Source: an uncultured Candidatus Saccharibacteria bacterium (GTDB lineage: Bacteria > Patescibacteriota > Minisyncoccia > Phycocordibacterales > JACOZG01). Taken from it: 64,000 nucleotides of DNA. The DNA is taken from assembly GCA_964648765.1 (NCBI GenBank), contig CAZYLF010000001.1, positions 12,155 to 76,154 of the forward strand, in the 5' to 3' direction. The notes under the pieces were generated by a model that worked only from the letters and a program-made list of their open reading frames with translations, was not told the DNA's origin and did not search any database. The number at the start of each line of letters is the position of its first letter. Position 1 is the stretch's first letter. Shown one piece after another: positions 1-64,000 of the stretch. The position numbers and the translations under genes were made by a program.

Positions 1-51
1 CTGCGCCAGGCAGCAAAAGAACTATTGAAACAAACTTACTACGGAAGGAAT

Positions 52-2151
52 CTACGCGACAGCCAGAGCCTCCTCAATGTCGGCCGTCGAGCTCACCGGA
101 ACGATTTCCGCCCAGCTCACTCGCCGCAAACTGAGACTCGGCTCACCAAGTGAAGCAAGGCTCACAGTCTGCTCCATCTTGCCGGTCTTGCTATTCTTGA
201 CCGGTGTGGGAGTAATACCCTGGAACAGCTTGTTGCCGCTTTTCTCCATCGCAAACAGGATCAAGCGCTTAATGCAGCGCACCACCAGCAAACGCTTACG
301 CACTGCCTTGGCCTTCTCCTCAGCCTCTTCAAGTGCAGTCACCCGACTAAAGTCAGGGGTTGCCGCAACCTTAAATCCCTTGAGCTCATACTTAGAGGCC
401 GCTGCCGCGTAGCTGTCACTTGCCTCAACCTTAGTCCGCTCAGGATAAGATGGAGCAGTGCCCGTAGAAACGCGAAGCGCCTTCACTCGGGCATTGATCG
501 CCTTCTGCTCGGCCTCCAGCATGATCTCTTCCTTCATCAAATCAATAAGGCCAAGTCCCTTAGGGTTGGCCCATGAAGAAACAATCATCGGCAACACTGT
601 GAGGTCAAGCGTGAAGAGCTTAGTCTCCGAAAACCGGAGATTGTCAGCGATCACGCCCCACTTCTGACAAAGCTCAAAGGCCTTCTTTGTAAGATAGGCT
701 TCGAGAGTGTCTTGGTGGAGACTACCGTCTTTGATAATGACGTAGTTCCGGAAACGCTGTCCGTCAACCCACTTGCCGGTATCCTCATCCTGTTCCTCCA
801 CATCAACTTCCGTCTTCATGGAGAAATTGAATCGTTCCTGATTCGACTGAATCTCAGTCATCTTGATCTTGGCATTCGGCTTGGGACGCACACCTTTTTC
901 GATCACCGTGGCGGTGGTCTTTTGGTATGTGCCACGAGGGATGAATACGGTGCAATCTTCTTCAAGAAGCACCCGAAGTAAATTGACCACACAAGCGGCC
1001 TCACCAGCTCCGATAAACTTCTTGGTTGAGTAACGCTGACGGATACCCGTGTCGATAATGATTCGACGCAATTGATCCCCCACCTCGAGACGTTCTCGGT
1101 CGGTGTAAGCACTGCCCGCCATCATGCCAAGCATGTTCTGCCCAGCTTCCTGGAGAATCTTGGATGATGCAACCAGATCACCAGTTTGGAATGCCCACGA
1201 GGCAAACGCCAATGAGGCATCCAGCGCACCACCTTCAGACAAAGCCTTGGTGGTAATCGGTTCGGCATCAAACGCCTCGCCGTTCACCTTGCCACTCATG
1301 GTCAGGCTAGTTGTCCCGGTTGGGAGAACCACAAACAATGTGACCTCACCATCGTGGAGAGACCGGAGTGTTGCCACTCCATTATCCCCAACTCGATCCA
1401 CTTGCGGAGTTGCTCGGAGAACCATTCCTGGCTTCCCCTTGCCGCCCGTAAATGAAAGTTGCGCGTCAACAAAACTTGTTGCGCGACCAGTGGCCAGAAT
1501 ATCGCTAATCACCGGACCAAAAAGTCCGATGTCATTGATATGCCGATTAACACCAGTCCCACCATTTTTGCGAACGAGATCAGCCAGAAAGCTGGCATTG
1601 TAATAATTGCCGTAACCCAAAGTGGACAAGCTTGCGTCGTGGCTCAGACCCAAAGTTTGAGCATGTTCCACAGACTGCGCGACCTCTTCAGCCTCACTCC
1701 AACGAGAGGGTACGGGGCAACCATCAGTAAACAACATCAAATGATGTTGTAGACCACCAGCATTTTCCACACTCTCAATCACCCGCTCCAGACCTTCTGA
1801 AAACACGGTGTTGCTGAGAGTGTGAACGGCCCCAATTTCTTCAACCAGCTGCTTCTTCCCCCGAGCATCGCAGACCAAAGGACCAGCCAAAAGCTTGGCT
1901 TGGTCGTGACCGCTAAAGATAATGATCGAGGCCAGGTCAGCGGGATTCAACGTGCCGATGAAGGCTTGCAGATCCCTCTTTACCTGATTCAACGCCCAGG
2001 CCATCGAGCCTGAAACGTCCCACTGAAGTAGCCAATGTACTGGCCCAGCAGTTGGTGGCCGACTTGCCCTCAGAACGACTTTTGCCACCGTGTTACCGGT
2101 GGCTTTAAGAGTACCCAACTCGCAACTCACGACCTTCAGATCGTTCCTCAA
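52..2151 (-). CDS. vWA (von Willebrand factor A) domain protein, 699 aa, GC-rich foreign-looking gene
   Basis: N-terminal MIDAS-like motif DVSGSM (DxSxS) with downstream T and D residues typical of vWA. The ORF begins with TTG preceded by GGAAGGAG. GC is about 55 % against about 42 % for the neighbouring genes. The C-terminal approximately 450 aa were not recognised. Confidence 0.6.
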   Translation of the reverse strand: MRNDLKVVSCELGTLKATGNTVAKVVLRASRPPTAGPVHWLLQWDVSGSMAWALNQVKRDLQAFIGTLNPADLASIIIFSGHDQAKLLAGPLVCDARGKKQLVEEIGAVHTLSNTVFSEGLERVIESVENAGGLQHHLMLFTDGCPVPSRWSEAEEVAQSVEHAQTLGLSHDASLSTLGYGNYYNASFLADLVRKNGGTGVNRHINDIGLFGPVISDILATGRATSFVDAQLSFTGGKGKPGMVLRATPQVDRVGDNGVATLRSLHDGEVTLFVVLPTGTTSLTMSGKVNGEAFDAEPITTKALSEGGALDASLAFASWAFQTGDLVASSKILQEAGQNMLGMMAGSAYTDRERLEVGDQLRRIIIDTGIRQRYSTKKFIGAGEAACVVNLLRVLLEEDCTVFIPRGTYQKTTATVIEKGVRPKPNAKIKMTEIQSNQERFNFSMKTEVDVEEQDEDTGKWVDGQRFRNYVIIKDGSLHQDTLEAYLTKKAFELCQKWGVIADNLRFSETKLFTLDLTVLPMIVSSWANPKGLGLIDLMKEEIMLEAEQKAINARVKALRVSTGTAPSYPERTKVEASDSYAAAASKYELKGFKVAATPDFSRVTALEEAEEKAKAVRKRLLVVRCIKRLILFAMEKSGNKLFQGITPTPVKNSKTGKMEQTVSLASLGEPSLSLRRVSWAEIVPVSSTADIEEALAVA

Positions 2152-2243
2152 TTGTCACTTCTCCTTCCTTGATGTCAAAGATCTACAGCACGAGGGCAGC
2201 GCTTTGCTGACCTATAATTCGTGCTTAAATCCTCCCGCCTGAG

Positions 2244-2272
2244 ACCATAGCAGATAACTACATTTTAGTCAA
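2244..2272 (-). promoter_or_regulatory. putative sigma70-type promoter for the vWA gene (TTGACT, 17 nt, TATGGT)
   Basis: Reverse complement reads cccctaTTGACTaaaatgtagttatctgcTATGGTctc, about 90 nt upstream of the TTG start and SD. Confidence 0.4.
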
Positions 2273-2284
2273 TAGGGGGTAAAT

Positions 2285-3232
2285 CTAACTCTTTATTTCT
2301 GGAAAATATTTTTCGATATAGTTCACCACTTGGGAGTAGCCATTTTTATCTAACCATTCACGAGCAGTGGTAAAAAGACGTACTGCCTCGCAAAAATTTT
2401 CTTCATAATCTTTACCCCCTCCTTTATCATATTCTTTTGCGTAAGCCGTAATGTCACCAAGCTGATCAACTATCTCTTCCCACTCTTTTTTGTGTGGCAT
2501 CTTTTTTATTAAGTGCTCAAAAATATTATGAGCAATCTCGTGGGCAAGTGATCCAAGTGCATAAAGTTTAGATCGCTCAACTTGAGGGGTTAACGATAAG
2601 TACTCTAAACCTACCTCTTTTAATTTATTATCTTTGATGCCCTTGTTCTCTTTATCAAATTCTTGATTATAAATAACTACAGGTGTGGGTAATACATTCC
2701 CAGGGTCTACTAAAGTTATTTGTAATAGTTCGTTGGTGGTAATACTGTTCCAAATGCTATAGCTTTCCGCACGATAAATATATTCTTCAAAATGCTTCTT
2801 CTGTTCCAAGGAGAGTTGCCCTAAATACTTAACGAAGACTTCTTTGGGAATATAGTAATATCTCCCCGCAGGTAATCCAAGAAAATTATCTTCTTGAGAC
2901 TGATAGTAAACATCATTCAACCTAATCTTAATTGATGACACCAGTGCTTTACGTAAAATGTTCCCCTCGAAATGAGTATCGACAAACTCTCCCAACTCGG
3001 TATCAGTAAAAAGTTGTTCATCATTACTCTCAACAACAATCTCTGGCTCAGCAATTTTATCTAAAGTTTTTTTGTAAGGATAGAGCTCATTATTTTCAAA
3101 CTTTTTAACCAAATCACCCACTACCTCCATTACCAAACCAGTATTATCATATTGTTCAAATTCCAATCTCATTTCTTCCAAACTAATGGGAGGACTTTCT
3201 TGCTCCACAAACTGCTCCATCTTTAAATTCAT
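2285..3232 (-). CDS. hypothetical protein with HExxH motif (possible zinc metallopeptidase-like), 315 aa
   Basis: HEIAH motif (LGSLAHEIAHNIFEH) near the C-terminal third; otherwise unrecognised; AT-rich native composition. Confidence 0.45.
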   Translation of the reverse strand: MNLKMEQFVEQESPPISLEEMRLEFEQYDNTGLVMEVVGDLVKKFENNELYPYKKTLDKIAEPEIVVESNDEQLFTDTELGEFVDTHFEGNILRKALVSSIKIRLNDVYYQSQEDNFLGLPAGRYYYIPKEVFVKYLGQLSLEQKKHFEEYIYRAESYSIWNSITTNELLQITLVDPGNVLPTPVVIYNQEFDKENKGIKDNKLKEVGLEYLSLTPQVERSKLYALGSLAHEIAHNIFEHLIKKMPHKKEWEEIVDQLGDITAYAKEYDKGGGKDYEENFCEAVRLFTTAREWLDKNGYSQVVNYIEKYFPEIKS

Positions 3233-3237
3233 ATATA

Positions 3238-3603
3238 TTAAAGATTATCTAAAATAACTAAAATTTGCTCTGCCAGATCTTCAGTTTTCACACTCTGGCC
3301 AGCCATTAAAAGCGCTTCCTCAAGAGCGCTTATTCCTCTCGCCTTTTCTCTTGCCGAATCTAGACAAACTTTGGCAATCTTAATTTCAGCTTTTATATTT
3401 GCTCGGTTAGGGAGGTCTAAATCGTCGGGATTACTTTTAACTTCTTGATCTACTTCTGCGTGCACCCGATCAACATATTTTTGTAATAATATTTTTGTTG
3501 GTTCATGATCAACACCATTAGCACTGAGGGCCTCAACTACCATTCCTTCTAAAGCTCCAAAATCCTCAAGTGAATTAAATGATTCTTGTGACATAACTAC
3601 CAT
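3238..3603 (-). CDS. hypothetical acidic protein, 121 aa
   Basis: Uninterrupted ORF tightly packed between flanking genes; no recognisable motif. Confidence 0.4.
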   Translation of the reverse strand: MVVMSQESFNSLEDFGALEGMVVEALSANGVDHEPTKILLQKYVDRVHAEVDQEVKSNPDDLDLPNRANIKAEIKIAKVCLDSAREKARGISALEEALLMAGQSVKTEDLAEQILVILDNL

Positions 3604-3672
3604 TATAAGGTAAATATCACTAAATTGAGAAGTATAAAAAAACTCGGAGGAATAAAACCTCCGAGTAATTGC

Positions 3673-4347
3673 CTAGACCTCTAATTTACCCTCCCAAGGG
3701 ACAACCGATCGATCCAAAACCAAACGAGACTGGCCATTGGATCCTTGCACTCCACGGTAAATTGTTACGGAAGCGTTAGCGTAAACCTTTCCATTGTAGC
3801 GCGCTACTGCCTCCTCAATTGAAAAGTGTTCAATCAGACGCTGAAAAAGAATCAGCCAGTGCCCATGGACTACCATCATGACCTTCTTCCCACCATAATC
3901 TCGAAAGAGGGTGCCTAAGAAGCTGTGAATTCGTAATTCCACATCGGGCCAATTTTCTCCGCCTATCGGTCTATAATGATAAAGACCTTCTCGCTCCTTC
4001 CTGATAACCTCAAAAGGGAGAGACTTTTCTACTTGCTCTTGAGTCATCACATGCCAGATACCTCGCTGTGCTTCTGCAAGCCTTGGGTCCTCATAAATTT
4101 TTGCATCAGGAAACATCTTCCTCATGGTCTGCTTAGTGCGAATATAATATGAAGAGTAGTAAGCATCAAAACCTTCAGGAAACTCATCATTTAGGTAACC
4201 GCCTGTGATCTCTGCCTGTCGATCACCTAAAGAAGTAATCCCATATTTATGAGTTCCAACATCACACTCCGCACGCTCATCAGCAGATAAAACATTACCT
4301 TTAGATTCAGCGTGTCTTACTAAAACCACCACTTCCGGCCATGCCAT
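3673..4347 (-). CDS. histidine phosphatase superfamily protein (phosphoglycerate mutase-like)
   Basis: N-terminal LVRHAESKGN (RHG-type catalytic motif) and a C-terminal VVHGHWL-like segment typical of branch-1 histidine phosphatases. Confidence 0.6.
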   Translation of the reverse strand: MAWPEVVVLVRHAESKGNVLSADERAECDVGTHKYGITSLGDRQAEITGGYLNDEFPEGFDAYYSSYYIRTKQTMRKMFPDAKIYEDPRLAEAQRGIWHVMTQEQVEKSLPFEVIRKEREGLYHYRPIGGENWPDVELRIHSFLGTLFRDYGGKKVMMVVHGHWLILFQRLIEHFSIEEAVARYNGKVYANASVTIYRGVQGSNGQSRLVLDRSVVPWEGKLEV

Positions 4348-4351
4348 AAAA

Positions 4352-4801
4352 TTACTCCTGTTTAGCTACAATTTCTTCTCTCAACTTCATCCAGATTCTG
4401 CCCAGATGATTTTGTCCCTGGTGATCTGGACCACGACCCCAAAAGGCATCTTTGGGCGAATCTTCTATCATTTTCCGCTCTCCTGTTTTGATTAACTTTT
4501 CGCGGATATATGGATGCTGTTCGAGTTTAGCTCGCAAAATTTCCTCCATAATCGCCACATTCACCTCGTGCCAATCCGGCCGCTTTTGCTCGTCATACTG
4601 CTCAGCTATTTTTTTAGCCATATGAGCGGAAGTGGCCTTCCTAATCCCCTCCTGCAAAGTTGGGTGATTAAACTTGGCCGCTTGGTAAGCGTGTTCCGAT
4701 GTCGGCCAGAGTTTACCTCGCCATACTACGGCGAATGAGGCAAAGTTAGAGAACATGTAAAACGGACCTTCGTAGAATTTAACAGGCTCCAACGTTTCCA
4801 T
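4352..4801 (-). CDS. NADAR-domain (YbiA/DUF1768-like) protein
   Basis: Motifs FYEGPFYMFSNFA, WPTSEHAYQAAKF and LGRIWMKLR match the NADAR/YbiA family signature. Confidence 0.65.
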   Translation of the reverse strand: METLEPVKFYEGPFYMFSNFASFAVVWRGKLWPTSEHAYQAAKFNHPTLQEGIRKATSAHMAKKIAEQYDEQKRPDWHEVNVAIMEEILRAKLEQHPYIREKLIKTGERKMIEDSPKDAFWGRGPDHQGQNHLGRIWMKLREEIVAKQE

Positions 4802-4831
4802 AAATCAGCTCCTTTGTTTTAGGCACTAGCT

Positions 4832-5215
4832 TTAGTTAACCTTATTGACTCTTTCAATAAGGGCCGATAAACCAAGACTATGTGAGGACTTGCCTTCCTC
4901 CCCGCTACGGATAATGAACCAGCAATGAATATGCTTAACACGTTGCCCAGCTCGCACCCCTTCGTTATAACTTAAATTGAAGTCGGTCTCAATTTTTTCC
5001 GCCTCTGCAAAAAAATCCCTGAGCAGACAATTCACGGATTCTTGCCACCCGTCTGGCAAATCAAAAATAGATTCAACATGTGCCTTAGGAATAATGAGGT
5101 AGCGGCCGGGCAGAGGTTGCTGGTCACTACCCAACGCCGCGATCAAATATGCGATTTGGTTTTCCTTAAGAATCTTGACCTTTCCGTTTTGAACACAAAA
5201 TGGGCACTCGAGCAT
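4832..5215 (-). CDS. HIT (histidine triad) family nucleotide hydrolase/transferase
   Basis: Histidine triad-like VKHIHCWFI (HxHxHxx) near the C-terminus; size 127 aa typical of HIT proteins. Confidence 0.6.
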   Translation of the reverse strand: MLECPFCVQNGKVKILKENQIAYLIAALGSDQQPLPGRYLIIPKAHVESIFDLPDGWQESVNCLLRDFFAEAEKIETDFNLSYNEGVRAGQRVKHIHCWFIIRSGEEGKSSHSLGLSALIERVNKVN

Positions 5216-5300
5216 TTACGTATCTCCTAGTATTAACACTAACAAAGTCCTACCAACCCCCACCCTAGCAGAGTTCAGGAGAATTTTCAAAAATTAAAAG

Positions 5301-5372
5301 GGTGCCTAGTGGGAATCGAACCCACAACGCCGCTTCCACAGAGCGGAGTTTTACCACTAAACTATAGGCACC
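5301..5372 (-). tRNA. tRNA-His (anticodon GTG) with extra 5' G(-1)
   Basis: Reverse complement folds as a cloverleaf. Acceptor stem is gtgccta/taggcac with an additional 5' G opposite discriminator C. Anticodon loop ctGTGga; T-loop ttcgatt. Confidence 0.8.
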
Positions 5373-5375
5373 ATA

Positions 5376-5897
5376 CTATTTATACGTTGGCGGCTCCTCA
5401 GTTATACCAGACTCGTGGTTAACGAGTCTAGCTAAAGCGTAAAGGAGAGACGACAAACGATTGAGATAAGCCATCGAATGCTCCCCCATTTTACGCACAC
5501 CTTCTTCGTTCACCTGCACCACTCGCCTCTCCGCGCGACGCGCCACGGTGCGCGCAAAGTCGAAGAGTGACGCTACTTCCGTACCACCAGAAACAAAGAA
5601 GGTTTTAATTGGTGGCAATTTTTTCTCCACTTCATCAATCACCGCTTCCACTGCCTTCACCTTATCTTCCGTCACGGTTTTGTCAGCTCCGGCAAGTTCG
5701 GCTTGAATGATAAAGAGAGTTTGCTGCACGCCGCCAATTAATTCCGCCTTAGCACTCTTAATTTTACAAAGTCCAAGCAAAGAATTAATTTCGTCTAAAG
5801 AACCAAGAGCCTCGGCAATAGCCGAGGACTTGGAAACACGTTGATCGCAACCAAAAGTTTTAGTTGTTCCACTGTCCCCTTTACGTGTGTATAGCAT
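5376..5897 (-). CDS. ATP:cob(I)alamin adenosyltransferase, PduO-type (MMAB family)
   Basis: N-terminal YTRKGDSGTT motif and overall length and helical composition typical of PduO-type adenosyltransferases. Confidence 0.7.
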   Translation of the reverse strand: MLYTRKGDSGTTKTFGCDQRVSKSSAIAEALGSLDEINSLLGLCKIKSAKAELIGGVQQTLFIIQAELAGADKTVTEDKVKAVEAVIDEVEKKLPPIKTFFVSGGTEVASLFDFARTVARRAERRVVQVNEEGVRKMGEHSMAYLNRLSSLLYALARLVNHESGITEEPPTYK

Positions 5898-5932
5898 ATG
5901 TGGACTATACCACGTTTAAGGGAAAAAGGAAA

Positions 5933-6454
5933 TTATCGAGTGACTGAGATCGCTGTTGTGCTCTCAGCGTCACACGAGCCCACTGTTACAGAACCATTAA
6001 CACTTCGGCTCATGTAATAACCCGTACGAGCTGTTGTCCAACTACCTGAACCATTTGGATTAACTGGCATTTTGCCCAAATAACCTTCGTCTACAAGCGA
6101 TTGAAGATTTACACAATTTGCAGCTGCGGTAACGAAGGAACATCCAGTATCGCAAGCGGTAGTCGTTGTTCCATTACTGATTTGATAATTAGTGACCGGA
6201 TTAGTAACAACGGCGGATGGCCCAGTGCCAAAGAAACGTAAACCATAAGCATACGCTCCACGATTATCAACTTGGTCAACTTTAATAGCCGAGAGAATGG
6301 CGGTAACATCAGTCCAACGGCTAGCATCGCGTGCATCACGGAAGCGAGTTAAAGGATCTAGAGACACAAACACAACACCAGCCAAGATCGCAATGATCGC
6401 GATAACGATCAAAAGCTCAATTAAGGTAAATCCCTTCTTAAAATTTTTCTTCAT
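5933..6454 (-). CDS. type IV pilin (prepilin-type N-terminal cleavage/methylation domain), probable major pilin
   Basis: N-terminus MKKNFKKGFTLIELLIVIAIIAILAG is the class III signal peptide (G/FTLIE, Glu at +5) followed by a hydrophobic helix. Confidence 0.85.
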   Translation of the reverse strand: MKKNFKKGFTLIELLIVIAIIAILAGVVFVSLDPLTRFRDARDASRWTDVTAILSAIKVDQVDNRGAYAYGLRFFGTGPSAVVTNPVTNYQISNGTTTTACDTGCSFVTAAANCVNLQSLVDEGYLGKMPVNPNGSGSWTTARTGYYMSRSVNGSVTVGSCDAESTTAISVTR

Positions 6455-6536
6455 AATAATGTAAATTTTTAATAAATTAACCGACTAATTATCACTTGAT
6501 TCTACAATACTTGCGCCAAATGCCTAGTGGATAACG

Positions 6537-7622
6537 CTATTTAATGGGGATATATGGGTCTCGACTTAGTCTTTCGCCTTTTATCCCCCTCATGGCCAAA
6601 CCTAAAGCCTCTAGATACAAATGAGCCTCGCTAGAAAATAGCGACCGATGCTCACCAGCCTGCACCAGAATTGGCGCAATGATAGGTAAAATAGTTTTTA
6701 AGCGAAACTCTTGATTAAAATATTCTGCTAGGCCAGGTAAACGCGCCGAGCCGCCAGCAAGCACAATTAATTCTGGTGGCAAACCGGCATGCGCCGACCG
6801 GTCAGCAAAAGTTGCGCGCATGTCAGCTAAAAGTGGGGCTAATTCCTTTTTAATAATTTGCCCAACTTTTGCCTCCGGACCATTTAGACCATTTTTTATT
6901 TTTAAAGCTTCGGCAGTGGGAGTAGGGAGTTTAAGTTCCTTAGCGATAGCTCCAGTTAAAACATCCCCAGCAATCTGATTAACAAATGTGTAATAAAGTC
7001 CTGACGGTCCAAACAAAGCAATAAATGTTTGCCTTGCGCCAATATCCACCAAACAGATATTTTTTCTAGGATGACTTGGCTCTATCCCCCGCCAGGTAGC
7101 CACCGTTTCAAGTTCAAAGGCATTAACCTTAACATTAATTGATTTGAAAAAGTTATCCCAAGTGGCCACAGCATCACTGTCGGCCACCAAAATTAACACC
7201 CTGGCTTTACCAGTGGCATCATCGATAATTTTGTGTGACACAATTTGACGCGCCCTAGGTAATGGCACATGCTTTTCAGCCATTTCACCCACCAACTCTT
7301 TAAGTGCCAATTTATTTGTCACCACCGTTTCATCTGGCACAAAATAATGAGTATAAAAATGCCGCTCGGGTAAACCAAAAGTAAAAGTCTCGCCCGTCAT
7401 TGAGAGGGGTTTGGCGTTTGCTAAAGTTTTTAAAACAATTTCAGCTAAGCGCTTCTCGTCTTTAATTAATCCTCCCACCACCACGCCAGCCGGTATAATT
7501 TGCCGAGCTAAAGATTTAATTTTTAGAGTTTTACCACGCGCGGCCAGCGTCACCACCTCAATGGCACTATCTGAAATATCTATTCCAGCCGACTTGTTTT
7601 CTCCCCAATTAAAATTAAACAT
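6537..7622 (-). CDS. pilM: type IV pilus assembly protein PilM (actin-like ATPase fold), copy 1
   Basis: 361 aa; N-terminal GIDISDSAIEVV and later VDIGARQT segments typical of PilM/FtsA-like ASKHA fold; embedded among pilin genes. Confidence 0.7.
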   Translation of the reverse strand: MFNFNWGENKSAGIDISDSAIEVVTLAARGKTLKIKSLARQIIPAGVVVGGLIKDEKRLAEIVLKTLANAKPLSMTGETFTFGLPERHFYTHYFVPDETVVTNKLALKELVGEMAEKHVPLPRARQIVSHKIIDDATGKARVLILVADSDAVATWDNFFKSINVKVNAFELETVATWRGIEPSHPRKNICLVDIGARQTFIALFGPSGLYYTFVNQIAGDVLTGAIAKELKLPTPTAEALKIKNGLNGPEAKVGQIIKKELAPLLADMRATFADRSAHAGLPPELIVLAGGSARLPGLAEYFNQEFRLKTILPIIAPILVQAGEHRSLFSSEAHLYLEALGLAMRGIKGERLSRDPYIPIK

Positions 7623-7633
7623 TTAAAAATTAA

Positions 7634-8026
7634 TTACTCTCCGTCTGTAAGTGCTGTAAGCAAAACCTGGTTGGGTAAAATGGAAATATTAGCAGAAAAA
7701 TATCTAAAATATTCATCCACATTTCCAGCCACAGTAATCCTCCGCAATGTTACACCAAGCGAGGTTACATTAATTATACACGAGCCTGCTGGGAGCGAGA
7801 GATTAATTGGTGAGATTGAGAGTCCATAATTTGGGTCATTCTTAATATTCGAAAGCGTTACCTCCAAACAACCTTCAACTAGCACCCTCGCCTCCTCTCC
7901 CCGAGAAAATTGATAACCAGAAGTAATTTGCGCTAAGCCAGAAAAGGACGATCCCATACCCACCGCGAGTAAAGCGGCGCTTAAAATAATTACAGTGATA
8001 AGGGCGATAAAACCTTTTTGCTTCAT
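7634..8026 (-). CDS. minor pilin / pseudopilin (prepilin N-terminal domain)
   Basis: MKQKGFIALITVIILSAALLAVG prepilin-like N-terminus. The likely start is the internal ATG (4-nt overlap with the upstream gene) rather than the extended ORF start at 8059. Confidence 0.6.
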   Translation of the reverse strand: MKQKGFIALITVIILSAALLAVGMGSSFSGLAQITSGYQFSRGEEARVLVEGCLEVTLSNIKNDPNYGLSISPINLSLPAGSCIINVTSLGVTLRRITVAGNVDEYFRYFSANISILPNQVLLTALTDGE

Positions 8027-8481
8027 GGGGTTATTTTTTGGGTTACACTTGTTCGCCAATTAATTCCACTTACGTTCAAATTAATATTTATATTTGCGGA
8101 GCCACCATTGTCGAGTCTCCTAAAACTTAAACCTGAAACTGGCACACTTTGTGAACTAAGCGACCAAGAGTTACTGGCCTGATCGGTAGCCGTTAAAACA
8201 CCACCGATAACCTCAAAGGCAAGGGTCGTAGTGGAAGTAAGTTGTAATCTTAATTTATTTGAAGTTTGAAGCGGAAGTGGTTCAAGTATACTGATTGCCC
8301 CACGCGTTTTTGCTGAAATTAGATTTAGCATTACCCGAGTCTCGCCCACCATAATATTAGACCCACTTAAATCCTCGGCCGATGAAGTTACGCCGATAGT
8401 GTAATAAATAAAACTCACTAGCATCCCACTCACCAGCGCGAGGTAAATTAAAAGCTCAATTAAAGTTATACCTTTTTTCAT
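8023..8481 (-). CDS. minor pilin (prepilin-type N-terminal domain)
   Basis: MKKGITLIELLIYLALVSGMLVS: G-ITLIE prepilin cleavage motif plus hydrophobic helix. Confidence 0.7.
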   Translation of the reverse strand: MKKGITLIELLIYLALVSGMLVSFIYYTIGVTSSAEDLSGSNIMVGETRVMLNLISAKTRGAISILEPLPLQTSNKLRLQLTSTTTLAFEVIGGVLTATDQASNSWSLSSQSVPVSGLSFRRLDNGGSANININLNVSGINWRTSVTQKITP

Positions 8482-10218
8482 TTATTTATAATCTAATCTT
8501 ACCTCGCTCACGCTCGGAGTGCTCACGCCATCACCAGTTAGGAAAATCTGATATTGGGCAAAACGATTACCATTTAAAATTTTTGGAATTAACGTGCCAC
8601 TTGCAAGTGTGAAGTAACTCCCTGCTCCGCTTGGTCCTTGCCAGGCGCTCCAGGTGCCAGGGCTCCCACCAGAATCTGGCGCCACCCGAATTTGAAATTC
8701 AGCTCTACATAGTGGGGAACAAACAGGAATAGTTTGAGTCCACTCAATTAACTCAATTGGCGAAACGCCAACCATATCAAAAATTGATGAAATTAAACTT
8801 CCGGAAGTTAAGTAACCGCCACCACTTAGACGGATAATCCGTCCGTTTGCCCCCACAGCAAAACCAGTGCTTCCATTTAATGAAATACCAAATAAATTAT
8901 TGGTCGCAGGGAGTGGTGAGTAAATAGCCCACGTGCTGCCGTTCCAGCGGTAAATATCTCCACCATTTCCAACCACAAAACCGGAAGACGGTGAGGAAAA
9001 GTGAACTTCATTCCACGTATGATTACCAGTGTCTACAAACTCGCTCCACACCGTACCATTCCAACGCAATATTTTCCCAGATGCACCGACCGCCCAAGCA
9101 TCAGTAGCCGAGGTAAATGCCACGCCATTTAGTGCATTGTTTACTGGTGAAGTGATGCTGGTCCACGTGCTACCATTATAGCGATAAATATCTCCACCAT
9201 TACCAACAACAAAACCAAGCGCGGGTGAAGCAAAGTCGACATCATTCCAAGCTTGATTTCCGGTGTCCACAAACTGAATCCAATTGTTACCATTCACCCA
9301 ACGTAAAATTTTTCCCGTGGCTCCCACAGCCCAAGCCTCACTGACCGAAACCATTTTCACCGAGTTTAAATTATTTGTTACTGGTGAGGTCATTACTGCC
9401 CAAGTGGATCCACCAGTAAAACGTCTAATTACCCCTCCATTACCGACCACAAAACCTGAGGTCCCTGAAAACATGCTGACGCCATTCCAGACGTCATTAC
9501 CAGTATCTTGAAAACTTGCCCAATTACTCCCATTAAGCCGGATTATGAATCCTGCATTACCCACCGCAAAACCAGAAGTGGGAGAAACAATTGAGACATC
9601 ATTTAAAGTTTGGGTTGTCGGCGAGGTGGTAGTCGCCCACACAAGTGGCGCGCCTTTAAGTCTCAACTCGCCGGGGTTTGCTACCGCTTCAATATTTCCG
9701 TTGTCACTCAGATAACGATTAGCGACTGACCAATTGGTTTGCCCCGAGCCTCCAGACCAATCAGTTTGGCTCCAACGCTTTGAATCCCAATTTGTAAGAC
9801 GCGAACGGCGGACCGCCTCGCTTGTTTGCCCCGGGCGTGGCGACCAAGACACTCGCACATCCACATCGCGAGTCCGGAGATCAACGGGAGTAAAATTAAT
9901 TGTCCTCGTAAGGCGACCACCGATCACCTCATTTGCTCCCTCACTCGTAAATGCCCAGACCCCAGTAGAACTTGAAACTGCCGTTTGACTGAAAGTTAAC
10001 TCATTCCAACCGCGATTTTTGATTGCCTTAACAGCCCCAAAGCCCTCATTGGCCAACATATCTGCTTCCAAATTATCTTGAGATTGCAAAGCCCCGCCCC
10101 CTCCACCAAGAGTAAGTGAGGCTAAACTTGAAGCGACGATTGCAAAAATTGCCAAAGCCAAAACAGCTTCAAGAATACTGGCTCCCGTTTTACTACTCTT
10201 TGAGACTTTTATAATCAT
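8482..10218 (-). CDS. pilin-like N-terminus fused to a multi-blade beta-propeller (Ycf48/BNR-like repeats); putative pilus tip adhesin
   Basis: The N-terminus KTGASILEAVLALAIFAIVASS is pilin-like (G, then E at +5, then hydrophobic helix). The body contains at least five tandem repeats of about 45 aa. Each follows the pattern GF-VGN-G-I-R-NGS-W...SP-NN-LN-V...AWAVGA-GKILRW, which resembles Ycf48/BNR-type propeller blades. GC is about 50 %. Confidence 0.6.
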   Translation of the reverse strand: MIIKVSKSSKTGASILEAVLALAIFAIVASSLASLTLGGGGGALQSQDNLEADMLANEGFGAVKAIKNRGWNELTFSQTAVSSSTGVWAFTSEGANEVIGGRLTRTINFTPVDLRTRDVDVRVSWSPRPGQTSEAVRRSRLTNWDSKRWSQTDWSGGSGQTNWSVANRYLSDNGNIEAVANPGELRLKGAPLVWATTTSPTTQTLNDVSIVSPTSGFAVGNAGFIIRLNGSNWASFQDTGNDVWNGVSMFSGTSGFVVGNGGVIRRFTGGSTWAVMTSPVTNNLNSVKMVSVSEAWAVGATGKILRWVNGNNWIQFVDTGNQAWNDVDFASPALGFVVGNGGDIYRYNGSTWTSITSPVNNALNGVAFTSATDAWAVGASGKILRWNGTVWSEFVDTGNHTWNEVHFSSPSSGFVVGNGGDIYRWNGSTWAIYSPLPATNNLFGISLNGSTGFAVGANGRIIRLSGGGYLTSGSLISSIFDMVGVSPIELIEWTQTIPVCSPLCRAEFQIRVAPDSGGSPGTWSAWQGPSGAGSYFTLASGTLIPKILNGNRFAQYQIFLTGDGVSTPSVSEVRLDYK

Positions 10219-10685
10219 TCAATATATATTCTGCCAAACTTAGCAATCGTCACTGTAGCAACTTGCCCAACTTGATCACTAAAAATAATTTGCCCTAAAA
10301 CGCTTGGCTCACCTGAGCCATAACTAAAATTAATAATATTATTTGAAAGGTTTGAACTTAAAGAAATGTTTGAATTTAAATTTGTGATCTGACTACCAGG
10401 ACTTATTGTATATGAATCTGGACCAATGGGGTTGATGTTTAAAGTTACGCTATGATGGACACCGCTCACTGCAACTTGCGTACGCATTTTGGCCATACTT
10501 AATTGCTCCGCAAATGTCCGCGCCACCTCACTCAAACTCTCTTTAGGAAATAAATTTCCGTAAATAGGCAAAGCCACAATTAAAAGTAAGATCGTAATTG
10601 CCAGAGTGATTAAGACCTCAACTAAAGTAAATCCTTTATCTTTTGATATTTCCGGTGATTTCATAAATTGGGGTGATGATCGCAA
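10215..10685 (-). CDS. pseudopilin (GspH/FimT-like prepilin N-terminal domain)
   Basis: KDKGFTLVEVLITLAITILL prepilin motif. The start may be the internal ATG at about 10664. The ORF overlaps the 3' end of pilC. Confidence 0.65.
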   Translation of the reverse strand: MRSSPQFMKSPEISKDKGFTLVEVLITLAITILLLIVALPIYGNLFPKESLSEVARTFAEQLSMAKMRTQVAVSGVHHSVTLNINPIGPDSYTISPGSQITNLNSNISLSSNLSNNIINFSYGSGEPSVLGQIIFSDQVGQVATVTIAKFGRIYIE

Positions 10686-11697
10686 GCGCTAAACCCGCCA
10701 CCACCAAACCAATTAAGAGGAGCATGGCTGGCTCAATAGTGGTAGAAAGATTTTTGGTAGTCTTATTAAGTTCAAGTTCATAAAAATCACTTAGGTAAAA
10801 TAGAGTTTCTTCAAACTTGCCTGACTCCTCACTCACGCGGATCATCCGCGTGAGCATCACGGGGAAAAGTTTAGGGAATTCTGCCAGCGCTTCAGAGAGT
10901 CTTCCGCCACCAGAAACGCGTGCCGCTGCGCGCTTAATTGCCAATTTATAATAATAATTATTAATTGAGCGTTCGCTTGTAGTGAGAGACTCCACCGCGT
11001 TTTGACCACTCTTAAGGAGTGAGCCGAGGCTGCGGGTAAAGCGCGCTAAGTTTAATGCGCGCGTGGCCGGACCAATAATTGGTAAACGAACAAACAAAAA
11101 ATGAGTAACAGGGTAAATAAACTTTTGTCGTAAAAACCAAATTAAAAAAATAATTAAAGCAATGAGGCCGGTGAAAATTTGCCAGCCGTAATTGTCCATC
11201 AAGTTTGAAAAATAGATGAGCGCACGAGTACTAAATGGCAAAGTAACTTTAAGACCCTGAAAGAGCGGCACAATTTTAGGTAGCACTAAAAATGATAGGG
11301 CTAAACCTAAAATAAAAGTGATTATTAAAACCGCAATTGGGTAAACCATCGCGCCCTTAACCTTGCTTGAAAGCTCGCGCTCCTTCTCTAACTCTTTGGC
11401 GATATTTTCTAAATTGTCGGCCAGTGTGCCTGATGACTCCCCCACGTAAACCGTGTTAATAAATAGTCCAGAAAAAACTTTAGGGTAGGCGCCAAGCGCA
11501 CCTGAAAAAGTTTGGCCCGACTCCACAGCGTGTAAAACATTTTTTAAAATACTTTGGAGTTTACCTTGTGATGAATCTACCGATACTGCGAGCGCATCAG
11601 TGAGTGTGAGCCCCGAGCGAAGCTCAAGCGAAAGTTGTTTGGCCAAAAGTGCTTTGTCCGTTAAACTAACACGCCCCCAAGAAAGATCTTTGCTCAT
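10636..11697 (-). CDS. pilC: type IV pilus assembly platform protein PilC (GspF family)
   Basis: 353 aa with two T2SS-F-like repeats and three predicted TM segments; located next to the pilin genes and pilB. Confidence 0.75.
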   Translation of the reverse strand: MSKDLSWGRVSLTDKALLAKQLSLELRSGLTLTDALAVSVDSSQGKLQSILKNVLHAVESGQTFSGALGAYPKVFSGLFINTVYVGESSGTLADNLENIAKELEKERELSSKVKGAMVYPIAVLIITFILGLALSFLVLPKIVPLFQGLKVTLPFSTRALIYFSNLMDNYGWQIFTGLIALIIFLIWFLRQKFIYPVTHFLFVRLPIIGPATRALNLARFTRSLGSLLKSGQNAVESLTTSERSINNYYYKLAIKRAAARVSGGGRLSEALAEFPKLFPVMLTRMIRVSEESGKFEETLFYLSDFYELELNKTTKNLSTTIEPAMLLLIGLVVAGLALAIITPIYEITGNIKR

Positions 11698-11739
11698 CCT
11701 CTAATTCTACCACGCCAAAATTTAAAATAGAGAAAAAGT

Positions 11740-11778
11740 GTTAAAAAAGAAAAGCTGTGCCCTTTTGAGCACAGCTTC
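11740..11778 (-). terminator. rho-independent terminator downstream of the 211-aa gene
   Basis: On the minus strand, hairpin aagctgtgc...gcacagctt is followed by TTTTCTTTTTT. Confidence 0.6.
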
Positions 11779-11802
11779 CAATGTTTACGTTTTGGAATAC
11801 GT

Positions 11803-12438
11803 TTATTTTTTATTGGGAAAGCGAAGAACGGGATTAGCGTCGCCACACAAAAGTCTGAGCTGGCGCAAGCGGAACACAACAATATCACTGGTCTCGTAGA
11901 GACAAGGAACGATCAGGCTGTTGTCCTCATCCCGCGCCACTGATTTCCAGGCATAGATCTCCTGGCGATTGAAATGCTCTCGGAAGAACTTAGTGCCCCG
12001 TTTCTTGATTTCCTCAAGATCGCGAAAGTTAAGACAACTCTCAAGCATATTTTGAGTCTTGATATGCTCGTAGAGATTGAGGCCTCCTATCGACTTATTT
12101 CCCTTCTGCTCCTCATGGAGCCAGCGTTCGAGTTTGAGAACATCAAACTCCTCAGGTCCAGCCTTCTCAAGCTCTGGATGAATAACTTCCTTCACCGATA
12201 AAGAATAGACGGGAGCTACAGTACGATCAACATAGATAATAGAGCTTGAATTTTTTCGGTTCTTTTTGGTAGGAGTTGTAACTTGAACCTTGGGCCAACA
12301 GGTTTCGCCACGAGCAAACTTTCGAAGCTCCTTTTTCCACCTTTCTCCATCAGTACCCGCCATGTTGACGAGGATTTGATTAAAGGTCCCCGCCTCCTCC
12401 CCCATAATTTGGAGTGCCTTGCTGAGCGTGCTATTCAC
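11803..12438 (-). CDS. hypothetical protein, 211 aa, inserted between pilC and pilB as an autonomous unit
   Basis: No recognisable motif. It has its own TTGACT-18-TATAAT promoter, an AAAGGAG SD and a hairpin terminator. GC is slightly higher than the pilus genes. Confidence 0.5.
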   Translation of the reverse strand: MNSTLSKALQIMGEEAGTFNQILVNMAGTDGERWKKELRKFARGETCWPKVQVTTPTKKNRKNSSSIIYVDRTVAPVYSLSVKEVIHPELEKAGPEEFDVLKLERWLHEEQKGNKSIGGLNLYEHIKTQNMLESCLNFRDLEEIKKRGTKFFREHFNRQEIYAWKSVARDEDNSLIVPCLYETSDIVVFRLRQLRLLCGDANPVLRFPNKK

Positions 12439-12515
12439 GGTCAGTCTCCTTTGTGAAAAACCTTTATTTTCGAGCCCGGGCTTATATAACCCAGCACAAC
12501 CCGAAGACTAACCAT

Positions 12516-12545
12516 ATTATAAATGAAAAAATGTGAAAAAGTCAA
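12516..12545 (-). promoter_or_regulatory. putative sigma70-type promoter (TTGACT, about 18 nt, TATAAT) for the 211-aa gene
   Basis: Reverse complement reads aaaacTTGACTttttcacattttttcatTTATAATatgg; a GGAG SD and the ATG follow at about 70 nt. Confidence 0.5.
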
Positions 12546-12548
12546 GTT

Positions 12549-14240
12549 TTACACCCTAATTACCCGGAGAACTTCTTGGAGAGTGGTGGTGCCATCGAGG
12601 GCTTTGGTGATGCCATCTTCGAGCATCGTGCTCATACTCTCCGATTCAGCCACCTTAAGCACCTCGCCTGAAGACGCGCGTGCCACCACCAGCTCCTTAA
12701 TTTTTTCTGTCATTTCAAGAACTTCAAAGATTCCCACTCGCCCGTTGAAGCCAGTGTGATTACACACGTCACAGCCCGCACCTTTATAAAAAGTAATCCC
12801 CTCTAATTTTTTATAACCATTTTCCACAAAAATCTTTTTTAAATGCTCATCGTGATCAATTAACTTTTTTTCTTCATCAGAAATTTCATATGACTCACGA
12901 CAACGACTGCAAATTTTGCGCACCAAGCGTTGAGCAATCACCACATTAACTGTGGAAGCTACTAAAAACGGTTCCACCTTCATATCAAGTAAACGTGGCA
13001 AAGTGGTTGGAGCATCGTTGGCGTGCAAAGTTGAGAGCACCAAGTGCCCCGTCATCGCAGAATTAACCGCAATGCTCGCCGTTTCTTCATCTCTAATTTC
13101 TCCTACCATAATAATGTCTGGGTCCTGACGCACGATTGATCGAAGCCCAGAGGCAAAAGTTAAATTAGCTTTAGTGTTTACTTGAATTTGACTCACGCCT
13201 TTAATTTCATATTCCACCGGATCCTCGATGGTGGAAATGTGCACTTCGCGAGTATTTAAAATTTTCATCACCGCGTACACAGTGGTGGTTTTACCCGAAC
13301 CGGTTGGACCGGTCACCAAGATCATGCCGTGAGGATTATCAATCGCACTTTTTACCTTGGCCATATCACCCTCTCTTAAACCCAGATCAGTGAGAGTAAA
13401 GCGGCGACTTTCTTCTGAAAGAATACGCATCACCACGTTCTCACCTGTGGTCACTGGCAAAATTGAAACACGCACATCAATGGGACTATTTTGTGAAGTA
13501 AATTGCAGTTTACCGTCTTGAGCCGTCATATGCTCATCAATGCGCAAGCGCGCCATCACTTTAATGCGACTCACTAAAGTTTCTTCAAGTGTCACAGGCA
13601 AAGTGAGCATGTCGTGCATCACTCCATCAATCCGAAAGCGGAGTAATATTTTCTCGCGTGAAGGCTCTAAGTGAATATCTGAAGCCCGAGATTGATAACC
13701 GTACTGGAGAATAGCGTCCACGGTTTTTACCGCTACTTCATTTTGTTCGTCTTTGGTTAAGTTTCCACCAAGTTTAGCCACCAATGCTAAAAGCTCATCT
13801 TTAATCCCGCCACGATAATTTTGCAAAGCCTCCTTGAGCCCACGCGGAGTAATATAAAAAACGTTAACAGGTTCACCCAGCCGCTTTTCAATCGCGTGTC
13901 GCGCCTCCACATTATTTGGATCCACCATCCCCACCTTCACCCCACTCTCCCCTCTACTAAGTGCTACGGCACCAAACTCTCGCGCCACCATCTCCGGGAT
14001 CATCATTAAAACTTCTGGTTCAACTTTTTCTTGTGCAATATCCAAAAAGCGTGAGTTTAAACTTTCCGCCAATAATTTTCCTAACTGTTCATCTTTAATT
14101 AAATCGTGATCTACGAGTACCTCCACCAAATCGCGCCCACTCGCCTCACTGTCAGTAACCGCCACAGTAAAATCCTCTTCTTTAATTAATCCTGGCACCA
14201 CCAGTAACTCCTTTAATTCTTCCGCTCTTTTCACCATCAC
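12549..14240 (-). CDS. pilB: type IV pilus assembly ATPase PilB (GspE family) with N-terminal GSPII-E domain
   Basis: Walker A GPTGSGKTTT and Walker B/Asp box around MILVTGPTGSGKTTT...EDPVEY. His box LSTLHANDAPT and a C-terminal tetracysteine CxxC...CxxC are present. Length 563 aa. Confidence 0.85.
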   Translation of the reverse strand: MMVKRAEELKELLVVPGLIKEEDFTVAVTDSEASGRDLVEVLVDHDLIKDEQLGKLLAESLNSRFLDIAQEKVEPEVLMMIPEMVAREFGAVALSRGESGVKVGMVDPNNVEARHAIEKRLGEPVNVFYITPRGLKEALQNYRGGIKDELLALVAKLGGNLTKDEQNEVAVKTVDAILQYGYQSRASDIHLEPSREKILLRFRIDGVMHDMLTLPVTLEETLVSRIKVMARLRIDEHMTAQDGKLQFTSQNSPIDVRVSILPVTTGENVVMRILSEESRRFTLTDLGLREGDMAKVKSAIDNPHGMILVTGPTGSGKTTTVYAVMKILNTREVHISTIEDPVEYEIKGVSQIQVNTKANLTFASGLRSIVRQDPDIIMVGEIRDEETASIAVNSAMTGHLVLSTLHANDAPTTLPRLLDMKVEPFLVASTVNVVIAQRLVRKICSRCRESYEISDEEKKLIDHDEHLKKIFVENGYKKLEGITFYKGAGCDVCNHTGFNGRVGIFEVLEMTEKIKELVVARASSGEVLKVAESESMSTMLEDGITKALDGTTTLQEVLRVIRV

Positions 14241-14241
14241 T

Positions 14242-14619
14242 TTATTTTAAATATGTTTTCATTTTATCTACCACCTCGCCCATCTGCACGTCTGACTTTA
14301 CTAAATAATCCACCGCGCCAAGATTTTTAGCCTTCTCACGATCTGACTCCTGACCCAAATTTGAAAGAACCACTACTGGGATCTTAGCTAAATCTGCATC
14401 GAGTTTTAAAGCTTCAAGCACCTGAAAACCGGTCCGTTGGGGCATAATTAAATCAAGGAGAATAATGTCTGGATGCTCTTGAGTAATTAAATTAATGGCC
14501 TCCAAACCATTTGGCGCCTTAACCACCTGAAAACCCTCACGCTCAAGCTTGTCGCCAAGCGCCACAGAGAGAAATTTGTCATCCTCAGCCAAAAGAACCT
14601 TGTATTTTGCCTTTTCCAT
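14242..14619 (-). CDS. response regulator, receiver domain only (CheY-like)
   Basis: 125 aa. Acidic pocket (LLAEDD), phospho-acceptor Asp in ILLDLIMP, conserved T and K further downstream. No output domain. Confidence 0.75.
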   Translation of the reverse strand: MEKAKYKVLLAEDDKFLSVALGDKLEREGFQVVKAPNGLEAINLITQEHPDIILLDLIMPQRTGFQVLEALKLDADLAKIPVVVLSNLGQESDREKAKNLGAVDYLVKSDVQMGEVVDKMKTYLK

Positions 14620-14636
14620 AAACCTTATAATAACAG

Positions 14637-15767
14637 TTAGGAGAGCGCTCGGCTACCTGTTTTACGCTCCATCCCCGAGAGGGGTAGGGTGACGTAAAAA
14701 GTGGTGCCCTTGCCCTCGAGTGAGTCAAACCAAATCTTGCCGCCAGAATTCTCTACGATTGATTTAATTATATAAAGCCCTAAGCCCGTGCCCTCAGCGT
14801 CGGTTTCTCTAATATTGTCGGCGCGGAAGAGTTTGGTAAAAATCTTCTTTTGATCGTTAGTGGGGATACCATAACCTGAATCACCTACTCTGATCAGCAA
14901 AAATTCATCGGCCAAACTTATGGCAATCGTCACCAAACCATCTTGGGGTGTGTATTTAATTGCGTTAGAAAGTAAATTTTGGAAAATCATCCGCGCAAGT
15001 TTTTGATCCAGATTAACTTTAGGCACATCTGGGGCATAAACTTTTTCAAGCTTAATTTTTTTAGCTTCCACGGCTGGAGCAAGCTCAGTGAGCACGCTCT
15101 CAGCCAGCTCACTCACATTGGTAGGCTCTGGCTCCACCAAAAAAGTACCAAGCTCCAAACGCGATACGTTTAATAATGAGTTAACTAAATCCACCATCCG
15201 TTTATTGGAATCTGAAAGATTTTTTAAATATTCTTTTTGTTTATCATTTAAACCGCCAACCTCTTGGCTCAACATCGCCTCGGCATACCAACCAATTGCC
15301 GAAAGTGGAGTTTTAAGTTGATGCGATGCAAGCGAAACGAATTCTGTTTTGGCCCGATCCACATCACGCTCTTTAGTAATATCACGGAAAAGTAAAATTG
15401 CCCCAGTAACTTCTGCTTTTTCTAAAAGTGGCGCGGCCATTAATGAAACTGGGTAAATTTGGTCTTGGCGATTTTTGAGTGAAATGTTGTCGAGCAGCGT
15501 GAAAGTGATAATGTTTTTATCAATCATCGCGCGCTCATGAGGTGTTTCAGTTTGCGGAATATCCTTGCCGTCTTTTTGCAAAAATAAAATCTCGTGGATA
15601 TTTTTGCCCATCGCCTCGGCCGGAGAAAGACGGAGCAAAATGCCCGCGGCTTGGTTCATGATTATTACCTTCCGAGAAGTGTCCACCGCAATTAAACCTT
15701 CCGCCATAGAAGAAAGGATGGCGTTTAATTGGTCTTGTCGAGCATGAACTTCATCCATTTGGCTCAT
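14637..15767 (-). CDS. sensor histidine kinase, cytoplasmic, with PAS-like N-terminal region
   Basis: H-box SHQLKTPLSAI (HisKA) and a HATPase_c region with the G-boxes DSGYGIP and GTGLGL. No TM segments. The N-terminal approximately 150 aa are PAS-like. Confidence 0.75.
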   Translation of the reverse strand: MSQMDEVHARQDQLNAILSSMAEGLIAVDTSRKVIIMNQAAGILLRLSPAEAMGKNIHEILFLQKDGKDIPQTETPHERAMIDKNIITFTLLDNISLKNRQDQIYPVSLMAAPLLEKAEVTGAILLFRDITKERDVDRAKTEFVSLASHQLKTPLSAIGWYAEAMLSQEVGGLNDKQKEYLKNLSDSNKRMVDLVNSLLNVSRLELGTFLVEPEPTNVSELAESVLTELAPAVEAKKIKLEKVYAPDVPKVNLDQKLARMIFQNLLSNAIKYTPQDGLVTIAISLADEFLLIRVGDSGYGIPTNDQKKIFTKLFRADNIRETDAEGTGLGLYIIKSIVENSGGKIWFDSLEGKGTTFYVTLPLSGMERKTGSRALS

Positions 15768-15785
15768 TATAGCCTACGCGCGAGC

Positions 15786-15838
15786 AAAAAAAAATGCGCC
15801 CCGATCCAAAAGCTTGGACCAGGGCGCGGGTTTTCTTG
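15786..15838. terminator. bidirectional rho-independent terminator
   Basis: GC-rich hairpin gcgccccgatccaaaagcttggaccagggcgc with an A-run on the 5' side and a T-run on the 3' side. Confidence 0.55.
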
Positions 15839-16099
15839 TTAGAAAAGCAACAATTGCTTTTCTTTCACTACCGGAGCCGGCGGTTGTGGGGGGAGACATT
15901 TCACCCAACGATCAGTGACCCGAACACGCAAACCACAACGTGCCCTTGCCTCACGAGATGTCTTGCCCAAAACAACAAATATCGCGTTTTCAACAGCCTT
16001 GTCTCGGGTAGGGGCGTTGGTGTCGTGTTCGGCATATTGCTCCTGACCGTTCACAGTCCAGGCCAACTCAACGTGAAATTGATACGGCTTCCGTGCCAT
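15839..16099 (-). CDS. hypothetical protein, 86 aa, GC-rich self-contained unit
   Basis: Perfect SD AAAGGAGGTG 7 nt before the ATG. Putative promoter TTGCTT-16-TATAAT upstream and the hairpin terminator downstream. GC is above 50 %, unlike the neighbours. Confidence 0.5.
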   Translation of the reverse strand: MARKPYQFHVELAWTVNGQEQYAEHDTNAPTRDKAVENAIFVVLGKTSREARARCGLRVRVTDRWVKCLPPQPPAPVVKEKQLLLF

Positions 16100-16193
16100 A
16101 CGGCACCTCCTTTCTAAAATAGTGATATTTCGAAGTGCTACCTATCTACTATTATATCACTAAATGAGAAAAAAGCAAGTAGCCAAAAGACCC

Positions 16194-16643
16194 TTATTCT
16201 TGATCGTGGATATCAAAATACGTCTCGCCACCATCAAACGCTCTGAAAGCAAGTTTGCACATATAAAAGATTGGTTCGGGCAACTCATCCAAATCGTACC
16301 AACCCCAACCCTCGCACTTGTTTGGCTCAAGCACTTGGGGCTCGCCACTCTCCCACTCGGCAGTCAGACCAATGTGCACATAATGCTTCGGCATGTATCT
16401 GATGATGTTGGCGAGATATTGAAACCGGATATTTTTTACCTTTATCCCAGCTTCTTCAGCAATCTCACGCACAATGCAACTGAGAAATGACTCGCCGTAC
16501 TCCAAGTGCCCACCAGGGAAGGAATACTCGCCCGCGCCATGCGAGCCTTTGCGTTTTCCGAGCAAAACCTTGCCGTCTTTAAAGATCATAATACCCACCC
16601 CAGCCTTGGGGTGACCACCGACAATTTGAATTTGTTTTTCCAT
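16194..16643 (-). CDS. NUDIX hydrolase
   Basis: Nudix box GGHLEYGESFLSCIVREIAEEAGI (GX5EX7REUXEEXGU). Confidence 0.8.
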   Translation of the reverse strand: MEKQIQIVGGHPKAGVGIMIFKDGKVLLGKRKGSHGAGEYSFPGGHLEYGESFLSCIVREIAEEAGIKVKNIRFQYLANIIRYMPKHYVHIGLTAEWESGEPQVLEPNKCEGWGWYDLDELPEPIFYMCKLAFRAFDGGETYFDIHDQE

Positions 16644-16718
16644 ATTTATTCCTTTCCTAAAAATTTACCTAAGCTCAAACTACATTAAATATATAAAAAA
16701 TCAAGCCTGTGCCTAAAG

Positions 16719-17279
16719 TTATTTAACTAAATTAATAAAATTATTAAAAATTTCATCCCCGCAAGTTTTTTCTAAGAACATTTCAGGGTGAAATTGTACC
16801 CCATATATTGGTTTTGTTTTGTGTTTAAAGGCCTCTATTCCATCTCTTGAACTCGCAATGGCAACTAACTCGCCTAGAGGTTCACGAACAACCCATCTAT
16901 GACTCTCAAAAACCTTGAAGTTAGGGATGTTCTCGAATATTAATTCTGGTTTGATTATTTCAATCTCGATAACTCCCTGCTCTTTTTTCCGCATAAGCTC
17001 TAGCGTTGCGCCAAACACATGAGCAATAACTTCAAAACCAAAACAAATTCCAAAAATTGGTAACTGTGTTCTCCCCACAAAATCAATTTCTTCTTTCAAT
17101 TTTTCAACATTCCCCTTTACAGGAAAATCGTGACCGCCAGAAAGAACTACGGCATCAAAGTTGTTTCTATCAACAAGACCAATCTCAGAATATTTGATAA
17201 TTTCAAAAGTATGGCCCTTTAGGAGATTTGTTAACTGGGACAAATAGCTCGTTCCATTATCAATTAAAAGTAATCTCAT
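16719..17279 (-). CDS. class I glutamine amidotransferase-like protein
   Basis: Catalytic-Cys context LPIFGICFGFEVI and terminal VQFHPE motif typical of GATase1 domains. Confidence 0.65.
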   Translation of the reverse strand: MRLLLIDNGTSYLSQLTNLLKGHTFEIIKYSEIGLVDRNNFDAVVLSGGHDFPVKGNVEKLKEEIDFVGRTQLPIFGICFGFEVIAHVFGATLELMRKKEQGVIEIEIIKPELIFENIPNFKVFESHRWVVREPLGELVAIASSRDGIEAFKHKTKPIYGVQFHPEMFLEKTCGDEIFNNFINLVK

Positions 17280-17289
17280 TTGCTAATTG

Positions 17290-17373
17290 TGCGCGGGAGA
17301 GGATTTGAACCTCCAAGCCCGTGAGGGCGCTACCACCTCAAGGTAGTGCGTCTGCCAATTTCGCCACCCGCGC
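17290..17373 (-). tRNA. tRNA-Leu (anticodon GAG), long variable arm
   Basis: Reverse complement: acceptor gcgcggg/cccgcgc, anticodon stem-loop ctacc-ttGAGgt-ggtag, long extra arm, T-arm ggagg-ttcaaat-cctct. Confidence 0.75.
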
Positions 17374-17394
17374 TTACTGGGGATTATAGCAGAG

Positions 17395-17787
17395 CTAGCT
17401 CGTAACTTCAGCTACTTCCTCAGCTTTATTTTCAGCCACATGTTTAGTTTTGCGGCGGATTTCTTTAGCGGTTTTGGCACGGATGTAATAGAGTTTTGAG
17501 CGACGAGTTTTTGAGCGCTTAACCAATTCAATTTTATCAATCACTGGAGAATAAAGTGGGAAGATTTTCTCCATCCCTACACCTGAGGCAGTCTTACGTA
17601 CAGTAAAAGTGGCACCTGCTTCACGGCCGTGTTTACGAGCAATTACTAGACCTTCAAAAAGCTGGAGGCGAGACTTCTCCCCTTCCACAATTTTTTGCCA
17701 CACCTTAATAGTGTCACCAGAACGGAAGTCTAAACCCGCCCGGGTGTCTCGGTCTACTGATGAAATCTTAAAATTCGCGGTTGTCAT
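17395..17787 (-). CDS. rplS: 50S ribosomal protein L19
   Basis: Conserved L19 core FRSGDTIKV...GEKSRLQLFEGLVIARK...GATFTVRK. The start is taken at the internal ATG (MTTANF) rather than the extended ORF start. Confidence 0.85.
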   Translation of the reverse strand: MTTANFKISSVDRDTRAGLDFRSGDTIKVWQKIVEGEKSRLQLFEGLVIARKHGREAGATFTVRKTASGVGMEKIFPLYSPVIDKIELVKRSKTRRSKLYYIRAKTAKEIRRKTKHVAENKAEEVAEVTS

Positions 17788-17800
17788 ATAAGCAGGCAAT

Positions 17801-18529
17801 TTAGCACATCCCTTTAAGATAATCAATGGTCGCGAGCATATCCTTAGGCAAAGGTGCCTCAAACGTCATTTGCCCCGCTTCTTTAGTGCTAAAACGTATT
17901 GAAGAGGCGTGCAGGGCTTGCCTCGTAATTGTGGGAACAGTGGGTGAATTAGTGGAAGAATATAATGCATCGCCAGCAATGGGGTAACCAATGGCTTTAA
18001 GATGCGCTCGGAGCTGATGAGTGCGGCCAGTCTTAGGAAAAAGATTTAGCAAAGTAAATCCTTTATATTTTTCCGCAACCTCATATCGAGTAATCGCCTC
18101 GCGGAGCTTACCGTGAGCTTGAGCACTCGCCACGCGCTTGCGCGGATCATTTTTACTCCTCCCGATTGGCAAATCGATCACACCCTTATCCTTTTTTACT
18201 TCACCAATCACAATCGCTTGGTAAGTTTTCTCTACTTCGTGATTTTTAAATTTCTCTTTCAGTTCTAAAAATGTCGGTTGATTTTTAGCAATCACCAAAA
18301 CTCCGCTCGTGTCTTTATCTAACCGGTGCACAATCCCCGGGCGGGAAATTTTGGTGCCATTTGCAAGAATCATATCCTCCCCCACTCCTTCAACTTGCGG
18401 ATAATTTTTAATTATCCAATCAGTGAGAGTTGAGGCAACATTAAATCCATCTGGATGCACCGACAAACCCGCCGGCTTATTTATTACCAGCAAATTCTCG
18501 TCTTCAAAAATTATAGGAATTTCAGGCAT
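17801..18529 (-). CDS. RluA-family pseudouridine synthase
   Basis: Catalytic motif HRLDKDTSGVLVIAKN. Start chosen at MPEIPIIFEDENLLVINKPAG. Confidence 0.75.
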   Translation of the reverse strand: MPEIPIIFEDENLLVINKPAGLSVHPDGFNVASTLTDWIIKNYPQVEGVGEDMILANGTKISRPGIVHRLDKDTSGVLVIAKNQPTFLELKEKFKNHEVEKTYQAIVIGEVKKDKGVIDLPIGRSKNDPRKRVASAQAHGKLREAITRYEVAEKYKGFTLLNLFPKTGRTHQLRAHLKAIGYPIAGDALYSSTNSPTVPTITRQALHASSIRFSTKEAGQMTFEAPLPKDMLATIDYLKGMC

Positions 18530-18575
18530 AGAGTGATTGAAAAATACTAGCAGATAAGCTATTGTAAGCAATAAC

Positions 18576-18651
18576 GCACGCTTAGCTCAGTTGGTAGAGC
18601 AACCCGTTTACACCGGGTAGGTCGTAGGTTCAAGTCCTACAGCGTGCACCA
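18576..18651 (+). tRNA. tRNA-Val (anticodon TAC), CCA encoded
   Basis: Acceptor gcacgct/agcgtgc, D-arm gctc-agttggta-gagc, anticodon stem-loop acccg-ttTACac-cgggt, T-arm gtagg-ttcaagt-cctac, then A-CCA. Confidence 0.85.
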
Positions 18652-18653
18652 CT

Positions 18654-18725
18654 GCCCCTGTAGTTAAATGGATATAACTGCGGACTTCTAAGCCGCTATT
18701 GTAGGTTCGATTCCTACCGGGGGCA
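18654..18725 (+). tRNA. tRNA-Arg (anticodon TCT)
   Basis: Acceptor gcccctg/cgggggc (one G-U pair), D-arm gtta-aatggata-taac, anticodon loop cTTCTaa, T-arm gtagg-ttcgatt-cctac. The 31-39 pair is an A-G mismatch. Confidence 0.7.
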
Positions 18726-18736
18726 CAAAATAATCA

Positions 18737-19369
18737 ATGGAAGGATTTAATAATAGATCAAACTCAAACGAGGAAATTTCAGTTGATTTTAATGAAGCAA
18801 TTGGCGACCCTCAAAAACTGAGGTCACTTGTGGAGGGTAGTCATGTTTACAATAATGACGAAACTTGTACTCCCAAGGAAATGTGGCAAGAATGGGAACG
18901 TGCACGACGTTTCATTACTTTAGCTATCAACAAGGATGGCTCCTTCCTCGACTACGGAAGTGCCAACGGTTTACTTTTAAAATCTCTTCAAGTTTGGTCG
19001 CCATATAAAATTGATCCCTACGGTTTGGATATAGATAAAAAAGCAATTGAAAAAGCTAAGGAACTTTTCCCGAACCAAACAGATCATTTTGTAACCCCCG
19101 AAGACGCAGAAATAGCAAAAAATTTCCCGAAAAACTTTGATTTTGTGTATTGGAATGTTTGGGACAATTATGAGATTCGCCATAATGATAGTCTAATTAA
19201 AAAATTAAAAGGCTCGACAAATAATGGTGGTCGACTAATTTTAGGTTTTTATGAGTCAAAGGAGAGTAACAAAAAGAAAATCGAACAACTAATAACCTTG
19301 GGTTTTAAGTCGTCTCAAATTATAGAAAATCCTGCAGGCGGGGATGAAATGATTGTTTGGTTTGATTAA
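18737..19369 (+). CDS. putative class I SAM-dependent methyltransferase
   Basis: Motif I-like LDYGSANG and motif II-like YGLDID. Otherwise unrecognised. Confidence 0.4.
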   Translation: MEGFNNRSNSNEEISVDFNEAIGDPQKLRSLVEGSHVYNNDETCTPKEMWQEWERARRFITLAINKDGSFLDYGSANGLLLKSLQVWSPYKIDPYGLDIDKKAIEKAKELFPNQTDHFVTPEDAEIAKNFPKNFDFVYWNVWDNYEIRHNDSLIKKLKGSTNNGGRLILGFYESKESNKKKIEQLITLGFKSSQIIENPAGGDEMIVWFD

Positions 19370-19411
19370 AAGATCCCCAGCACCAAAGTTTCGGTGCTGG
19401 GGAAATAAATT

Positions 19412-20098
19412 TTACCTTCCGATTTTTCGGGCAAGAGTACGAACTTTATCTGGATTCAATTCCGTATGAGAATCACTAACACCTGTTGCAACCAAAAAAC
19501 AATCACAATGCGGCATATACTCCTCAACGTTTTCAGAAGTAATACCGCTGGCAATGGCTAAAGGATGATCTCCGATCGCATTTTTCATTGCACGGATTTT
19601 TCTAAGACTCGGGGCCAAGCCTGTGCCCTCACCGCTGGTAGTAACCACGTCCACAAACGGCACGGCTAACTTCGCCACCTTGCCCACATCAACGACCTCT
19701 TCTTGATACTTGAAAGCAACTCCACCAAAATAGATTCCTTGCCAGCCACATTTTTCTCGCAAATGACGGAACTCTAGGGCCATTTTAACATTGCCATCTT
19801 CCTTGACCCCGGTGTCATCCACCCACAACCCGGAGATATTTTTTGGAACAACTTCAATGGCAGACCTCCCGAGGTCGAGGCAATTCAGGCCAATCCACAA
19901 ATCTGGCAATCGCTCCCTTATAGCTCGATAACACTCAAAAAGCTGATTGTAAGTAATATGGTGATTAATGAGAAAAATTCCACCCGCCCCGCCGTCTGCG
20001 GCGATGCGAGCATTTCGCAAAGCCTGAACCTTGTCTTCGGCATGCACGACAGCAAGAAAGACATGACTAAACCGAAACACCCTTCTAAAACTACTCAT
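19412..20098 (-). CDS. putative BtpA/SgcQ-family TIM-barrel (phosphate-binding barrel) protein
   Basis: GGAGGIFLINHH and C-terminal ASGI phosphate-binding-like segments. Family assignment is tentative. Confidence 0.35.
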   Translation of the reverse strand: MSSFRRVFRFSHVFLAVVHAEDKVQALRNARIAADGGAGGIFLINHHITYNQLFECYRAIRERLPDLWIGLNCLDLGRSAIEVVPKNISGLWVDDTGVKEDGNVKMALEFRHLREKCGWQGIYFGGVAFKYQEEVVDVGKVAKLAVPFVDVVTTSGEGTGLAPSLRKIRAMKNAIGDHPLAIASGITSENVEEYMPHCDCFLVATGVSDSHTELNPDKVRTLARKIGR

Positions 20099-20208
20099 TA
20101 TTCGCTCTCCTTATTTACTGTTCAAACCTAACCCAACCTAAACTAAACTAACTATGTCCCAACATGGCTCAGAAGTCAAAGAAGATTTTATTTCGGAGCA
20201 ACTTCAGA

Positions 20209-20661
20209 CTATTTAATTTTGAACCCCACGACTATATTTTTTTCTATCTCGAGCATGGCCTTGTCTAAGTCAAAATTTTCTGACTTGATCACTAATGCGC
20301 AATTTTTCATTCCTGAAGAAATCGCTGGATCCGGCACGTCTGGTGTGTCATCTTTTAGATAAACTTCTTCAATTCTATGCTCTCTACCATCTAAATCTAC
20401 GAGAGTCATTCCGGGTCCGATCGACACATTAAATGGTTCGCCAAAAAATTGGATTAATCCCCTATCTGGAGACTCCACAGAGTCCGCAATAAAAAATTTT
20501 TCACCCCGCATTTGTTTTTTTAATTCCTCCACCTTAGAGTCAATTACTTCTGTATTTCTTTTTTGAAACAAACTCAAAAGATAAGACGCTAAATAAAGCA
20601 CAATAAAGACCGGCACGAGTTTAAGCACTAACTCAAAAAATATTGTTTTTATAATCAACAT
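20209..20661 (-). CDS. hypothetical membrane-anchored protein, 150 aa (last gene of the pilMNO operon)
   Basis: N-terminal TM helix; co-oriented and tightly spaced downstream of pilO. Confidence 0.45.
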   Translation of the reverse strand: MLIIKTIFFELVLKLVPVFIVLYLASYLLSLFQKRNTEVIDSKVEELKKQMRGEKFFIADSVESPDRGLIQFFGEPFNVSIGPGMTLVDLDGREHRIEEVYLKDDTPDVPDPAISSGMKNCALVIKSENFDLDKAMLEIEKNIVVGFKIK

Positions 20662-20676
20662 ATTGAGGAGAAATAA

Positions 20677-21015
20677 TTACTTCGGAGCTACAGACGGATC
20701 AGGGAGGAGAGGTTTTTGGGATTGGTATTTTTTTAAATTTTCGGCTCGGAGGTCAAGATAATTTGAGAGTTTGGTGATATCCTCCCGGCTAATGTTTTCA
20801 ATTCTTGCTGCAGATTGCCCACCTTCACCCACTACCTCCTTTTGTGTAGCCGAAAAAAGGTAATACAACCCAGCCAAGCCACCAACTAACAATATCACCG
20901 AGACAAGCACAAAGGTTCGCCAAGCAAAATTAGGATGAAAATGGAGTTGGGTTTTATCTTTCCCTTTTATCTTAAACTTACCCCCCTTCCCTTTTTTAAA
21001 AATATTCCAATTCAT
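20677..21015 (-). CDS. hypothetical single-pass membrane protein, 112 aa
   Basis: Lys-rich N-terminus, one TM helix; packed between pilO and the 150-aa gene. Confidence 0.45.
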   Translation of the reverse strand: MNWNIFKKGKGGKFKIKGKDKTQLHFHPNFAWRTFVLVSVILLVGGLAGLYYLFSATQKEVVGEGGQSAARIENISREDITKLSNYLDLRAENLKKYQSQKPLLPDPSVAPK

Positions 21016-21018
21016 ATT

Positions 21019-21579
21019 TTAATTTTCTTTAAAACTTAAAAGCGTGGCATCAAAACTGGCCGACCACCATGCAGTATTTTTATTTGCTGCAGTGGGCAAA
21101 TCCACAAGCTTAAGATCAACTCGGTTAAAAAATAATTTAAACTGAGAATTCTCGATCAAATTCATAAACTGCATTAAATTATTAAACGGCCCCTCAGCAC
21201 TAAAGTTTGCTGCCAAAGCGTCTCGCTTTTCAAAACTGGTTTTACCAACTGACTGAAAACGAAAATCAACACCAGAGGTTTTTGAGAGAGCTTCCATCCT
21301 TTCAATCACCAAATTGAAGGTATCGGTATCCACAAAATACGGGTCGAGCTTAGGGCGGAAATCTTTAAGCTCTGTGGCAAGCTTTGAAAGGTTCTCCACG
21401 TCATTTCGTTTTTGAGATAAGTCTTTGAGCTCAACGGCACTTTTAAGCAAGTCTCGCTCCGCTCGCAAGAGTAAAACAGACAATCCCGCCACCCCCGCAA
21501 TAAGGAGCACGGTAAAAACTAGTGAGATAATTAAAGCTGAACCTTTCTGTAAATTAGTTTTCATTTTATTTTTTTTCAT
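21019..21579 (-). CDS. pilO: type IV pilus assembly protein PilO-like
   Basis: N-terminal TM helix followed by a coiled-coil and a small globular domain; positioned after pilM-pilN. Confidence 0.55.
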   Translation of the reverse strand: MKKNKMKTNLQKGSALIISLVFTVLLIAGVAGLSVLLLRAERDLLKSAVELKDLSQKRNDVENLSKLATELKDFRPKLDPYFVDTDTFNLVIERMEALSKTSGVDFRFQSVGKTSFEKRDALAANFSAEGPFNNLMQFMNLIENSQFKLFFNRVDLKLVDLPTAANKNTAWWSASFDATLLSFKEN

Positions 21580-22123
21580 CGTTGAAGTCTAAGTTGATGA
21601 TGAAATTAACATCTCTCTCATTTAAAAGCACATCAATCGGGTAAGAAATATCGGTAAGCAATGGATCCAATTTAAGAGCATTGATAAAATCCAAAAATTG
21701 CTGCCTTGTGGCGGCGTTACCATCAAGCGCTAGTTCAACTTTGTTTAAAGCTTGAGGACTCCGAGTATAAAACAAACCTCGCCAAGTAATGCCCGGGCGA
21801 CGCACCTCAAGCATGTGTTGCCACACCTCCGTAACTGGAATATTAGTTTCAAGATCTACTTTAAGAATTTTTACCTTGTCAGCCAACCCCCCCAATTCGC
21901 TTTGTAAAGTATTTACTTCAAATTTTTCTGACTCTTTGCGAGCCGTCTCAAGCTCCCTCATAAGTGCAGATTGACGCAAGCTTACCACTAAATAAAGCGA
22001 GCCAATCCCCACAAAAAAAATGATTAACAAACTCATTAAAAGCCCCGCGGCCACCGTGGCTAAGCGCGCGCGATAAGTGTGACGCACTCGATCCTTATCT
22101 TCAGGTAAAATTAAATTAATCAT
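21566..22123 (-). CDS. pilN: type IV pilus assembly protein PilN-like
   Basis: Short cytoplasmic N-terminus (MINLILPEDKDR), one TM helix, then a coiled-coil; overlaps pilO by 14 nt. Confidence 0.6.
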   Translation of the reverse strand: MINLILPEDKDRVRHTYRARLATVAAGLLMSLLIIFFVGIGSLYLVVSLRQSALMRELETARKESEKFEVNTLQSELGGLADKVKILKVDLETNIPVTEVWQHMLEVRRPGITWRGLFYTRSPQALNKVELALDGNAATRQQFLDFINALKLDPLLTDISYPIDVLLNERDVNFIINLDFNDEKK

Positions 22124-22127
22124 AAAT

Positions 22128-23213
22128 TTATCGTGGTACGTTACGGAGCGCCAAACCCATGGCCGTGGCGTAGCGGAGTGATTGATTAAAGGTCATGGGT
22201 GGGAGAGTGGTATCCATAAGGTGGGTGTTGGTCCACACATTTCCAATCTCAACCGGTACGCCCAAGCTCATGGCTAAATATTCCGCAAGTCCTGGTAAAG
22301 TGGCCTGACCGCCGCCAAGTACCACGCGTTCAATTTTTTCTTTTTTACGTCCAGTAGTTTTAGACTCCCAAAAATTATACTGCTTAGCGATTTCATCTTT
22401 AAGAATTGAGACGATTGGGATTACAGAAAATAATAACTCTTTCTCCCGCCTAGAATGAAGTAAGCCCTTAGTGATTTTAATTTTTTCTGCAGTAGCATAA
22501 TCTACCTTTAAATTTTTTTGAATAGCTTTGGTAATATCCTCGCCGCCAATATTATTAACCGTTGAAGAAAAAAAGGCTTTATGTCCACTTACCACCAAAA
22601 AACTGGTTCGGGTTTTACCAAAATCTACCACTAACGTGGTTTCGCGGGTGTGGAAAGGTGTAAGAGCGCGAGCAATCGCCTGTGCCTCAATCTCAAGTGC
22701 GAGTAGTTCAAGCCCAGCATTTTTAAGCGTATTTGAGTAACTTGCCACAGTACTAATAGGCATTACCGACACCACAACATCAAAGGTATCTGCTTCAGAT
22801 TCAGGGTGATGTAAAATCTCATAATCAAACACAGCCTCCTTGGCAGGAATTGGCACATGTTCCTCAAGTCCAAGCTCAATCGCCCCTCTTAATTCATCTA
22901 AACCCATCGCCGGCATGGGGATACGCACAATATACGCCTCCTCCTCAGGCAATGAAGCAAAGACTTTCTTAATTCCCTGCTCCACTTTTAGTGAGCGTAG
23001 AATCTCTTCCAGCTTTTTTTGATCCTTTATTTCACCAGCCTCAATGATTCCTACTGGAATCTCCTTCTCTCCAAATTTTTTAACTAGGTAAGAATCACCC
23101 TTTGGCATCAATTCCAAATACTTCACCGACTGATCGGAAATGTCTAAGCCCACGGCCGGCATCTCAAGATATTTTGGAGTCGGAAAAAGTTTGTGAAATA
23201 AGCTACGAGGCAT
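22128..23213 (-). CDS. pilM: type IV pilus assembly protein PilM, copy 2
   Basis: 361 aa actin-like ATPase fold (GLDISDQSVKYLEL...). Heads a pilM-N-O gene order. Confidence 0.7.
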   Translation of the reverse strand: MPRSLFHKLFPTPKYLEMPAVGLDISDQSVKYLELMPKGDSYLVKKFGEKEIPVGIIEAGEIKDQKKLEEILRSLKVEQGIKKVFASLPEEEAYIVRIPMPAMGLDELRGAIELGLEEHVPIPAKEAVFDYEILHHPESEADTFDVVVSVMPISTVASYSNTLKNAGLELLALEIEAQAIARALTPFHTRETTLVVDFGKTRTSFLVVSGHKAFFSSTVNNIGGEDITKAIQKNLKVDYATAEKIKITKGLLHSRREKELLFSVIPIVSILKDEIAKQYNFWESKTTGRKKEKIERVVLGGGQATLPGLAEYLAMSLGVPVEIGNVWTNTHLMDTTLPPMTFNQSLRYATAMGLALRNVPR

Positions 23214-23221
23214 CCATTATA

Positions 23222-23605
23222 TTATAAATGAAGACTCTCCAGGTAGCGAGTGAGTATCACCGTGGCCGCCCGAGCGTCTACGTTTCTTTTTGATTTTATC
23301 TCGCGAGTTGCTTCATTGGTAGTGAATCTTTCATCACACCAATTTATCTCTAAACCGCTCTTCAGACCAAGCTCCCGAGCAAAACTCTCGCTTTCAGTTT
23401 GCATTGGATTTGGCGCGCCATCTTGATTTAGTGATTTGCCCACCACGATCTTCCCCACCCCTTTTTCATTAATTATTTTTAAAATATTCCCTAAGAGATT
23501 TTTGTCATTTTTAATTACGTCACCAGGAAAAGCCACTCTGCCCTCCTCGTCTGAGGTGGCCCAACCTATTTTATGACTGCCGTAATCGATTCCTAAATAT
23601 CGCAC
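23222..23605 (-). CDS. ruvX: Holliday junction resolvase-like protein RuvX/YqgF
   Basis: MRYLGIDYGSHKIGWA N-terminus with catalytic Asp, approximately 127 aa, RNase H-like. Confidence 0.8.
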   Translation of the reverse strand: MRYLGIDYGSHKIGWATSDEEGRVAFPGDVIKNDKNLLGNILKIINEKGVGKIVVGKSLNQDGAPNPMQTESESFARELGLKSGLEINWCDERFTTNEATREIKSKRNVDARAATVILTRYLESLHL

Positions 23606-23614
23606 AAGTTTGGC

Positions 23615-23902
23615 TTACACGCCGAGTTCTTGATTTAGTTTTTCTAATCTTATTTCATCGTTAGCTTTTCCCTCTTCTTTATCTATTTTTTTGAGACTCG
23701 TCAGGGCGTCAGCAAGAACTGCTTTGTAATCCTCGTTGGCCGTATTGCAAATATTTAAGTAAATAAAAGCCAAGTTGACCAAAGCCTCCCCCTTTTCCTC
23801 CTCAGACATTGGCTGTGTTATGAACTCAGCAATCAATGAGCGGGCACCAGTAAGGTCATTTTCTTCAAGAAGATTTTCTAATTTAATAATATCAATCGTC
23901 AT
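23615..23902 (-). CDS. hypothetical helical (TPR-like) protein, 95 aa
   Basis: ORF co-oriented between the coiled-coil gene and ruvX; ALVNLAFIYLN helical repeat flavour. Confidence 0.4.
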   Translation of the reverse strand: MTIDIIKLENLLEENDLTGARSLIAEFITQPMSEEEKGEALVNLAFIYLNICNTANEDYKAVLADALTSLKKIDKEEGKANDEIRLEKLNQELGV

Positions 23903-23912
23903 AAATTATATT

Positions 23913-25094
23913 TTAAATTGTTTTGACCAAAAGCCGAGCAATCATAATCTTTTTAGCTTTTGAATCAGTGTCAGCACCGGTTAATTTGGCACTCTCCTCA
24001 GTAAGTATCGTTCTTACAAAATCTTTTATTGCCACACCAGTTTTATTACCAATATTTTCCCGCGTTATCAACTTCTCAATCGTGTCTGACAACTCTTTAA
24101 AAGAGCCCGTATTTAAACCATTATTTTCAACCGCATCCTTGATTGCCCTAACCACCTTGGCATCAGTTTTTTGGTTAATTGTTTCAGTCAAACTGATTTG
24201 ACCAGCTTTATCCTCAAAAATATCTACCTTAAACTGGCTTTTTTCTGAAGCTGCACTAAAATCCCTCATCTTTTTTACTGCTTCATCTAAACTCTCAAGA
24301 GTGCTCTCCTTGTTAGTTAGCTCCTTTAAAATAGATGTGGCCCGCGCCTGTATCACCTCTTTAATACCGCCTATCTCGCCAGCCAATTCCAAAACGCTAC
24401 CCCTTAGAACTTTGAGGCTTTTCTCGTGTTGGTGTTTTTTGGCTTCTAGATCCTTAACTTTTTTCAGCTCTATATTTATTTGTAGATATTCTTCAGTGGT
24501 GGCAATAAACATATCGCTTCTCTCTCGTTCATTTATAACTTGATTACTATCACTAAACTCCTTTGCTAAATCACGTTTCTTTTTTGCATCCTCAAAAAAG
24601 TAACCCCTAGAGAGAATATTTATCCCATGCTTACCGATCGTGCTCCAATCGTAGGCCCCCTTCATCTCCTCTAACTTTTTAGCTTTTATCACCTTTTCCC
24701 TATAACTAATTGCGAGATCATTTCTTTTACCCAAACCGCTTAATTCATTTTCGAGTTCTGCAATTTTCTTTGGTGTTTCAACAAAACTTGCCAAGCTCTG
24801 CTCCAAAAGAATAATTTTCTCTGGGTTTTCTAGTGCCTGTTTATCTAAATACACATCCATTGAGTTTAGGTCCGCATCGCCTAATTCTACCCCAAGCTGT
24901 TCTTTAATCTGATTACGATATAAATCTTTAAGTTCAGTTTTTACTTTTTCTTTAAAATTAAAGACATCAAAACGTTCTTTGAGTTTAGCCTCGTCACTCA
25001 TGTTAAACGACTCAGAATCAGCGTGACTAGCTAAAAATTTAAGGAAATCCTTATTTGAGAGCTCTTGATCAATATTAAATTTTTTCGCTTCCAT
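23913..25094 (-). CDS. hypothetical coiled-coil protein, 393 aa
   Basis: K/E-rich with heptad character throughout; no enzymatic motif. Confidence 0.45.
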   Translation of the reverse strand: MEAKKFNIDQELSNKDFLKFLASHADSESFNMSDEAKLKERFDVFNFKEKVKTELKDLYRNQIKEQLGVELGDADLNSMDVYLDKQALENPEKIILLEQSLASFVETPKKIAELENELSGLGKRNDLAISYREKVIKAKKLEEMKGAYDWSTIGKHGINILSRGYFFEDAKKKRDLAKEFSDSNQVINERERSDMFIATTEEYLQINIELKKVKDLEAKKHQHEKSLKVLRGSVLELAGEIGGIKEVIQARATSILKELTNKESTLESLDEAVKKMRDFSAASEKSQFKVDIFEDKAGQISLTETINQKTDAKVVRAIKDAVENNGLNTGSFKELSDTIEKLITRENIGNKTGVAIKDFVRTILTEESAKLTGADTDSKAKKIMIARLLVKTI

Positions 25095-25107
25095 ATTTTA
25101 GATATTA

Positions 25108-27870
25108 TCACTTATTTTTATATTTTTCCATCACCTCCTCTTCCACCTCACTGCGAGGTCGACCGAAGGTAATTAGCGACACTTCTCTCAATTTAGCAAC
25201 TTGCTCAAAATTGCCTTTACTTGGTGGCAAAGTTTCAACATTAAAGGGCTTAACTGGGCGTCCGTTTGAAAGTAACCTGAGGTATGCGTGTCGATTATCC
25301 AAATTAATAATATCGTTTTTGGTAAATATTGGAGTAAATTGTCGTTCTAAAAATTCGGCATCCTCAATACCTACCCGAAACACCGCCATCGACCCCACGT
25401 TGCCAAACACGGCATTTTTAATCTTTTCTTCAACCTGACCAATAAATTGGTGAGCAATTGTTAAGGAGAGGCGATATTTGCGAGCTTCCGACAAAATGGT
25501 CGCAATCGAATCGGTGGTAATGTTTTGGAACTCATCAAGATACAAAAAGAAGTCAGACATCCGCGATCCTAAATTATCAACGCGGGAAAGTGCTGCCATT
25601 AAAATCTTACCCACTAAAATCAAACCAATTAAATGTGAGTTGATATCGCCCAAACGACCCTTTGATAAGTTAACGAGTAAAATCTTTTTACTATCCATAA
25701 TTTCTCGAAGATTAAAAGAGGATTTTTCTTGAGAAATAATCGGTCGCATTATTTCATTTGCTAAAAACACATCAAACTTAGAGGTGATGTAAGGCACAAT
25801 GTTGGCAAGTGAGGCCTCACCACCCGCCTTCTCGGCGATCTCCTTCCAAAACTGCACGACGATTGGATTTTTGCAACGAGAAATTTTTAAGTCACGAAAC
25901 GCCTTGTTCGCCATCACTCGCGACACATCAAGCAAGGTTGAACCAGATTCAGGATCCTCAATTACCAACATGGTGGCATTACGGAAATATTGCTCAAACA
26001 TCGGACCCATCGACTCAGGCACTGCTCCATAAAGTTTTTGAAAAATACTAAACATCTCATTAACCACAAAAGTTTTTTGTTCTGGAAAATTGTGATCAAA
26101 CTCAAGCATATTAAGTGCCATGGCTCGAGTAGTGTCAGCAGGGTCAAAATAAATAACGTCTTTGAAACGTTCCTGCGGAATATTAGCTAGAATATCTTGG
26201 ACATCTGAACCGTGAGGATCAATAAAACAAACTCCGGAACCATCTTTAATATCCTGCACAATCATATTTTTAAGTAATGTGGTTTTACCAGTGCCAGTTT
26301 GACCAATTACATAAAAGTGGCGCATTCGATCCTCTGCCCCCACATACACACTAGTCTCCTCACCACGGTGGCGGTTAATACCAATCAACGTGCCAGATGT
26401 AGGCAGATCAAGCGGCGGTGACGCCGTGCCAGCTTTATTTTGCTTTAATTGTGGTGCGGCTTTACCTTCAGAAGTGGCAGGAAAATGAATAAGGGTTGTT
26501 GCTTCTGATAAATTAATTACAAACTGTTCGTCCTCATTAAAAATTCTGAATGAAAAATTTCTCAAAACTTTTTTAAGGTCTCCTTTTTTATATCGATTCC
26601 AATTTAAACGATTACCATAACCATTTTCAAATTGATTAAAACTTGATTCAATATCCTCAATTATTGCATCAGCTTCAGCCTCACTTTTAGAAGAAACGAT
26701 TAGGCGTAAATTAACACCCACTAGTGGTGATTTGAGTTTTTTTACAAACTGCTCAATTGCTACCTGATCTACCGCTCCGGCAAGTTTTGTTTTTTCTTGT
26801 TTTTCTTTCTCCTTACTTTCATTACTCTTAAAAAAGCTGAGAAATTCCTTTGCTACAACAGTGCCAAAAGTCTGCTTCATCTCCTTAAGCGCCTCACTTA
26901 TTTTTGCTCCTTTTCTGATTTTTTCGATTGCTTTTTGTGATTTTTTCACCAATTCGTCTTGTCTACCACCAAAAATAAATTGGATGGCAGCCCCTTCGCC
27001 ATCACGATCAATTTTAGAAAAACTGTTTAAAATTGTACTGAGTGGGTCGAAATCAAACTCTTCATAAAACTTTAGTGGGTAAAGAAAATTATTAGCTAAC
27101 TTGGCCACCGACCCCACGGTTACTCCGTCCGGGTTAAAAATATTATAATCATTTTTATGTTCTTCAATTCGTGCCCCAGGGAAAATGGCAATGATTTGCT
27201 TCTCGAGTAATATTTTTTTATTTGTCGGGACAGAGACATAAAAAACAAATTGGTCACTGCCATTTGCATTTGCAATTTCAATTGAAAAATTATTTTCATT
27301 ACTCAAGCTACTTTGCCCCGAAAGCATGCCAGCATAAAATTGCTCCATGCTTGAGATGAGCTCTTTCAATCTCTTACCCTTATCTTCATTAAAGCTTTCG
27401 GGCAGACTAACCTCAAAAAGTGCCATATGTAAAGGTTTCCACATCGGGCTCGATTCCTTGAGGTCGTTTGCCTTATGACCAGTGGAAATATACTGGATTA
27501 AAAAACGATGAAAATCGTCCTCAAGATGAGGGTTGCCCATCTTAGCTAAAACCGAAAGCGCATTCTTTAACCCCCTACTTTCCATCACCCCCAAAAGATG
27601 TTCAATTTGCTTATCATGAGCTTCGGGCGCCAAATCTAGGGTAATTGCCTCGGCTTCAGTCTGACTTATCTGACGATTAGGGGCTAATACCTTTTCTGGT
27701 GCAGTATTTGCATAGGCTTTAATCACCTCAGCGCCCACTTGGGCCGGTGCCGCCTCCCGACCCTCGGCCTTTTCGGCTTCAATGTGACGCTTAACCTCAT
27801 TTTTGAGGTGAGCAATTTCTGCCTCCGGGCTATCAAAAACTATCGGTTGCTCTGGAGTAAATTTATCCAT
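25108..27870 (-). CDS. VirD4/TraG/TraD-like (type IV coupling protein / DUF87-like) P-loop ATPase with approximately 480-aa N-terminal extension
   Basis: Walker A GQTGTGKTT; Walker B-like FLYLDEFQN; downstream AHQ motif (LSLTIAHQFIGQ) as in TrwB/VirD4-family DNA translocases. N-terminal half unrecognised. Confidence 0.5.
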   Translation of the reverse strand: MDKFTPEQPIVFDSPEAEIAHLKNEVKRHIEAEKAEGREAAPAQVGAEVIKAYANTAPEKVLAPNRQISQTEAEAITLDLAPEAHDKQIEHLLGVMESRGLKNALSVLAKMGNPHLEDDFHRFLIQYISTGHKANDLKESSPMWKPLHMALFEVSLPESFNEDKGKRLKELISSMEQFYAGMLSGQSSLSNENNFSIEIANANGSDQFVFYVSVPTNKKILLEKQIIAIFPGARIEEHKNDYNIFNPDGVTVGSVAKLANNFLYPLKFYEEFDFDPLSTILNSFSKIDRDGEGAAIQFIFGGRQDELVKKSQKAIEKIRKGAKISEALKEMKQTFGTVVAKEFLSFFKSNESKEKEKQEKTKLAGAVDQVAIEQFVKKLKSPLVGVNLRLIVSSKSEAEADAIIEDIESSFNQFENGYGNRLNWNRYKKGDLKKVLRNFSFRIFNEDEQFVINLSEATTLIHFPATSEGKAAPQLKQNKAGTASPPLDLPTSGTLIGINRHRGEETSVYVGAEDRMRHFYVIGQTGTGKTTLLKNMIVQDIKDGSGVCFIDPHGSDVQDILANIPQERFKDVIYFDPADTTRAMALNMLEFDHNFPEQKTFVVNEMFSIFQKLYGAVPESMGPMFEQYFRNATMLVIEDPESGSTLLDVSRVMANKAFRDLKISRCKNPIVVQFWKEIAEKAGGEASLANIVPYITSKFDVFLANEIMRPIISQEKSSFNLREIMDSKKILLVNLSKGRLGDINSHLIGLILVGKILMAALSRVDNLGSRMSDFFLYLDEFQNITTDSIATILSEARKYRLSLTIAHQFIGQVEEKIKNAVFGNVGSMAVFRVGIEDAEFLERQFTPIFTKNDIINLDNRHAYLRLLSNGRPVKPFNVETLPPSKGNFEQVAKLREVSLITFGRPRSEVEEEVMEKYKNK

Positions 27871-27896
27871 TTATCAGATTATGTTATCATATAATA

Positions 27897-28127
27897 ATGA
27901 ATCTTTTAACCCAGGTTAGTAATCTAGTTGAAACGAATCCAGAGATCTTTATTGCTCTCACAGTGTGGAGCTTGTTTTGGAAAGGTTTAGCGCTTTGGCG
28001 CGCCGCCCGTCTCTCCTCACGCAATTGGTTTATTGTGATCCTTATCCTAAACACCATTGGCATTTTAGAGATTATCTACCTCTACGTCATCACCCGCGAA
28101 AAAAGCCCAGAATCAGAAATTATTTAG
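27897..28127 (+). CDS. small membrane protein, 76 aa (two TM helices)
   Basis: Hydrophobic segments IFIALTVWSLFWKGLALW and WFIVILILNTIGILEIIYLYVI. Confidence 0.35.
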   Translation: MNLLTQVSNLVETNPEIFIALTVWSLFWKGLALWRAARLSSRNWFIVILILNTIGILEIIYLYVITREKSPESEII

Positions 28128-28189
28128 AAAAAATAGTTTTACTCGGGAAATTCGAACTTTCTGTTATTTTCTGCTATAAATGAAGCCAC

Positions 28190-28279
28190 GGAGGAGTGGC
28201 TGAGTGGTTTAAGGCAACGGTCTTGAAAACCGTCATATCCGAAAGGGTATCGTGAGTTCGAATCTCACCTCCTCCGCCA
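28190..28279 (+). tRNA. tRNA-Ser (anticodon TGA), long variable arm, CCA encoded
   Basis: Acceptor ggaggag/ctcctcc, anticodon stem-loop acggt-cTTGAaa-accgt, long extra arm, T-arm gtgag-ttcgaat-ctcac, then G-CCA. Confidence 0.8.
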
Positions 28280-28659
28280 TGAATGAAGAAAAAATTGAGG
28301 CTACCTACTACAAAGACTTAAGTGATCAAATTAGATCGGCTTTATCTGAGTTTTATCAGGTCAATTCAGTGTTCGTATTGGCTGACACTTTTTTTATTAC
28401 ATTTGAACAAAACCCTAACAAGATTAACATTATAATTTTTATTATTATAAATTTGATCTGGCTAAAGACCATAGACCTAACTAATGAATGGATCACATTT
28501 TATATAGAAAAAGCCCGTAAATTATCAGAGGGGGAAACCCCTAGAATTACCAAAGAAAATAATCTTTGGTATGAAAAAACAGAAACTAGAAAGGGCCTTA
28601 GAAATTGGTTTTATTTTATTCCCATACTTTTCATAATCTTATTGGCTTCAAGACTTTAA
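28278..28659 (+). CDS. hypothetical AT-rich membrane protein (uncertain)
   Basis: ORF beginning at the ATG that overlaps the tRNA CCA end. Very AT-rich and hydrophobic, so it may not be a real gene. Confidence 0.25.
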
Positions 28660-28713
28660 AAAATATAATTTCCCAAAAAATAAACACTATTTCAAAAAGT
28701 ACAAAATAATTTT

Positions 28714-28950
28714 ATGAATCAAGACACAATTGAACTAGGAAAATATCGACACTATAAAACTGGCAAAGAATACGAGGTTATCGGCGTGGCTCATCATAGT
28801 GAAACTTTGGAACCGCTCGTTGTTTACAAAGCTCTATACGACTCCCCCGACTTTGGTGTTAATGCCATCTGGGTCCGACCACTTAAAATGTTTAAAGAAA
28901 AAGTAGCAAAAGGCGGAAAAGAAGTTTTAAGATTTGAAAAAATCAACTAA
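28714..28950 (+). CDS. DUF1653-like small protein
   Basis: GKYRHYKTGKEYEVIGVAHHSETLEPLVVYKALY...WVRPLKMF matches the DUF1653 pattern as remembered. Confidence 0.5.
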   Translation: MNQDTIELGKYRHYKTGKEYEVIGVAHHSETLEPLVVYKALYDSPDFGVNAIWVRPLKMFKEKVAKGGKEVLRFEKIN

Positions 28951-28971
28951 ATTTCATGCTATAATCGTCGC

Positions 28972-30168
28972 ATGAAATTCGATTTTGGGGCAAGTTTGGT
29001 GCCAAATGATTATATTAAGTCCACGCTTCCAAAATTGGTAGCTTATCGCGAAGAGCTGAAGGAAGCCTCCCACTCCCCACTCTACCAAGCGCCTGAATCT
29101 TCACTCTTTCTCCCTCACCACACCGAGCAGTTAAAAAACGTGCGCGAGGTGCTCACCACACTTGGTGGTAATTTAAAGTTAGTAATTGTGATCGGCATTG
29201 GTGGCTCAAGCTTGGGCGCCAAAGCGGTTTACGACGCCACCTTTGGCCACAGTGATGAACTCACCCCGGAGCGCTTCCCCAAACTCCACTTCCTTGAAGC
29301 GCCAGACGAAAATGAGGTTGAGAAGCTGGTGAATTACATCCGCGACCAAAAGTTAACCGACTCAGAAATTTTAATAAATGTAATCAGCAAGTCGGGTCAC
29401 ACTAGCGAGACTCTAATTAATTTTAAATCATTAATTTCTAACCTCTCATCCTCTCTCCCACTAATTAGCGATCGGGTCGTTATAACTGGCGATGCCGACT
29501 CACCTCTGGTTTTAGAAGCTAAAAAAACTTTAATTATTCCTAAACCAGTCGGCGGGAGATTTTCAATTTTTTCAGCTGTTGGACTACTCCCTTTACTCGC
29601 CGCGGAAGTGGATGTGGAAGGTTTACTTGCGGGCGCTCGTGAAGCGCAAAATATTTGTTTGGGCGATGAAGAAGAAAATCCTGCCTCGCTTATGTCTATC
29701 TTCCACAGCTATCACTTAAGTCAAAATAAAAACATTCACGACACTTTTAGCTTTGACAGCGCTTGGGAAACTTTAGGTAAATGGTATCGCCAACTTTTGG
29801 CTGAAAGTATTGGAAAGGACGGCAAAGGCATCACCCCCACAGTCTCGATCGGCCCAAACGATCTCCACAGCGTGGCGCAACTTGATCTCGGTGGGCCGAA
29901 AGATAAAACCACGCTCTTTGTTTTAAATCCTACCAACGAATTTAATTTACCAATTTTCCACGGCGTTGAAACTGCATACAAAAATCACGAGTTGCCCTTT
30001 GTAAAATTAGAAATGGAAAATAATCCTAAAGAAATTGGCGCCTATATGATGTGGCGGATGATTGAAGTAATGCTTTTAGGAAAGCTTTTGGGAGTAAATA
30101 CTTTCAACCAACCCAATGTTGAAGATTATAAACATGCTATTATAGATAGCGATGGAAGAACTAATTGA
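28972..30168 (+). CDS. pgi: glucose-6-phosphate isomerase (short bifunctional/archaeal-type PGI family)
   Basis: SIS-domain motif VIGIGGSSLGAKAV and downstream catalytic-region conservation; 398 aa. Confidence 0.7.
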   Translation: MKFDFGASLVPNDYIKSTLPKLVAYREELKEASHSPLYQAPESSLFLPHHTEQLKNVREVLTTLGGNLKLVIVIGIGGSSLGAKAVYDATFGHSDELTPERFPKLHFLEAPDENEVEKLVNYIRDQKLTDSEILINVISKSGHTSETLINFKSLISNLSSSLPLISDRVVITGDADSPLVLEAKKTLIIPKPVGGRFSIFSAVGLLPLLAAEVDVEGLLAGAREAQNICLGDEEENPASLMSIFHSYHLSQNKNIHDTFSFDSAWETLGKWYRQLLAESIGKDGKGITPTVSIGPNDLHSVAQLDLGGPKDKTTLFVLNPTNEFNLPIFHGVETAYKNHELPFVKLEMENNPKEIGAYMMWRMIEVMLLGKLLGVNTFNQPNVEDYKHAIIDSDGRTN

Positions 30169-30616
30169 GTGGCAAGCTTGGGAACATAATGATGGCGAAC
30201 CTCGATCAATAAGATGGTTTGCTTGGATTGGTGGCGGGGCGCTCGTGCTCATTATTATATCTTTGCTAGTACAAAACTTTCTGCTTGCAATAATTTTACT
30301 AGTAGGAACAGCTGCAGTTTTGGCTCACCACGCGCGAGCTCCAGAAATGGTGAACTTTGCGCTCAGCACCAAAGGAGTAAGAGTGGGGAAGCGTCTCTAT
30401 CCGTATAAAGAGATAAAGGCCTTCTCACTTTCAGAACCTGAGGAGCGTCCTGAACTCCGTCTCCACACTGATAAAATTCTCCTCCCCCACATTGTGATCC
30501 CACTTGAAGATCAAATTGACCCAGACGCTGTGCGAGGTTACCTACTTGCCTATTTGCCAGAAGAAAGGCATGATGAGAACCTAATCGAGAATTTCATCAG
30601 ATTTCTTGATTTGTAA
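30152..30616 (+). CDS. hypothetical membrane protein, 154 aa
   Basis: Two TM helices near the N-terminus; overlaps the pgi stop. Confidence 0.4.
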   Translation: MEELIEWQAWEHNDGEPRSIRWFAWIGGGALVLIIISLLVQNFLLAIILLVGTAAVLAHHARAPEMVNFALSTKGVRVGKRLYPYKEIKAFSLSEPEERPELRLHTDKILLPHIVIPLEDQIDPDAVRGYLLAYLPEERHDENLIENFIRFLDL

Positions 30617-30621
30617 ATAAG

Positions 30622-30693
30622 GCTCCCGTAGTTCAATGGATAGAACACGAGATTGCGGATCTCGTGATATAGGTTCGATTCCTGTCGGGAGCA
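30622..30693 (+). tRNA. tRNA-Arg (anticodon GCG as read)
   Basis: Acceptor gctcccg/cgggagc, D-arm gttc-aatggata-gaac, perfect anticodon stem cgaga/tctcg with loop ttGCGga, T-arm atagg-ttcgatt-cctgt, discriminator A. Confidence 0.7.
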
Positions 30694-30889
30694 AAAAATG
30701 AACGAAGTGAATGTTTGCTCCCGAAGCGAGTGAACCACTTCACTCGTGTCAGGAATCGAAAGACTTTTCGCTGCAGAAGAATGAGGCCGAAAAGTACCCG
30801 CGCCCGTGGGGCGAGATTCTGCCGGGAGCACCACGTTTGACTATTTTCATAAATATGATAGTTGTGTAAGCAGAAAGGAGGTGATCTAA

Positions 30890-31396
30890 ATGATCATCAA
30901 ACATGGAACATATCGGTTAGTGCTAATTTTTGATCATTTTGTGATCAAAATAGCAAAGATTCAATTTTTCGAGGCGTTAATAATGCTCGTAAAGTGGGCT
31001 TGGGCAGGAAAACTAAAAACATACCTTGCTTTAACTTTTGGATCTTTTGATGGCCCAAAGGAGTGGTTACTAAAAGGAATTATTGAAAACTGGGAGGAGT
31101 TTACTTTCTGCATCCTCCGAAAAGAACTCTTTGTGATGCCAACATACTTCTCATTTTTTGGTTTGTTAAATATCCAAAAAAGGGGTTCCTCTTCAGAAGT
31201 AAACTATCGAGACTTAGACAGATTATTTCTGCCAATTCTCGGTAAAAAAATCTACAGCACTCACCACTGGTCTAATTCCGATAATTTTGTTTTGGACGAA
31301 TTCGGCCACATCAGAATGTGCGACTATGGCTCAACTGAAACGAAAAAGGAAATTATCCGTTACGGCAGTGAGCTCTGTGTTGCCACATCAACCTAA
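30890..31396 (+). CDS. hypothetical protein, 168 aa
   Basis: ORF with SD GGAGGTG 8 nt upstream; no motif recognised; AT-rich. Confidence 0.4.
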   Translation: MIIKHGTYRLVLIFDHFVIKIAKIQFFEALIMLVKWAWAGKLKTYLALTFGSFDGPKEWLLKGIIENWEEFTFCILRKELFVMPTYFSFFGLLNIQKRGSSSEVNYRDLDRLFLPILGKKIYSTHHWSNSDNFVLDEFGHIRMCDYGSTETKKEIIRYGSELCVATST

Positions 31397-31451
31397 AACC
31401 CCCACCAATTGCATAAGCTTTTGGCGGGGGTCTTTTTGTTTATTTATTTAA

Positions 31452-31697
31452 TTACTTCTTCTTTGGAGCTACGGCTACAAATTTAGCCATTTGAGACTTC
31501 TTACGGGCGGCGGTGTTTGGCTTTAAAACTCCGCGCTTTGTGGCTTTATCAATCGCTTGGTAAACCCCAGCGAGGTCGCCTTTACCCTTTTTGAAATCCT
31601 TAACGGCCTCTTTGTAAGCATCTTTACGGCTCACATTAAACGCCCGTTTGTTTTTGGAGTTTCGCAAAGCTTTTTTGGCTGATTTTGTGATTGGCAT
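31452..31697 (-). CDS. rpsT: 30S ribosomal protein S20
   Basis: MPITKSAKKALRNSKNKRAFN... basic helical 81-aa protein matching S20. Confidence 0.8.
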   Translation of the reverse strand: MPITKSAKKALRNSKNKRAFNVSRKDAYKEAVKDFKKGKGDLAGVYQAIDKATKRGVLKPNTAARKKSQMAKFVAVAPKKK

Positions 31698-31760
31698 AAG
31701 TTGTGTGAGGAGTATACATCAATTAGAGAAAAAGGCAATAATGCGCTAAGATACTAAATT

Positions 31761-32339
31761 ATGATCAGGCGTTTAACCGGCCAAGTGCTTGAAGTAACCG
31801 AAAAATCAGTAATTCTCGACGTTAATGCTGTAGGGTATGAGATTGCCGTTACCCCAGAAGTTAAAAACCTCTTGGCGAAAAAAGAGGGCAAAGTAAGTCT
31901 CCACACTTATTTGGCAGTACGTGAGGATGCTTTAGATCTCTACGGCTTTTTAGACAAAAAGGATCTAAGGCTCTTTGAACTCTTAATTTCGGTGTCGGGC
32001 ATTGGCCCAAAAGGCGCAATTGCCATACTCTCTATGGCCTCAAGCTCCACACTTTATCAATCAATTGTCACCGGCAATCTTGAGCACCTCACCTCTGTGT
32101 CTGGTATTGGCCGTAAACGGGCGGAAAAAATTATTTTAGAACTTAAAGACAAAGTTTCTGGAGAACAAAGTGATAATGAAGAATTTAATCAATCATTAAA
32201 AAATGAGTCAGAGGCTGTGGAGGCCCTGCGCGCGCTGGGCTACACTTTGGCTGAAAGTCGCGACGCGCTCAAAAAACTCCCAAGTGATCTTGATACCAAA
32301 ACAAGAATCAAAGAGGCTTTACGTCACTTAGGTAAATAA
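31761..32339 (+). CDS. ruvA: Holliday junction branch-migration protein RuvA
   Basis: MIRRLTGQV...; two HhH motifs (SVSGIGPKGA, SVSGIGRKRAEKII); C-terminal domain III. Confidence 0.85.
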   Translation: MIRRLTGQVLEVTEKSVILDVNAVGYEIAVTPEVKNLLAKKEGKVSLHTYLAVREDALDLYGFLDKKDLRLFELLISVSGIGPKGAIAILSMASSSTLYQSIVTGNLEHLTSVSGIGRKRAEKIILELKDKVSGEQSDNEEFNQSLKNESEAVEALRALGYTLAESRDALKKLPSDLDTKTRIKEALRHLGK

Positions 32340-32341
32340 AT

Positions 32342-33610
32342 ATGAAACTCGAACCAATCTTAAATTTGGGCCGCAAAATAATTCCTAAAAAACTATTTCG
32401 CGCTACCCAACCAATTTATCATTACTTGCTCTCTTTTTCTGGAGCGCTTTACTACCGCTTTCCGGCTCGTAAGTTAGAAGTGATTTTGGTCACCGGCACC
32501 AAAGGTAAATCCACGGTCACAGAAATGGTGAACGCAATTTTAGAAGAAGCGGGTAAACAAACTATTGTGGCCAGTACAATCCGCCACAAAATCCCTGGTC
32601 GGAGTGAGCCTAATAAATTTAAAATGACGGTGCAGGGTCGCTGGTTCCTCCAAAAACTTTTAGCCGAGGGATTAAAAGCTGGCGCCACTCACGCAATAAT
32701 TGAGATGACATCAGAAGCCGTGCTCCAATTCCGTCATAAATTCCTATCACCCAACGCCCTTATTTTTACCAACATCTCGCCAGAACACATTGAGTCTCAT
32801 GGCTCGTATGAGAATTATCTAAAAGCTAAATTAAAAATCGCGCGCGAGCTTGAACGCTCAAAAAAGAAAGACAGAATTATCATCGCTAATGCTGATGATA
32901 AGGAAGCGGGCAAATTTTTGGCAATTAATGCAGAACACAAACTCCCCTTTAGTCTTGATCATGGTGTGCCTTGGCAAACCACTGATGCGGGAATAACTCT
33001 TACGGTTGAAAAGACTAAATTTACTTCTAGCCTGCCTGGGATATTTAATATTTATAATTTGCTTGGGGCTATTGTGTACGCCCGTCAAAGATTAATAGGC
33101 CCAGAAATAATCGAGCGCGCAATAAGAAAACTTAACTTAGTGCGCGGCAGAATGGAGTTAGTAATCTCCTCCCCTTTTAGGGTAATTGTGGATTATGCTC
33201 ACACCGCCGACTCACTTACCAAGGCGTATCAAGTTTACAAAAATGATTCCAAGATTTGCGTGCTTGGTGGCACTGGTGGGGGCCGCGACAAGTGGAAGCG
33301 CCCAGTGATGGGCTCAATTGCCGGAGAATATTGTAAACAGATAATTCTCACAAACGAGGATCCCTATGATGAAGACCCACGCGCAATTGTGGAAGATATT
33401 GCAAGAGGGATAAAGAAAAATAATTTTGAAATTATAATGGATCGTCGAGAAGCGATTAATAAAGCCCTCTCAAGTGCCAAACCTGGAGAAGTAATTTTAA
33501 TCACCGGTAAGGGCACGGACCCGTATATTATGGAAGCCAATAACACCAAAACTCCTTGGGACGATGCCGAGGTGGTACGCGAAGAATATGCCCGAATTAC
33601 CCGAAGTTGA
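32342..33610 (+). CDS. Mur ligase family protein (MurE/MurT-like)
   Basis: P-loop VTGTKGKST; Mur-ligase central-domain features (FTNISPEHIESHG); 422 aa without the N-terminal UDP-binding domain. Confidence 0.5.
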   Translation: MKLEPILNLGRKIIPKKLFRATQPIYHYLLSFSGALYYRFPARKLEVILVTGTKGKSTVTEMVNAILEEAGKQTIVASTIRHKIPGRSEPNKFKMTVQGRWFLQKLLAEGLKAGATHAIIEMTSEAVLQFRHKFLSPNALIFTNISPEHIESHGSYENYLKAKLKIARELERSKKKDRIIIANADDKEAGKFLAINAEHKLPFSLDHGVPWQTTDAGITLTVEKTKFTSSLPGIFNIYNLLGAIVYARQRLIGPEIIERAIRKLNLVRGRMELVISSPFRVIVDYAHTADSLTKAYQVYKNDSKICVLGGTGGGRDKWKRPVMGSIAGEYCKQIILTNEDPYDEDPRAIVEDIARGIKKNNFEIIMDRREAINKALSSAKPGEVILITGKGTDPYIMEANNTKTPWDDAEVVREEYARITRS

Positions 33611-34436
33611 AACACTAAGAAGAGACCTCGCGCGCGTGGTGATTGGTAAAATTATCTCCCACGCGGAATTTCTGTGGGTAAAAAGTCTCCACTTCTCTCT
33701 CCCTAAAAAATTTAATGCGCAAATTAAAAATCAAAAAATTATAAGTGTTGAGCGCCGAGCAAAAATCTTAAACTTTGAACTTTTAAATAATTTTAAAATT
33801 GCCGTGCATCTTAAAATGACCGGGCAATTAATTTATAAGCCCACAAAGGGTAAGTTGGTAATTGGTGGCCACCCGGGCGATCCAACCAAACACACGCGAG
33901 TAATTTTCCATTTCACTGATGGCTCTAAACTTTACTTCAACGACTTACGCAAGTTTGGCTGGATTAAATTAATCCCAAATGGAGATTGGCCAAAATTTAC
34001 CGCTCACCTCGGCCCCGAGCCGTTAGAAAAGAATTTCACTCTAAAATATTTTGAATCAATTCTCACTAAACATCCAAAAAAGAAAATTAAACAATTCCTT
34101 CTTGATCAAACTTTAATTTCTGGTATTGGCAACATTTACGCTGATGAGAGTTTATTTGCCTCCAAGGTTTTGCCAAGTCGCACAGTGAATAAGTTAAATG
34201 AAAGCGAAATAAATTTACTTTATCAAAACATTAAAAAAATTTTAAAATTAGCAATTACTAAAGGCGGCACCTCAATCCGTGATTACCGCCGCGCCGGTGG
34301 TGAAGAAGGCGGCTTTGCTAAATTCTTAAAAGTTTATGATCGCGCGGGTGACAAATGTTTAACTTGCGCTAAAATGATTCAGAAAGTTAAACAAAACGGT
34401 CGCGGCACGCACTTCTGCCCTACTTGCCAAAAATAA
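33591..34436 (+). CDS. mutM: formamidopyrimidine-DNA glycosylase (Fpg/Nei family)
   Basis: MPELPEVE N-terminus (catalytic Pro2, Glu3), H2TH region, C-terminal zinc finger CLTC...CPTC. Confidence 0.85.
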   Translation, partial: PELPEVETLRRDLARVVIGKIISHAEFLWVKSLHFSLPKKFNAQIKNQKIISVERRAKILNFELLNNFKIAVHLKMTGQLIYKPTKGKLVIGGHPGDPTKHTRVIFHFTDGSKLYFNDLRKFGWIKLIPNGDWPKFTAHLGPEPLEKNFTLKYFESILTKHPKKKIKQFLLDQTLISGIGNIYADESLFASKVLPSRTVNKLNESEINLLYQNIKKILKLAITKGGTSIRDYRRAGGEEGGFAKFLKVYDRAGDKCLTCAKMIQKVKQNGRGTHFCPTCQK

Positions 34437-34437
34437 A

Positions 34438-35082
34438 ATGTTCAAAAAAGAAAAATTAATTGATATCGGTATTGTGATTGTATTTATTGCGCTTATTTAT
34501 TTAATGGGCAACAAACCTAAAAGTCCATTAATTTTTGAGTGGGCCGAGAGTGGTGATTATTTAATTGCTAGTTTGGAGGAAGAAGTAATAACCCCACTTA
34601 AACTTTCAGGATTAAAAATTGAGATTGCTGATAAGCAAATCACCATACCTCAAGGCGCAAGCACCTTTATTGCAAGCCAAATTAATAATCTTGAAGACAT
34701 CTACCTCGCCCCAGGCGAAAAAGTTTATTTAAATATGGGCCGCTCGCCAGTGGGCGTGTCATTCAAAGAAAATCTCTGTAGTGGTTATTTAGCTGAAACT
34801 CAAAGTTTTACCCCGCAGTTTATTGGCTCTTGCCCCAGGCTCGCTCCACCCGCCGGCTGTGAGAGCGAGTTTGAAAGCATCCCAAAGTGTACAAGCCCAA
34901 TTAAAATTAATCATGTCTTCACTCCCCTTTGCTTAGAGGCAGTGTTGAAACTTAATTACAACGACTGCTTGGCAGAAAATTTAAATCAAAAAAACTTTTT
35001 AGGTCAGTGGCGGATTTACTTAAATCAAGAAGGCAATTTGAAATTTGAAAAGGACGATGAGGTAGAACTAGTGCTCGAGTAA
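34438..35082 (+). CDS. hypothetical membrane-anchored protein, 214 aa
   Basis: N-terminal TM helix, then a Cys-containing extracytoplasmic domain. Confidence 0.4.
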   Translation: MFKKEKLIDIGIVIVFIALIYLMGNKPKSPLIFEWAESGDYLIASLEEEVITPLKLSGLKIEIADKQITIPQGASTFIASQINNLEDIYLAPGEKVYLNMGRSPVGVSFKENLCSGYLAETQSFTPQFIGSCPRLAPPAGCESEFESIPKCTSPIKINHVFTPLCLEAVLKLNYNDCLAENLNQKNFLGQWRIYLNQEGNLKFEKDDEVELVLE

Positions 35083-35541
35083 GTTAAATGCAAAAATCCC
35101 AAAGGCCACCGCCACGTTGAGTGACTCTTTGCGACCACTCATTGGTATCTCGGCAATCACATCAACTTTGTTTAAAATACTTTTTTCTATCCCCCCTACT
35201 TCGTTACCCACAATTATAGCCGCCTTACTTTTTAATTTTATTTTTTTGTAATTAACCGACTTTGGATCTTGCTCAAGAGCGACTAACTCGTAATTTAGAC
35301 CTTTCAATTTATTAAACAAAACTGAAACACTTGGTATTGCCTCCCACTTCACAAACCCCTCTGCCCCAAGTGAGGCTTTGGTGAGCTTTTTATTGGCCCT
35401 ACCAAAACGATCTAGTGGTGAGGGTGTGTAGCCAGTGAGGTAAATTTTGCTCACCCCGGCCGCTTCTGCGGTACGGAAAATGCTACCCACGTTCTCCGTG
35501 CTGCGTACATTATGAATTATTACCACTATGTCCTTTTTCAT
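35068..35541 (-). CDS. SpoU/TrmH-family RNA 2'-O-methyltransferase
   Basis: SPOUT motifs HNVRSTENVGSIFRTAEA, IIVGNEVGGI, and IPMSG..ESLNV. Confidence 0.75.
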   Translation of the reverse strand: MKKDIVVIIHNVRSTENVGSIFRTAEAAGVSKIYLTGYTPSPLDRFGRANKKLTKASLGAEGFVKWEAIPSVSVLFNKLKGLNYELVALEQDPKSVNYKKIKLKSKAAIIVGNEVGGIEKSILNKVDVIAEIPMSGRKESLNVAVAFGIFAFNLLEH

Positions 35542-35568
35542 TTAGTTGATTCACGCTACAATAGCCTA

Positions 35569-35898
35569 ATGTTTAATCTTTTTCCAGATCTTTTGAATTA
35601 TAGTTTTTTTGCTCCCTTAATTTTGCGCTTGGGGCTTGGGGTATTATTAATAATTAGTGGACTTAAAAATTATAATGGTTTAACTACCGACAAACTTAAT
35701 CAGACCTTAAATCTCATCTCACTGGTGGCTGGATTTTTAATTTTTCTTGGTGCTTACACCCAAATCACGGCAATTGTTTTGGTTATCGCAACTTTATTTA
35801 GTAAAACCAGTTGGCAGAACAAAATACTCATTACCGCCATAGCCCTCTCCCTCATCCTCTCCGGCGCCGGCGCCTTCGCTCTCGACTGGCCACTTTAA
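35569..35898 (+). CDS. DoxX-family membrane protein
   Basis: Small, three to four TM helices with LRLGLGVLLI pattern; start at the internal ATG. Confidence 0.45.
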   Translation: MFNLFPDLLNYSFFAPLILRLGLGVLLIISGLKNYNGLTTDKLNQTLNLISLVAGFLIFLGAYTQITAIVLVIATLFSKTSWQNKILITAIALSLILSGAGAFALDWPL

Positions 35899-35904
35899 AA
35901 TTTT

Positions 35905-35957
35905 AGACAAAAAATAATAGGCGTTGCATCTTAACGACGCAACGCCTATTTTTTTGA
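35905..35957. terminator. bidirectional rho-independent terminator
   Basis: 9-bp perfect stem aggcgttgc/gcaacgcct with T-runs on both strands. Confidence 0.6.
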
Positions 35958-35978
35958 GCCACCGAAGCAGTCTAGTTA

Positions 35979-36149
35979 TTAATCAATCAGCTTGGTGGGG
36001 AAAAAATTACCCGCCCGCTCGAGACTGACTGCCCCCTCTTCAACCTGGTTGAAAAGCACCTCAAACAACTCCATGACTCCGAGGTTGTAGTCCATCTCGC
36101 CCTGATCGGGCACAATCACTTCAGCTGCTTCATTCACTAACTTTTTCAT
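35979..36149 (-). CDS. small acidic protein, 56 aa (second gene of GC-rich two-peptide cassette)
   Basis: ATG start with stop TAA; translation MKKLVNEAAEVIVPDQGEMDYNLGVMELFEVLFNQVEEGAVSLERAGNFFPTKLID. GC-rich. Not in the supplied ORF track because it is below the length cutoff. Confidence 0.4.
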   Translation of the reverse strand: MKKLVNEAAEVIVPDQGEMDYNLGVMELFEVLFNQVEEGAVSLERAGNFFPTKLID

Positions 36150-36176
36150 GACCTGTCCCTTTTTTCAAAGTTCTGT

Positions 36177-36347
36177 TTATCCCGAGCGCACGCTCGAGAA
36201 TTTTTTTGCCATGTCCTCGTGGATCGTGGTCCAAATGTCCTTACTTCCCGCCTCCTCCCCTTCCCTTCTGCAGAGAAGAGCAGTAGAACCATACATAGAC
36301 AAGGTCACAACGACCACCAGCAACACAACCTTCAATTTCTCTTTCAT
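36177..36347 (-). CDS. small secreted/membrane peptide precursor, 56 aa from internal ATG (first gene of GC-rich cassette)
   Basis: MKEKLKVVLLVVVVTLSMYGSTALLC signal-like N-terminus, then a charged 30-aa tail. The tracked ORF starts at TTG 36374; the ATG at 36347 has an AAGGGTG SD-like sequence upstream. Confidence 0.4.
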   Translation of the reverse strand: MKEKLKVVLLVVVVTLSMYGSTALLCRREGEEAGSKDIWTTIHEDMAKKFSSVRSG

Positions 36348-36387
36348 TACTGATTCACCCTTTCGTATCTTCAAAAGCGCACCTGAG

Positions 36388-36420
36388 AATCACCACCACG
36401 CCTTACATTACTATTTCCAT
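36388..36420 (-). promoter_or_regulatory. strong sigma70-type promoter (TTGACA, 18 nt, TACAAT) driving the two-peptide cassette
   Basis: Reverse complement of approximately 36385-36425 reads tacTTGACAaattgggctattttatgcTACAATggaaatag. Coordinates approximate. Confidence 0.5.
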
Positions 36421-36492
36421 TGTAGCATAAAATAGCCCAATTTGTCAAGTACTCCTGGCTTTTAGCCATACATTGTGGTAAAAATAAGCATT

Positions 36493-36565
36493 CCGCCCGT
36501 AGCTCAGTCGGTAGAGCAGCTGCCTTTTAAGCAGACGGTCGTAGGTTCGATTCCTACCGGGCGGA
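36493..36565 (+). tRNA. tRNA-Lys (anticodon TTT)
   Basis: Acceptor ccgcccg/cgggcgg, D-arm gctc-agtcggta-gagc, anticodon loop cTTTTaa, T-arm gtagg-ttcgatt-cctac, discriminator A. Confidence 0.8.
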
Positions 36566-36618
36566 CACTGTTTAACAAAAAAAAGGACGCATAGCATGTG
36601 CTACGCGCCCTGTGTGAC

Positions 36619-36864
36619 CTAACTTGCTTCCGGTTTCTTATCAGGATAAAGTGGCCTGACTTCTGCCCTCGAACGCCCGTTGGGTTTACACTTCGGGCAA
36701 CTCTCCTCAAAAACTAAAACGGCCCCTACCGCCCCTTTCTTAAAATGGTCCTCCAAAGTCTCTTCCACTTTTACTGTGGTAAATTTTCTGAAGGTTTTTT
36801 CCCCCACCCTATAGTGCTTACCGCACGCGAGACACCGAAACTCCAACTTCAAAGGTACTTTCAT
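36619..36864 (-). CDS. zinc-ribbon protein, 81 aa (CxxC...CxxC)
   Basis: CLAC...CPKC. GC-rich. Putative TTGACA promoter upstream (weak -10 TAGCCT), SD AAAGGGGGG, and a hairpin terminator downstream before tRNA-Lys. Confidence 0.5.
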   Translation of the reverse strand: MKVPLKLEFRCLACGKHYRVGEKTFRKFTTVKVEETLEDHFKKGAVGAVLVFEESCPKCKPNGRSRAEVRPLYPDKKPEAS

Positions 36865-36916
36865 TTTCCCCCCTTTCTGCTCTGGAGGCTAGCACACCTA
36901 ACAAATAATGTCAATT

Positions 36917-37567
36917 TTAGGCCACCCTTCTTTTCTCCATCATTTTGGCGTTCCCATCTGAAATTAATTTTCGAGAAAGTGATTTCCCGATTATTTCTGC
37001 ATGAACTTTGGTCTGTTGAGCATTTTTAAGATCACCAAGCAAAATAACTATGTCACCGTTTGTTTTTACCTTTTCTGGATTAGTAGTCACATCTATTCTT
37101 AAAACACTTCCTTTAAACTCAAAAAAGGCGTCCGTGCCGTAGAGTGTGTCTAGGGGTGTATCTGCTGAGGTAAAAAATTTAAGTTCATGTAAATCCTCCA
37201 TATCAATATTTAAAGCTTCCGCAACCTCGGCATATAAATCGCCAGCGAAAACATTATGCTTTTCACCATTTTCATCCATGCTTAGAGGCTCGAGGGGATT
37301 CCAATGTTTAGGTTGATTATTTTTTGCCCAATCGAGTAGTATATTTATTTTATCCTCCCTTCTCATCCTACCCCATTTATCCGCATCTTCTTTAGGCAAA
37401 TGTTTCTCCACCCAATCACGGACTATCATTTGGGCTGAATCGTTATCGTCCTTATCCTGTGCACTCAAATAACCGCCACTATTCCAGTCACACTCAATAG
37501 TAGACACAGCTTCAAACTCCTTTGTTTTGCCATCATCTCCTGAATATGTTTCCCATGAATTTTTCAT
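36917..37567 (-). CDS. hypothetical acidic protein, 216 aa
   Basis: Uninterrupted ORF; no motif recognised. Confidence 0.4.
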   Translation of the reverse strand: MKNSWETYSGDDGKTKEFEAVSTIECDWNSGGYLSAQDKDDNDSAQMIVRDWVEKHLPKEDADKWGRMRREDKINILLDWAKNNQPKHWNPLEPLSMDENGEKHNVFAGDLYAEVAEALNIDMEDLHELKFFTSADTPLDTLYGTDAFFEFKGSVLRIDVTTNPEKVKTNGDIVILLGDLKNAQQTKVHAEIIGKSLSRKLISDGNAKMMEKRRVA

Positions 37568-37588
37568 AATTGTTCCATTATAACCATA

Positions 37589-38305
37589 TCAGTATTCCAA
37601 TACCAACCTCTCGAGCGCGGTAGCAAAATCTTGTTTGCCTTTACGGGCATCGGTGTAAATGTGGAGTAAGCGCGAGGAGAGTTTACTCAACTCGTCATGA
37701 GTAAAATTTTTAACATACCCCCTAGCCTTGCTTAGAGGGTATGGCTTCATAGACGCCACGGACCTATCCCCCATCGCCTTAACTAAAAGCAAATTTTTTA
37801 CCTGCCAAACAAACTTCCAAAAAATTTCTTCGGCTTCTAACCCCTCCTCCAAACCTTGAGTTAACAAAATCCAAACTTGCTTACGATTACGCGCAGCGAG
37901 CGCGTCGGTAATTGAATAAATATTAAATCCCTCATATTGATTTACGATCTTTTGTTTTAATTCAAAATTTTCAACTTTCGACTCAACCTTCTCTAACTTT
38001 TTTAAGAGATCTTTTGAAATTTCCGTTTCTAAAAGCAAAAAGTTATTTGGGGAATTTACTAAATCTTCTGCTCTCTTTGCAACAAATTCTTCCGCTTCAA
38101 CGTTTGTAAGCAAGTGATCACAAATAATTGCCAGTTTATTACCAAAAATATTCTGGCCATTAATTAATTCCTCAAACTTTTCTTCACTCCAACTTTCACT
38201 GTGAAAGGTAAAAATTTCACTGTCTTTCTCTTTCGCCCCTTCCACTAACTTCCGCCACTTGGCGCGCGCCTTATCTTTATCTGTGCCATAAATTATTGTG
38301 ATCAT
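37589..38305 (-). CDS. putative DNA polymerase III delta subunit (HolA-like)
   Basis: N-terminus MITIIYGTDKDKA resembles the HolA LYLLYGEE motif. Length and helical composition fit HolA. Sits beside xth and udg. Start chosen at the internal ATG. Confidence 0.45.
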   Translation of the reverse strand: MITIIYGTDKDKARAKWRKLVEGAKEKDSEIFTFHSESWSEEKFEELINGQNIFGNKLAIICDHLLTNVEAEEFVAKRAEDLVNSPNNFLLLETEISKDLLKKLEKVESKVENFELKQKIVNQYEGFNIYSITDALAARNRKQVWILLTQGLEEGLEAEEIFWKFVWQVKNLLLVKAMGDRSVASMKPYPLSKARGYVKNFTHDELSKLSSRLLHIYTDARKGKQDFATALERLVLEY

Positions 38306-39072
38306 CTTATCTCTAAACTTACAGGGCAATGATCCGAACCATAAATATCTTTTAAAATTTCTGCACTTTTTACCTTTTTCTCTAAATCTTTAGAAACAAA
38401 AAAATAATCAATTCTCCAGCCCACGTTACGATCGCGAGCGTTCGACTTCTGATCCCACCAACTATAATTCTCACCTTTTTTATTAAACATTCTGAAAGTG
38501 TCAACAAAGCCGAGCTTAATGATTTCATCCATCCAGGCTCGTTCTCCGGGCAAGAATCCCGACACGTCTTGGTTCTCCTTCGGTCGCGCCAAATCAATTT
38601 CTGTGTGAGCGGTGTTTACATCACCACAAAAAATTACTGATTTTTTCTTCTTCAGCAAATCTCCTAAATAACTTTTGAACTGCTCATAAAACTTCATTTT
38701 ATAATCCAAGCGCTCTTGGCGGGCCTTGCCGTTAGGAAAGTAGATATTAAAAAATTCAAAATCGGGGAAGCTGAGCTGGATCAATCTCCCCTCTTTGGTC
38801 AGGAGATCATATTTGCCAAAATCTTTAGTAACTTTTTCCGGCTTAATTTTAGAATAAATTACAACACCGCTGTAGCCTTTTCTCTCAGTTGAATAATCCC
38901 AAAATGATTCGTAACCTTTCGGCCTTGTTAGCGCGTCAGATAATTTGGTATCAGCCGAAACCTTGGTTTCTTGCAGGCCGACAATATCGTATTCAACACC
39001 CTCAAGAATCTTGAGCGCATCTTTACGCTCCACCGCCCGCAAACCGTTAACATTCCAAGATAGTAATTTCAT
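38302..39072 (-). CDS. xth: exodeoxyribonuclease III (AP endonuclease, EEP family)
   Basis: MKLLSWNVNGLRA, GDVNTAH, and C-terminal GSDHCPV motifs. Confidence 0.85.
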   Translation of the reverse strand: MKLLSWNVNGLRAVERKDALKILEGVEYDIVGLQETKVSADTKLSDALTRPKGYESFWDYSTERKGYSGVVIYSKIKPEKVTKDFGKYDLLTKEGRLIQLSFPDFEFFNIYFPNGKARQERLDYKMKFYEQFKSYLGDLLKKKKSVIFCGDVNTAHTEIDLARPKENQDVSGFLPGERAWMDEIIKLGFVDTFRMFNKKGENYSWWDQKSNARDRNVGWRIDYFFVSKDLEKKVKSAEILKDIYGSDHCPVSLEIR

Positions 39073-39653
39073 AAAATATTTTTAAAATCTTTTTTCAATT
39101 CAGGAATTTTGCCAGCATTATAAACTCCCACGGCTGGATGATAAAGCGACACGAACTTCACCTTACCATATGGCATTTCGGCTTCAAACTTTTTACCATG
39201 CAATTTACTAATCGGTTCAAACAAGTGCATCAAATTAAATTTCTCCATCAAATATTTCATCGAGTGCCTCCCAAGCGAGGCCACGGTTTTAGGTTTTATT
39301 ATTTCTAACTGTCGATCAAGGAAAGGGCCATAAAGTCTAATTTCTTCTGGTGTTGGGTCGCGATTCTCTGGCGGTCGATCCTTCACAATATTGGTTATGT
39401 AAACTTTATCTCGCGCGAGTCCCGCTGAAGCTAGAAGTTGATCGAGTACGCGTCCAGATGATCCACAAAATGGTCGGCCAGTTTTAGCCTCATTTTGCCC
39501 TGGTGCCTCACCCACCAACATTATTTCCGCCGAGTGACTCCCCTCGCCAATAACGGGAAAGAAATTATTTTCAGTGCGATAAGAATAAAGTGGAGAAGAA
39601 ACTAAATTTAAAACTTCGTTTTTTATTTGTTTGAGTTGTTCAGTTCTCGGCAT
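39069..39653 (-). CDS. uracil-DNA glycosylase, family 4
   Basis: Motif A GEAPGQNE and Fe-S/catalytic region around GRPFCGSSGRVLD; ends with HP..GVY. Confidence 0.8.
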   Translation of the reverse strand: MPRTEQLKQIKNEVLNLVSSPLYSYRTENNFFPVIGEGSHSAEIMLVGEAPGQNEAKTGRPFCGSSGRVLDQLLASAGLARDKVYITNIVKDRPPENRDPTPEEIRLYGPFLDRQLEIIKPKTVASLGRHSMKYLMEKFNLMHLFEPISKLHGKKFEAEMPYGKVKFVSLYHPAVGVYNAGKIPELKKDFKNIL

Positions 39654-40086
39654 GGTCGCCAGCTCGAGCCTTCAATTTATTCTCGATCATCCAAAGTACT
39701 ACAAGCACAAACAGAGTAAGAATGAGTGCAATAATCGAAAGGAAGTAAAGTCCAAAGCCGGCGGCGATTCCGAGACCCGCTGACACCCAAAGTCCTGCGG
39801 CCGTGGTTAAACCACTTAACTTTGATTCTTTAAAAATAATTAAACCTGCACCCAAGAAGCCGATGCCCACCACCACTTGCGAAGCCATACGGATTGGATC
39901 AATACCATAACCACCGGCGGTTTGAGCAACCACCTCACCAATAATTACAAACAAAGCTGAGCCTAAACTCACCAAGGCAAAGGTGCGTAATCCGGCCACC
40001 TTGTGGGCCAAAGTGCGCTCGAGACCCAAGAAACCGCCTAATAATAAGGCGAGCACTAAACGTAAAATGATTTCCCAGTATTCCAT
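39640..40086 (-). CDS. MgtC/SapB-family membrane protein
   Basis: ILRLVLALLLGGFLGLER signature of the MgtC family; four to five TM helices. Confidence 0.7.
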   Translation of the reverse strand: MEYWEIILRLVLALLLGGFLGLERTLAHKVAGLRTFALVSLGSALFVIIGEVVAQTAGGYGIDPIRMASQVVVGIGFLGAGLIIFKESKLSGLTTAAGLWVSAGLGIAAGFGLYFLSIIALILTLFVLVVLWMIENKLKARAGDHAEN

Positions 40087-40088
40087 AA

Positions 40089-40541
40089 TTACTTCATTAT
40101 ATCAGCACAAGCCACAAGTTCAATTAAAGGCTCGAGGCCTGAAAAGACTTTAAGCGAAAGCGGGGCTTGATCTAGTAAGGTGCTTGGCAACATCTCTAGC
40201 GTGGTTTCAGACCGTTCATTTACTATTTTATTTACAGGCCAAAGCGGAGTTGTAAATTCATCTTTACACTCACCCGTGTGGAGTGCCGCGAGCTCTGGAG
40301 TATCCTTTTCTCCACCAGAAAGTTTAATGGAAATTAAAGTGAAATCATCTGGTTTAGTTTGTGTAATCTCCACCTCGCCCTTCCGGCCTGAATCATTTAC
40401 TTCATTAATTTTAAAATTAAATTTACTTACCTCATTTTTGTCTTCAAATTTTACTTCCGTTTGGACATCGTTTGGTTTAATAAATTGCCACGCTAAAAAA
40501 ACTACTAACCCAAGAACAATAATAAAAAATAATTTTTTCAT
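40089..40541 (-). CDS. hypothetical secreted/anchored protein, 150 aa
   Basis: Signal/TM N-terminus MKKLFFIIVLGLVVFLAW. Confidence 0.4.
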   Translation of the reverse strand: MKKLFFIIVLGLVVFLAWQFIKPNDVQTEVKFEDKNEVSKFNFKINEVNDSGRKGEVEITQTKPDDFTLISIKLSGGEKDTPELAALHTGECKDEFTTPLWPVNKIVNERSETTLEMLPSTLLDQAPLSLKVFSGLEPLIELVACADIMK

Positions 40542-40545
40542 AATT

Positions 40546-41352
40546 TTAATTAAATAATGTGGATTGAGGGTTAGGATTTTTACGTTTAGCTACTTCATGA
40601 TTTCTGAAGGCCATGCCAGCATGCTCTCGATAAAGACAATAATCGCAAGCAGTATCAGCCGGTGGAATATCTTGGCCGACCAAACACTCTTTTAACTTTA
40701 ACAAAGTTGGCTCTACCCAAGAAGGGTCGCCATCGTATGGAATTAACTTAACCTCAAACTCTAACTTAGCATCAAAAGCTTCGGCATCACGCTTACCATT
40801 TACATACACAAAGTAACCGGTGGGAGAAACCTTGAATCCATTCTGTCGGAATAGCCACTGATAAATCTCCATCTGATTTTTATAACCCTTTTGCCACTCG
40901 GCATCCAAACTCACCTCCTCATCTTTACTCGTGGCTTTATAATCCACCACGATTAAATCACCGTTTTCTAATTGCCACACATCATCCACGGCGCCGGTGA
41001 TTAATAAATTAGTTGGCGAGTGTAAATGTTCCACGCCCACAAAATTCTCTCGCCACTTGTCTAAATCTTTGTGTTTAAATGGGATGGCCTTAACTCCATA
41101 ACTTTTCATCAGTGGATGCGCCTCGCCCAGCCGCCGATGTGAGTCAAACTCTTTTTTAAGCAAATGATCAACTGCCGCGTTTAAGGAGAAAGGGAAACCT
41201 GGCGGTTGGTCAACACCCAAACGACGGTCTAGGTAAAAACAGCGCGGGCAACGCAAATAATTCTCAATTTTTGAGCGACTTAGGCGGTATGGTTTTTTAT
41301 CCTCCGGATCAAAAATATTTCTTGACCTTTGCCCTCGATAATACTGTGACAT
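40546..41352 (-). CDS. PD-(D/E)xK-superfamily nuclease with Cys cluster (Cas4/RecB-nuclease-like fold); standalone
   Basis: D...VVDYKATSK (D-x(n)-(D/E)xK arrangement) plus CPRC...C..C cysteines near both termini suggesting an Fe-S or Zn site. Confidence 0.45.
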   Translation of the reverse strand: MSQYYRGQRSRNIFDPEDKKPYRLSRSKIENYLRCPRCFYLDRRLGVDQPPGFPFSLNAAVDHLLKKEFDSHRRLGEAHPLMKSYGVKAIPFKHKDLDKWRENFVGVEHLHSPTNLLITGAVDDVWQLENGDLIVVDYKATSKDEEVSLDAEWQKGYKNQMEIYQWLFRQNGFKVSPTGYFVYVNGKRDAEAFDAKLEFEVKLIPYDGDPSWVEPTLLKLKECLVGQDIPPADTACDYCLYREHAGMAFRNHEVAKRKNPNPQSTLFN

Positions 41353-41420
41353 GCGGAGATTGTAGCATAAGTGCTACACTGGTTAAGGATAGAACTTTGT
41401 TTAAACGAAAGGAGGTAATC

Positions 41421-42293
41421 ATGGTAAAGTCTGACGAATTCGGGCCAATCCCAGGATATGATTGGCAAAAGGTAACTGTGGTTGCCTTTGTGCACGTTGT
41501 GGCATTTTTCGGAATACTTTGTTGGTGTTTAGGTGTTGAAAGTGTGACTGGCACCTGGCGGAGCGGCGTACTTGCGGTGGTGTGGTTTGTTCTCACCTCC
41601 ACCGCCATCACGGCGGGTTATCATCGCTACTTCTCTCATCGCTCACATAAAGCGAGGGGGGTTTTGGAATGGTATTACCTGCTATTTGGCGCAGGAGCCT
41701 TTCAAGGTTCAGCTATTAGTTGGCCGGCACTCCACCGTGCCCACCACACATATGTGGATAAAGGTGGTGATCCGTACAACGCCAAACGAGGATTCCTTTG
41801 GGCGCATTTGGGTTGGGTACTACGAAAAACTTACCCAGATGAAAAAATGGTTAAGGATTTACTCAAGAACCCACGCGTGGCCTGGCAAAACAAGTGGGAT
41901 CTGCCACTTGAAGTAACAATGACGTTTATTGTGCCGATGATTATTGGCGGCCTCTTGTTTGGCGAATGGTTAGGGAGCTTGATGACCGCTGGATTTATCA
42001 AACTTTTAATCCAGTGGCACATGACCTTCAGCGTAAACTCGATCGCTCACTTTTTTGGCGATCAAGAATACAACACCGAGAACACCTCGCGTTCAAGTTT
42101 TATTGTTTCTCTCCTCACTTGGGGCGAGGGCAATAGTCACAATCGACACCACGATCTGCCGCACGATTACCGTACCGGTATTGAGTGGTGGGCCTTTGAT
42201 CCGGCGAAGTGGTTTATTTGGACTTGTTCAAAAATTGGACTAGCTTCTAATTTGCGAATTTCGCGTGTGTTACCAAACAAAAAAGCCGCGTAA
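41421..42293 (+). CDS. acyl-CoA (delta-9) fatty acid desaturase
   Basis: Three histidine boxes HRYFSH, HRAHH, HNRHH; four TM helices; strong SD AAGGAGG before the ATG at 41421 (the tracked ORF is 5'-extended). Confidence 0.8.
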   Translation: MVKSDEFGPIPGYDWQKVTVVAFVHVVAFFGILCWCLGVESVTGTWRSGVLAVVWFVLTSTAITAGYHRYFSHRSHKARGVLEWYYLLFGAGAFQGSAISWPALHRAHHTYVDKGGDPYNAKRGFLWAHLGWVLRKTYPDEKMVKDLLKNPRVAWQNKWDLPLEVTMTFIVPMIIGGLLFGEWLGSLMTAGFIKLLIQWHMTFSVNSIAHFFGDQEYNTENTSRSSFIVSLLTWGEGNSHNRHHDLPHDYRTGIEWWAFDPAKWFIWTCSKIGLASNLRISRVLPNKKAA

Positions 42294-42340
42294 AAACAAA
42301 ACAGGGGCGAATGCACAAGTGCATCCGCCCCCTTTTTTTT
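42294..42340. terminator. bidirectional rho-independent terminator between the desaturase and the island gene
   Basis: Hairpin ggggcgaatgcacaagtgcatccgcccc with CTTTTTTTT on plus and TGTTTTGTTTTT on minus. Confidence 0.6.
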
Positions 42341-42986
42341 ACTCGCCTCTCTGGTGGGCTTTCCCCACGTCCAGTCCCGAACGAAGCTTCCTCTTTTTCT
42401 TTGTGGCCTCCTGCACCAACGATCGCGGATCTGCGCAGTGCACCCACGTGCCACCATCCCGAGACTGCGCGTCAGGCTTGTAGCGTTCCCACTTCAGGCC
42501 ACCCATCTCGGAGAGCAGCATTGAGCCGTCACTCGTCTCCAGAGCGGTGAGGTGGATGTCGTAGCCAGCCTTCTCAGCGAGCTGCCATAACGTCACTCCC
42601 TCAACAGGTGTGAGGGGTGAGAAGTCCAACCCCTCATCCAGCCCTTCCATCACGAGCGACACCCGAAAGGTGCCGAAGGCGCGCTTGGCATACTCACCAA
42701 CAAATGCCCAGCGCTCCGCACGGAGCTTGCCGTCACCCGAAGGTTCCCCCTCAATGAAGACGACGGTCTTCCCGACCATGTCTTCGTTCACATCCGCTGC
42801 CCCATGGGCAGAAATGTGAATTTTGGGCAGGGCGTACTTCCGATCTGGCATTACCCGACCGTAGGTCTTCTTGTGAAGACCGAAAATGAGCTGCGTCTCA
42901 GCCTCGTAGGCAAAGACAAGTCCACGGTCCGCCAAAACCTTGGTGATTGTTGCCACACGCACTCGGCCGTTCTTCTTGCCCAACAT
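42339..42986 (-). CDS. hypothetical protein family A, copy 1 (215 aa; beta-rich N-terminal region, Lys/Arg-rich C-terminal tail), GC-rich island
   Basis: Start at internal ATG with GGGAGA SD. It shares VxV.T..T..A.GL and GKT.V(V/F)I segments with the 201-aa neighbour. GC is about 60 %. Confidence 0.55.
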   Translation of the reverse strand: MLGKKNGRVRVATITKVLADRGLVFAYEAETQLIFGLHKKTYGRVMPDRKYALPKIHISAHGAADVNEDMVGKTVVFIEGEPSGDGKLRAERWAFVGEYAKRAFGTFRVSLVMEGLDEGLDFSPLTPVEGVTLWQLAEKAGYDIHLTALETSDGSMLLSEMGGLKWERYKPDAQSRDGGTWVHCADPRSLVQEATKKKRKLRSGLDVGKAHQRGE

Positions 42987-43057
42987 AATAGTTCTCCCAT
43001 ATCTCAATGTTCACTTTAGGGGGGGCGACAATCGCCTACTCCATTTGTTTGTTTCCG

Positions 43058-43093
43058 ACTTACATCCTACACTATTTTAAACTAAAAGTCAAG
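43058..43093 (-). promoter_or_regulatory. repeated promoter module, copy 1 (TTGACT, 17 nt, TAGGAT)
   Basis: 36-nt sequence acttacatcctacactattttaaactaaaagtcaag is identical to 43848-43883. Reverse complement is cTTGACTtttagtttaaaatagtgTAGGATgtaagt. Confidence 0.5.
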
Positions 43094-43100
43094 TACTAAT

Positions 43101-43145
43101 TAAACAAAAAAATGGGTCGGTCAATGTTTTCACATCAACCGGCCC
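43101..43145 (-). terminator. hairpin terminator after the 201-aa gene (ggYcggt...aaccggcc family)
   Basis: Imperfect 13-bp stem ggtcggtcaatgt/acatcaaccggcc, followed on the minus strand by a T-run. Confidence 0.5.
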
Positions 43146-43184
43146 GGCATTTGGCCCCCGCCATTTGCCTACCCCCTTTGAGAA

Positions 43185-43790
43185 CTACTTAGCCGCACCC
43201 ACCGCCGCCCGCTCACGTTGAAGCCTACGCAACTTCTTCGTCTTCGCCGGTCGGAGGTAGAAAGGACGAGCATTCTTCCTATTTCCGTCGGGTGGAACCA
43301 TGATCACCTGTCGACCCGAACGCGACAGCTCCTTCCAATCAAGCTCAATTGCTCGCTCCAAGCTTGGCGGTTTCAGACAATCTTCTTCATCACGAACCTT
43401 CTTGAGCATGGCTTGTTCCGCTTCAATGCGCTTCAGATTCTTCTCAACCTGAAACATCTCGCGATCACACTCCATCACAAACTCAAGCTGATCGGTTCGC
43501 GCTGACTCGAACTGTCCCAAGTGACACCAGCCAGTGGCGCTTGGGTTCTTCTTTGCCGCGTCTTCGGCCGAAACCGAGGCGATAACGACAATGGTCTTTC
43601 CGGCCACGGGCGGGACAATCTCGTCCCCATGAACTTCCTGAAATGAGAGGTTGCCCTTTCCCCAATCGAAACTGACGTCACGACAACCCAGCTGCCCGAA
43701 CCAGTACTCGACACCATTCGCATCAACGGCTTTGCCCCAAAAGAGGCCATTTGCAGCTGTCACTACCGTTCTGACTGTCACATTGAACAT
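43185..43790 (-). CDS. hypothetical protein family A, copy 2 (201 aa; basic C-terminal tail), GC-rich island
   Basis: ATG with GGAGAAAG SD. N-terminal VTVRTVVTAANGLFWGKA and AGKTIVVIASV segments parallel the 215-aa protein. C-terminus RPAKTKKLRRLQRER. Confidence 0.55.
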   Translation of the reverse strand: MFNVTVRTVVTAANGLFWGKAVDANGVEYWFGQLGCRDVSFDWGKGNLSFQEVHGDEIVPPVAGKTIVVIASVSAEDAAKKNPSATGWCHLGQFESARTDQLEFVMECDREMFQVEKNLKRIEAEQAMLKKVRDEEDCLKPPSLERAIELDWKELSRSGRQVIMVPPDGNRKNARPFYLRPAKTKKLRRLQRERAAVGAAK

Positions 43791-43847
43791 CGCTTTCTCC
43801 GTAAAGATCTGCCCATTATCTCCACCACACGGCGAAGATTTATATCA

Positions 43848-43883
43848 ACTTACATCCTACACTATTTTAAACTAAAAGTCAAG
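43848..43883 (-). promoter_or_regulatory. repeated promoter module, copy 2 (identical 36-mer)
   Basis: Exact duplicate of 43058-43093, placed about 60 nt upstream of the 201-aa gene start. Confidence 0.5.
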
Positions 43884-43892
43884 GGGTAATGA

Positions 43893-43934
43893 GGTAAAGA
43901 AATAGGCCAGTTAGTGTCTTCACACTAACTGGCC
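43893..43934 (-). terminator. hairpin terminator after the 175-aa gene
   Basis: Perfect 13-bp stem ggccagttagtgt/acactaactggcc with cttc loop. The trailing T-run is modest. Confidence 0.45.
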
Positions 43935-43957
43935 CGTCCGCACTCTGCGGGGCTATA

Positions 43958-44485
43958 CTAGCCAACCAATTCGGCAAACTGACTGAGCAGCTCCTGACTC
44001 TGCGCCTGGAGCTTCTGCTCCCCTTCTTCCTGCGCCGCTTCGAGATTTTCAACGAGCTCCCAGTACAACTTGGACGCCTCGTCCAGATCGAACGTTTCGC
44101 CAGAGACGTACTGTTCCAGTTCCCACGCCATCTGGCGAATGTCGTTGATGTCGTCCTCACTTACATTTTGGAGATCATCAATCGCAACTTTCAAGTTCGG
44201 AATCGTCGATGACCTCAGGAATTTCACCTGCTTGTTTCTGAAATGCTGCGTCACTTCGACGAGCACATCAACCGCGCGCTGCGGCGCAGTCCCCCACAGC
44301 GTGACGACATCCTTAATCTTCTGTTTGATGTCTGCCGTAAGTATGAAATGCCGAAATCGCGAGCGGCCATCACCCACCTCTTCACCTTTGAGATCCCTCC
44401 CCGTGGCCTTCTCAATCTCCACCTTGAGTGTATTGAGAAGCCCAGTGAAAAGTGCAACGGTTGGTACAGTGTTTGGTCCTGCCAT
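43958..44485 (-). CDS. hypothetical protein family B, copy 1 (175 aa; helical, acidic C-terminus), GC-rich island
   Basis: Start at internal ATG (MAGPNTVP) with AGGAGA SD; the tracked 5' extension would run through its own promoter. Homologous to the 193-aa neighbour (TLWGTAPQRAVDVLVEVTQHFRNKQVKFLRS vs AQWGEGKSEEAVETLRNAESHFKRQQVAYLRA; C-termini QELLSQFAELVG vs QSLVEQFADIM). Confidence 0.55.
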   Translation of the reverse strand: MAGPNTVPTVALFTGLLNTLKVEIEKATGRDLKGEEVGDGRSRFRHFILTADIKQKIKDVVTLWGTAPQRAVDVLVEVTQHFRNKQVKFLRSSTIPNLKVAIDDLQNVSEDDINDIRQMAWELEQYVSGETFDLDEASKLYWELVENLEAAQEEGEQKLQAQSQELLSQFAELVG

Positions 44486-44544
44486 GTGATTCTCCTTCCA
44501 AATCAAGTTGCTTTTGCAGTGCCGAAGTGACACTACCTGCAGTC

Positions 44545-44576
44545 CATTATACACGAATCAAGATATTTGTCAAGCC
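44545..44576 (-). promoter_or_regulatory. repeated near-consensus promoter, copy 1 (TTGACA, 16 nt, TATAAT)
   Basis: Reverse complement gcTTGACAaatatcttgattcgtgTATAATgg. Matches 45301-45332 with one mismatch. Confidence 0.55.
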
Positions 44577-44600
44577 CCCCCCTTCACACGGGTCGCTTTT

Positions 44601-44645
44601 GGGACAAATGAAAAGGCCGGTTGATGTTTTTAATACCAACCGGCC
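44601..44645 (-). terminator. hairpin terminator after the 193-aa gene (ggccggtt...aaccggcc)
   Basis: 9-bp perfect stem ggccggttg/caaccggcc, extendable to about 12 bp with one mismatch, plus flanking T-rich run on the minus strand. Confidence 0.5.
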
Positions 44646-44659
44646 CGGCTATTGCCTAG

Positions 44660-45241
44660 TTACATGATATCAGCAAACTGCTCGACCAGGGACTGGCCCT
44701 GGTTTGCGAGCGCCGCCTGCTTTTGGGCCTCGCTCTGCTGCTCGCGCTGCTTGGCCGCCTGCGCTTGCGCCTTCTTGCGATCGGCGTTCCGCTTCTCCTG
44801 AGCGGTGACGGCAGCTTCGCAAGTGTCGACAATCACCCAGTAGTCCTTCGACGCCTTGGTGACATCCACATTCTTGCTTTCAACCGCGCACGTGTCCAAC
44901 GCTTGGAGCAACAATCGGGCCGGATCGAGAAGATCATTCTCGACACCCTTGGTCGAAAGCTCCGCGATGAGCGATGCTAGCTTCTCCGTCGCGTGGGCCC
45001 GCAGGTACGCAACCTGTTGGCGCTTGAAGTGACTCTCCGCATTTCGGAGTGTTTCAACCGCCTCCTCGGACTTCCCTTCGCCCCACTGCGCGGCCGCCGT
45101 CCGGATCTTCTCCCGGATCTTGAACGAGAGTTCAAATCCAACAAAGCACGGGCGGCCACCATTGGCGCCAACTGCGGCGATGATGACAGCTTTGAAAGCC
45201 GCCATCATTTCACAAAACTGCTTGTAGGTAACGCTGACCAT
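44660..45241 (-). CDS. hypothetical protein family B, copy 2 (193 aa; helical, Gln/Ala/Lys-rich acidic C-terminal region), GC-rich island
   Basis: ATG with GGAGA SD; paralogue of the 175-aa gene; about 65-70 % GC. Confidence 0.55.
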   Translation of the reverse strand: MVSVTYKQFCEMMAAFKAVIIAAVGANGGRPCFVGFELSFKIREKIRTAAAQWGEGKSEEAVETLRNAESHFKRQQVAYLRAHATEKLASLIAELSTKGVENDLLDPARLLLQALDTCAVESKNVDVTKASKDYWVIVDTCEAAVTAQEKRNADRKKAQAQAAKQREQQSEAQKQAALANQGQSLVEQFADIM

Positions 45242-45300
45242 AATTCGTCTCCTCTATCTCAACGAACGTTCTGAGGTGCCGCATTGACACCATCTACCTA

Positions 45301-45332
45301 CCATTATACACGAATCAGGATATTTGTCAAGC
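45301..45332 (-). promoter_or_regulatory. repeated near-consensus promoter, copy 2 (TTGACA, 16 nt, TATAAT)
   Basis: ccattatacacgaatcaggatatttgtcaagc lies immediately 3' of the polA stop, upstream of the 193-aa gene. Confidence 0.55.
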
Positions 45333-45335
45333 GCT

Positions 45336-47663
45336 TTAGGCTAATTCGGCCCAGTTGAGCCCTTTTTTGGCGGTGACGGTGAACGGGATTGGGTCGGTGA
45401 TGATAGATTCCATGGCGGGCTTTATTATCTCAATCGCTTTTGGGAGATCCTCCGTTTTAACTTCATACATCAGCTCATCGTGGATTTGGAGGAGGAGAAA
45501 GGCGCTGTTTTTTAGTGGAGATTCAGCGATCGCATTGTCGGCCTTAATCATCGCGAGCTTCACAATGTCGGCGGCCGTACCTTGCAGTGGCGCATTCATC
45601 GCCATACGCTCAGCCGAAGCGCGGATAAATGGCACTTTAGATTTAAGCCCAGGGAATTGTCTGCGACGCCCAAAAAATGTTTCTGTATATCCTTTGGCTG
45701 TGGCATCGGCGATCACGTTATCAAAATAATTTTTAATTTTTGGGAAGGTGGCAAAATAATTTTCATAAAAGAGCGCCGCCTCCTCGCGCGTGCTCCCAAG
45801 ATTGGCGCGTAAAGCATTTACGCCCATGCCGTAGATAATCCCGAAATTAATTACTTTGGCTTTTCTCCTCATCTCTTTTGTCACCTCGCCTTCCGCCACG
45901 CGGAAAACGCGCGCAGCAACGCTCGTGTGCACGTCGGCGCCGGTTTTAAAAATTTCGGTTAAAACTTCATCGCCCGAGAGTAGCGCGAGCACGCGCATTT
46001 CAATTTGTGAGTAATCAAAAGCTAAAAGTTCAAACCCGGGCCCCGCCCCGCTAGCAGCGGGGGTCGCCACAAACGTCCGCCGAATTTCTTTCGCCAATCC
46101 CTCGCCAGCTGGAATGTTTTGGAGATTTGGATCGATTGAAGAAAATCTCCCCGTGGCCGCGCCCATTGGGTTCAGTGTGGTGTGCAATCGCCCATCTGCC
46201 GCCACAAGTTTAGGAATTGCGTCAATGTAAGTGGAGAGCAATTTTTGTAATTCGCGCTGTTTGAGAATTGCCGGGATAATGGCGTGTGTGTCTTTTAACT
46301 TTAAAAGTTCTGACTCTCGCGTGCTGCGCGCACCACCAGCCGTCTTCTTTAACCCTTTGGCTGTTAACTTTAATCCATCAAACAAAACTTCACCAAGCTG
46401 CTTAGGAGAATTTATATTAAACTCTCGTCCGGCTAATTTATAAATTTCACCTTCAAGTTTAGTAAGTTCCACATGTGAATCTTTTGAAAGTTTCTCCATC
46501 TGCTTCACATCAATCAGCATCCCCCGCTCGTTCTGGCGCTTAAGAATTGGGATTAGGGGTAACTCAATTTTTTCATAAACCTCCCAAAGTTTGCCGGTTT
46601 TTTTCAGTTCCGCCTCCAACTCACTTAAACTTTTCTCCGGTTCTGGATTTGTGTCCTCGGAATTTAATAACCAAGCGGCAAGTATTGCTTTGGGTTCTAT
46701 TATTTTTTTCTCGATCTGCTCGACCTCCTTTTCTTCTGATTTACCGTTTAGATTCTGAAGTCGGGCGAAGAGACTTTTGAATCCATATTCGGTAAAAACT
46801 TTTTCGGCAACCTTAACGTCAAAGGTTTCTTTCCAAACTTTTTCAGGGAATTTAAACTCAATCGGTGCATCGCGACGAATCGTGGCGAGGGTTTTAGAAA
46901 ACAGCGCCTCTTCTTCACCAGCTTTTAAAAGTTCCAAGGTTCGGGCCTTCACTCCCGCTTTTAAGAATTCTTCATCACTCTTTTTTAACTTTTTATAAAT
47001 ACTTTCAAGTGAGCCGAAGGTTCCGATTAAAGTTGTGGCACTCTTTTCGCCAATCCCGCGGATGCCAATAATGTTGTCGGAATTGTCTCCCGCCAAACCT
47101 TTATAATCCGGCAAAAGTTTGGGTTCAAAACCAAATCTGGCCACCATCGCCTTTTCGTCATACAAAATTGTGTCGTTCAAACCTTTTTTTAAAGTGTAAA
47201 CGAGCACGCGATCATCATCCACGAGTTGCATGGTGTCCATATCGCCGGAGGCAATAATTACTCGCAGATCTTTATGATCCTTTAATTCTTCTACCGCCGT
47301 GCCGATAATATCGTCCGCCTCAAAGCCGGCTTTGTCGTAAATTGGAATATTAAATCCTTCAAATATTTTTCGGGAAGAAATAATTTGCGCCACCAACGCT
47401 TCATCAGTTTTTGGTCGACCAGCTTTGTAATTATCATAAATTTCTTTCCTAAACGTTGCTTCAGCGCGATCGTAGCAAGCGATAATATAATCCGGTTTTA
47501 GTTCCGTAATAATCCGCATCAACATACTCGACAAGCCATAAAGCCCGCCCGTTGGCTCCCCCGACGCCGACACAAAGTCCGGTATCGCATGATACGCCCG
47601 ATGCAATATCGCATGCACATCAAGCAAAACTACCGTGTGTTTAAAATTCAATTTCTCTTTCAT
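45336..47663 (-). CDS. polA: DNA polymerase I (5'-3' exonuclease + polymerase domains)
   Basis: 5'-nuclease N-terminus (LLDVHAILHRAYHA), polymerase motifs A (DYSQIEMR), B (RRKAKVINFGIIYG) and C (HDELMYE). The start is taken at MKEKLNF about 51 codons inside the tracked ORF (approximate). No obvious 3'-5' exonuclease motifs were checked. Confidence 0.85.
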   Translation of the reverse strand: MKEKLNFKHTVVLLDVHAILHRAYHAIPDFVSASGEPTGGLYGLSSMLMRIITELKPDYIIACYDRAEATFRKEIYDNYKAGRPKTDEALVAQIISSRKIFEGFNIPIYDKAGFEADDIIGTAVEELKDHKDLRVIIASGDMDTMQLVDDDRVLVYTLKKGLNDTILYDEKAMVARFGFEPKLLPDYKGLAGDNSDNIIGIRGIGEKSATTLIGTFGSLESIYKKLKKSDEEFLKAGVKARTLELLKAGEEEALFSKTLATIRRDAPIEFKFPEKVWKETFDVKVAEKVFTEYGFKSLFARLQNLNGKSEEKEVEQIEKKIIEPKAILAAWLLNSEDTNPEPEKSLSELEAELKKTGKLWEVYEKIELPLIPILKRQNERGMLIDVKQMEKLSKDSHVELTKLEGEIYKLAGREFNINSPKQLGEVLFDGLKLTAKGLKKTAGGARSTRESELLKLKDTHAIIPAILKQRELQKLLSTYIDAIPKLVAADGRLHTTLNPMGAATGRFSSIDPNLQNIPAGEGLAKEIRRTFVATPAASGAGPGFELLAFDYSQIEMRVLALLSGDEVLTEIFKTGADVHTSVAARVFRVAEGEVTKEMRRKAKVINFGIIYGMGVNALRANLGSTREEAALFYENYFATFPKIKNYFDNVIADATAKGYTETFFGRRRQFPGLKSKVPFIRASAERMAMNAPLQGTAADIVKLAMIKADNAIAESPLKNSAFLLLQIHDELMYEVKTEDLPKAIEIIKPAMESIITDPIPFTVTAKKGLNWAELA

Positions 47664-47691
47664 TTGCCTGCATTTTAGCATAATAACCCTT

Positions 47692-47734
47692 TGCAAAATA
47701 AAAAAGCCCCATCCACCAATCGGTGAACGGGGCC
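47692..47734 (-). terminator. rho-independent terminator after the 219-aa gene, upstream of polA
   Basis: Hairpin gccccatccacc/ggtgaacggggc, followed on the minus strand by TTTTTTTATTTT. Confidence 0.6.
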
Positions 47735-47757
47735 CAAGGTCTAAGGATCCAAAAGAT

Positions 47758-48417
47758 TTAGGATTCCAAGACCTGCGGACTAACCGGAGGGACAAGAACG
47801 GCAAAGCCATCGTCAATACCCCATTGATAGTCAGGGCTGTCTTCGCCTACAATAAAACCACCACCAGCGCCACGACTGGAAACTCCGATGAAATGCGGAC
47901 GTGAGAACCGAGCGATTTTGATGGGCTCGTGCAGACCAAAGATAGACTTAAGCCCCATCGCCCCGATCTCATCATTAGGGAAAATCCGGCGAACCCAGCA
48001 GATAATTTCAGCACTCTGATCCTTACCGTAGATAAGGTTATGCCAGTCACAATATCTGCGAATGTTCCGAAGGGTTCGTCCTTCGTCCTCCCAGAGCCTA
48101 CCTGGCAAAATTACCACTTCGTACGTTGTGCCTCTCGGTGTGACCATAACTGGTGACTCATGCAACATACTTGCCGCCACGTTATCCACATTGTATCCAT
48201 TCTCGTGGAACCAATTTGGCCACCCCCAATTAGGTGTCCCTGTCGAGAAGAAAGAGAAACGAATCCATCCGTTCTTGTCTATTCTCCAACGACGCTTTTT
48301 TTCAGAGACAGCAAGTTCACCACTGAGTAACCGCTTCGCCCCTTCAGGCCCGCCGAGTTTATTAAACACGGCTTCAACACTAACGCCACCAACAGAAAGT
48401 TCATACTTAGGAGGCAT
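47758..48417 (-). CDS. hypothetical protein, 219 aa, GC-rich unit
   Basis: ATG preceded by GGAGAAAGG. Trp/Gly-rich (NWGWPNWFHENGY). Third copy of the TTGACT-type promoter upstream. Confidence 0.5.
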   Translation of the reverse strand: MPPKYELSVGGVSVEAVFNKLGGPEGAKRLLSGELAVSEKKRRWRIDKNGWIRFSFFSTGTPNWGWPNWFHENGYNVDNVAASMLHESPVMVTPRGTTYEVVILPGRLWEDEGRTLRNIRRYCDWHNLIYGKDQSAEIICWVRRIFPNDEIGAMGLKSIFGLHEPIKIARFSRPHFIGVSSRGAGGGFIVGEDSPDYQWGIDDGFAVLVPPVSPQVLES

Positions 48418-48526
48418 CACAACACCCTTTCTCCGACTATTAGTCAGACTTCCCTCAACCTATTAGATCAAGGGGCTTGTCCTCGCGGGTAGGCAACACA
48501 CCTCCCCAAATCAAAGAACTGCAAAG

Positions 48527-48555
48527 ATTCTACACCATTGGAAGCTAGAAGTCAA
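48527..48555 (-). promoter_or_regulatory. putative promoter (TTGACT, 17 nt, TAGAAT) for the 219-aa gene
   Basis: Reverse complement cttaataagaccTTGACTtctagcttccaatggtgTAGAATctttg. The ctaNaagtcaag core is shared with the 36-nt repeat. Confidence 0.45.
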
Positions 48556-48562
48556 GGTCTTA

Positions 48563-49018
48563 TTAAGCAGAAAAGATTATTTCTCGGGAGTTTTCGTCGA
48601 GGGTGCGGAAGTGGAGATGGAAGTTGGAATTAACCGAACCCTCCCCCACGCGCTCCGGCCATTCTACTAAAATTAAATTTTCAGGATTTTTTAAAATTTC
48701 TTCCCAGCCAATTGTTTTAAGTTCCTCCGGACCTTTCAGTCGATAAAAGTCGATATGAATTAATTTTTTGTAGCCACCTGAATTTTCTTTAAGATCATAA
48801 TCACGACGGATAACAAACGTCGGACTTGGCACCGTGCGCTCTACTCCAAGCGACTTAGCCAAGTGTTGAGTAAACGTGGTTTTACCACTCCCCAAATCAC
48901 CAGATAAAAACACCACCGTGGCCTGTTTTGGTGAACCTTTTTGTAAAAAAAGATGATTTTTAAGCCACTCCTCGGCCAAAGTTTGCGTCGTTTCCAAATT
49001 TTCACTTAACCGCTTCAT
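48563..49018 (-). CDS. tsaE: tRNA threonylcarbamoyladenosine biosynthesis protein TsaE (YjeE)
   Basis: Walker A GDLGSGKTTFTQ in a 151-aa protein. Confidence 0.8.
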   Translation of the reverse strand: MKRLSENLETTQTLAEEWLKNHLFLQKGSPKQATVVFLSGDLGSGKTTFTQHLAKSLGVERTVPSPTFVIRRDYDLKENSGGYKKLIHIDFYRLKGPEELKTIGWEEILKNPENLILVEWPERVGEGSVNSNFHLHFRTLDENSREIIFSA

Positions 49019-49092
49019 TACGTCATTCTATCATACCGCGTCAATCTATTATTTATCCTTAAATATGCTAGTTGTTATGTTACAATAGTTTT

Positions 49093-50784
49093 ATGACGAT
49101 TGATTTTAAAGAAGAGAAGCAAGAAAAAAAACTGGATGAATTAAAAACCAGAGAAGCTGAGGCTCTTGCTCAAACTCTTTCAATAAAATACGGCATTCCT
49201 TACATCGATCTCACTAAATTCCCAATTAATACCGACGCCCTGCGTTTAATCCCCGAGGCCGAAGCGCATGAGGCTCATCTCGCCGCGTTTAAAGTGGTAG
49301 GTAAAGAGCTATATGTGGCCATTCAATCCCCTAATCAGCTCCCAACCCAAAGAGTTATCCAAGAATTGAAAGATAAAAATTACCAACTAAATGTTTACCT
49401 CGCCTCAGCGGAAAGTTTAAATCATGCTTGGGAGCGTTATTTAGAAATCTCCGCTTCATCCAAGGCTAAATCAGGGGTAATTGATATTTCTGATGAAGAA
49501 ATTGCCAGTCTGCTTGAAAAGTTAGTGACCACTGACGAAATTATAAAAATGTTTGCCGAAGAAAGCGAAACTTCACTAAAAACCGGAAGCATCTCCAGTG
49601 TTTTAGAAATTATGTTGGCTGGGGCGATTAAAATTGGTGCCTCCGACATTCACATTGAGCCCGAGGAGGCCGACACGCGACTCCGCTACCGCTTAGACGG
49701 CGTGCTCCACAACATCACCACCTTCAATAAAAAGATTTACAATCAAATCCTCTCTCGAGTTAAATTAATTTCTGGCCTTAAACTAAATATCAAAAGCAAT
49801 TCTCAAGACGGCCGCTTTAGTATTAAAATCCGTGATATGGAAATTGAGGTCAGAACCTCGATGCTTCCAGGCGCCTACGGAGAATCGATAGTGCTTAGAA
49901 TTTTGAATCCGGAAACTTTAACGATCCCCTTTGAGGGTTTAGGGATGGAAAACCGCTTGCTTGAAATGGTAAATCAAGAAATTGCCAAGCCAAATGGCCT
50001 GATCCTCCTCACTGGCCCTACCGGAAGTGGTAAAACCACCACGCTTTACGCTTTTTTGAAGAAGATTAACTCTTCAGAAACTAAAATTATTACGATTGAA
50101 GACCCAATTGAGTACCACTTAAAAGGCATCAACCAAACGCAAGTAAATCGTGAAAAGGGTTACGACTTCCTCTCTGGACTCCGCTCCGCTCTCCGCCAAG
50201 ATCCAGATGTGATAATGGTAGGAGAAATTAGAGATGAAGAAACAGCCAGCATTGCTCTTAATGCGGCGCTCACTGGTCACTTGGTATTTTCTACCCTTCA
50301 CACCAACAACGCCTTTGGCGTAATTCCAAGACTCATTGATCTTAAGATTAATCCTAAAATCCTCGATGCCGCGCTCCGAATCTCAATCGCCCAACGCCTT
50401 GTGCGCACCCTTTGCCAAAAGTGCAAAAAAACCGCCAAGGCGGATGAAAAGAATACCAAGATGATCACCGCCGTGCTCGGAGCGATTAAAGAAAAGCGGC
50501 CCGACCTCGCGCATGAATGGGCCGGCGAGGTGTGGGTGGCCGAGGGTTGCGACGCCTGCCAGCACACTGGTTACAAAGGGCGGCTGGGGGTGTTTGAAGC
50601 AATTAAAATGGACAGTGCCGTAACAAAGTTATTGGAAAGTAATCCCAATGAGGCAGAAATAAAAAAGGCCTCCGCGCCTCAAGGGATTCTTGATATGCGA
50701 GAGGATGGTATACTTAAAGTTATCGCTGGAGTGACGTCGCTAGATGAGCTAGCGCGAGTGGTAGATTTAGATACAGATCTTTAA
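49093..50784 (+). CDS. second GspE/PilB-family secretion/pilus ATPase with N-terminal GSPII-E domain
   Basis: Walker A LLTGPTGSGKTTT; Asp and His boxes; tetracysteine CxxC...CxxC. Start at the ATG after the TACAAT-like element. Confidence 0.8.
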   Translation: MTIDFKEEKQEKKLDELKTREAEALAQTLSIKYGIPYIDLTKFPINTDALRLIPEAEAHEAHLAAFKVVGKELYVAIQSPNQLPTQRVIQELKDKNYQLNVYLASAESLNHAWERYLEISASSKAKSGVIDISDEEIASLLEKLVTTDEIIKMFAEESETSLKTGSISSVLEIMLAGAIKIGASDIHIEPEEADTRLRYRLDGVLHNITTFNKKIYNQILSRVKLISGLKLNIKSNSQDGRFSIKIRDMEIEVRTSMLPGAYGESIVLRILNPETLTIPFEGLGMENRLLEMVNQEIAKPNGLILLTGPTGSGKTTTLYAFLKKINSSETKIITIEDPIEYHLKGINQTQVNREKGYDFLSGLRSALRQDPDVIMVGEIRDEETASIALNAALTGHLVFSTLHTNNAFGVIPRLIDLKINPKILDAALRISIAQRLVRTLCQKCKKTAKADEKNTKMITAVLGAIKEKRPDLAHEWAGEVWVAEGCDACQHTGYKGRLGVFEAIKMDSAVTKLLESNPNEAEIKKASAPQGILDMREDGILKVIAGVTSLDELARVVDLDTDL

Positions 50785-50787
50785 AAG

Positions 50788-50955
50788 TCAAAGTCATAAA
50801 CCCCTAAACAATCCTTTTAATGCAAAGCATTTAAAGTTAGGTTGATTCTCAAGGATAGCACCAGCAAATCTCCCGAAGGAGATGAACCAAAACGTCCTTT
50901 TGAATAACCCGTTTAAGCCGGTGGGCTCAGTTGCTTAGGGGTTTATGCTTTTGAC
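50788..50955 (+). ncRNA. candidate structured RNA (long-range approximately 20-bp terminal helix enclosing about 125 nt); identity unknown
   Basis: 5' gtcaaagtcataaacccctaa pairs with 3' ttaggggtttatgcttttgac. Internal hairpins aatgc-aaa-gcatt and tctcc-cgaa-ggaga. Lies in the 224-nt pilB2-ruvB spacer. Confidence 0.3.
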
Positions 50956-51008
50956 AAGAAATCAACGCCTCAAATGAACGAACCAGATACTAGCATAAAA
51001 ACAAATCA

Positions 51009-52016
51009 ATGTCAAGCACTAAACCAGAGAAAGATTGGTTCCTCGATAGCGCTCTCCGGCCCGCTATTTGGGACGAATACATTGGCCAAACTCATATAAA
51101 AGACAACCTAAAGATCTTACTTTCAGCCGCGCGCGAGCGTTCACACCCTCCAGAACATCTCCTCTTCTACGGACCGCCAGGATTAGGCAAAACCACCCTC
51201 GCCCACCTTATTGCTAAGGAAATAGGCGCTCAAATCAAGGTCACCTCCGGCCCGGCAATTGAACGGGTTGGGGATTTGGCCTCAATTTTGAGTAATTTAG
51301 CCGCTGGCGATATCCTATTTATTGACGAGGTCCATCGCTTGAACAAAACTATTGAAGAAGTGCTCTACCCAGCGATGGAATCTGGGACCCTCGATATTAT
51401 CATTGGTAAGGGTCCGGGCGCAAGGGTAATCCAACTTGACCTCCCCGCCTTCACCCTAATCGCCGCCACCACGCGCGTGGCCCTACTCTCCTCACCTTTA
51501 CGCTCACGCTTTGGTGGTGGGACCTTCCGACTTGAGTTTTATACCCCTGATGAGCTGATGCAAATCGTGAATCGCTCGGCCAAAATTTTAAATATCACGG
51601 TGACTCCTGAAGCGGCAAAGATAATTGCCGAGCGCTCACGCTTTACTCCGCGCTTAGCCAACCAACTCCTCAAACGCTGTCGTGATTATGCTCAAATGCA
51701 AAAAAAAGATATGGTGGATGAGAGCGTTGTAAAAAATACTTTGAACTTAATGGGTGTGGACGAGCACGGCTTAAACGGCGCCGACAGGCAAGTGCTCCAA
51801 ACCGTGATTGAGAAGTTTGGTGGCGGACCAGTGGGTTTGGGCACGATCGCTGCCGCCACGAGCGAGGAGGAAGCGACGATTGAAGAGGTTCATGAACCCT
51901 ATCTCCTCCAACTCGGTTTTATTGAACGCACCCCCCGCGGCCGACTCATCACCAAAAAAGCCTATGACCATCTTGGCTTTGATTACCCTAAAGATAGGCA
52001 AGAAAAATTATTGTAA
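51009..52016 (+). CDS. ruvB: Holliday junction branch-migration ATPase RuvB
   Basis: AAA+ Walker A GPPGLGKTTLA; Walker B ILFIDEVHRL; sensor motifs; C-terminal winged helix. Confidence 0.9.
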   Translation: MSSTKPEKDWFLDSALRPAIWDEYIGQTHIKDNLKILLSAARERSHPPEHLLFYGPPGLGKTTLAHLIAKEIGAQIKVTSGPAIERVGDLASILSNLAAGDILFIDEVHRLNKTIEEVLYPAMESGTLDIIIGKGPGARVIQLDLPAFTLIAATTRVALLSSPLRSRFGGGTFRLEFYTPDELMQIVNRSAKILNITVTPEAAKIIAERSRFTPRLANQLLKRCRDYAQMQKKDMVDESVVKNTLNLMGVDEHGLNGADRQVLQTVIEKFGGGPVGLGTIAAATSEEEATIEEVHEPYLLQLGFIERTPRGRLITKKAYDHLGFDYPKDRQEKLL

Positions 52017-52026
52017 ACTAAACTTT

Positions 52027-52581
52027 ATGGCTGGACATAATAAATGGACACAAATTAAACGCCAGAAGGCCGCAGTGGATGGCAAGAAGAGCAAACTCTT
52101 CTCGATTTTAGCGCGCAACATTACGATGGAAGCCAAGAGAGTAAATGGAGACAAAAATAGCGCGAACTTACGCACAATCATCGAGAAGGCGCGCGCGGCC
52201 AATATGCCGAGCGATAATATTGATCGAGCGATTGCTAAAGCCACGGGCGCGGGAGCCGAGAACTTTGAAGAAGTAATTTACGAAGCCTACGGCCCAGGTG
52301 GCGCGGCTATAATTATTGAAGGTATCACTGACAGCAAAAATCGCACGTCGCAAGAAATTAAACACTTACTTTCACTCCATGAAGCTTCACTCGGTGGTAG
52401 TGGCTCCGTAACTTGGGCATTCTCTAAATCCCCCGCTGGAGAATGGAAAGCAGGCAACTTAATGGAAATTTCTGATGAAGCCACAATGCAAGCGTTAGTA
52501 AATTTAATCGATGCGCTTGAAAATCACGCAGACATTAAAAGAGTGAGCGTGAATGTGGAATTACCAGAAGAGAATCAATAA
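52027..52581 (+). CDS. yebC: YebC/PmpR-family protein (short form)
   Basis: Starts MAGHNKWTQIKRQKA (YebC N-terminal signature); 184 aa from this ATG, shorter than typical. Confidence 0.65.
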   Translation: MAGHNKWTQIKRQKAAVDGKKSKLFSILARNITMEAKRVNGDKNSANLRTIIEKARAANMPSDNIDRAIAKATGAGAENFEEVIYEAYGPGGAAIIIEGITDSKNRTSQEIKHLLSLHEASLGGSGSVTWAFSKSPAGEWKAGNLMEISDEATMQALVNLIDALENHADIKRVSVNVELPEENQ

Positions 52582-53066
52582 TGAAAATACTTGGCATTGA
52601 TCCGGGTTATGATAAGTTGGGAATTGCAGTGGTGGAAAAGGTGGAAGGTGAAAAAGAAAAATTAGTTTATTCAGCTTGTATTAAAACCACGCGCGGAGCA
52701 CCGTTCAATGAGAGGTTGATGCAAATTGCAGAAATTGTGGAACAGACAATTTCTGCCCACTCCCCCGCCGCGCTCGCGATTGAAAAACTTTTTTTCACCT
52801 CAAACCAAAAAACCGCCATGCAAGTAAGCGAGGTGCGCGGATTAATAATTTATTTAGCGTCAAAAAATAATTTACAAATTTTTGAGTACACACCATCGCA
52901 AGTTAAAAGCACGGTGGCCGGATCCGGCAATGCGAGTAAAGACCAAATAATAAATATGGTGCCAAGGTTAATAAAAATTAATAAAGAAATTAAAGAGGAT
53001 GATGAGTATGACGCTATTGCACTAGCTCTAACTTGCCTCGCCTGCGAGCCTCTTATCCACAACTAA
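52581..53066 (+). CDS. ruvC: crossover junction endodeoxyribonuclease RuvC
   Basis: MKILGIDPGYDKLGIAVVE with catalytic Asp; conserved acidic residues downstream. Confidence 0.85.
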   Translation: MKILGIDPGYDKLGIAVVEKVEGEKEKLVYSACIKTTRGAPFNERLMQIAEIVEQTISAHSPAALAIEKLFFTSNQKTAMQVSEVRGLIIYLASKNNLQIFEYTPSQVKSTVAGSGNASKDQIINMVPRLIKINKEIKEDDEYDAIALALTCLACEPLIHN

Positions 53067-53294
53067 GTAGTGGAGGATTTGCAAAAAAAACCGATTATGT
53101 TAATAATGAAGCGGTCCAAAAATGAACGAGTTAAAAAGGTCGTTATTTTAAAGGTTTAATTTGTAAAATATATGCCAGAAGAAGATGAATTATTGGGTGC
53201 CGATGGCGATGACGTTGATATGCCTGAGGGAGATGACGTAGACCTCGGTGATGATGATGAGGAAGAAGCTGAGGAAGATTTTAGTTAAAAAATA

Positions 53295-53345
53295 AGTTTA
53301 TAAAGAAATTCCTTAAACTAAAACTTTAAGGAATTTCTTTTTGCC
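53295..53345. terminator. bidirectional terminator shared by tyrS (minus) and upstream plus-strand sequence
   Basis: 14-bp stem aagaaattccttaa/ttaaggaatttctt with T/A runs on both sides. Confidence 0.55.
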
Positions 53346-54458
53346 CACACGGAAAATATTAGTCTCCTCAACCTTAAACCATTGATCAGTAATCTTAATT
53401 TCTCCATTTATGGTCACCGCTCCCGCTTCCACTAAATTTTTAAAAGCGGTTTTAGAATCAATTAACTTTTGCTCAAGTAAAATGTCGGCGAGTAAACTCC
53501 CCCTCTCCACCTTCACCTCTTTAATCTCAGTTGGCAATTCTTTAGTTTGAAATACTTTTACAAAATTTTTCTCGGCTTTGTTTGCCTTAGACTCTCCATG
53601 AAATAGTTTAGTGATCTCTTTAGCCAAGCGCATTTTGCCGTCACGAGGATTGGTGCTAATTAAATTTTTAAATTCTTGTTCCGGAAGACGAGTGCAAATT
53701 TCAAATCCGAGCGCGAGCAAACCATCTGGCCAGCTCATCACTTTGCCATACACATCATTTGGTAAATCCTCAAACGTCACCATGTTGCCTTCCGTCTTCC
53801 CCATTTTTTTGCCAGTGGCATCAACTAAAAGTTTAGTGGCAATTACAAACTTTTCTTTACCGCGCTTCGTCATCATGGTGCGACCAGTGAGCATGTTGAA
53901 GGTTTGATCATTTGCGCCGATCTCCGCATCCACACCCATCGCCACACTGTCGTAACCTTGTAGCATTGGGTAAAACATTTCATGAAAGTGCACTGGTAAG
54001 TTAGATTTTATTCTCTCCTGAAACATGTCGCGCTCAAGAAGTTGTGCAACCGTAAATTCTGAAGCCAAATTAAGCACCTCAGCCAACTTTAATTTGCCCA
54101 ACCAATCATTATTCTTTTTAAAAACAATTTTTTTAAGATCAAGAATCTTTCCAATTTGTTTTCGATATTTCTGATAATTAGCCTTAACCTCGTCTGGGGT
54201 TTGTTGTTTGCGAGTAGAAATCTTATCTGGATCACCAATTTGGGCAGTAAATGTGCCATAGAGAATAATTATCTCGTGCCCCGCGTCTTGGAGTTCACGA
54301 AGTTTAAGTAAAACCGTGGCGTGGCCCAAATGTAAAGTCGGTCCGGTGGGGTCAATACCTAAATAAATTTTAATCGGGCCACCTGCGAGCCTCGTTTTAA
54401 ACAATTCAGGCGATGGATAAATTCTCTCCACCCCTCGAGTAAAAAATTCTTCATTCAT
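53313..54458 (-). CDS. tyrS: tyrosyl-tRNA synthetase
   Basis: HIGH-type HLGH, KMSKS-type KMGKT, and C-terminal S4-like domain. Confidence 0.8.
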   Translation of the reverse strand: MNEEFFTRGVERIYPSPELFKTRLAGGPIKIYLGIDPTGPTLHLGHATVLLKLRELQDAGHEIIILYGTFTAQIGDPDKISTRKQQTPDEVKANYQKYRKQIGKILDLKKIVFKKNNDWLGKLKLAEVLNLASEFTVAQLLERDMFQERIKSNLPVHFHEMFYPMLQGYDSVAMGVDAEIGANDQTFNMLTGRTMMTKRGKEKFVIATKLLVDATGKKMGKTEGNMVTFEDLPNDVYGKVMSWPDGLLALGFEICTRLPEQEFKNLISTNPRDGKMRLAKEITKLFHGESKANKAEKNFVKVFQTKELPTEIKEVKVERGSLLADILLEQKLIDSKTAFKNLVEAGAVTINGEIKITDQWFKVEETNIFRVGKKKFLKVLV

Positions 54459-54513
54459 CTTTAAAAATTTACCACACTTTACCCCTTGATTCCAGATGTG
54501 TTAGCATGGTGAA

Positions 54514-57015
54514 GTGAAGAGTTTCCTCAATCATTGCTTAAAACACAAAGGGTTACTCGGCCAAGGGATTATTGTTTTAATAATCATTGGCTTTATCAGC
54601 GCGGGGATAATCGCAATTTGGATAGTCACCCTCGACATTCCGAGCTTTGACCAATTTGAGGAGCGCTTAGTAACTCAATCTACCAAGATTTATGACCGCA
54701 CTGGTAAAATTTTACTCTACAACGTTCATGATACCGTGCGCCGAAAAGTGGTCTCGGGTGACGATATCTCTCGTCATATTAAAAATGCCACCGTGGCAAT
54801 TGAGGACAACGAGTTTTATGAGCATTTTGGTATCAAACCAATGGCCATCCTCCGCTCGGTGTTTGTAAATATTCTAGCGGGTGGATATGCCCAAGGCGGT
54901 TCCACTATTACCCAGCAATTAATTAAAAATTCTCTCTTAACTCAAGAGAAGAAGATCTCCCGCAAAATTAAGGAGTGGCTCCTGGCAATCAAGATCGAAA
55001 AGGTAATGACAAAGGAAGAAATTTTGAACTTATATTTAAACGAGTCACCTTATGGTGGTAATTTATACGGCGTGGAGGAGGCAGCAGAAAGCTTTTTTGG
55101 CAAACAAGCTAAGGACGTTACTTTGGCACAATCGGCTTATCTTGCGGCTATTCCTAAAGCCCCGACTTTTTACTCCCCTTACGGCAACAATCGGGAGAAA
55201 TTAGAGGAACGTAAGAGCTTAGTGCTCCGCCGAATGCGTGAACTCAACTTCATCACCGATGAAGAACTGAAGCAGGCCTCAGAAGAAAAAGTGACATTTT
55301 CACCACCGGAAGATCGTGGAATAAAAGCCCCCCACTTTGCTTTGTGGGTAAGAGATTATTTGGAGGAAAAATATGGAGAAGAAGCTTTGGTGAACGATGG
55401 ATTAAAAGTAATCACCACGATTGATTGGGAATTACAGCAAAAAGCGGAGGAGATTGTAAAAAAGTACGGTGAGGAAAACCGCACTAAATTTAATGCTAAA
55501 AATGCCTCAATGGTGGCCATTGATCCTAAAACGGGTGAGATTTTGGTGATGGTGGGCTCGGTAAATTACTTTGACACTGCAAACGAGGGCAACTTTAACG
55601 TGGCCCTATCTCATCGCCAACCCGGATCATCTTTTAAACCAATTGTTTACGCCACGGCCTTTAACGAGGGTTACACTCCCGAGACTGTGGTGTTTGATCT
55701 TGAAACTCAATTTGATACTAATTGTGAAGACGATAAAAGCAAATGTTATACCCCGCAAAACTACGACAACCTTTTCCGTGGCCCAATCTCCCTCCGGAAC
55801 GCTCTCGCCCAATCCATCAACATCCCCGCGCTTAAAACGCTTTATTTAGTAGGAATCCGCGACGCTCTTAAAACAGCTCAGGTTTTGGGTATCACCAGTT
55901 TAACCAACGTAAACAACTACGGTTTGCCACTAGTGCTTGGTGGTGGAGAAGTCTCTCCACTTGAACTTACTAGCGCTTATAGCGTATTTGCCAATGATGG
56001 AGTACGAAATCCTTATGAAAAAATTCTCTCGGTTGAAACGTCAAGTGGCCAAGTGTTAGAAAAGTTCACTCCCCGCCCCCAAACCGCCCTACCCGCAAAC
56101 ACCGCGCGCTTAATCTCTGATGTGCTCTCGGATAACGTGGCGCGCACTCCGGCCTTTGGCGCCAACTCCGTGCTCAACTTCCCTGGTCGCCAGGTGGCGG
56201 CCAAAACTGGTACCACCAACGATTATCGTGACGCATGGGTGGTAGGCTACACCCCAAGCATCGCCATTGGCGCCTGGGTAGGAAATAACGACAATACACC
56301 AATGGAAAAGAAGGTGGCAGGATTTATTGTGGCCCCGATGTGGAATGCGGTGATGAAGGAGGCGTTAAAAAAATTCCCAATTGAGAACTTTAAAAAACCA
56401 GAACCAACCTCAAACGAGCTAAAACCTGTTCTGCGTGGTTTTTGGCAAGGTGGCATTTCATATAATATTGATAAAATTTCTGGCAAACTCGCCACCGAGT
56501 ATACTCCAGCGAGTATGCAGGAAGAACGCGTGATTAAACAAGTCCATTCAATTCTTTATTGGTTAGACAAAGATAACCCAAATGGCCCAGCACCACGTAA
56601 TCCTGAGTCTGACCAGCAATTTAAACTTTGGGAGGAGCCTGTTAAAGCGTGGGCAAAGAGGCAAGGAATAAAAGAGGAGACAGAAAATGATCTCCCGAAG
56701 GAGTACGACAACATCCACACAGCAGCAAATCAGCCAGAAATCAAAATCCTTTCACCAAACAGCAACGGAAACTACCGAAAAGGTGAAACTTTGAACCTAA
56801 AGTTAGATATTGATGCTAAATTTGCTATTGATCGCGTAGACTTATTCTTAAACCAAAATTATTTGCAAACAGTGCGCCGCGCACCATTTGAAGCAAGCTT
56901 CGTCTTAAGCGAGGATCTTTTAACCACCAGCGGTAAACAAGAACTACGTGTGGTGGTCTACGACAACATTGGCAACACCGGGGAAGACAAGGTGAGATTT
57001 GATTTGACAAACTAG
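54514..57015 (+). CDS. bifunctional class A penicillin-binding protein (glycosyltransferase GT51 + transpeptidase)
   Basis: GT51 motifs EDNEFYEHFG and GGSTITQQLIKN; transpeptidase SxxK (GSSFKP), SxN, KTG(T). GTG start; N-terminal TM anchor. Confidence 0.85.
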   Translation: MKSFLNHCLKHKGLLGQGIIVLIIIGFISAGIIAIWIVTLDIPSFDQFEERLVTQSTKIYDRTGKILLYNVHDTVRRKVVSGDDISRHIKNATVAIEDNEFYEHFGIKPMAILRSVFVNILAGGYAQGGSTITQQLIKNSLLTQEKKISRKIKEWLLAIKIEKVMTKEEILNLYLNESPYGGNLYGVEEAAESFFGKQAKDVTLAQSAYLAAIPKAPTFYSPYGNNREKLEERKSLVLRRMRELNFITDEELKQASEEKVTFSPPEDRGIKAPHFALWVRDYLEEKYGEEALVNDGLKVITTIDWELQQKAEEIVKKYGEENRTKFNAKNASMVAIDPKTGEILVMVGSVNYFDTANEGNFNVALSHRQPGSSFKPIVYATAFNEGYTPETVVFDLETQFDTNCEDDKSKCYTPQNYDNLFRGPISLRNALAQSINIPALKTLYLVGIRDALKTAQVLGITSLTNVNNYGLPLVLGGGEVSPLELTSAYSVFANDGVRNPYEKILSVETSSGQVLEKFTPRPQTALPANTARLISDVLSDNVARTPAFGANSVLNFPGRQVAAKTGTTNDYRDAWVVGYTPSIAIGAWVGNNDNTPMEKKVAGFIVAPMWNAVMKEALKKFPIENFKKPEPTSNELKPVLRGFWQGGISYNIDKISGKLATEYTPASMQEERVIKQVHSILYWLDKDNPNGPAPRNPESDQQFKLWEEPVKAWAKRQGIKEETENDLPKEYDNIHTAANQPEIKILSPNSNGNYRKGETLNLKLDIDAKFAIDRVDLFLNQNYLQTVRRAPFEASFVLSEDLLTTSGKQELRVVVYDNIGNTGEDKVRFDLTN

Positions 57016-57103
57016 TCAAAATATGGAAGTAATATTGGTAGGTCTTTGAAAGGGAACTGAGGTTCCTTAAAGTTAATGGGTGTTCAAGAATAAGGAGAAA
57101 ATC

Positions 57104-57910
57104 ATGAAAAAAGGCCAAGTTTGGTTGTCCTGTCTCTTGGGTGGAATCATTGGTGGAGCAATTTCTTTCGCGTGCCACCTGCAGTATGCTTGGGCATCTT
57201 GGCTGGCGTTGCCGGTTGGCGCGTTAGTGGGTGGACTCATCGCCTACATATGGTATGACCTTGAGGGTGCGAAAAATGGTGTTTTTAGAGCGTGGAACGA
57301 AACATACCTTGAGGCCAGAGAAACCTGGAAATCGTTGGTGACCTTCTGTCGACTTTCTTTCTGGTCAATTCTTTTTGTTCATTTGTCTATGTACACAAGC
57401 GTCGTGTATATAATCATACTCTTGTCTCTCTTCATACCCGCTAAAGATCTCCATTACTCGGTGGGGTTTGTATTCTGCGAAGTTCTCTCTATTCTAATAT
57501 CGGTAATTATAGTAAATGGGGTTATCTTAAATGAACACGACCACAAAAAAATGAGCAGTTTTTTCAAAACATGCACATGGAAGTATTCTAATCCTGTGGC
57601 GGTAGCTGTTTGGATTGTAGTAAGTGTAATCTGGGCAATCGTTCGAGTTCCTAACGGCCTGTCATTTTTGCTTAATTTCCTGAAAGGATGTATGAAATTC
57701 CTAAAAACCTCATTTACCTACATCCACAGCCAGGGACGGTTGATAGTCGCGGTAGATACTGCCTTGGGAGTACTGCTTGGTGTAGCTCTCGGGCTTCATT
57801 ACAACAATCCATTGATGGGGACATTGGCTTGTGGATTTATTGGAATGATACTCGGTGAAGTTAACTACCGAATCGTTTCCATCCGCTGGCTGAAAGTTCA
57901 GCCTACTTAA
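57104..57910 (+). CDS. hypothetical polytopic membrane protein
   Basis: Multiple TM helices. Start at MKKGQVWLS. Confidence 0.45.
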   Translation: MKKGQVWLSCLLGGIIGGAISFACHLQYAWASWLALPVGALVGGLIAYIWYDLEGAKNGVFRAWNETYLEARETWKSLVTFCRLSFWSILFVHLSMYTSVVYIIILLSLFIPAKDLHYSVGFVFCEVLSILISVIIVNGVILNEHDHKKMSSFFKTCTWKYSNPVAVAVWIVVSVIWAIVRVPNGLSFLLNFLKGCMKFLKTSFTYIHSQGRLIVAVDTALGVLLGVALGLHYNNPLMGTLACGFIGMILGEVNYRIVSIRWLKVQPT

Positions 57911-57929
57911 TAAAGTAGTTCCTCTTGAA

Positions 57930-57972
57930 AAACATCGCGCCACACTTTTATCGTGTGGCGCTTTTTATTTTG
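57930..57972. terminator. bidirectional rho-independent terminator
   Basis: Stem gcgccacac/gtgtggcgc, then TTTTTATTTT. Confidence 0.6.
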
Positions 57973-57978
57973 CGAAAT

Positions 57979-58209
57979 TTAAGAAATTGGGAAGCCGAAG
58001 GATTTTTCAATTAATTTTTTCTTCGAAAAAATATGGCTTTTGGCGGTGGGCGGTAAATTTATGTAAAACGATCGCGGTTTTGGGGTAATATTATCCTCCC
58101 CCACCTCGACTTTGGTTTGTTCTAAAATAATTCTAGCTAATTTCTGGCGAATCGCCTTAGGATTTTGGAGATTTTCAAACTTTTTTAAAAATTCCGCTAA
58201 TGGTCCCAT
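57979..58209 (-). CDS. small basic protein downstream of dnaN (possibly DUF721-like)
   Basis: 76 aa, co-oriented immediately after dnaN. Assignment tentative. Confidence 0.35.
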   Translation of the reverse strand: MGPLAEFLKKFENLQNPKAIRQKLARIILEQTKVEVGEDNITPKPRSFYINLPPTAKSHIFSKKKLIEKSFGFPIS

Positions 58210-58213
58210 TTTT

Positions 58214-59320
58214 CTAGCGGTTTATTGGCATTATTAAGTAAGTAAAAGACTGATCACCAGCCCCACTTACCACCATAGGCTTACCTGGAGCCACAATTCT
58301 TAAGTTAATATTTTCAGAATTTGTGGAATTTAAACAATCAAATAAATATTTACTGTTAATCACCAACTCCGCGCCATCACCAGAAACAGTGGCCCCAAGT
58401 CTTGATGTATTTTCCCCCACACTATCATTATGAGTTTTAACCTCAATCGCTCCATCTTTAGGTAAGATTGAAATATTGGTTTGATTTAATTTGTCAGTAA
58501 AAATTGACGTGATTTTAAGTGTATTTAAAAGCTCGGTTTTAGAAACTGCCACCTCGGTTTTAAAATCTTTTGGCATAATTTGGCGATAGTCAGGGAAAAC
58601 TCCATCTATTAATCTTGAAGTTAAATACAAACTATCTGTTGAAAAGGCAATTTGATTTTTATCCCAATTCACCTTCATTTCGCCAGTTAAATTATCAAAA
58701 ACTCTCACCACCTCAAACACATTCTTAAGGGGAATAATTAAATTTAACTTATCAAACATCTCATTTACTCCCAAATCGAGCTTTTTCTCCGCCAACCTAA
58801 AAGAGTCAGTGGCCACAAACACTAATTTGCCCTCATCATAATAAAGATAAACACTGGCAATCTCGGGCTTAATACTCGAGAGCGACGCTGCATAAGCCAC
58901 AGCACGTAACGCGGCCACAAAACGCGCCGCATCAATCTCAAAACCAGCCTCGGGGGCCACCCTTGGGATGGTGGGGAAGTCGTCAGTGGGTTGGCATTTA
59001 ATAGTGGCTCGATTTTTCCCCGCCACCACTAAAAGATTACCATTTACCTCACTAGCCTCAATTTTCTGATCATTTCCAATATTCCCTAAAAAATTCCCAA
59101 GCACCGACCCGGGTATTGCCACACTCCCAACCTCACTCGTCTCGACAGGAACCTCAACCTCAAGTCCCACATCCAAATTAGTGGCTTTAATTATTAACTT
59201 TTTCTCAATCACCTCGACCAAAATCGAACTTAAAATTGGCAGGGATAGATTTTTCCCAGTTATTTTTTCAGCCAATCCAATTAAATGACCGAGATTATTT
59301 TTTTTAAGAGAAAATTTCAT
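58214..59320 (-). CDS. dnaN: DNA polymerase III beta sliding clamp
   Basis: 368 aa, three-domain clamp pattern, MKFSLKKNNL...LPILSSILVE N-terminus, immediately downstream of dnaA. Confidence 0.85.
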   Translation of the reverse strand: MKFSLKKNNLGHLIGLAEKITGKNLSLPILSSILVEVIEKKLIIKATNLDVGLEVEVPVETSEVGSVAIPGSVLGNFLGNIGNDQKIEASEVNGNLLVVAGKNRATIKCQPTDDFPTIPRVAPEAGFEIDAARFVAALRAVAYAASLSSIKPEIASVYLYYDEGKLVFVATDSFRLAEKKLDLGVNEMFDKLNLIIPLKNVFEVVRVFDNLTGEMKVNWDKNQIAFSTDSLYLTSRLIDGVFPDYRQIMPKDFKTEVAVSKTELLNTLKITSIFTDKLNQTNISILPKDGAIEVKTHNDSVGENTSRLGATVSGDGAELVINSKYLFDCLNSTNSENINLRIVAPGKPMVVSGAGDQSFTYLIMPINR

Positions 59321-59540
59321 CTTTATATTAATAATTTATTTTTTAAGAGAAGGGTTTATTACTATTAGGGCTGTGGATAATCTGGATAACTTTTTTAGCG
59401 CTTAAAATATGGTTTTAATTCACTAATTAATTATTTCGGCTGTGGATTGTGATGTTGGTAAGTTACTCACCTAATCTCAACCCCTTTTAACTAACAAATT
59501 AACCTAAACTAATCCACTGTGTTACCAACAGGTTATCCAC
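59321..59540. promoter_or_regulatory. candidate oriC / DnaA-box cluster in the dnaA-dnaN spacer
   Basis: AT-rich; DnaA-box matches TGTGGATAA (59372-59380, perfect), TGTGGATTG (59451-59459), TTATCCACC (59533-59541) and weaker TAATCCACT (approximately 59510-59519). Confidence 0.5.
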
Positions 59541-60899
59541 CTACTCATTATAGAGTATGAGGCGGATTTGCTCTAAGTCGGTGGTGAGGCTTGGATCTTT
59601 CTTTAGATCCTCCTTAATTTTTTCACAGGCGTAGATAACTGTGGTGTGGTCACGTCCTCCAAGCTTTTGGCCAATATATGGGTAAGAGGTGTTAAAGTCC
59701 TCTCTTAAGAGATACATTACCATTTGGCGGGGTTTTACCACCTCTTTACGTCTTGTTTTCTCATAAAGGTTCTTTTCATCAATGTTGTAGTAATCTGCCA
59801 CGATTGTGGTTACGTTTTTAATCGAGACTGACTTTTTGGGTTTAATGTTGTTTTTTATAAGAGATTTAACCTCTTGGATGGTTAAATTACGCTTTTTAAA
59901 GTAGCACTGGCAAATAATAGAGTTGAGAACCCCCTCGAGTTCCCTAATGTTTTCTTCAATTATTGAAGCCAAAAATTCAATAATCTCGTCAGATGGAGTA
60001 AAGTTAGCATTTTTTGCCTTAGCCCTAAGGATTGCTAATCGAGACTCATAATCTGGTTTAGCCACCATCGCCATCATCCCCCCCTCAAACCGTGATCTTA
60101 GGCGCTCTTCAAGATTTGTGATGTGTTTGGGTGGTTTATCTGAAGAAAATATAATTTGTTTGTTGCTCTCATAAAAATTATTAAACAAATGAAATAGTTC
60201 TTCTTGAGTTCGCTCTTTATTAGAGAGGAATTGAATATCGTCCATGATTAAAACGTCGTATTTGCGATATTTGTCTTTAAAAGCATTAACTTTGTTGTTT
60301 TGAACGGAGTTTACGTAATCAATAGTGAATTTTTCTGAAGTAACATAGTAAATTTTCTTGTTACTATTGTTTTTTTTTATGTGGTTGCCTATTCCTTGAA
60401 TTAAGTGGGTTTTACCAAGTCCGGTGCCACCATAAATAAACAATGGGTTATAATTCATCCCGGGGCTTTTAATAACCGCCTGCGCGGCCGCGTGGGCCAA
60501 CTCATTGAATTGCCCCACCACAAAGCCATCAAGCATGTACTTTGGATTTAAATTGTCCTCACGGTTGATATAGAGCTCATTTAGGCCCAATTGATCACCT
60601 AATGGTGGCTTGTTGTAGTAATCATCTTTAACTTGTTTGGCCTTGTCGTCGTTTTTGAAAATAATATATTCCACTCCCCTGATTTCTGGGTGTATGTTTC
60701 GAAGTGATTTTAAAATAAACTTATGGTATTTGTTTAAAAGCCAGTCGCGAACAAATGCGTTAGGTACTCCAAGATGAATTGTGCCACTATCTTGTCTTAC
60801 AATGTTGGTATTTTTAAACCAGGTGCCAAAATTAGCTTGCGAAACATTAGTTTCGATTTCTACTAACGCTTGATCCCAAAGTTTTTTATTTTCAACCAT
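59541..60899 (-). CDS. dnaA: chromosomal replication initiator protein DnaA
   Basis: AAA+ Walker A GGTGLGKTHL, Walker B VLIMDDIQF, C-terminal HTH domain IV. Confidence 0.9.
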   Translation of the reverse strand: MVENKKLWDQALVEIETNVSQANFGTWFKNTNIVRQDSGTIHLGVPNAFVRDWLLNKYHKFILKSLRNIHPEIRGVEYIIFKNDDKAKQVKDDYYNKPPLGDQLGLNELYINREDNLNPKYMLDGFVVGQFNELAHAAAQAVIKSPGMNYNPLFIYGGTGLGKTHLIQGIGNHIKKNNSNKKIYYVTSEKFTIDYVNSVQNNKVNAFKDKYRKYDVLIMDDIQFLSNKERTQEELFHLFNNFYESNKQIIFSSDKPPKHITNLEERLRSRFEGGMMAMVAKPDYESRLAILRAKAKNANFTPSDEIIEFLASIIEENIRELEGVLNSIICQCYFKKRNLTIQEVKSLIKNNIKPKKSVSIKNVTTIVADYYNIDEKNLYEKTRRKEVVKPRQMVMYLLREDFNTSYPYIGQKLGGRDHTTVIYACEKIKEDLKKDPSLTTDLEQIRLILYNE

Positions 60900-60947
60900 A
60901 ATTATTTAGATATTGAATTCGTTCTCATCTTACTATAGACTGTCTAC

Positions 60948-61082
60948 ATGTCGCAAACATATCAACCCAAAAAACGAAAAAGAGCAAAAACTCACGGTTT
61001 TTTGACTCGGAAAAAGACCTCAAATGGCCGAAGGGTTATCAAGGCCCGTAGACAAAAGGGTCGACGCCGTCTCGCGGTTTAG
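60948..61082 (+). CDS. rpmH: 50S ribosomal protein L34
   Basis: [44 protein letters not shown], 44 aa; not in the supplied ORF track because it is too short. Confidence 0.85.
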
Positions 61083-61091
61083 TTTATATCA

Positions 61092-61367
61092 ATGCCAGCA
61101 CCTTTTTTAATCAAAAGAGGTGAACCTTTAAGCCCTAAAAGTAAGGTTTTTTTGGTTGTTGTGGTGTCTAAAAAGGTGGCACCACTTGCCACCAAGCGGA
61201 ACTTAATTAAAAGGCGTTCCCGCCACATTTTCAGTGAGCTGAAGCCCCAATTAAAGCTTTTAAATCGGAAGCTTGTTATAATTTACCATCCAGGCTCGGC
61301 CGAGATCCCCTTTTCAGAGCTAAAACACTTAATAATTGCTGATTTAAAACGTTTAAATTATGTTTAG
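61092..61367 (+). CDS. rnpA: ribonuclease P protein component
   Basis: Basic 91-aa protein between rpmH and yidC with RNR-like KRRSRHIF segment. Confidence 0.7.
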   Translation: MPAPFLIKRGEPLSPKSKVFLVVVVSKKVAPLATKRNLIKRRSRHIFSELKPQLKLLNRKLVIIYHPGSAEIPFSELKHLIIADLKRLNYV

Positions 61368-62106
61368 AACTTATTTATATACCCCACTTTATAACGCGCT
61401 AATTTACTTAAGTGATATTATTCCTGGCCACAGTATTGGTTTGGCGATTATTGCTTTAACTTTAATAATCAAACTCATTCTCCTCCCCCTTTATCATCAG
61501 CTCTGGCGCACTCAAGTGGCCATGAAGGCGGTGGAACCGGAATTAAAGTTAATTAAAGAGAAGTATAAAGATAATCGTGAGGAACAGGCCCGGCAAACAA
61601 TGGCACTTTATAAAAAATACAAAATCAATCCATTTTCTGGAATTATTATTGTTTTTATTCAACTCCCTATTCTTTTAGCCCTTTTTTACGTTTTTAAAGA
61701 TAGTTTTAATTTACACGCTGATCTGCTTTATTCTTTTGTTAAGGCGCCAGAGGCACTCAACACTAATTTATTTGGAATATTTGATTTAACGGCGCGGAGC
61801 TACCCACTTGCGATTTTAGTGGGCTTAACTCAATTTATTCAAATTAAACTTTCTCTCCCCCCTACTTCGCCAAAACTACCAAACGTAACGGGTGCCAATA
61901 ACTTCGGTGAGGATTTTAAGGCAATGATGGGCTGGCAAATGCGTTATATTATGCCAGTGTTTATTACTTTTATTTCTTTAGGTTTGCCTGGCGCTATCAC
62001 TGTTTACTGGATTACCAGTAACTTATTTACTATTGGTCACGAACTTATTAAAAAGTTTTATCTTACAGAGACTCCTTTAAATCAAACGCCATTAAGCGCG
62101 AATTAA
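61360..62106 (+). CDS. yidC: membrane protein insertase YidC/Oxa1 family (short form)
   Basis: Five TM helices with the conserved hydrophilic groove region (LLPLY...QLPILLALF); canonical rpmH-rnpA-yidC order. Confidence 0.75.
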   Translation: MFRTYLYTPLYNALIYLSDIIPGHSIGLAIIALTLIIKLILLPLYHQLWRTQVAMKAVEPELKLIKEKYKDNREEQARQTMALYKKYKINPFSGIIIVFIQLPILLALFYVFKDSFNLHADLLYSFVKAPEALNTNLFGIFDLTARSYPLAILVGLTQFIQIKLSLPPTSPKLPNVTGANNFGEDFKAMMGWQMRYIMPVFITFISLGLPGAITVYWITSNLFTIGHELIKKFYLTETPLNQTPLSAN

Positions 62107-63304
62107 GTCTGTTGGTGAGGAAGAGGGTAGTATTTTCCTTATTTAAAAATAGATTTTCCGCGTCCACTAATCTTTCCTTTGAGACAGTTTTTAATAGTTT
62201 TGTTTCCCCTGAATTTATATTAATTCGCCAAAGTTCATCATTAAATGTAATTTCTCCACGGTACCAAGAATCAGGATAATCACTAAACAGCAAGTCTTTT
62301 GGAACCGCACAAAACAAGAATTCCTCGTCTGACGACCACACACATTTTTCAGCCAAAGTATTTAACGTCGGGCTTAAGTATTCACCACTGTTAATTTTAA
62401 AAATACTAAGTTTTGTTTGGTTAGACACAGATTCCGACAAAGCAATCATTCCTCCTTTTGGACTTGGGAGTGTAGAGAGGCCCAGCTTGTCACCCAAAAT
62501 TTTTACGATTTTTTTGGTTTTTAAATCCAAAAAATAAACAAAACCAAAAGCTTGGACAGAGGGTTTGCTTTGGAGAGCGATAGTCGTTGAGGAAAACCAG
62601 TTTATTTTCCATGAAGCAAAGGGAGAGGAAAATATTTTATCTCTTTTTTTAAATTCCAAATCGGTGCTATATCCAGTGACCCCTCCCCCAGTTTCTTCTA
62701 TATAAAATAACCTTTTTTTATCTGGGGAGATTGTGAGGTCATAAACATTTCCTAATTGTGGCGTAGTGGAGGCTTCTGGCCAAGTGACTATTTTGAGTAA
62801 TCTAGTATCCCTGTCTTGCTCTATTGCGATTAACTTCGGGAGACTATTTTCGATTGCCCAAACCCATTTTTTTATCTTTGTTGTTTCTAGATTACCCACC
62901 TTTACAGCATCAGAGAGACCTAAATTTTTTTTGAAGATACCATCGTTATTTTGGCCAAGGTACAAAACATAAGGATCAGTGGTGCTTGCGGTAGTTGAAG
63001 AGGTTGCTGGATCTTCAACAAAAAGGGCACTTATAATAGGCTCTGTATCAATTTCATTTGGGCCAAGATTACTAATTAGTGAGTTTTCAGTTGGAACCTC
63101 CTCCCCCACTAGGTCTAATCCTGTGCTGGCCGGCTCAGTGAAAATTTGTGATTCGGCAATTGGTAAACCAGCTGAGCTATCTACCGTTGGCTCATCAATC
63201 TCGACCTCATTTACTTCATCTTTATTATATAAAGCAACGTAGATTGCAAGGCCAATTAGCATTAATACGAGAAGAAAAATTATTGTTTTAAGAATTGTCC
63301 TCAT
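62063..63304 (-). CDS. hypothetical membrane-anchored extracytoplasmic protein, possibly beta-propeller (TolB/PD40-like)
   Basis: N-terminal TM anchor, Thr/Ser-rich linker, then beta-rich repeats. Assignment tentative. Confidence 0.35.
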   Translation of the reverse strand: MRTILKTIIFLLVLMLIGLAIYVALYNKDEVNEVEIDEPTVDSSAGLPIAESQIFTEPASTGLDLVGEEVPTENSLISNLGPNEIDTEPIISALFVEDPATSSTTASTTDPYVLYLGQNNDGIFKKNLGLSDAVKVGNLETTKIKKWVWAIENSLPKLIAIEQDRDTRLLKIVTWPEASTTPQLGNVYDLTISPDKKRLFYIEETGGGVTGYSTDLEFKKRDKIFSSPFASWKINWFSSTTIALQSKPSVQAFGFVYFLDLKTKKIVKILGDKLGLSTLPSPKGGMIALSESVSNQTKLSIFKINSGEYLSPTLNTLAEKCVWSSDEEFLFCAVPKDLLFSDYPDSWYRGEITFNDELWRININSGETKLLKTVSKERLVDAENLFLNKENTTLFLTNRLNSRLMAFDLKESL

Positions 63305-63612
63305 TATCTATTAAATATATCAAAAGTTAATAAATCTGGGTTGATTGTGTATAAAATTAAATATGATACTAGGGCCAGAACTAAACCCCATACTGCACTC
63401 ATCATCCTCTCCTTTGCGTTACTTTTCGCTCCAGGCACAGCACTTGCGGCGTATTGAACTCCCGCAAAAACCACCATTAGTATTGCTGCAACAATTATAA
63501 AACCAAGAACTCGGTCGTAAACAACTTTTGCGTAACTACCAAACTCTTGCGGTGGTGCTCCAGTGCCTGCGGTGACCAAACCCTCTTCGAGTAATTTGAT
63601 TTCTGTTGCCAT
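63304..63612 (-). CDS. small two-TM membrane protein (VirB2/TrbC-pilin-like topology?)
   Basis: Two hydrophobic helices separated by a short loop, 102 aa. Family not recognised with confidence. Confidence 0.3.
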   Translation of the reverse strand: MATEIKLLEEGLVTAGTGAPPQEFGSYAKVVYDRVLGFIIVAAILMVVFAGVQYAASAVPGAKSNAKERMMSAVWGLVLALVSYLILYTINPDLLTFDIFNR

Positions 63613-64000
63613 TTTTAAAATTTAACTTCTAAACTTTTTTCGACACTTTTATTAGATAAATAGTCTGAGGCTTTTAATTTAACGAGAGACCGGTTTTCTT
63701 TTGTGGTTGATTGGGGAGGAACTAGTTTAATAACGCTGGGCTCATTTGGATCACTGTCAATTTTTTTGTCATTATAGAACCATTCAAATTTCGGCTCGGT
63801 AGTTGTATATCTACTTGGTAAATAAAACGGCCAGGCGGCCACCACCTCTTCTCTAAAGGTAAGTGTAAGGGGGCTTTTAACATTTTGTTTAAAAATTGTC
63901 TCACCAGCCGCATTAACCGGGTAAAAGTTAATTCTTGGCTCAACCGCTTTTATGCTTAATGTTTCGGTTATTTTTGTAAGTTCATTTGGGGTTGAGGCAG

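Follow-up and report, generated by a model that had tools for sequence, protein, structure and literature searches.

Expression signals and gene neighborhood

The window analyzed here, a stretch of 64,000 nucleotides, carries at its left edge a minus-strand coding sequence (52..2151, TTG start) for a two-module vWA protein of 699 amino acids, which is delimited by the open reading frame list and by full-length homologs. Seven such homologs were retrieved (E down to 1e-257; 43-58% identity) and the ORF is therefore regarded as a real gene. A Shine-Dalgarno sequence, GGAAGGAG, can be read on the minus strand at 2160-2167, 8 nt 5' of the TTG codon, and a consensus scan places a sigma70-like promoter with a TG-extended -10 element at 2244..2272 of the same strand (TTGACT at 2272-2267, TATGGT at 2249-2244, a spacer of 17 and TG just 5' of the -10). 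Four promoter-like sites occur near the gene vs. 2.0±1.3 expected, an enrichment that is not statistically supported. The 5'UTR of about 86 nt shows no significant structure (fold z -0.96) and no riboswitch match in Rfam. Transcription would end at a strong intrinsic terminator that occupies the first bases of the window (1..14, minus strand) and continues past its left edge, as seen in the fold of positions 12101-12205 of L001, the same contig extended 10 kb to the left of the window; the hairpin (L001 12138-12187; dG -37.3 kcal/mol, z -6.7) is followed by a U-run. The start codon, the strong Shine-Dalgarno sequence and the promoter described in an earlier sequence-only reading of this DNA are thus all present, and together with the coding sequence and the terminator they form a complete single-gene transcription unit. 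The resemblance to the island at 42-45 kb proposed in that reading also holds, as the island likewise has one promoter per gene, of the same architecture (7 promoter-like sites vs. 0.8±0.9 expected, including TTGACT-17-TAGGAT twice).

The protein is soluble and cytoplasmic. Signal peptide, transmembrane (TM) segment, prepilin motif and sortase signal were looked for in the 699 residues and none was found; the maximum KD19 hydrophobicity is 1.43 and there is no hydrophobic N-terminal segment. The role in adhesion that had been suggested is unlikely because the protein lacks a signal peptide and a TM segment.

The flanks of the gene are cellular, including type IV pilus (T4P) genes, tRNA-His, pyruvate kinase and an aminoacyl-tRNA synthetase gene, and do not have the character of a phage genome. 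The 10 kb to the left carry genes such as HD_4, UVR-like, SWIB and pyruvate kinase, and no AAA+/MoxR gene or ternary-system component lies within 10 kb of the vWA gene on the extended contig, contrary to the suggestion that partners might be found beyond the window edge. Among 11 non-syntenic cellular loci the vWA gene is the only gene in common, located at another genomic site each time; about 30 phage loci have no conserved neighbor either, and no third component (VMAP, iSTAND, FtsH or beta-propeller) recurs across the vWA loci. ArnA (ZnF+FHA), kinase or phosphatase genes are absent from the vicinity of the gene on the extended contig and in the 11 cellular loci. A divergent, GC-rich ORF of 717 aa at one homologous locus (L006) was considered as a partner and rejected, being non-homologous to the vWA protein, absent elsewhere and devoid of a Pfam match. 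Since the vWA gene is the only conserved gene in the 11 cellular and about 30 phage loci, its product is taken to work alone. The role in a defense system raised in the sequence-only reading found no backing in PADLOC, which returned no match (nor did NCBIfam), and the search for a common housekeeping fold with conserved synteny, which that reading had named as evidence against a foreign unit, yielded none.

A predicted ArnB-like module fused to a module without domain assignment

The N-terminal module (N-module; residues 1-373; 1033..2151, minus strand) resembles ArnB and the Sec23/24 core according to an AlphaFold model and Foldseek searches. The model (pLDDT 79) consists of two beta-strands (5-14 and 21-29), a vWA domain, six or seven beta-strands distributed across residues 225-296 and four helices (306-373), so that the predicted beta-sandwich takes strands from both sides of the vWA domain. 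The vWA domain proper (residues 38-224; 1480..2040, minus strand) is delimited by a match to Pfam VWA_3 (residues 45-199) and by the secondary structure of the model. Although the Pfam match is borderline (E 4e-6, precisely 4.2e-6; 27.3 bits vs. a cut-off of 27), homologs of the protein match PF00092 and PF13519 and the fold is backed by Foldseek (E 8e-21). The MIDAS is represented by the motif DVSGS (residues 45-49; D45-V-S47-G-S49; 2005..2019, minus strand) and is completed by T115 and D143; D45, S47, S49, T115 and D143 are conserved in 100% of 49 cellular and phage family members, in agreement with the intact MIDAS recognized earlier. Structures from the PDB matched by the N-module comprise 4fx5 (E 8e-21), ArnAB 8s05 (E 5e-18), VWA2 5a8j, ITIH1 and Sec23/24, along with the pilus adhesins PitA, SpaC and Mfa5. 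ArnB, which combines a split beta-sandwich, a vWA domain and a helical bundle (PMC12852372), aligns over about 415 columns, and the Pfam profile of its C-terminal regulatory four-helix bundle, ArnB_C, gave no match; on the model, residues 225-373 would correspond to the ArnB-type beta-sandwich and helical bundle. These fold assignments are based on AlphaFold models built from shallow alignments of 8 and 15 sequences, and the packing of the two modules against each other is uncertain (pTM 0.49).

The remainder of the protein is formed by an alpha/beta C-terminal module (C-module; residues ~377-690; 82..1023, minus strand), so far uncharacterized, which is defined by stand-alone homologs and by the model and is confidently modeled (pTM 0.81). 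It has no match in Pfam, among PDB sequences or in Foldseek-PDB (best E 0.06, TM ≤0.15); in BFVD it matches a 361-aa protein of Bacillus phage SP-15 (TM 0.80, E 1e-23). Stand-alone homologs of about 340 aa start at a FIGxG motif and occur in phages as well as in cellular-looking contigs. The C-module is thus autonomous. The idea of a split gene was rejected, as none of the ORFs adjoining the gene for the stand-alone C-module of SP-15 codes for a vWA protein. The module is the same in kind throughout the family, with Y409, N442, S444, R468, D475-G476, Y569 and R625 as signature residues. Its pI was considered as a hint of nucleic-acid binding and discarded, being inconsistent among family members. 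The unrecognized C-terminal region of the sequence-only reading has consequently become smaller: residues ~377-690 indeed match no domain library and are the only part truly without domain assignment, whereas residues 225-373 probably belong to the ArnB-type fold.

Distribution and composition of the family

The protein matches the phage profile phrog_2426 (E 3e-30 over 3 stretches). Homologs were detected by tblastn in 203 phage records, with alignments over residues 34-560 at 22-25% identity, and most of these genomes belong to Salmonella and Escherichia phages of the Kuttervirus type. IMG/VR adds 28 loci with orthologs of 719-775 aa on contigs of 5-358 kb, most of them larger than 80 kb. 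The phage relatives are mainly hypothetical proteins of ~720-775 aa from large phages (Kuttervirus, Innesvirus, Bacillus jumbo phages), and their annotated neighbors include RNR, helicases, clamp loader, ligase and exonuclease, with no structural gene among the top families. Members of the family are very rare in cellular genomes; a scan of 185,579 GTDB species representatives by a limited pattern returned one locus only. A neighbor-joining tree (midpoint root, no bootstrap) separates the cellular copies as a long-branched clade of their own, sister to the phage copies; recent capture from one of the sampled phages is therefore not their origin. A literature search for this family found no functional study, the entries being limited to annotation tables and one low-count virion mass-spectrometry record. 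The family comprises proteins of ~700 aa in 203 deposited phage genomes, among them the Kuttervirus-type group studied for biocontrol and phage therapy, and the analysis provides it with an anatomy of two modules, in which the invariant metal site is open to mutation and the C-terminal module is autonomous and has a short list of invariant polar residues, and with evidence of action independent of a chaperone or operon partner. These findings overturn no current view.

The GC content of the vWA gene is 52.8% (slightly below the ~55% previously given), vs. 42.8% for the window and 35.4% for the adjoining 315-aa ORF. Its foreign composition, also part of the sequence-only reading, is borne out by GC3 (0.57 vs. 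0.395±0.053 for host ORFs, n=51; z=3.3) and by an RSCU correlation with the host of r=0.23 vs. 0.67-0.88 for host ORFs >500 aa, and the gene still departs from the genome when a longer context is examined. The largest excess is found at synonymous sites (GC3 +17 points), with GC1 and GC2 raised as well. A sharp GC step falls on the gene borders in the window locus (L001), and steps at gene borders are also seen in L002, L006, L042, L044, L048, and L053; L050 and L052 are mixed, and in L043 and L051 the gene equals its flanks. Cellular copies are mostly GC-richer than their flanks. Phage orthologs match the GC of their own phage, yet tend to lie a few points above the genome, so the protein itself may account for part of the GC excess. 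The gene was probably acquired horizontally, and the direction and recency of the transfer are likewise inferred. No mobility gene, terminal direct or inverted repeat or adjacent tRNA accompanies it that would explain the movement of a single gene, no homolog occurs among 72,556 plasmids, and an empty-site search by exact lookup of the flanking 315-aa protein returned only insertion-carrying contigs.

The cassettes of the 42-45 kb island are the only other ORFs of the window with a composition like that of the vWA gene (codon usage of island vs. gene, r=0.55). None of the other vWA loci encodes the island proteins, which also lack a PHROG match, and a further link between island and gene was rejected, composition and promoter style being all that they have in common. 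Taken together, gene and island suggest that this genome gathers self-expressed foreign cassettes, and the cellular sister clade represents a compact case of single-gene horizontal flow into reduced genomes.

Possible roles and comparison with known systems

The view that the gene is native and vertically inherited, its GC excess arising from amino-acid composition or expression-linked codon bias, is consistent with the deep clade formed by the cellular copies, with the intact, full-length conservation of the protein, with the raised GC1 and GC2 and with the slightly GC-richer phage orthologs; this view is nevertheless quite unlikely considering that the biggest excess is synonymous, that codon usage departs so much from that of the host, that GC edges are sharp and the genomic position different in every genome, that the family is so sparse in cells and that the island cassettes alone share such a composition. 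A surface role as a PilY1-like or pilus-tip-like adhesin tied to the T4P genes located 3.5-10 kb upstream (PilM, pilins, T2SSF) could also be imagined, given that a T2SSE ATPase gene follows the homolog in L043 and that Foldseek lists PitA, SpaC, and Mfa5. These adhesins are matched because the vWA domain is common to all of them, no export or anchoring signal was detected, no pilus gene occurs in the sampled flanks of nine of the 11 cellular loci, and the phage orthologs are early or middle genes of cytoplasmic type; a pilus-associated function is largely contradicted and very unlikely.

In the vWA components of MoxR-vWA conflict systems (ternary, VMAP/iSTAND-type; PMC7159879), too, a vWA domain precedes a long C-terminal region of another kind, and on contig P0005, which carries a homolog, an AAA/nSTAND3-like gene lies 2.2 kb downstream. 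Membership in such a system, with the AAA+ partner just past the window edge, is already contradicted by the neighborhoods and scarcely credible, considering the extended contig devoid of AAA+ genes within 10 kb, the 11 cellular and about 30 phage loci with no conserved neighbor, the silence of PADLOC and a C-terminal module that is constant in this family, unlike the variable ones of ternary systems. Another candidate is a factor of DNA metabolism built on the Ku70/80 plan (vWA, beta-rich domain, helical arms), with a C-module that binds DNA ends or another nucleic acid and a vWA domain that recruits partners. The phage orthologs and the stand-alone C-modules have genes for replication, recombination and nucleotide metabolism around them (in L035, for instance, Mre11/Rad50-like genes immediately precede), the cluster of invariant Tyr, Asn, and Arg is compatible with phosphate or nucleic-acid binding, and in the window protein the C-module has a mildly basic pI of ~8.5-9. 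However, gene neighborhood in large phages is weak evidence, the pI of the module varies between 5.8 and 9.1 among family members, Foldseek-PDB yielded no Ku, OB or other nucleic-acid-binding fold (best E 0.06, TM ≤0.15), and the beta-barrel DNA-binding core of Ku was not found after the vWA domain. This possibility, which we consider unlikely, is a sub-case of the adaptor explanation that follows and does not exclude it.

The explanation that we favor, at about an even chance, is that the gene was acquired horizontally from the gene pool of phage-host conflict and encodes an adaptor that acts alone and binds proteins in an Mg2+-dependent manner. The recipient would be an AT-rich, small-genome bacterium, probably of the CPR type, and the main reservoir of the two-module family would be large lytic phages. 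The invariant MIDAS would be expected to bind Mg2+ and to engage, on a partner protein, an acidic (or phosphorylated) residue, and the C-module, whose invariant polar residues (Tyr, Asn, Arg, and Asp) form a small cluster, would serve either as effector or as second binding surface and takes the place that the gelsolin domain has in Sec23/24. Acting without an AAA+ chaperone, the protein would most likely bind stoichiometrically to, or act as an adaptor for, some cellular or phage component that is broadly conserved, and it is this binding or conflict function that we infer for it. In phages it may belong to the early or middle genes, with a part in host takeover or in DNA metabolism, and the bacterium may have retained a "moron-like" copy, for example for exclusion or defense. 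A more far-reaching proposal, to which only low confidence is attached, is that the ~320-aa C-module is a new fold or domain family whose fusion to an ArnB-like module makes a single-chain counterpart of ArnA-ArnB or Sec23-gelsolin, that hundreds of large phages of Proteobacteria, Firmicutes and other hosts employ it as a stand-alone device whose MIDAS captures some cellular factor of universal conservation, and that CPR-type bacteria have repeatedly imported the sister version as GC-rich, self-expressed single-gene cassettes for their own conflicts with phages or hosts.

Among known systems, the vWA half is of a familiar kind. The closest counterparts of the predicted N-module are ArnB and ArnE (vWA2) of Sulfolobus acidocaldarius (8s05, 5a8j) and bacterial structural orthologs such as the Catenulispora vWA protein 4fx5, which are also cytoplasmic and, on the model, would share the three parts split beta-sandwich, MIDAS vWA and helical bundle (Foldseek E 8e-21 to 6.5e-15; TM of the target 0.57-0.59). 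ArnB differs in sequence (identity of only 14-16%, and no ArnB_C match in the 699-aa protein), lacks the extra ~320-aa C-module and has ArnA (ZnF+FHA), a kinase and a phosphatase as partners, none of which is encoded near the vWA gene. The core of the COPII inner coat, Sec23/Sec24, shows the same order of trunk (vWA), beta-barrel, helical domain and a further globular domain as the predicted model, with a TM of only ~0.3 over the full length. The further domain of Sec23/24 is gelsolin-like, whereas the C-module matches neither gelsolin nor any PDB fold; Sec23/24 also have a zinc finger, for which the 699-aa protein lacks the cysteines, and the present family is prokaryotic or phage-encoded, outside the context of Sar1, Sec13, and Sec31.

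The stand-alone C-module proteins (Bacillus phage SP-15 gp285, 361 aa; Listeria phage LIS04 gp28), uncharacterized as well, have the same predicted fold as residues 377-690 (TM 0.80, E 1e-23, 28-32% identity), but neither a vWA module nor a vWA gene next door. The MoxR-vWA ternary systems (Kaur et al., 2020; PMC7159879) share with the window protein a vWA domain in front of a long C-terminal region of another kind and, likely, a conflict-related gene pool; they comprise MoxR, VMAP/iSTAND and a variable C-terminal module, whereas the window gene is solo and its module fixed. A further counterpart is phrog_2426, annotated as "VWFA domain-containing" or "hypothetical protein" in Kuttervirus (Ackermannviridae), Innesvirus (Rhizobium phages), Bacillus phage BpSp and many uncultured large phages, and sometimes labeled "magnesium chelatase" (PMC9409062), a label that reflects the vWA domain only. 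Its members are homologous to the window protein over both modules, have an identical MIDAS and the same C-module signature and are always solo genes; they measure 719-775 aa and match the GC of their phage, whereas the window protein belongs to a separate clade with lengths of 677-711 aa, and its gene resides in a cellular chromosome to which it is compositionally foreign.

Composition and expression of the vWA gene

The gene for the 699-aa vWA protein (52..2151, minus strand; 699 codons with a TTG start in the ORF list) is clearly anomalous and foreign in composition, as the sequence-only reading had claimed: its GC content is 52.8% (window 42.8%, adjoining ORF 35.4%), its GC3 is 0.57 against 0.395±0.053 in 51 host ORFs (z=3.3) and its RSCU correlates with the host's at 0.23, compared with 0.67–0.88 for host ORFs >500 aa. 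The only other window ORFs of similar composition are the four cassettes of a GC-rich island at 42.3–45.3 kb (42300–45330; 222, 201, 198 and 193 aa; GC3 0.59–0.73), whose codon usage tracks that of the vWA gene (r=0.55) rather than the host's (r=-0.06). All four carry an individual strong sigma70-like promoter, two of these being perfect TTGACA-16-TATAAT (7 promoter-like sites in the island vs 0.8±0.9 expected), and hairpin terminators lie between them. This pattern resembles an array of foreign cassettes that each drive their own expression; having one promoter per gene agrees with the architecture the island was said to have in common with the vWA gene. Two of the proteins (198 and 193 aa) are paralogs with 29% identity, and none of the four has a PHROG match. 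GC3 is also mildly high in two further ORFs (51009–52016, 0.52; 11803–12438, 0.51; host mean 0.40).

The expression signals proposed earlier are all present: the TTG start, a strong Shine-Dalgarno read from the sequence (GGAAGGAG, 8 nt upstream of the TTG, minus strand) and a TTGACT-17-TATGGT promoter (2272–2244, minus strand, consensus scan). The start is credible, since the closest upstream alternative (GTG at 2158) lies in another frame and aligned homologs begin ≤4 residues away. The promoter is plausible yet statistically not distinctive, as the consensus scan gives 4 promoter-like sites around the gene vs 2.0±1.3 expected. Folding places a strong intrinsic terminator 3' of the stop codon, from window position 14 past the left edge on the minus strand (hairpin -37.3 kcal/mol, z -6.7, then a U-run). 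With its own promoter, Shine-Dalgarno and terminator, the gene therefore appears to be a complete monocistronic unit. A second promoter-like site, TTGACA-16-GACAAT (10/12 matches; 2151–2178), overlaps the Shine-Dalgarno and start codon. Directly upstream of the promoter (2285–3603) are two AT-rich ORFs of 315 and 121 aa, which may also be non-native because their GC (35–38%) is under the window mean of 42.8%; the former carries a HEIAH zincin-like motif and a weak SprT-like match (E 1.6e-3).

Phage relatives and cellular copies

A word-indexed search recovers only seven full-length relatives (43–58% identity) and a distant one; an exhaustive profile search (E ≤1e-30) gives 199 cluster representatives, which comprise query-like proteins of 677–711 aa, many of 700–780 aa, and a group of ~340 aa that aligns only with profile positions ~370–685. 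The vWA half belongs to a familiar type and the family has a catalogue entry: in the PHROG library the query falls into phrog_2426 (E 3e-30), function given as unknown, annotation 'VWFA domain-containing protein'; no functional study of it was found in the searchable literature. By tblastn, alignments over residues 34–560 occur in 203 deposited phage genomes (hosts: 143 Salmonella, 17 Escherichia, 29 Rhizobium, 10 Bacillus, four others); the Salmonella and Escherichia phages inspected are Kuttervirus, and one inspected Rhizobium phage is an Innesvirus. IMG/VR adds 28 loci; their contigs span 5 to 358 kb and mostly exceed 80 kb. The gene product is a member of a two-module family that large phages also carry. 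Phage orthologs (719–775 aa) follow the GC of their genomes and have no conserved neighbour; they are surrounded by ribonucleotide reductase, helicases, clamp loader, ligase, exonuclease and similar functions, with no structural genes among the top neighbour families. No homolog occurs among 72,556 plasmids, and a pattern-limited scan of 185,579 GTDB species representatives turned up a single locus, which belongs to a Candidatus Peribacteria contig.

The comparison covered eleven independent loci of cellular type (L001, L002, L006, L042–L044, L048, L050–L053). Only the vWA gene is common to them, and L050/L051 are the sole syntenic pair. Neighbours such as MurG, ProRS and DnaX, besides a DEAD-box helicase, CorA and a type I R-M system, point to an ordinary chromosomal context. 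The gene lies 6–13 GC points above its flanks in seven loci, with steps at the gene borders; the contrast is mixed in two and absent in two, including L043, whose contig is 62% GC and matches the gene in composition. Most copies start at TTG or GTG. Neither a tRNA nor a terminal repeat or mobility gene lies beside them, and no empty site was found for the window gene. In a distance tree (NJ, midpoint root, no support values) cellular and phage sequences form two clades, so the cellular copies are probably not recent captures from the sampled phages. They would instead represent a sister lineage, newly recognised here, acting as GC-rich single-gene imports, foreign in most genomes carrying them.

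The Ca. Peribacteria locus (L006) has a second GC-rich ORF (474–2627, 717 aa), divergent to the homolog, without Pfam or PHROG match and absent from every other locus; its AT-rich flank (29–35% GC) encodes a SocA/Panacea antitoxin-like protein (5372–5881). The JGI contig of homolog P0005 is the only homolog locus with a nearby AAA-type gene: an AAA/nSTAND3-like protein (491 aa) is encoded 2.2 kb downstream and a TROVE/Ro60-vWA gene 5 kb upstream (genes at 3090–4799 and 14313–15788). Neither is conserved elsewhere.

Modules of the protein

The full-length AlphaFold model (pLDDT 79, shallow alignment) contains two strands before residue 38, the vWA domain (38–224), six to seven strands (225–296), four helices (306–373), a low-confidence linker (369–376) and a C-terminal alpha/beta region. 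This two-module dissection is new. Of the large C-terminal region first described as unrecognised, residues 225–373 fall within a predicted ArnB-like fold; the remainder, the C-module (~377–690), does lack Pfam and PDB counterparts.

The C-module is autonomous and has no counterpart among known domains, which is also new. Stand-alone homologs of ~340 aa start at a FIGxG motif just after the linker. One lies on a T4-like phage contig immediately after Mre11/Rad50-like (Metallophos and AAA_23) genes (L035, 6001–7005), others on cellular-looking contigs (L037–L040) and in the Bacillus SP-15 and Listeria LIS04 phages (L045, 4920–6005; L046, 4956–6002), with a SpoIIID-like regulator upstream and PhoH three genes downstream. 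No vWA gene accompanies them in any setting compared. LIS04 labels its gene 'VWA domain-containing protein' despite the missing vWA part. Modelled alone from a shallow alignment, the C-module is predicted confidently (pTM 0.81, pLDDT 84). No PDB fold is matched by Foldseek (best E 0.06, TM ≤0.15) and no PDB sequence by the family HMM, and Pfam models match none of 18 members; the only BFVD matches are the SP-15 protein (TM 0.80) and a phage fusion of 751 aa. Invariant or near-invariant residues among 71 sequences (Y409, N442, S444, R468, D475-G476, Y569, R625) would form a compact polar cluster that could serve in binding or catalysis. The pI (5.8 to 9.1 across the family) is not informative.

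Rival readings and the predicted ArnB-like N-module

A protein identical to the vWA gene product occurs on five contigs, one of 553 kb, and L001, the window's contig extended leftwards, adds 10 kb. Downstream of the gene this extension encodes HD_4, UVR-like, DUF5670, SWIB, pyruvate kinase, an aaRS fragment and others, and no AAA+/MoxR gene; the suggested partners past the edge are absent from these 10 kb, and the gene's reported isolation holds across the cellular and phage loci compared, where no neighbour is conserved beyond the one syntenic pair. PADLOC (defence systems) and NCBIfam gave zero matches. Membership in a MoxR-ternary system, contradicted by these neighbourhoods, is thus highly improbable. 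An adhesin, scarcely more probable, is contradicted by the same neighbourhoods and by missing export signals: no hydrophobic segment or signal peptide was found, so the protein is probably cytoplasmic.

Its synonymous-site composition and the missing synteny make a native gene unlikely. Somewhat less unlikely is a Ku-like or DNA-metabolism role, which fits the phage context and has zero fold support. The preferred reading, a foreign two-module solo gene with the function proposed below, stands at about an even chance, its functional part being much less certain. The gene itself is real, intact, single, foreign in composition and without a partner in the loci compared, and it appears to be self-expressed. 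The N-module (1–373) may act as an ArnB-type vWA scaffold whose metal site captures an acidic or phosphorylated residue of a partner, with the C-module providing an effector or second interface. The family could be part of an accessory pool for phage-host conflict and DNA metabolism, and the bacterium might keep its imported copy for its usefulness, e.g., exclusion or defence.

The MIDAS recognised at the outset is well conserved (D45, S47, S49, T115 and D143 invariant across 49 cellular and phage members). Foldseek of the full-length model against the PDB lists a Catenulispora vWA protein (4fx5, E 8e-21), the ArnA-ArnB complex (8s05, E 5e-18), the ArnB paralog 5a8j, ITIH1 and many Sec23/Sec24 chains, and the assignment of the N-module to an ArnB or Sec23/24 core, suggested by this model, is new. 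ArnB consists of a beta-sandwich split by a vWA domain and followed by a helical bundle, a core also noted in Sec23/24, 4fx5 and E. coli YfbK (PMC12852372); the predicted N-module appears to share this arrangement.

Follow-up and report, generated by a model that had tools for sequence, protein, structure and literature searches.

The means by which ultrasmall Patescibacteria locate their hosts and stay attached to them are, to our knowledge, largely unknown, and genetic evidence so far comes from one oral Saccharibacterium only, whose binding to its host depends in part on a propeller-bearing pilin. In the window analysed here, i.e. the whole stretch of 64,000 nucleotides from a Saccharibacteria contig, a gene in a type IV pilus operon encodes a 578-aa protein that combines a pilin-like N-terminus with a beta-propeller, and the question raised by this locus is what such a subunit does in the pilus. 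The answer that we favour is that this protein is probably a tip-located modular minor pilin of the Patescibacteria type IV pilus, which displays ligand-binding cargo. The idea of a modular minor pilin that presents such cargo is already known (S. sanguinis PilB/PilC and TM7x PilX2), and the 578-aa protein represents a real, not an unprecedented, case.

The pilus operon and the pilin module

The gene for the 578-aa protein forms one minus-strand cluster with pilB, pilC, pilM, and four other pilin-like genes (Table 1), and it is located among minor pilin genes between pilM and pilC, as the first-pass annotation of this DNA had described. There is a 4-nt overlap between the end of the upstream pilin gene and the start of the 578-aa gene, whose stop is directly followed by the downstream pilin gene. 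The gene order pilB, pilC, minor pilin, 578-aa gene, minor pilin, Glu5-less minor pilin, pilM, and major pilin is partly or wholly kept in most of 53 Patescibacteria loci. The upstream minor pilin is H-class-like, with weak matches to GspH, ComGD, and PRK10506, and homologs of the downstream minor pilin gave weak and mixed pilin matches, among which ComGF (J-class) was recurrent. The 141-aa pilin-like protein lacks Glu5, and this residue is also absent from its homologs in all 29 related loci in which a homolog was found; this protein is a candidate for a K-like cap subunit. The capping K subunit and S. sanguinis PilA likewise lack Glu5 (PMC9934059). An H-I-J-K-like order with a Glu5-less, K-like subunit was thus found in the operon of the 578-aa gene. 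When the operon was scanned for promoters and terminators, the counts were not above those in shuffled sequence.

Table 1. Positions of the pilus genes in the window and of the predicted parts of the 578-aa protein
Feature	Position	Strand	Remarks
ORF, whole gene	8482..10218	-	578 aa, ATG start; putative modular minor pilin
Leader peptide, aa 1-12	10183..10218	-	MIIKVSKSSKTG; predicted prepilin peptidase cleavage after Gly12
Alpha-1 helix, aa 13-69	10012..10182	-	Predicted polymerisation helix; Glu17 (+5), hydrophobic N-terminal half
Pilin head, aa 70-143	9790..10011	-	Antiparallel beta-sheet in AF2 models
Conserved linker, aa 144-190	9649..9789	-	NWDS..W.QTDWSGG.GQ..W...Y.SD.GNI....GE..L in the family alignment
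Inserted seven-bladed Ycf48/BNR-like beta-propeller, aa 191-467	8818..9648	-	Predicted from Pfam, repeats, AF2, and Foldseek
Conserved C-terminal beta domain, aa 468-578	8485..8817	-	Invariant Cys500/Cys504; end ...TP.L.EVR.NYK
Upstream minor pilin	10215..10685	-	156 aa (ORF call), 149 aa (public gene call); G/FTLVE
Downstream minor pilin	8023..8481	-	152 aa; G/ITLIE
Pilin-like protein	7634..8059	-	141 aa; G/FIALIT, without Glu5
pilM	6537..7622	-	Actin-like pilus assembly ATPase-fold protein
Major pilin (probable)	5933..6454	-	173 aa; G/FTLIELLIVIAII
pilC/GspF platform protein	10636..11697	-	
pilB/GspE assembly ATPase	12549..14240	-	

The N-terminus of the 578-aa protein (MIIKVSKSSKTG/ASILEAVLALAIFAIVASSLASL) contains Gly at position -1 and Glu at position +5, followed by about 20 hydrophobic residues (ASILE17, then AVLALAIFAIVASSLASL). 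Neither Gly12 nor Glu17 varies among 36 aligned full-length homologs, and Glu17 is invariant in a second alignment of 46 sequences as well. At the motif level, the protein therefore has the short hydrophilic leader and the Glu5 of a class III signal pilin, with cleavage predicted after Gly12. The AF2 model of the 578-aa protein (overall pLDDT, 89) contains a 55-residue helix and a small beta-sheet head, and in the full-length and part models the helix (residues 15-69) and the strands (residues 78-142) have pLDDT values of 88-97. The module is thus predicted to adopt the lollipop fold, in which a long alpha-1 helix is packed on an antiparallel beta-sheet, and these data bear out the prepilin-like N-terminus that the first-pass annotation had described. 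The Pfam pilin motif PF07963 (N_methyl) was detected in the 578-aa protein at a sub-threshold score (13.5 bits; cut-off, 21.2) and TIGR02532 did not match it, whereas many of its homologs pass PF07963. A Foldseek search of the N-module against PDB yielded nothing significant (best E-value, 0.2), the weak hits being EpsI (2ret_C) and a Thermus pilin, and a profile HMM of the module gave no significant match to PDB sequences.

The sub-threshold score of the protein's own pilin motif would be compatible with a membrane-anchored surface protein in which the pilin-like N-terminus serves as a signal-anchor only and is never polymerised, and so would the fact that no PilD is seen in the window, in which a GxGDxK motif scan gave no prepilin peptidase and Pfam scans of 20 ORFs gave no peptidase A24. 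We regard this reading as improbable, however, because Gly-1 and Glu+5 are invariant, Glu5 is required only for subunit-subunit packing within filaments (PMC9934059), and the gene is tightly coupled to pilin genes, its position between pilins being kept in most of the 53 loci.

Among the minor pilin classes, the N-module resembles I-class minor pilins (GspI/ComGE/PilV) weakly but consistently at the sequence level. When the N-modules of 18 family members were compared with I-class models, ComGE, GspI, XpsI, and PilV matched 16, 15, 11, and 4 of them, respectively, with a best I-class E-value of 1.7e-5 and with all scores under the curated cut-offs. For the 578-aa protein itself, the match to gspI had E-values of 0.022-0.032 and a score of 15 bits (cut-off, 44). 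The weak EpsI hit in the Foldseek search points to the I class as well. The 578-aa gene is also similar to the genes for GspI, PilV, and ComGE in that it comes second in the order, with the H-like pilin ahead of it and the Glu5-less pilin further on. Typical I subunits have a length of about 100-130 aa and no extra domains; the 578-aa protein differs from them in carrying such domains.

That the competence minor pilin ComGE is the commonest match of the family N-modules (16 of 18) could point to a competence-type (DNA-uptake) pilus or pseudopilus, in which the receptor function of the large subunit would be directed at DNA or some other imported substrate and not at a host surface. Patescibacteria depend on scavenged nucleotides, which would also be in line with such a function. 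On the other hand, we know of no DNA-binding role for the propeller and lectin cargos described below, and the operon contains, besides pilM, a major pilin of the T4aP type (173 aa) that is encoded separately. In addition, thin-pilus mutants of TM7x showed no competence defect (PMC11623550). The role that pili play in uptake is considered in PMC12206443, and for the present operon we judge a DNA-uptake function to be quite unlikely.

The Ycf48-like propeller and its repeats

The propeller of the 578-aa protein is composed of seven repeats of 37-40 aa each, and the blades start at residues 205, 244, 284, 324, 363, 402, and 441. Pairwise local scores between blades averaged 75.6, compared with 23.0 +/- 1.1 when the blade sequences were shuffled (z = 47). 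Two types of blades alternate, so that the super-repeat comprises two blades and 78 aa (234 nt): blades 2, 4, and 6 share 54-67% identity with each other and blades 3 and 5 share 64%, with approximately 30% identity across the types. Pfam PSII_BNR (Ycf48) matched the 578-aa protein at 39.9 bits, above the gathering cut-off of 27, and the sole other Pfam match at E<=0.1 was a sub-threshold one to Complex1_49kDa. In a Foldseek search with the AF2 model, Ycf48 was the closest solved fold (E-value of 4e-15 and TM-score of about 0.75 on the target), with E-values of about 1e-14 for 5ojr and 2xbg and with 21% identity to the Ycf48 structures. The internal protein repeats and the Ycf48/BNR-type propeller postulated in the first-pass annotation were thus recovered by repeat scoring, by the family model, and by structure prediction, which gave both a propeller fold and a pilin-like N-terminal helix. 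The tandem repeats themselves stand, but the annotation's estimate of their number and period (at least five repeats of about 45 aa) does not.

The same annotation had described the repeats as nearly identical at the DNA level and possibly recombining, and the near-identity does not hold. The best direct DNA repeat pair in the gene has 76% identity over 133 nt, and exact repeats reach 17 nt at most. Tandem Repeats Finder detected no array at the repeat period in the gene; because its only hit was a 26-nt segment with a 12-nt period, we conclude that there is no DNA-level array, and the idea of recombining repeats gained no support from this program or from the DNA repeat comparisons. The closest homolog, P0002 (84% identity), likewise has seven blades. 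The identity to P0002 is about equal (85-87%) in the pilin head, the propeller, and the C-terminal domain, and there is therefore no indication that the propeller has diversified in any special way.

Since PSII_BNR scored above its cut-off and Ycf48 is the best structural match, a genuine Ycf48-type assembly factor for a membrane complex has to be considered as well. The propeller has seven blades and belongs to the same Pfam family as Ycf48/Hcf136. In contrast to these proteins, however, it is embedded in a pilin of an organism without photosynthetic context, the identity to Ycf48 structures is just 21%, and the NCBIfam equivalog model for Ycf48 (NF010237) gave 40.5 bits against a cut-off of 326. 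An assembly factor is hardly credible here, and the genomic context, namely a pilus operon in a non-photosynthetic lineage, effectively refutes it.

Insertion into a conserved scaffold and exchange of cargo

Alignment with insert-free orthologs revealed that the propeller sits between the conserved linker and a C-terminal beta domain of about 110 aa. The propeller is therefore nested inside a conserved scaffold, and not simply fused after the pilin N-terminus as originally annotated. The linker had pLDDT values of 44-66 when modelled alone, versus 82-92 within the full-length model, and probably represents the N-terminal part of a split beta-sandwich. The C-terminal domain matched no Pfam family, and its profile HMM gave nothing significant against PDB sequences; in these profile searches, run with the N-module and the C-terminal domain, a match to a LigA Big-domain (E-value, 0.015) covered one beta hairpin only and was disregarded. 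The domain was found in 749 cluster representatives at E<=1e-3 and, among the best matches listed, nearly always at the C-terminus of the protein.

Some of the orthologs in the same slot are insert-free proteins of about 330 aa; others contain between one and about three Ycf48-like propellers, a ConA-like lectin, DUF4082, or unknown domains, and some of the inserts exceed 1,500 aa. The lectin cargo was identified as Laminin_G_3 at an E-value of about 5e-25, a domain that shares its superfamily with the module by which S. sanguinis PilC binds glycans. As judged from these sequences, the cargo is exchangeable in evolution. We tentatively advance, as a possibility that is still doubtful, a broader interpretation in which the I-position minor pilin would be a conserved cargo slot, with a fixed pilin base and a split beta-sandwich into which binding modules would have been repeatedly inserted, duplicated, and swapped, and in which the cargo would be the main determinant of the host or surface recognised by the episymbiont.

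BNR/Asp-box propellers include glycosidases, and the protein might accordingly be a core priming minor pilin whose cargo is not an adhesin but an enzyme-like or substrate-handling module (for polysaccharide or cell wall), or else a tip-located sensor or anti-retraction device. Modular pilins with predicted peptidase modules do exist (PMC8179133), and PilY1 is involved in motility regulation (cited in PMC11623550). Nevertheless, the closest fold, Ycf48, is a non-catalytic binding protein, no enzyme family matched the 578-aa protein at E<=0.1, and a lectin domain takes the place of the propeller in orthologs, which points to binding. A non-adhesin cargo therefore appears unlikely. A ligand-binding role remains our prediction for the propeller, which we regard as a putative adhesin.

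Proposed tip location and comparison with known systems

In the mechanism that we propose for the tip-located minor pilin, prepilin peptidase would cut off the 12-residue leader, and the 578-aa protein and the three neighbouring minor pilins would form a priming complex in the membrane on PilC. PilB would polymerise the major pilin beneath this complex, which would consequently be placed at the distal tip of the pilus, where there would be room for the bulky propeller and beta-sandwich (about 435 residues), facing outward. These two parts would make up the ligand-binding cargo, whose target on a host cell or another surface would probably be a glycan or a protein. We infer the tip location from the size of the protein and by analogy. 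The first-pass annotation had called the protein a candidate type IV pilus tip adhesin; the core of that proposal, i.e. the predicted pilin module, the propeller, and the operon, holds, and the adhesin label is retained as a presumptive one. This label is strengthened by the HIJK-like operon logic, the orthologs with lectin cargo, and the known analogues (PMC8179133, PMC9934059, PMC12206443).

With regard to its predicted domains, the 578-aa protein (pilin, aa 1-143; propeller, aa 191-467) would be a modular pilin in the sense of Raynaud et al. 2021 (PMC8179133), and Dataset S1 of that paper has a single entry for the architecture IPR012902-IPR028203 (pilin motif and Ycf48-like domain). Among modular pilins, S. 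sanguinis PilB, which consists of a pilin and a vWA module, is a proven adhesin (PMC8179133), and S. sanguinis PilC consists of a pilin and a ConA-like lectin (PMC8179133, PMC9934059). The 578-aa protein resembles both in its class III signal with Glu5, in the small pilin module bearing a bulky ligand-binding module, in the operon with a Glu5-less minor pilin, and in the proposed tip location. It differs from them in that its pilin module looks I-class by sequence and in that its Ycf48-like propeller is nested between the linker and the C-terminal domain, whereas the cargo of PilB and PilC is appended by a short loop. Cargo nested within a conserved domain, as opposed to cargo appended at the end, represents a second topology for modular pilins.

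The TM7x strain (Nanosynbacter lyticus, Saccharibacteria) provides the comparison within Patescibacteria. Its PilX2, a candidate type IV pilus adhesin, is a pilin that bears a seven-bladed propeller (PMC12206443), and deletion of PilX2 reduced host binding from 10.6 to 4.6% (PMC11623550, PMC12206443). Compared by description, PilX2 and the 578-aa protein are both Patescibacteria minor pilins with a heptabladed beta-propeller. However, PilX2 has RCC1-type repeats and no predicted PilD signal, whereas the 578-aa protein has a canonical Gly-1/Glu+5 signal and no Pfam match to RCC1 at E<=0.1, and the TM7x gene order (pilA2-pilX2-pilW2-pilV2-pilZ2) is unlike that of the 578-aa gene. TM7x PilX1 consists of a pilin and a beta-jelly-roll domain (PMC12206443). 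Again by description, the insert-free family members of about 330 aa, with a pilin module and a beta domain, are similar to PilX1, whose locus (TM7x locus one) has a gene order other than that of the operon of the 578-aa gene.

PilY1/PilC of Pseudomonas and Neisseria present a seven-bladed propeller at the pilus tip via core minor pilins and have roles in adhesion (PMC8179133). PilY1 is a non-pilin protein in which the C-terminal propeller is the carrier module (IPR008707), whereas the 578-aa protein has a pilin signal; the latter gave no Pfam match to the PilY1 family at E<=0.1, and no PilY1 structure was present among its 50 best Foldseek hits.

If the proposed function is correct, the family would represent a well-defined protein slot that is recognisable from sequence alone, and its variable insert could be used for predicting ligand or host classes from metagenomes and as soluble modules for binding assays. 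The family extends over many environmental lineages, whose labels include Paceibacterota, Vogelbacteria, Uhrbacteria, Magasanikbacteria, Ryanbacteria, and Falkowbacteria.

Prepilin signal and predicted fold of the propeller-bearing pilin

The ORF between the 156- and 152-aa pilin genes starts with ATG and encodes a 578-aa protein with the N-terminus MIIKVSKSSKTG|ASILEAVLALAIFAIVASSLASL. Its lysine-rich leader ends with Gly and is followed by Glu at +5 and ~20 hydrophobic residues, the sequence signature of class III (prepilin) signals, with a predicted prepilin peptidase site after Gly12. Neither Gly12 nor Glu17 varies across 36 aligned full-length homologs, and Glu17 is also invariant in a 46-sequence alignment with longer relatives, in agreement with the prepilin-like N-terminus noted in the first-pass annotation. 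The match to the Pfam pilin motif is sub-threshold (13.5 versus 21.2 bits), and several family members pass this cut-off. An NCBI contig of 553 kb and SRA run SRR14271336 also contain the protein. Neither PilD nor PilT was found within the 64-kb window by a motif scan and Pfam scans of 20 ORFs.

The full-length AlphaFold2 model, based on a 36-sequence alignment, is confident (mean pLDDT, 89.3; pTM, 0.69) and predicts a pilin-like module, a propeller, and a C-terminal beta domain (Table). The top PDB matches in Foldseek were the Ycf48 structures 5ojr and 2xbg (E = 4e-15 to 2e-14; TM-score on target, ~0.75; 21% identity), followed by seven-bladed WD40 propellers, and the propeller suspected earlier from the sequence was thus recovered. 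The protein scored above the gathering score of Pfam PSII_BNR (39.9 versus 27 bits) but far below the cut-off of the NCBIfam Ycf48 equivalog (40.5 versus 326 bits); therefore, the propeller has a Ycf48-type fold but is not a Ycf48 orthologue. Judged from Pfam matches at E<=0.1, the NCBIfam models, and the 50 best Foldseek hits, the protein is neither a functional Ycf48 nor a PilY1 homologue, and its propeller is not of the RCC1 type. In a separate model of aa 1-200, the helix and sheet were recovered (pLDDT 88-97 to aa ~143), and aa 145-200 were poorly defined (pLDDT 44-66); because this region reaches pLDDT 82-92 in the full-length model, we infer that the linker folds together with the C-terminal domain.

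The propeller contains seven repeats of 37-40 aa, starting at aa 205, 244, 284, 324, 363, 402, and 441, with a mean pairwise local score of 75.6 versus 23.0 +/- 1.1 for shuffled controls (z = 47). The tandem repeats previously noted are thus real, but they number seven, where at least five had been counted. The blades alternate between two types: 2, 4, and 6 share 54-67% identity and 3 and 5 share 64%, versus ~30% between unlike types, indicating a two-blade super-repeat of 234 nt. Contrary to the earlier suggestion, the repeats are not near-identical in DNA: Tandem Repeats Finder detected no array in the gene, the best pair of direct repeats spans 133 nt with 76% identity, and exact repeats reach at most 17 nt. 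The nearest homolog (P0002; 84% identical) has the same seven blades; its pilin head, propeller, and C-terminal domain each share 85-87% identity with the window protein.

A conserved scaffold with an exchangeable insert

A scan of species-representative genomes identified 53 related loci, nearly all labelled Patescibacteria (Uhrbacteria, Paceibacterota, Vogelbacteria, Ryanbacteria, Magasanikbacteria, Falkowbacteria, and Campbellbacteria), with generic 'Saccharibacteria' or 'Gammaproteobacteria' MAG labels also present. Genes occupying this slot almost always start with a G|QSLLEVI.ALA-type signal, most complete genes encode the terminus ...TP.L.EVRINYK, and product lengths range from 329 to >2,187 aa. 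Three orthologs (L036, L043, and L047; 329-349 aa) align to aa 1-189 and 466-578 with nothing between, and the propeller therefore lies between ...GELRLKG and GGGYLTSG.... Orthologs of ~1,000 and 1,280-1,440 aa contain about two and three propellers, respectively. Other cargo occupies the same slot, i.e. a Laminin_G_3/ConA-like lectin domain in L035 and L039 (E ~5e-25), DUF4082 in L034, and domains without a Pfam match in further orthologs.

The 111-aa C-terminal domain matched no Pfam family and has no sequence relative among solved structures. A scan of the whole set of 1.84 billion cluster representatives detected it in 749 proteins at E<=1e-3 (315 at E<=1e-10). Among the best matches listed, it is nearly always located at the extreme C-terminus and is sometimes repeated; 67 of the 121 Met-starting proteins listed carry a strict pilin signal (lengths, 305-2,009 aa), many of the remainder are truncated gene calls beginning within the helix, and a few have ordinary signal peptides. 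The domain also occurs, often in several copies (up to 13 matched stretches per protein), in the giant proteins P0139, P0171, P0181, and P0249 (2,500-4,400 aa), the first three of which have N-termini resembling ordinary secretion signal peptides, not pilin signals; it is therefore not exclusive to pilins.

Operon organization and minor pilin classes

As annotated earlier, the gene lies among minor pilins between pilM and pilC on the minus strand. Its start overlaps the stop of the upstream pilin gene by 4 nt, and the next pilin gene begins directly past its own stop. The operon order (Table) is partly or wholly present in most of the 53 loci (tblastn with the window's operon proteins). The histidine kinase/response regulator pair directly upstream of pilB also borders the pilus operon, or lies within it, in many of the related loci, which suggests dedicated pilus regulation. 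Several public MAG contigs with a Patescibacteria-type pilus operon (L018, L020, L024, L025, L030, L033-L036, L038, L041, L043, and L045) are titled 'uncultured Gammaproteobacteria bacterium' and are probably mislabelled bins.

Table. Features of the window and predicted segments of the propeller-bearing pilin
Feature	Position	Strand	Remark
Histidine kinase	14637-15767	-	
Response regulator	14242-14619	-	
pilB	12549-14240	-	
Sigma-70-like promoter	12545-12516		near-consensus, 11/12 matches
Unrelated ORF, 211 aa	11803-12438	-	between pilB and pilC; no Pfam match
Terminator-like hairpin	11779-11750		13-bp stem
pilC	10636-11697	-	
Pilin, 156 aa	10215-10685	-	
Propeller-bearing pilin	8482-10218	-	578 aa
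Pilin, 152 aa	8023-8481	-	
Pilin-like protein, 141 aa	7634-8059	-	
pilM	6537-7622	-	
Pilin, 173 aa	5933-6454	-	likely major subunit
Helix	aa 15-69		AlphaFold2 model
Beta strands	aa 78-142		AlphaFold2 model
Linker with short strands	aa 147-187		AlphaFold2 model
Propeller	aa roughly 192-467		AlphaFold2 model
Beta domain	aa 472-577		AlphaFold2 model
Second pilM	22128-23213	-	
ORF, ~185 aa	21566-22123	-	no Pfam match
ORF, ~185 aa	21019-21579	-	no Pfam match
ATPase, 920 aa	25108-27870	-	
VWA_3-domain protein, 699 aa	52-2151	-	in GC island 1-2151
Four ORFs, ~200 aa	42339-45241	-	second GC island; no Pfam matches

pilB is followed by pilC at close distance in many of the 53 loci, and the 211-aa ORF has no counterpart in them (tblastn). 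Flanked by a sigma-70-like promoter and a terminator-like hairpin (region 11750-12545), this ORF looks like a lineage-specific insertion, which might split the operon.

Models of core minor pilin classes (HIJK complex) gave weak matches. The 156-aa pilin matches the H-class models GspH, ComGD, and PRK10506 (E ~1e-6 to 1e-4, below cut-offs), and homologs of the 152-aa pilin show weak mixed matches, with ComGF (J class) recurring; homologs of both mostly retain a G|FTLIE-type signal. Among the pilin parts (N-modules) of 18 family members, matches to the I class (GspI/PilV/ComGE) far outnumber those to any other class (ComGE, 16; GspI, 15; XpsI, 11; PilV, 4; best E 1.7e-5, all below cut-offs). 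For the window protein, the gspI match has an E-value of 0.02-0.03, and EpsI (2ret_C) is a weak structural match of its N-module (Foldseek TM-score on target, 0.56; E 0.44). Pfam and NCBIfam models gave no match to the 141-aa protein. Like its homologs in 29 related loci, it lacks Glu5, with N-termini of the G|VAALLT type. A missing Glu5 is the hallmark of the HIJK capping subunit K and of Streptococcus sanguinis PilA (PMC9934059), and the 141-aa protein is a candidate Patescibacteria-specific K-like cap subunit. The operon can therefore be read as H-I-J-K with an enlarged I-position subunit, an assignment that we infer from weak but concordant signals.

Possible function at the pilus tip and other features

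A bulky module is hard to fit in the body of a filament, given pilus packing. This argument has been made for modular pilins, an established class in which a pilin motif with a Ycf48-like domain was listed once among 264 architectures in a 2021 survey (PMC8179133). Genetic work on a pilin adhesin that carries a propeller exists for one Saccharibacterium, TM7x: loss of its minor pilin PilX2, which has a seven-bladed propeller, halves host binding (PMC11623550, PMC12206443). Because of the module's bulk, the lectin cargo in the same slot, and experimental analogues such as PilX2, a tip mechanism is proposed. The leader would be removed by prepilin peptidase, and the protein would assemble with its three neighbouring minor pilins on PilC/PilB as a priming complex. 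Polymerisation of the major pilin beneath would leave this complex as the filament cap, with the ~435-residue propeller and sandwich facing outward, where they may bind a ligand presented by a host or another surface. Of the papers retrieved by a full-text search on propeller pilins from the Candidate Phyla Radiation, only the TM7x PilX2 work was relevant. The family's size and spread in environmental Patescibacteria, the I-class position, and a nested topology in which interchangeable cargo accompanies a conserved C-terminal domain appear to be undescribed.

The second pilM in the window scores 146.8 bits against PilM_2, versus 75.3 bits for the pilM of the pilin operon. The two ORFs after it are probably pilN and pilO, an arrangement that mirrors the pilM-N-O block in locus one of TM7x. 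The 920-aa ATPase matches HerA/DUF87, TrwB, and TraG-D_C and thus resembles a VirD4/TraG-like coupling protein. Two islands (1-2151 and 42339-45241) have a GC content of ~52% versus a background of ~42% and were possibly acquired horizontally; in the second, the ORFs at 43958-44554 and 44660-45241 are loosely alike, being of similar length, acidic, and helix-rich.

Follow-up and report, generated by a model that had tools for sequence, protein, structure and literature searches.

The locus and its transcription signals

The DNA analysed here, a stretch of 64,000 nucleotides (64 kb) to which we refer as the window, belongs to a Paceibacteria-type CPR/Patescibacteria bacterium, an ultra-small organism. 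A DoxX-like gene (35512..35898, plus strand) and a gene for tRNA-Lys(UUU) (36493..36566, plus strand) enclose a real-looking, self-contained mini-operon on the minus strand that codes two 56-residue proteins, ORF1 and ORF2, and that we call the cassette. The DoxX-like gene has a Pfam DoxX match at E=0.01, which is under the curated cut-off; the tRNA gene, scoring 72.4 bits, forms the conserved right-hand flank. An earlier note on this DNA had described a cassette between these two genes. Both flanks were located, and the promoter, ORFs and terminator are likewise present where the note had placed them.

The promoter, given in that note as TTGACA-18-TACAAT, was recovered on the minus strand (36419..36448) as a near-consensus sigma-70-type promoter, with 11/12 consensus matches plus an extended -10 TG. 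Its -35 box TTGACA occupies 36448-36443 and its -10 box TACAAT 36424-36419; the 18-nt spacer terminates in TG-C, which places the extended TG at 36427-36426. Only four sites with at least 11/12 matches occur in the 64-kb window, all of them intergenic and each aimed at a downstream minus-strand gene, while block shuffling yields an expectation of 0.02 per window for an 11/12 promoter with TG. Few promoter matches in the window are as strong as that of the cassette. Its style, CTTGACAAAT...TATGnTAnAnT, is shared by the window's other strong promoters and by the cspA promoters of relatives L017, L066 and L039. The tRNA-Lys gene begins 45 bp away from the -35 box and is preceded by an extended -10-like sequence of its own (TGgTAAAAA, 36476-36484), which diverges from the cassette promoter and is kept in the closest relative, L086.

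From the position of the promoter we infer a transcription start near 36412 on the minus strand. The predicted 5' UTR (36348..36412, minus strand) would thus span ~65 nt, with unremarkable folding (z = -0.63) and a Shine-Dalgarno-like site, GGGTGA, at 36360-36355, 7 nt ahead of the ORF1 ATG. This site is a strong match: its anti-SD duplex, at -9.6 kcal/mol, falls in the top 3% of random 18-mers. ORF1 ends at a TAA stop (36179-36177) and is followed by a 27-nt intercistronic spacer (36150..36176, minus strand) carrying a weaker Shine-Dalgarno-like AAGGGA, whose anti-SD duplex (-5.5 kcal/mol) lies in the top 22% of random sequences. A further in-frame TGA lies within this spacer. The two ORFs share one reading frame, 27 nt apart, with TAA and TGA between them; the earlier note had missed this arrangement.

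Downstream, a bidirectional intrinsic terminator (35916..35950, both strands) sits between the convergent DoxX-like gene (plus strand) and ORF2 (minus strand) and is common to the cassette and the DoxX-like gene. Its bidirectional character agrees with the earlier description; the 9-bp stem described there proved to be stronger, with 12 perfect pairs (AATAGGCGTTGC/GCAACGCCTATT) and, on the minus strand, 15 pairs including one G-U. T-runs flank the stem on both sides. With a near-consensus promoter upstream and this strong terminator downstream, the proposal that the cassette is an independent promoter-to-terminator unit holds. On the plus strand, 35950-36420 contains no promoter-like site, and the sole terminator-like site there, a 5-bp stem at 36183-36196, is within chance expectation.

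Two small ORFs and their predicted proteins

ORF1 (36177..36347, minus strand) encodes 56 aa, beginning with MKEKLKVVLLVVVVTLSMYGSTALLC and continuing into a 30-residue mixed-charge tail; an alternative TTG start at 36374, missed previously, would extend it to 65 aa. The hydrophobic segment covers residues 7-26, 20 uncharged residues with a 19-residue Kyte-Doolittle maximum of 2.27, and AlphaFold2 models a single helix over residues 2-55 (pLDDT 78.5). Hydropathy and model thus agree with the earlier account of a 56-aa product with a hydrophobic leader and a charged 30-aa tail. The N-terminus can be parsed in an n6/h10/c7 layout (MKEKLK, VVLLVVVVTL, SMYGSTA), with S-T-A at -3..-1 and therefore small residues at -3 and -1. 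The 20-residue uncharged stretch fits an uncleaved anchor as well as a cleavable Sec signal peptide. On sequence grounds, ORF1 would begin with a signal anchor or with a Sec signal peptide that may be cleaved after residue 23. The putative 33-residue mature peptide (residues 24-56) has a pI of 6.77, a GRAVY of -0.74, six basic and six acidic residues, and one Cys.

ORF2 (35979..36149, minus strand), also 56 aa, is the acidic protein that had been reported: its pI is 4.21, with 11 acidic against 4 basic residues. It has no hydrophobic segment and is presumed to be cytoplasmic. Its structure prediction is weak (pLDDT 65) and partly helical, at residues 25-37 and 43-47. ORF2 starts with an ATG of its own, ahead of which lies a purine-rich stretch resembling a Shine-Dalgarno site.

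Both ORFs appear in the Logan gene calls, and ORF2 only is annotated by NCBI. Scored with host codon statistics, ORF1 reaches a codon log-likelihood of 0.214 per codon and ORF2 0.429, the latter corresponding to the 92nd percentile of true-gene fragments. Both values lie within the true-gene distribution and exceed the maximum of 0.168 per codon among 73 spurious ORFs 50-80 aa long. All alternative ORFs overlapping them have negative codon scores, and GC content is strongly periodic by codon position (0.61/0.23/0.61 in ORF2). Both of the short ORFs proposed earlier therefore appear to be coding, with a host-like codon pattern. Without its terminator, the transcript folds like ordinary mRNA (z = -1.39), and an Rfam scan of the cassette gave no match. 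We rejected a reading of the cassette as a non-coding RNA because Rfam gave nothing and, with the terminator removed, the folding z-scores were ordinary.

The cassette had also been called GC-rich and compositionally foreign, a description that is only weakly borne out. GC3 is high, 0.63 in ORF1 and 0.61 in ORF2 against 0.42 +/- 0.11 for 56-codon host fragments, which places them in the top 6% and the pair in the top 3.4%. Total GC of the cassette is 0.459, the 76th percentile in a window whose mean is 0.428 (sd 0.049). Composition alone would not single out the cassette as foreign. The high GC3 may reflect high expression, since other genes with consensus promoters in the window are likewise GC3-rich, yet S20, the window's sole ribosomal protein gene, has a GC3 of just 0.46.

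Homology searches were uniformly unproductive. A word-indexed search of 5.8 billion clustered proteins returned only the queries themselves for ORF1 and ORF2, and an exhaustive phmmer search with ORF2 against 1.84 billion representatives gave no true relative, only ORF2 itself and one chance match. Similarity between ORF2 and P0003, a 4562-aa repetitive protein, was dismissed as chance, its score summing many near-identical repeats of ~20-25 bits. With either ORF, Pfam, NCBIfam, PHROGs and PADLOC gave no match at E <= 1 beyond noise, and a PDB sequence search was empty. No real relative was found among INPHARED phages (tblastn) or in IMG/VR; apparent IMG/VR relatives of ORF2 were discarded, since they amounted to 48% identity over 21 residues, and their E-values referred to a set of just 13 candidate stretches. 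The earlier note had suggested tblastn for homologous small ORFs in related genomes, and with both ORFs against the window itself and the loci of 80 relatives this gave nothing real. Further copies of the cassette occur solely on identical contigs from the same organism, and so offer no comparative evidence on conservation of either reading frame. By these searches, both cassette proteins are orphans, without detectable relatives in the databases covered. A tandem duplication origin of the two ORFs was rejected, as they show no protein similarity and a shared 13-nt repeat (36012/36187) is out of register.

A variable slot beside tRNA-Lys

In the distant relatives L013, L020 and L041, the region is a compact holA-tRNA-Lys-DoxX-SpoU arrangement with gaps of ~10 and 24 bp and no insert. 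The closest relative, L086, is collinear with the window, at 82% nucleotide identity over 6.3 kb up to position 35911, and on the right side at 98.9% identity from 36473 onward. We mapped the borders from these blastn end points, 35911 and 36473, together with a gapped alignment of both borders, which delimits a variable segment at 35912..36440. On the left, homology runs 13 nt past the stop codon of the DoxX-like gene; on the right it begins again ~50 nt ahead of tRNA-Lys, at the -35 box or close to it. Between these borders lies, in L086, an unrelated gene of 105 aa; it too is framed by a promoter and a terminator of its own, in the same promoter-ORF-terminator layout. Global alignment of the cassette with the L086 slot was no better than with shuffles (z = 0.16). 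We counted 63 ORFs in the DoxX-tRNA-Lys interval across 31 genomes; those from relative genomes fall into 45 sequence groups, of which 39 are singletons.

Since the same slot holds an unrelated gene in L086 and is empty in the compact relatives, the cassette is accessory and the slot replaceable. The earlier proposal of a lineage-specific unit is borne out by this pattern, and it is synteny, rather than composition, that establishes lineage specificity. Conserved flanks around unrelated content, and adjacency to a tRNA gene, both marks of a tRNA-linked flexible genomic islet, are seen here. A search for closer relatives through the DoxX-like protein in JGI metagenomes produced just one, at 37%, and exact look-ups of the neighbouring proteins zn81 and p216 led to the same organism only.

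Signs of a dedicated mobility mechanism were sought at and around the cassette. No meaningful flanking direct or inverted repeats or tRNA fragments were found at its borders, no duplicated tRNA 3' end at the locus, and no integron-type RYYYAAC/GTTRRRY cores in the terminator hairpin. The scanned or annotated neighbours comprise SpoU methylase, Fpg, a Mur ligase, RuvA, S20, a holA-like gene, an Exo/endo phosphatase, UDG, MgtC and PDDEXK, plus the Pfam-less p214, zn81 and p216, with no integrase, transposase or mobile-element gene among them.

Possible nature and role of the cassette

Having described the cassette and its setting, we weighed several accounts of what it may be. One would make it transcribed non-coding DNA, either a spacer or ncRNA with chance ORFs or a pair of very young, functionless de novo ORFs. 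Complete orphan status of both ORFs, the omission of ORF1 from the NCBI annotation and the abundance of unverified short ORFs in CPR genomes all speak for this account; we nevertheless find it unlikely, given codon scores above those of every spurious ORF and within the range of true genes, the tandem, non-overlapping arrangement with Shine-Dalgarno-like sites, and an RNA structure that is unexceptional outside the terminator and unmatched in Rfam. The single frame shared by the two ORFs, interrupted only by TAA and TGA, might instead indicate that they are halves of a former membrane-anchored protein of ~122 aa, split by nonsense mutation. A shared frame has a one-in-three chance of arising anyway, however, no homologue of either half or of a fusion points to an intact ancestor, ORF2 has a start codon and Shine-Dalgarno-like stretch of its own, and both halves keep clear coding statistics. 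We therefore hold such decay to be quite improbable; the earlier note had named a degraded fragment of a larger gene as an outcome that would overturn its proposal, and we found no support for one beyond the common frame. We see next to no likelihood of ORF2 being a truncated form of the exonuclease VII small subunit (XseB), as a match of its residues 26-50 to NCBIfam PRK14063 (E = 0.021) and, in our own reading, a resemblance of its EEGxxSLExAxNFF stretch to the XseB helix-turn motif might suggest. That match, at 14.9 bits, falls far under the curated cut-off of 111 and comes from one NCBIfam model only, ORF2 has no Pfam family, no XseB chain appears in PDB at E <= 10 or among the exhaustive-search matches, and ORF2 would miss most of helix 2. 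With a sub-threshold score and Pfam, PDB and exhaustive searches without XseB, membership of this family is effectively refuted.

Two functional suggestions in the earlier note, a toxin-antidote module and a bacteriocin with its immunity protein, gained no support from our tests. A toxin-antidote or abortive-infection-type module would have ORF1 as the agent that harms the membrane, with ORF2 either neutralising ORF1 or governing its expression. Small membrane toxins of type I and type V systems include those of the Hok, Fst, TisB and GhoT type, and ORF1 resembles them in size and layout, being 56 aa long, with a charged tail after its one hydrophobic helix. The compact bicistron behind its own strong promoter and the hypervariable slot, a frequent location of addiction and defence genes, also fit. 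Against this, the small hydrophobic peptide (<~60 aa) expected of a type I system is present, but an antisense RNA gene with a promoter is not: the cassette contains neither a plus-strand promoter nor a structured antisense RNA, and the partner of ORF1 is a downstream protein-coding gene rather than an RNA or an endoribonuclease. No toxin or antitoxin family match was found in Pfam, NCBIfam, PADLOC or PHROGs, and PDB, searched as well, did not place either ORF in a type II family. A hydrophobic peptide followed by a 56-aa acidic protein has the order and sizes of no described class, positive-inside topology puts the ORF1 tail outside the cell and away from ORF2, and the single 105-aa gene of L086 indicates that the slot is not reserved for toxin-antitoxin modules. 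Such a module is accordingly improbable in our estimation. Still less probable, and very much so, is a Sec-exported bacteriocin or signalling peptide (ORF1) with an immunity or partner protein. Mature class II bacteriocins are cationic, amphiphilic or hydrophobic, with a pI typically >8 and often with conserved motifs. The strong promoter speaks for this account, as does an ORF1 N-terminus readable as a canonical Sec signal peptide, leaving a 33-residue product. As in Sec-dependent pairs of this class, a short precursor with a possible signal peptide is followed by a second small gene. Unlike in those pairs, the predicted mature part, with a pI of 6.8, is neutral and hydrophilic, and the ORF1 sequence has neither a double-glycine leader nor a YGNGV-type motif. 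ORF2 is acidic and soluble, without a membrane segment, and matches no immunity-protein family; no ABC transporter/C39 peptidase, processing or modification gene was seen among the scanned or annotated neighbours, and neither ORF has homologues or a family match.

The reading that we favour, with slightly better than even confidence, is that the cassette is a lineage-specific accessory transcription unit in a replaceable DoxX-like/tRNA-Lys slot of a Paceibacteria-type genome. As predicted from its sequence, one bicistronic mRNA of ~470 nt would carry both ORFs. Sec may then insert ORF1 into the membrane or export it across; by the positive-inside rule it would lie N-in/C-out, with its 30-residue tail facing outward and either cleaved after S-T-A or anchored. 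ORF2 would remain in the cytoplasm. With the ORF1 tail outside and ORF2 inside, a direct partnership is not obvious. A strain-variable, envelope-associated accessory role, for example that of a small protein in the membrane or at the surface, paired with one in the cytoplasm, seems likelier than one in core metabolism. Slot contents may be swapped by homologous recombination through the conserved flanks, on one side the DoxX-like gene at its 3' end and on the other tRNA-Lys plus promoter, without an integrase; an integrase route is disfavoured because neither an integrase nor a duplicated tRNA end was found. Extreme divergence of an ancestral cassette is a less likely alternative to replacement. 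A bolder proposal, to which we give a small chance, is that the DoxX-tRNA-Lys gap is a fixed expression slot and that ORF1 and ORF2 form a previously unseen small membrane-protein/acidic-partner module. The promoter would then be fixed beside the tRNA and the hairpin terminator beside the DoxX-like gene, and the cargo, for example a new CPR-specific toxin-antidote or phage-exclusion pair, would pass whole between strains without an integrase.

Understood as an accessory unit, the cassette offers two well-supported orphan small proteins, one of them predicted to be membrane-targeted. Should they be expressed, envelope or defence functions specific to the strain would be candidate roles for them; in CPR bacteria such functions are almost unknown. 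Because the genomes of CPR/Patescibacteria are tiny and syntenic for the most part, the places where they differ point to strain adaptation to host or phages. The locus gives a base-pair view of an accessory slot adjoining tRNA-Lys, in which whole promoter-gene-terminator units appear to be exchanged between relatives.

Additive and replacement flexible islands have been described in Alteromonas and Methylophilaceae, and tRNA-proximal islands in Prochlorococcus (PMC10872708, PMC4898812, bioRxiv 10.1101/2020.12.28.424599), while genomic islands and gene transfer have been reported for Patescibacteria (PMC12455944). The tRNA-linked flexible islands resemble our locus in having a conserved syntenic frame, a hotspot adjoining a tRNA gene, unrelated and mostly orphan genes in close relatives, and sharp borders, here against 82%-identical flanks. 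The cassette differs in being tiny (~0.5 kb), a single transcription unit in a CPR host, located on the 5' side of the tRNA; it lacks an integrase or transposase, any mobile-element gene and an att-like repeat of the tRNA. On present evidence it is an ordinary flexible-genome islet and no new kind of system.

A further parallel is offered by phage morons, reportedly independent promoter-gene-terminator units between conserved genes of lambdoid phages (attributed to Hendrix/Juhala). Unlike them, the cassette lies among chromosomal housekeeping genes rather than in a prophage, and no phage or viral similarity was found. Like them, it combines its own promoter, short cargo and its own terminator with a somewhat different base composition, and it is inserted between two genes that neighbour each other in relatives.

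Architecture and promoter of the cassette

The cassette is read on the minus strand from a promoter with a -35 hexamer TTGACA (36448-36443) and a -10 hexamer TACAAT (36424-36419), separated by 18 nt and with a TG one base ahead of the -10 hexamer. A leader of about 65 nt precedes two ORFs of 56 aa each, ORF1 (36177..36347) and ORF2 (35979..36149), with a 27-nt spacer between them. Beyond ORF2, a hairpin at 35916-35950, flanked by T-runs on either side, is predicted to be able to end transcription of both ORF2 and the convergent, plus-strand DoxX-like gene (35512..35898); tRNA-Lys(UUU) lies on the promoter side (36493..36566, plus strand). An earlier note had described this anatomy correctly, from the promoter and ORFs to the terminator and flanking genes. 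The stem of the predicted bidirectional terminator is longer than the nine perfect base pairs given there, with 12 perfect pairs, rising on the minus strand to 15 if one G-U is counted. The DoxX label comes from a sub-threshold Pfam score (E = 0.01), although the protein is conserved among relatives.

Sites matching the sigma-70 consensus at 11/12 positions or better number four in the 64-kb window, against 2.3 expected, and all four are intergenic, each directly ahead of a gene on the minus strand. A site of 11/12 that has the extended TG as well is expected only 0.02 times per window. The cassette promoter shares its style, CTTGACAAAT...TATGnTAnAnT, with the window's other strong promoters and, in three related genomes, with the promoters of genes for cold-shock proteins. 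In these CspA-like promoters (contigs L017 9187-9224, L066 about 9756-9782 and L039 about 9074-9097), the -35 box, spacer and extended -10 resemble those of the cassette, the L017 spacer at 14/18 positions, and a conserved leader, ACAAAGTAGGT, follows in all three. The cassette's leader folded no better than shuffled sequences (z = -0.63), nor did its transcript minus the terminator (z = -1.39), and an Rfam search of the cassette gave no match.

Two predicted small orphan proteins

Coding potential was assessed with a codon log-likelihood model trained on 36 long window genes and contrasted with off-frame and antisense codons. ORF1 scored 0.214 per codon and ORF2 0.429, compared to a mean of 0.27 for 56-codon fragments of true genes; the 73 spurious ORFs (50-80 aa) lying inside real genes all fell below both (maximum 0.168), and scores were negative for each alternative ORF that overlaps them in the cassette. 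The Shine-Dalgarno sequence of ORF1 is good (-9.6 kcal/mol, top 3% of random sites) and that of ORF2 modest (-5.5 kcal/mol). We infer that both small proteins are very probably encoded on one bicistronic mRNA from the cassette. Ahead of the window's long genes, Shine-Dalgarno complementarity is barely higher than at random sites (mean -3.9 vs -3.4 kcal/mol), a comparison in which some gene starts may be mis-set, since longest-ORF starts were used; strong sites precede ORF1 and an 81-aa ORF across the tRNA gene.

ORF1 begins with a short basic segment that leads into 20 uncharged residues (Kyte-Doolittle maximum 2.27) and then a mixed-charge tail of 30, and AlphaFold2 without an alignment returned a single continuous helix (pLDDT 78.5). 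Its N-terminus may be a putative Sec signal peptide (n6/h10/c7, S-T-A, possible cut after residue 23) or, equally, an uncleaved signal anchor; under either reading, the positive-inside rule predicts an N-in/C-out orientation. ORF1 has neither a lipobox nor a prepilin motif, and it would be nine residues longer if translation began at an alternative TTG at 36374. ORF2, an acidic protein (pI 4.2), lacks a hydrophobic segment; its model is partly helical, with low confidence (pLDDT 65). ORF1 would be a small Sec-targeted protein, exported or kept in the membrane, and ORF2 a small acidic protein of the cytoplasm.

Neither ORF matched Pfam, NCBIfam, PHROG or PADLOC families, PDB chains or the phage/viral records searched. 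In a collection of 5.8 billion protein clusters each retrieved only itself, and all contigs carrying copies came from the same organism. An exhaustive HMMER scan of 1.84 billion representatives with ORF2 returned itself and one repetitive protein of 4562 aa, which we regard as a chance match because its score adds up many near-identical repeats of ~20-25 bits each. A single NCBIfam model pointed weakly to XseB for ORF2 (E = 0.021, 14.9 bits vs a cut-off of 111), uncorroborated by Pfam, the PDB search or the exhaustive scan.

The earlier note had likened the cassette to a bacteriocin or secreted peptide with an immunity or partner protein, or to a toxin-antidote module. That view holds in part: the cassette is a real, independent and accessory unit, but the proposed functions are unsupported by the tests run and seem unlikely. 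For a bacteriocin, the chemistry of the putative mature peptide is wrong, the neighbours scanned or annotated include no transporter, and ORF2 matches no immunity family, while a toxin-antidote pair finds only the generic feature of a small hydrophobic peptide. The ORFs might instead derive from one former gene, split in two, as their common frame would allow; TAA and TGA stand between them, and we consider this a minor alternative. We give similarly little weight to non-functional young ORFs.

A variable slot beside tRNA-Lys

The DoxX-like protein retrieved an 84%-identical protein from Logan assemblies, on contig L086 of the closest relative. Contig and window run collinear for 6.3 kb at 82% nucleotide identity, up to window position 35911, 13 nt past the DoxX-like stop. 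Identity returns at 36473 and continues at 98.9% through tRNA-Lys, where the L086 contig stops; gapped alignment suggests that weaker tRNA-side homology may reach the -35 box. The intervening slot measures 561 bp in the window and 491 bp in L086 (6343-6833, Logan SRR25435847). The two slots show no DNA similarity (global alignment z = 0.16 against shuffles) and no BLASTP alignment between their proteins at E <= 100, and tblastx in all reading frames matched only the flank. The L086 slot carries on its minus strand an unrelated 105-aa orphan (MTIVVKGDKVGTFSWELSKEMKDHF...), equipped with a promoter-like site (TTGACT-17-TATGAT) and a terminator hairpin of 16 pairs, both its own, and with a codon score similar to real genes (0.169 per codon); it had no Pfam, PDB or IMG/VR match. 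Therefore, slot layout is conserved while the cargo differs completely.

Probing with the neighbouring SpoU methylase places the host among CPR bacteria of the Paceibacteria/Nomurabacteria type; at species level, its best relatives share only 55-65% protein identity. Where the DoxX-like gene is kept, the order is holA-like, tRNA-Lys, DoxX-like, SpoU, and three related loci (L013, L020, L041) are extremely compact (holA-tRNA ~10 bp, tRNA-DoxX ~24 bp). The window therefore holds two lineage-specific insertions around tRNA-Lys, the cassette on its 5' side and, on its 3' side, a minus-strand segment (36619-37567) with the 81-aa ORF and a 216-aa acidic orphan. Both of these are absent from the 80 related loci and from the phage/viral collections searched. 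The 81-aa ORF has two CxxC pairs, zinc-ribbon-like, a strong Shine-Dalgarno match and its own terminator (36584-36611). In a set of 31 genomes, the interval from holA to SpoU differs in length by kilobases; it comprises 63 ORFs of 60 aa or more and, apart from five small families and the DoxX-like one, all are singletons.

Judged from sequence, the cassette is best read as an accessory two-gene unit, specific to the strain, within a flexible islet linked to a tRNA gene. In architecture the cassette is similar to a phage 'moron'. No integrase, flanking repeats or tRNA fragment is present at the locus, and the simplest mechanism would be exchange of slot contents by homologous recombination through the conserved flanks. 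The cassette fits the flexible islands beside tRNA genes known from streamlined bacteria, as described in several papers (PMC10872708, PMC4898812, bioRxiv 10.1101/2020.12.28.424599); islands and gene transfer have also been reported for Patescibacteria (PMC12455944). Orphan cargo in such a slot is of an already known kind and would not surprise a specialist. Given its clean replacement and strong promoter, the cassette is a reasonable small-protein candidate in a CPR genome. Short-read Logan contigs of the window organism (starts of L001/L002) and of the relative (ends of L086-L091) break inside tRNA-Lys, suggesting a repeat common to co-occurring genomes or strain heterogeneity at the locus.

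Composition and other window genes

The description of the cassette as GC-rich and compositionally foreign holds only weakly. Total GC is 0.459, where the window averages 0.428 (sd 0.049), at the 76th percentile. GC3 is raised in ORF1 (0.63) and ORF2 (0.61) relative to host fragments (0.42 +/- 0.11), a rank within the top 6%, and within the top 3.4% for the pair. This bias could be tied to expression, because genes with consensus promoters elsewhere in the window are likewise GC3-rich (0.73, 0.63, 0.51); the sole ribosomal protein gene in the window, however, has a GC3 of only 0.46.

Unusually high values occur in four consecutive minus-strand genes of ~200 aa (42339-45330; GC 0.52-0.59, GC3 0.59-0.73), none with a Pfam match. 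Two of them (44660-45241 and 43958-44554) are paralogues, 29% identical, each preceded by a perfect 12/12 TTGACA-16-TATAAT promoter (45330-45303 and 44573-44546). Spacer and leader start are nearly identical between the two, and the promoters are therefore better conserved than the proteins. A 699-aa minus-strand gene at the window edge (52-2151; GC 0.53, GC3 0.57) stands out in composition like this cluster. Finally, the minus-strand gene at 5933-6454 encodes 173 aa, with a prepilin methylation motif at the N-terminus (Pfam N_methyl, E = 8e-10), and is classed by its sequence as type IV pilin-like, a kind of gene common in CPR bacteria.
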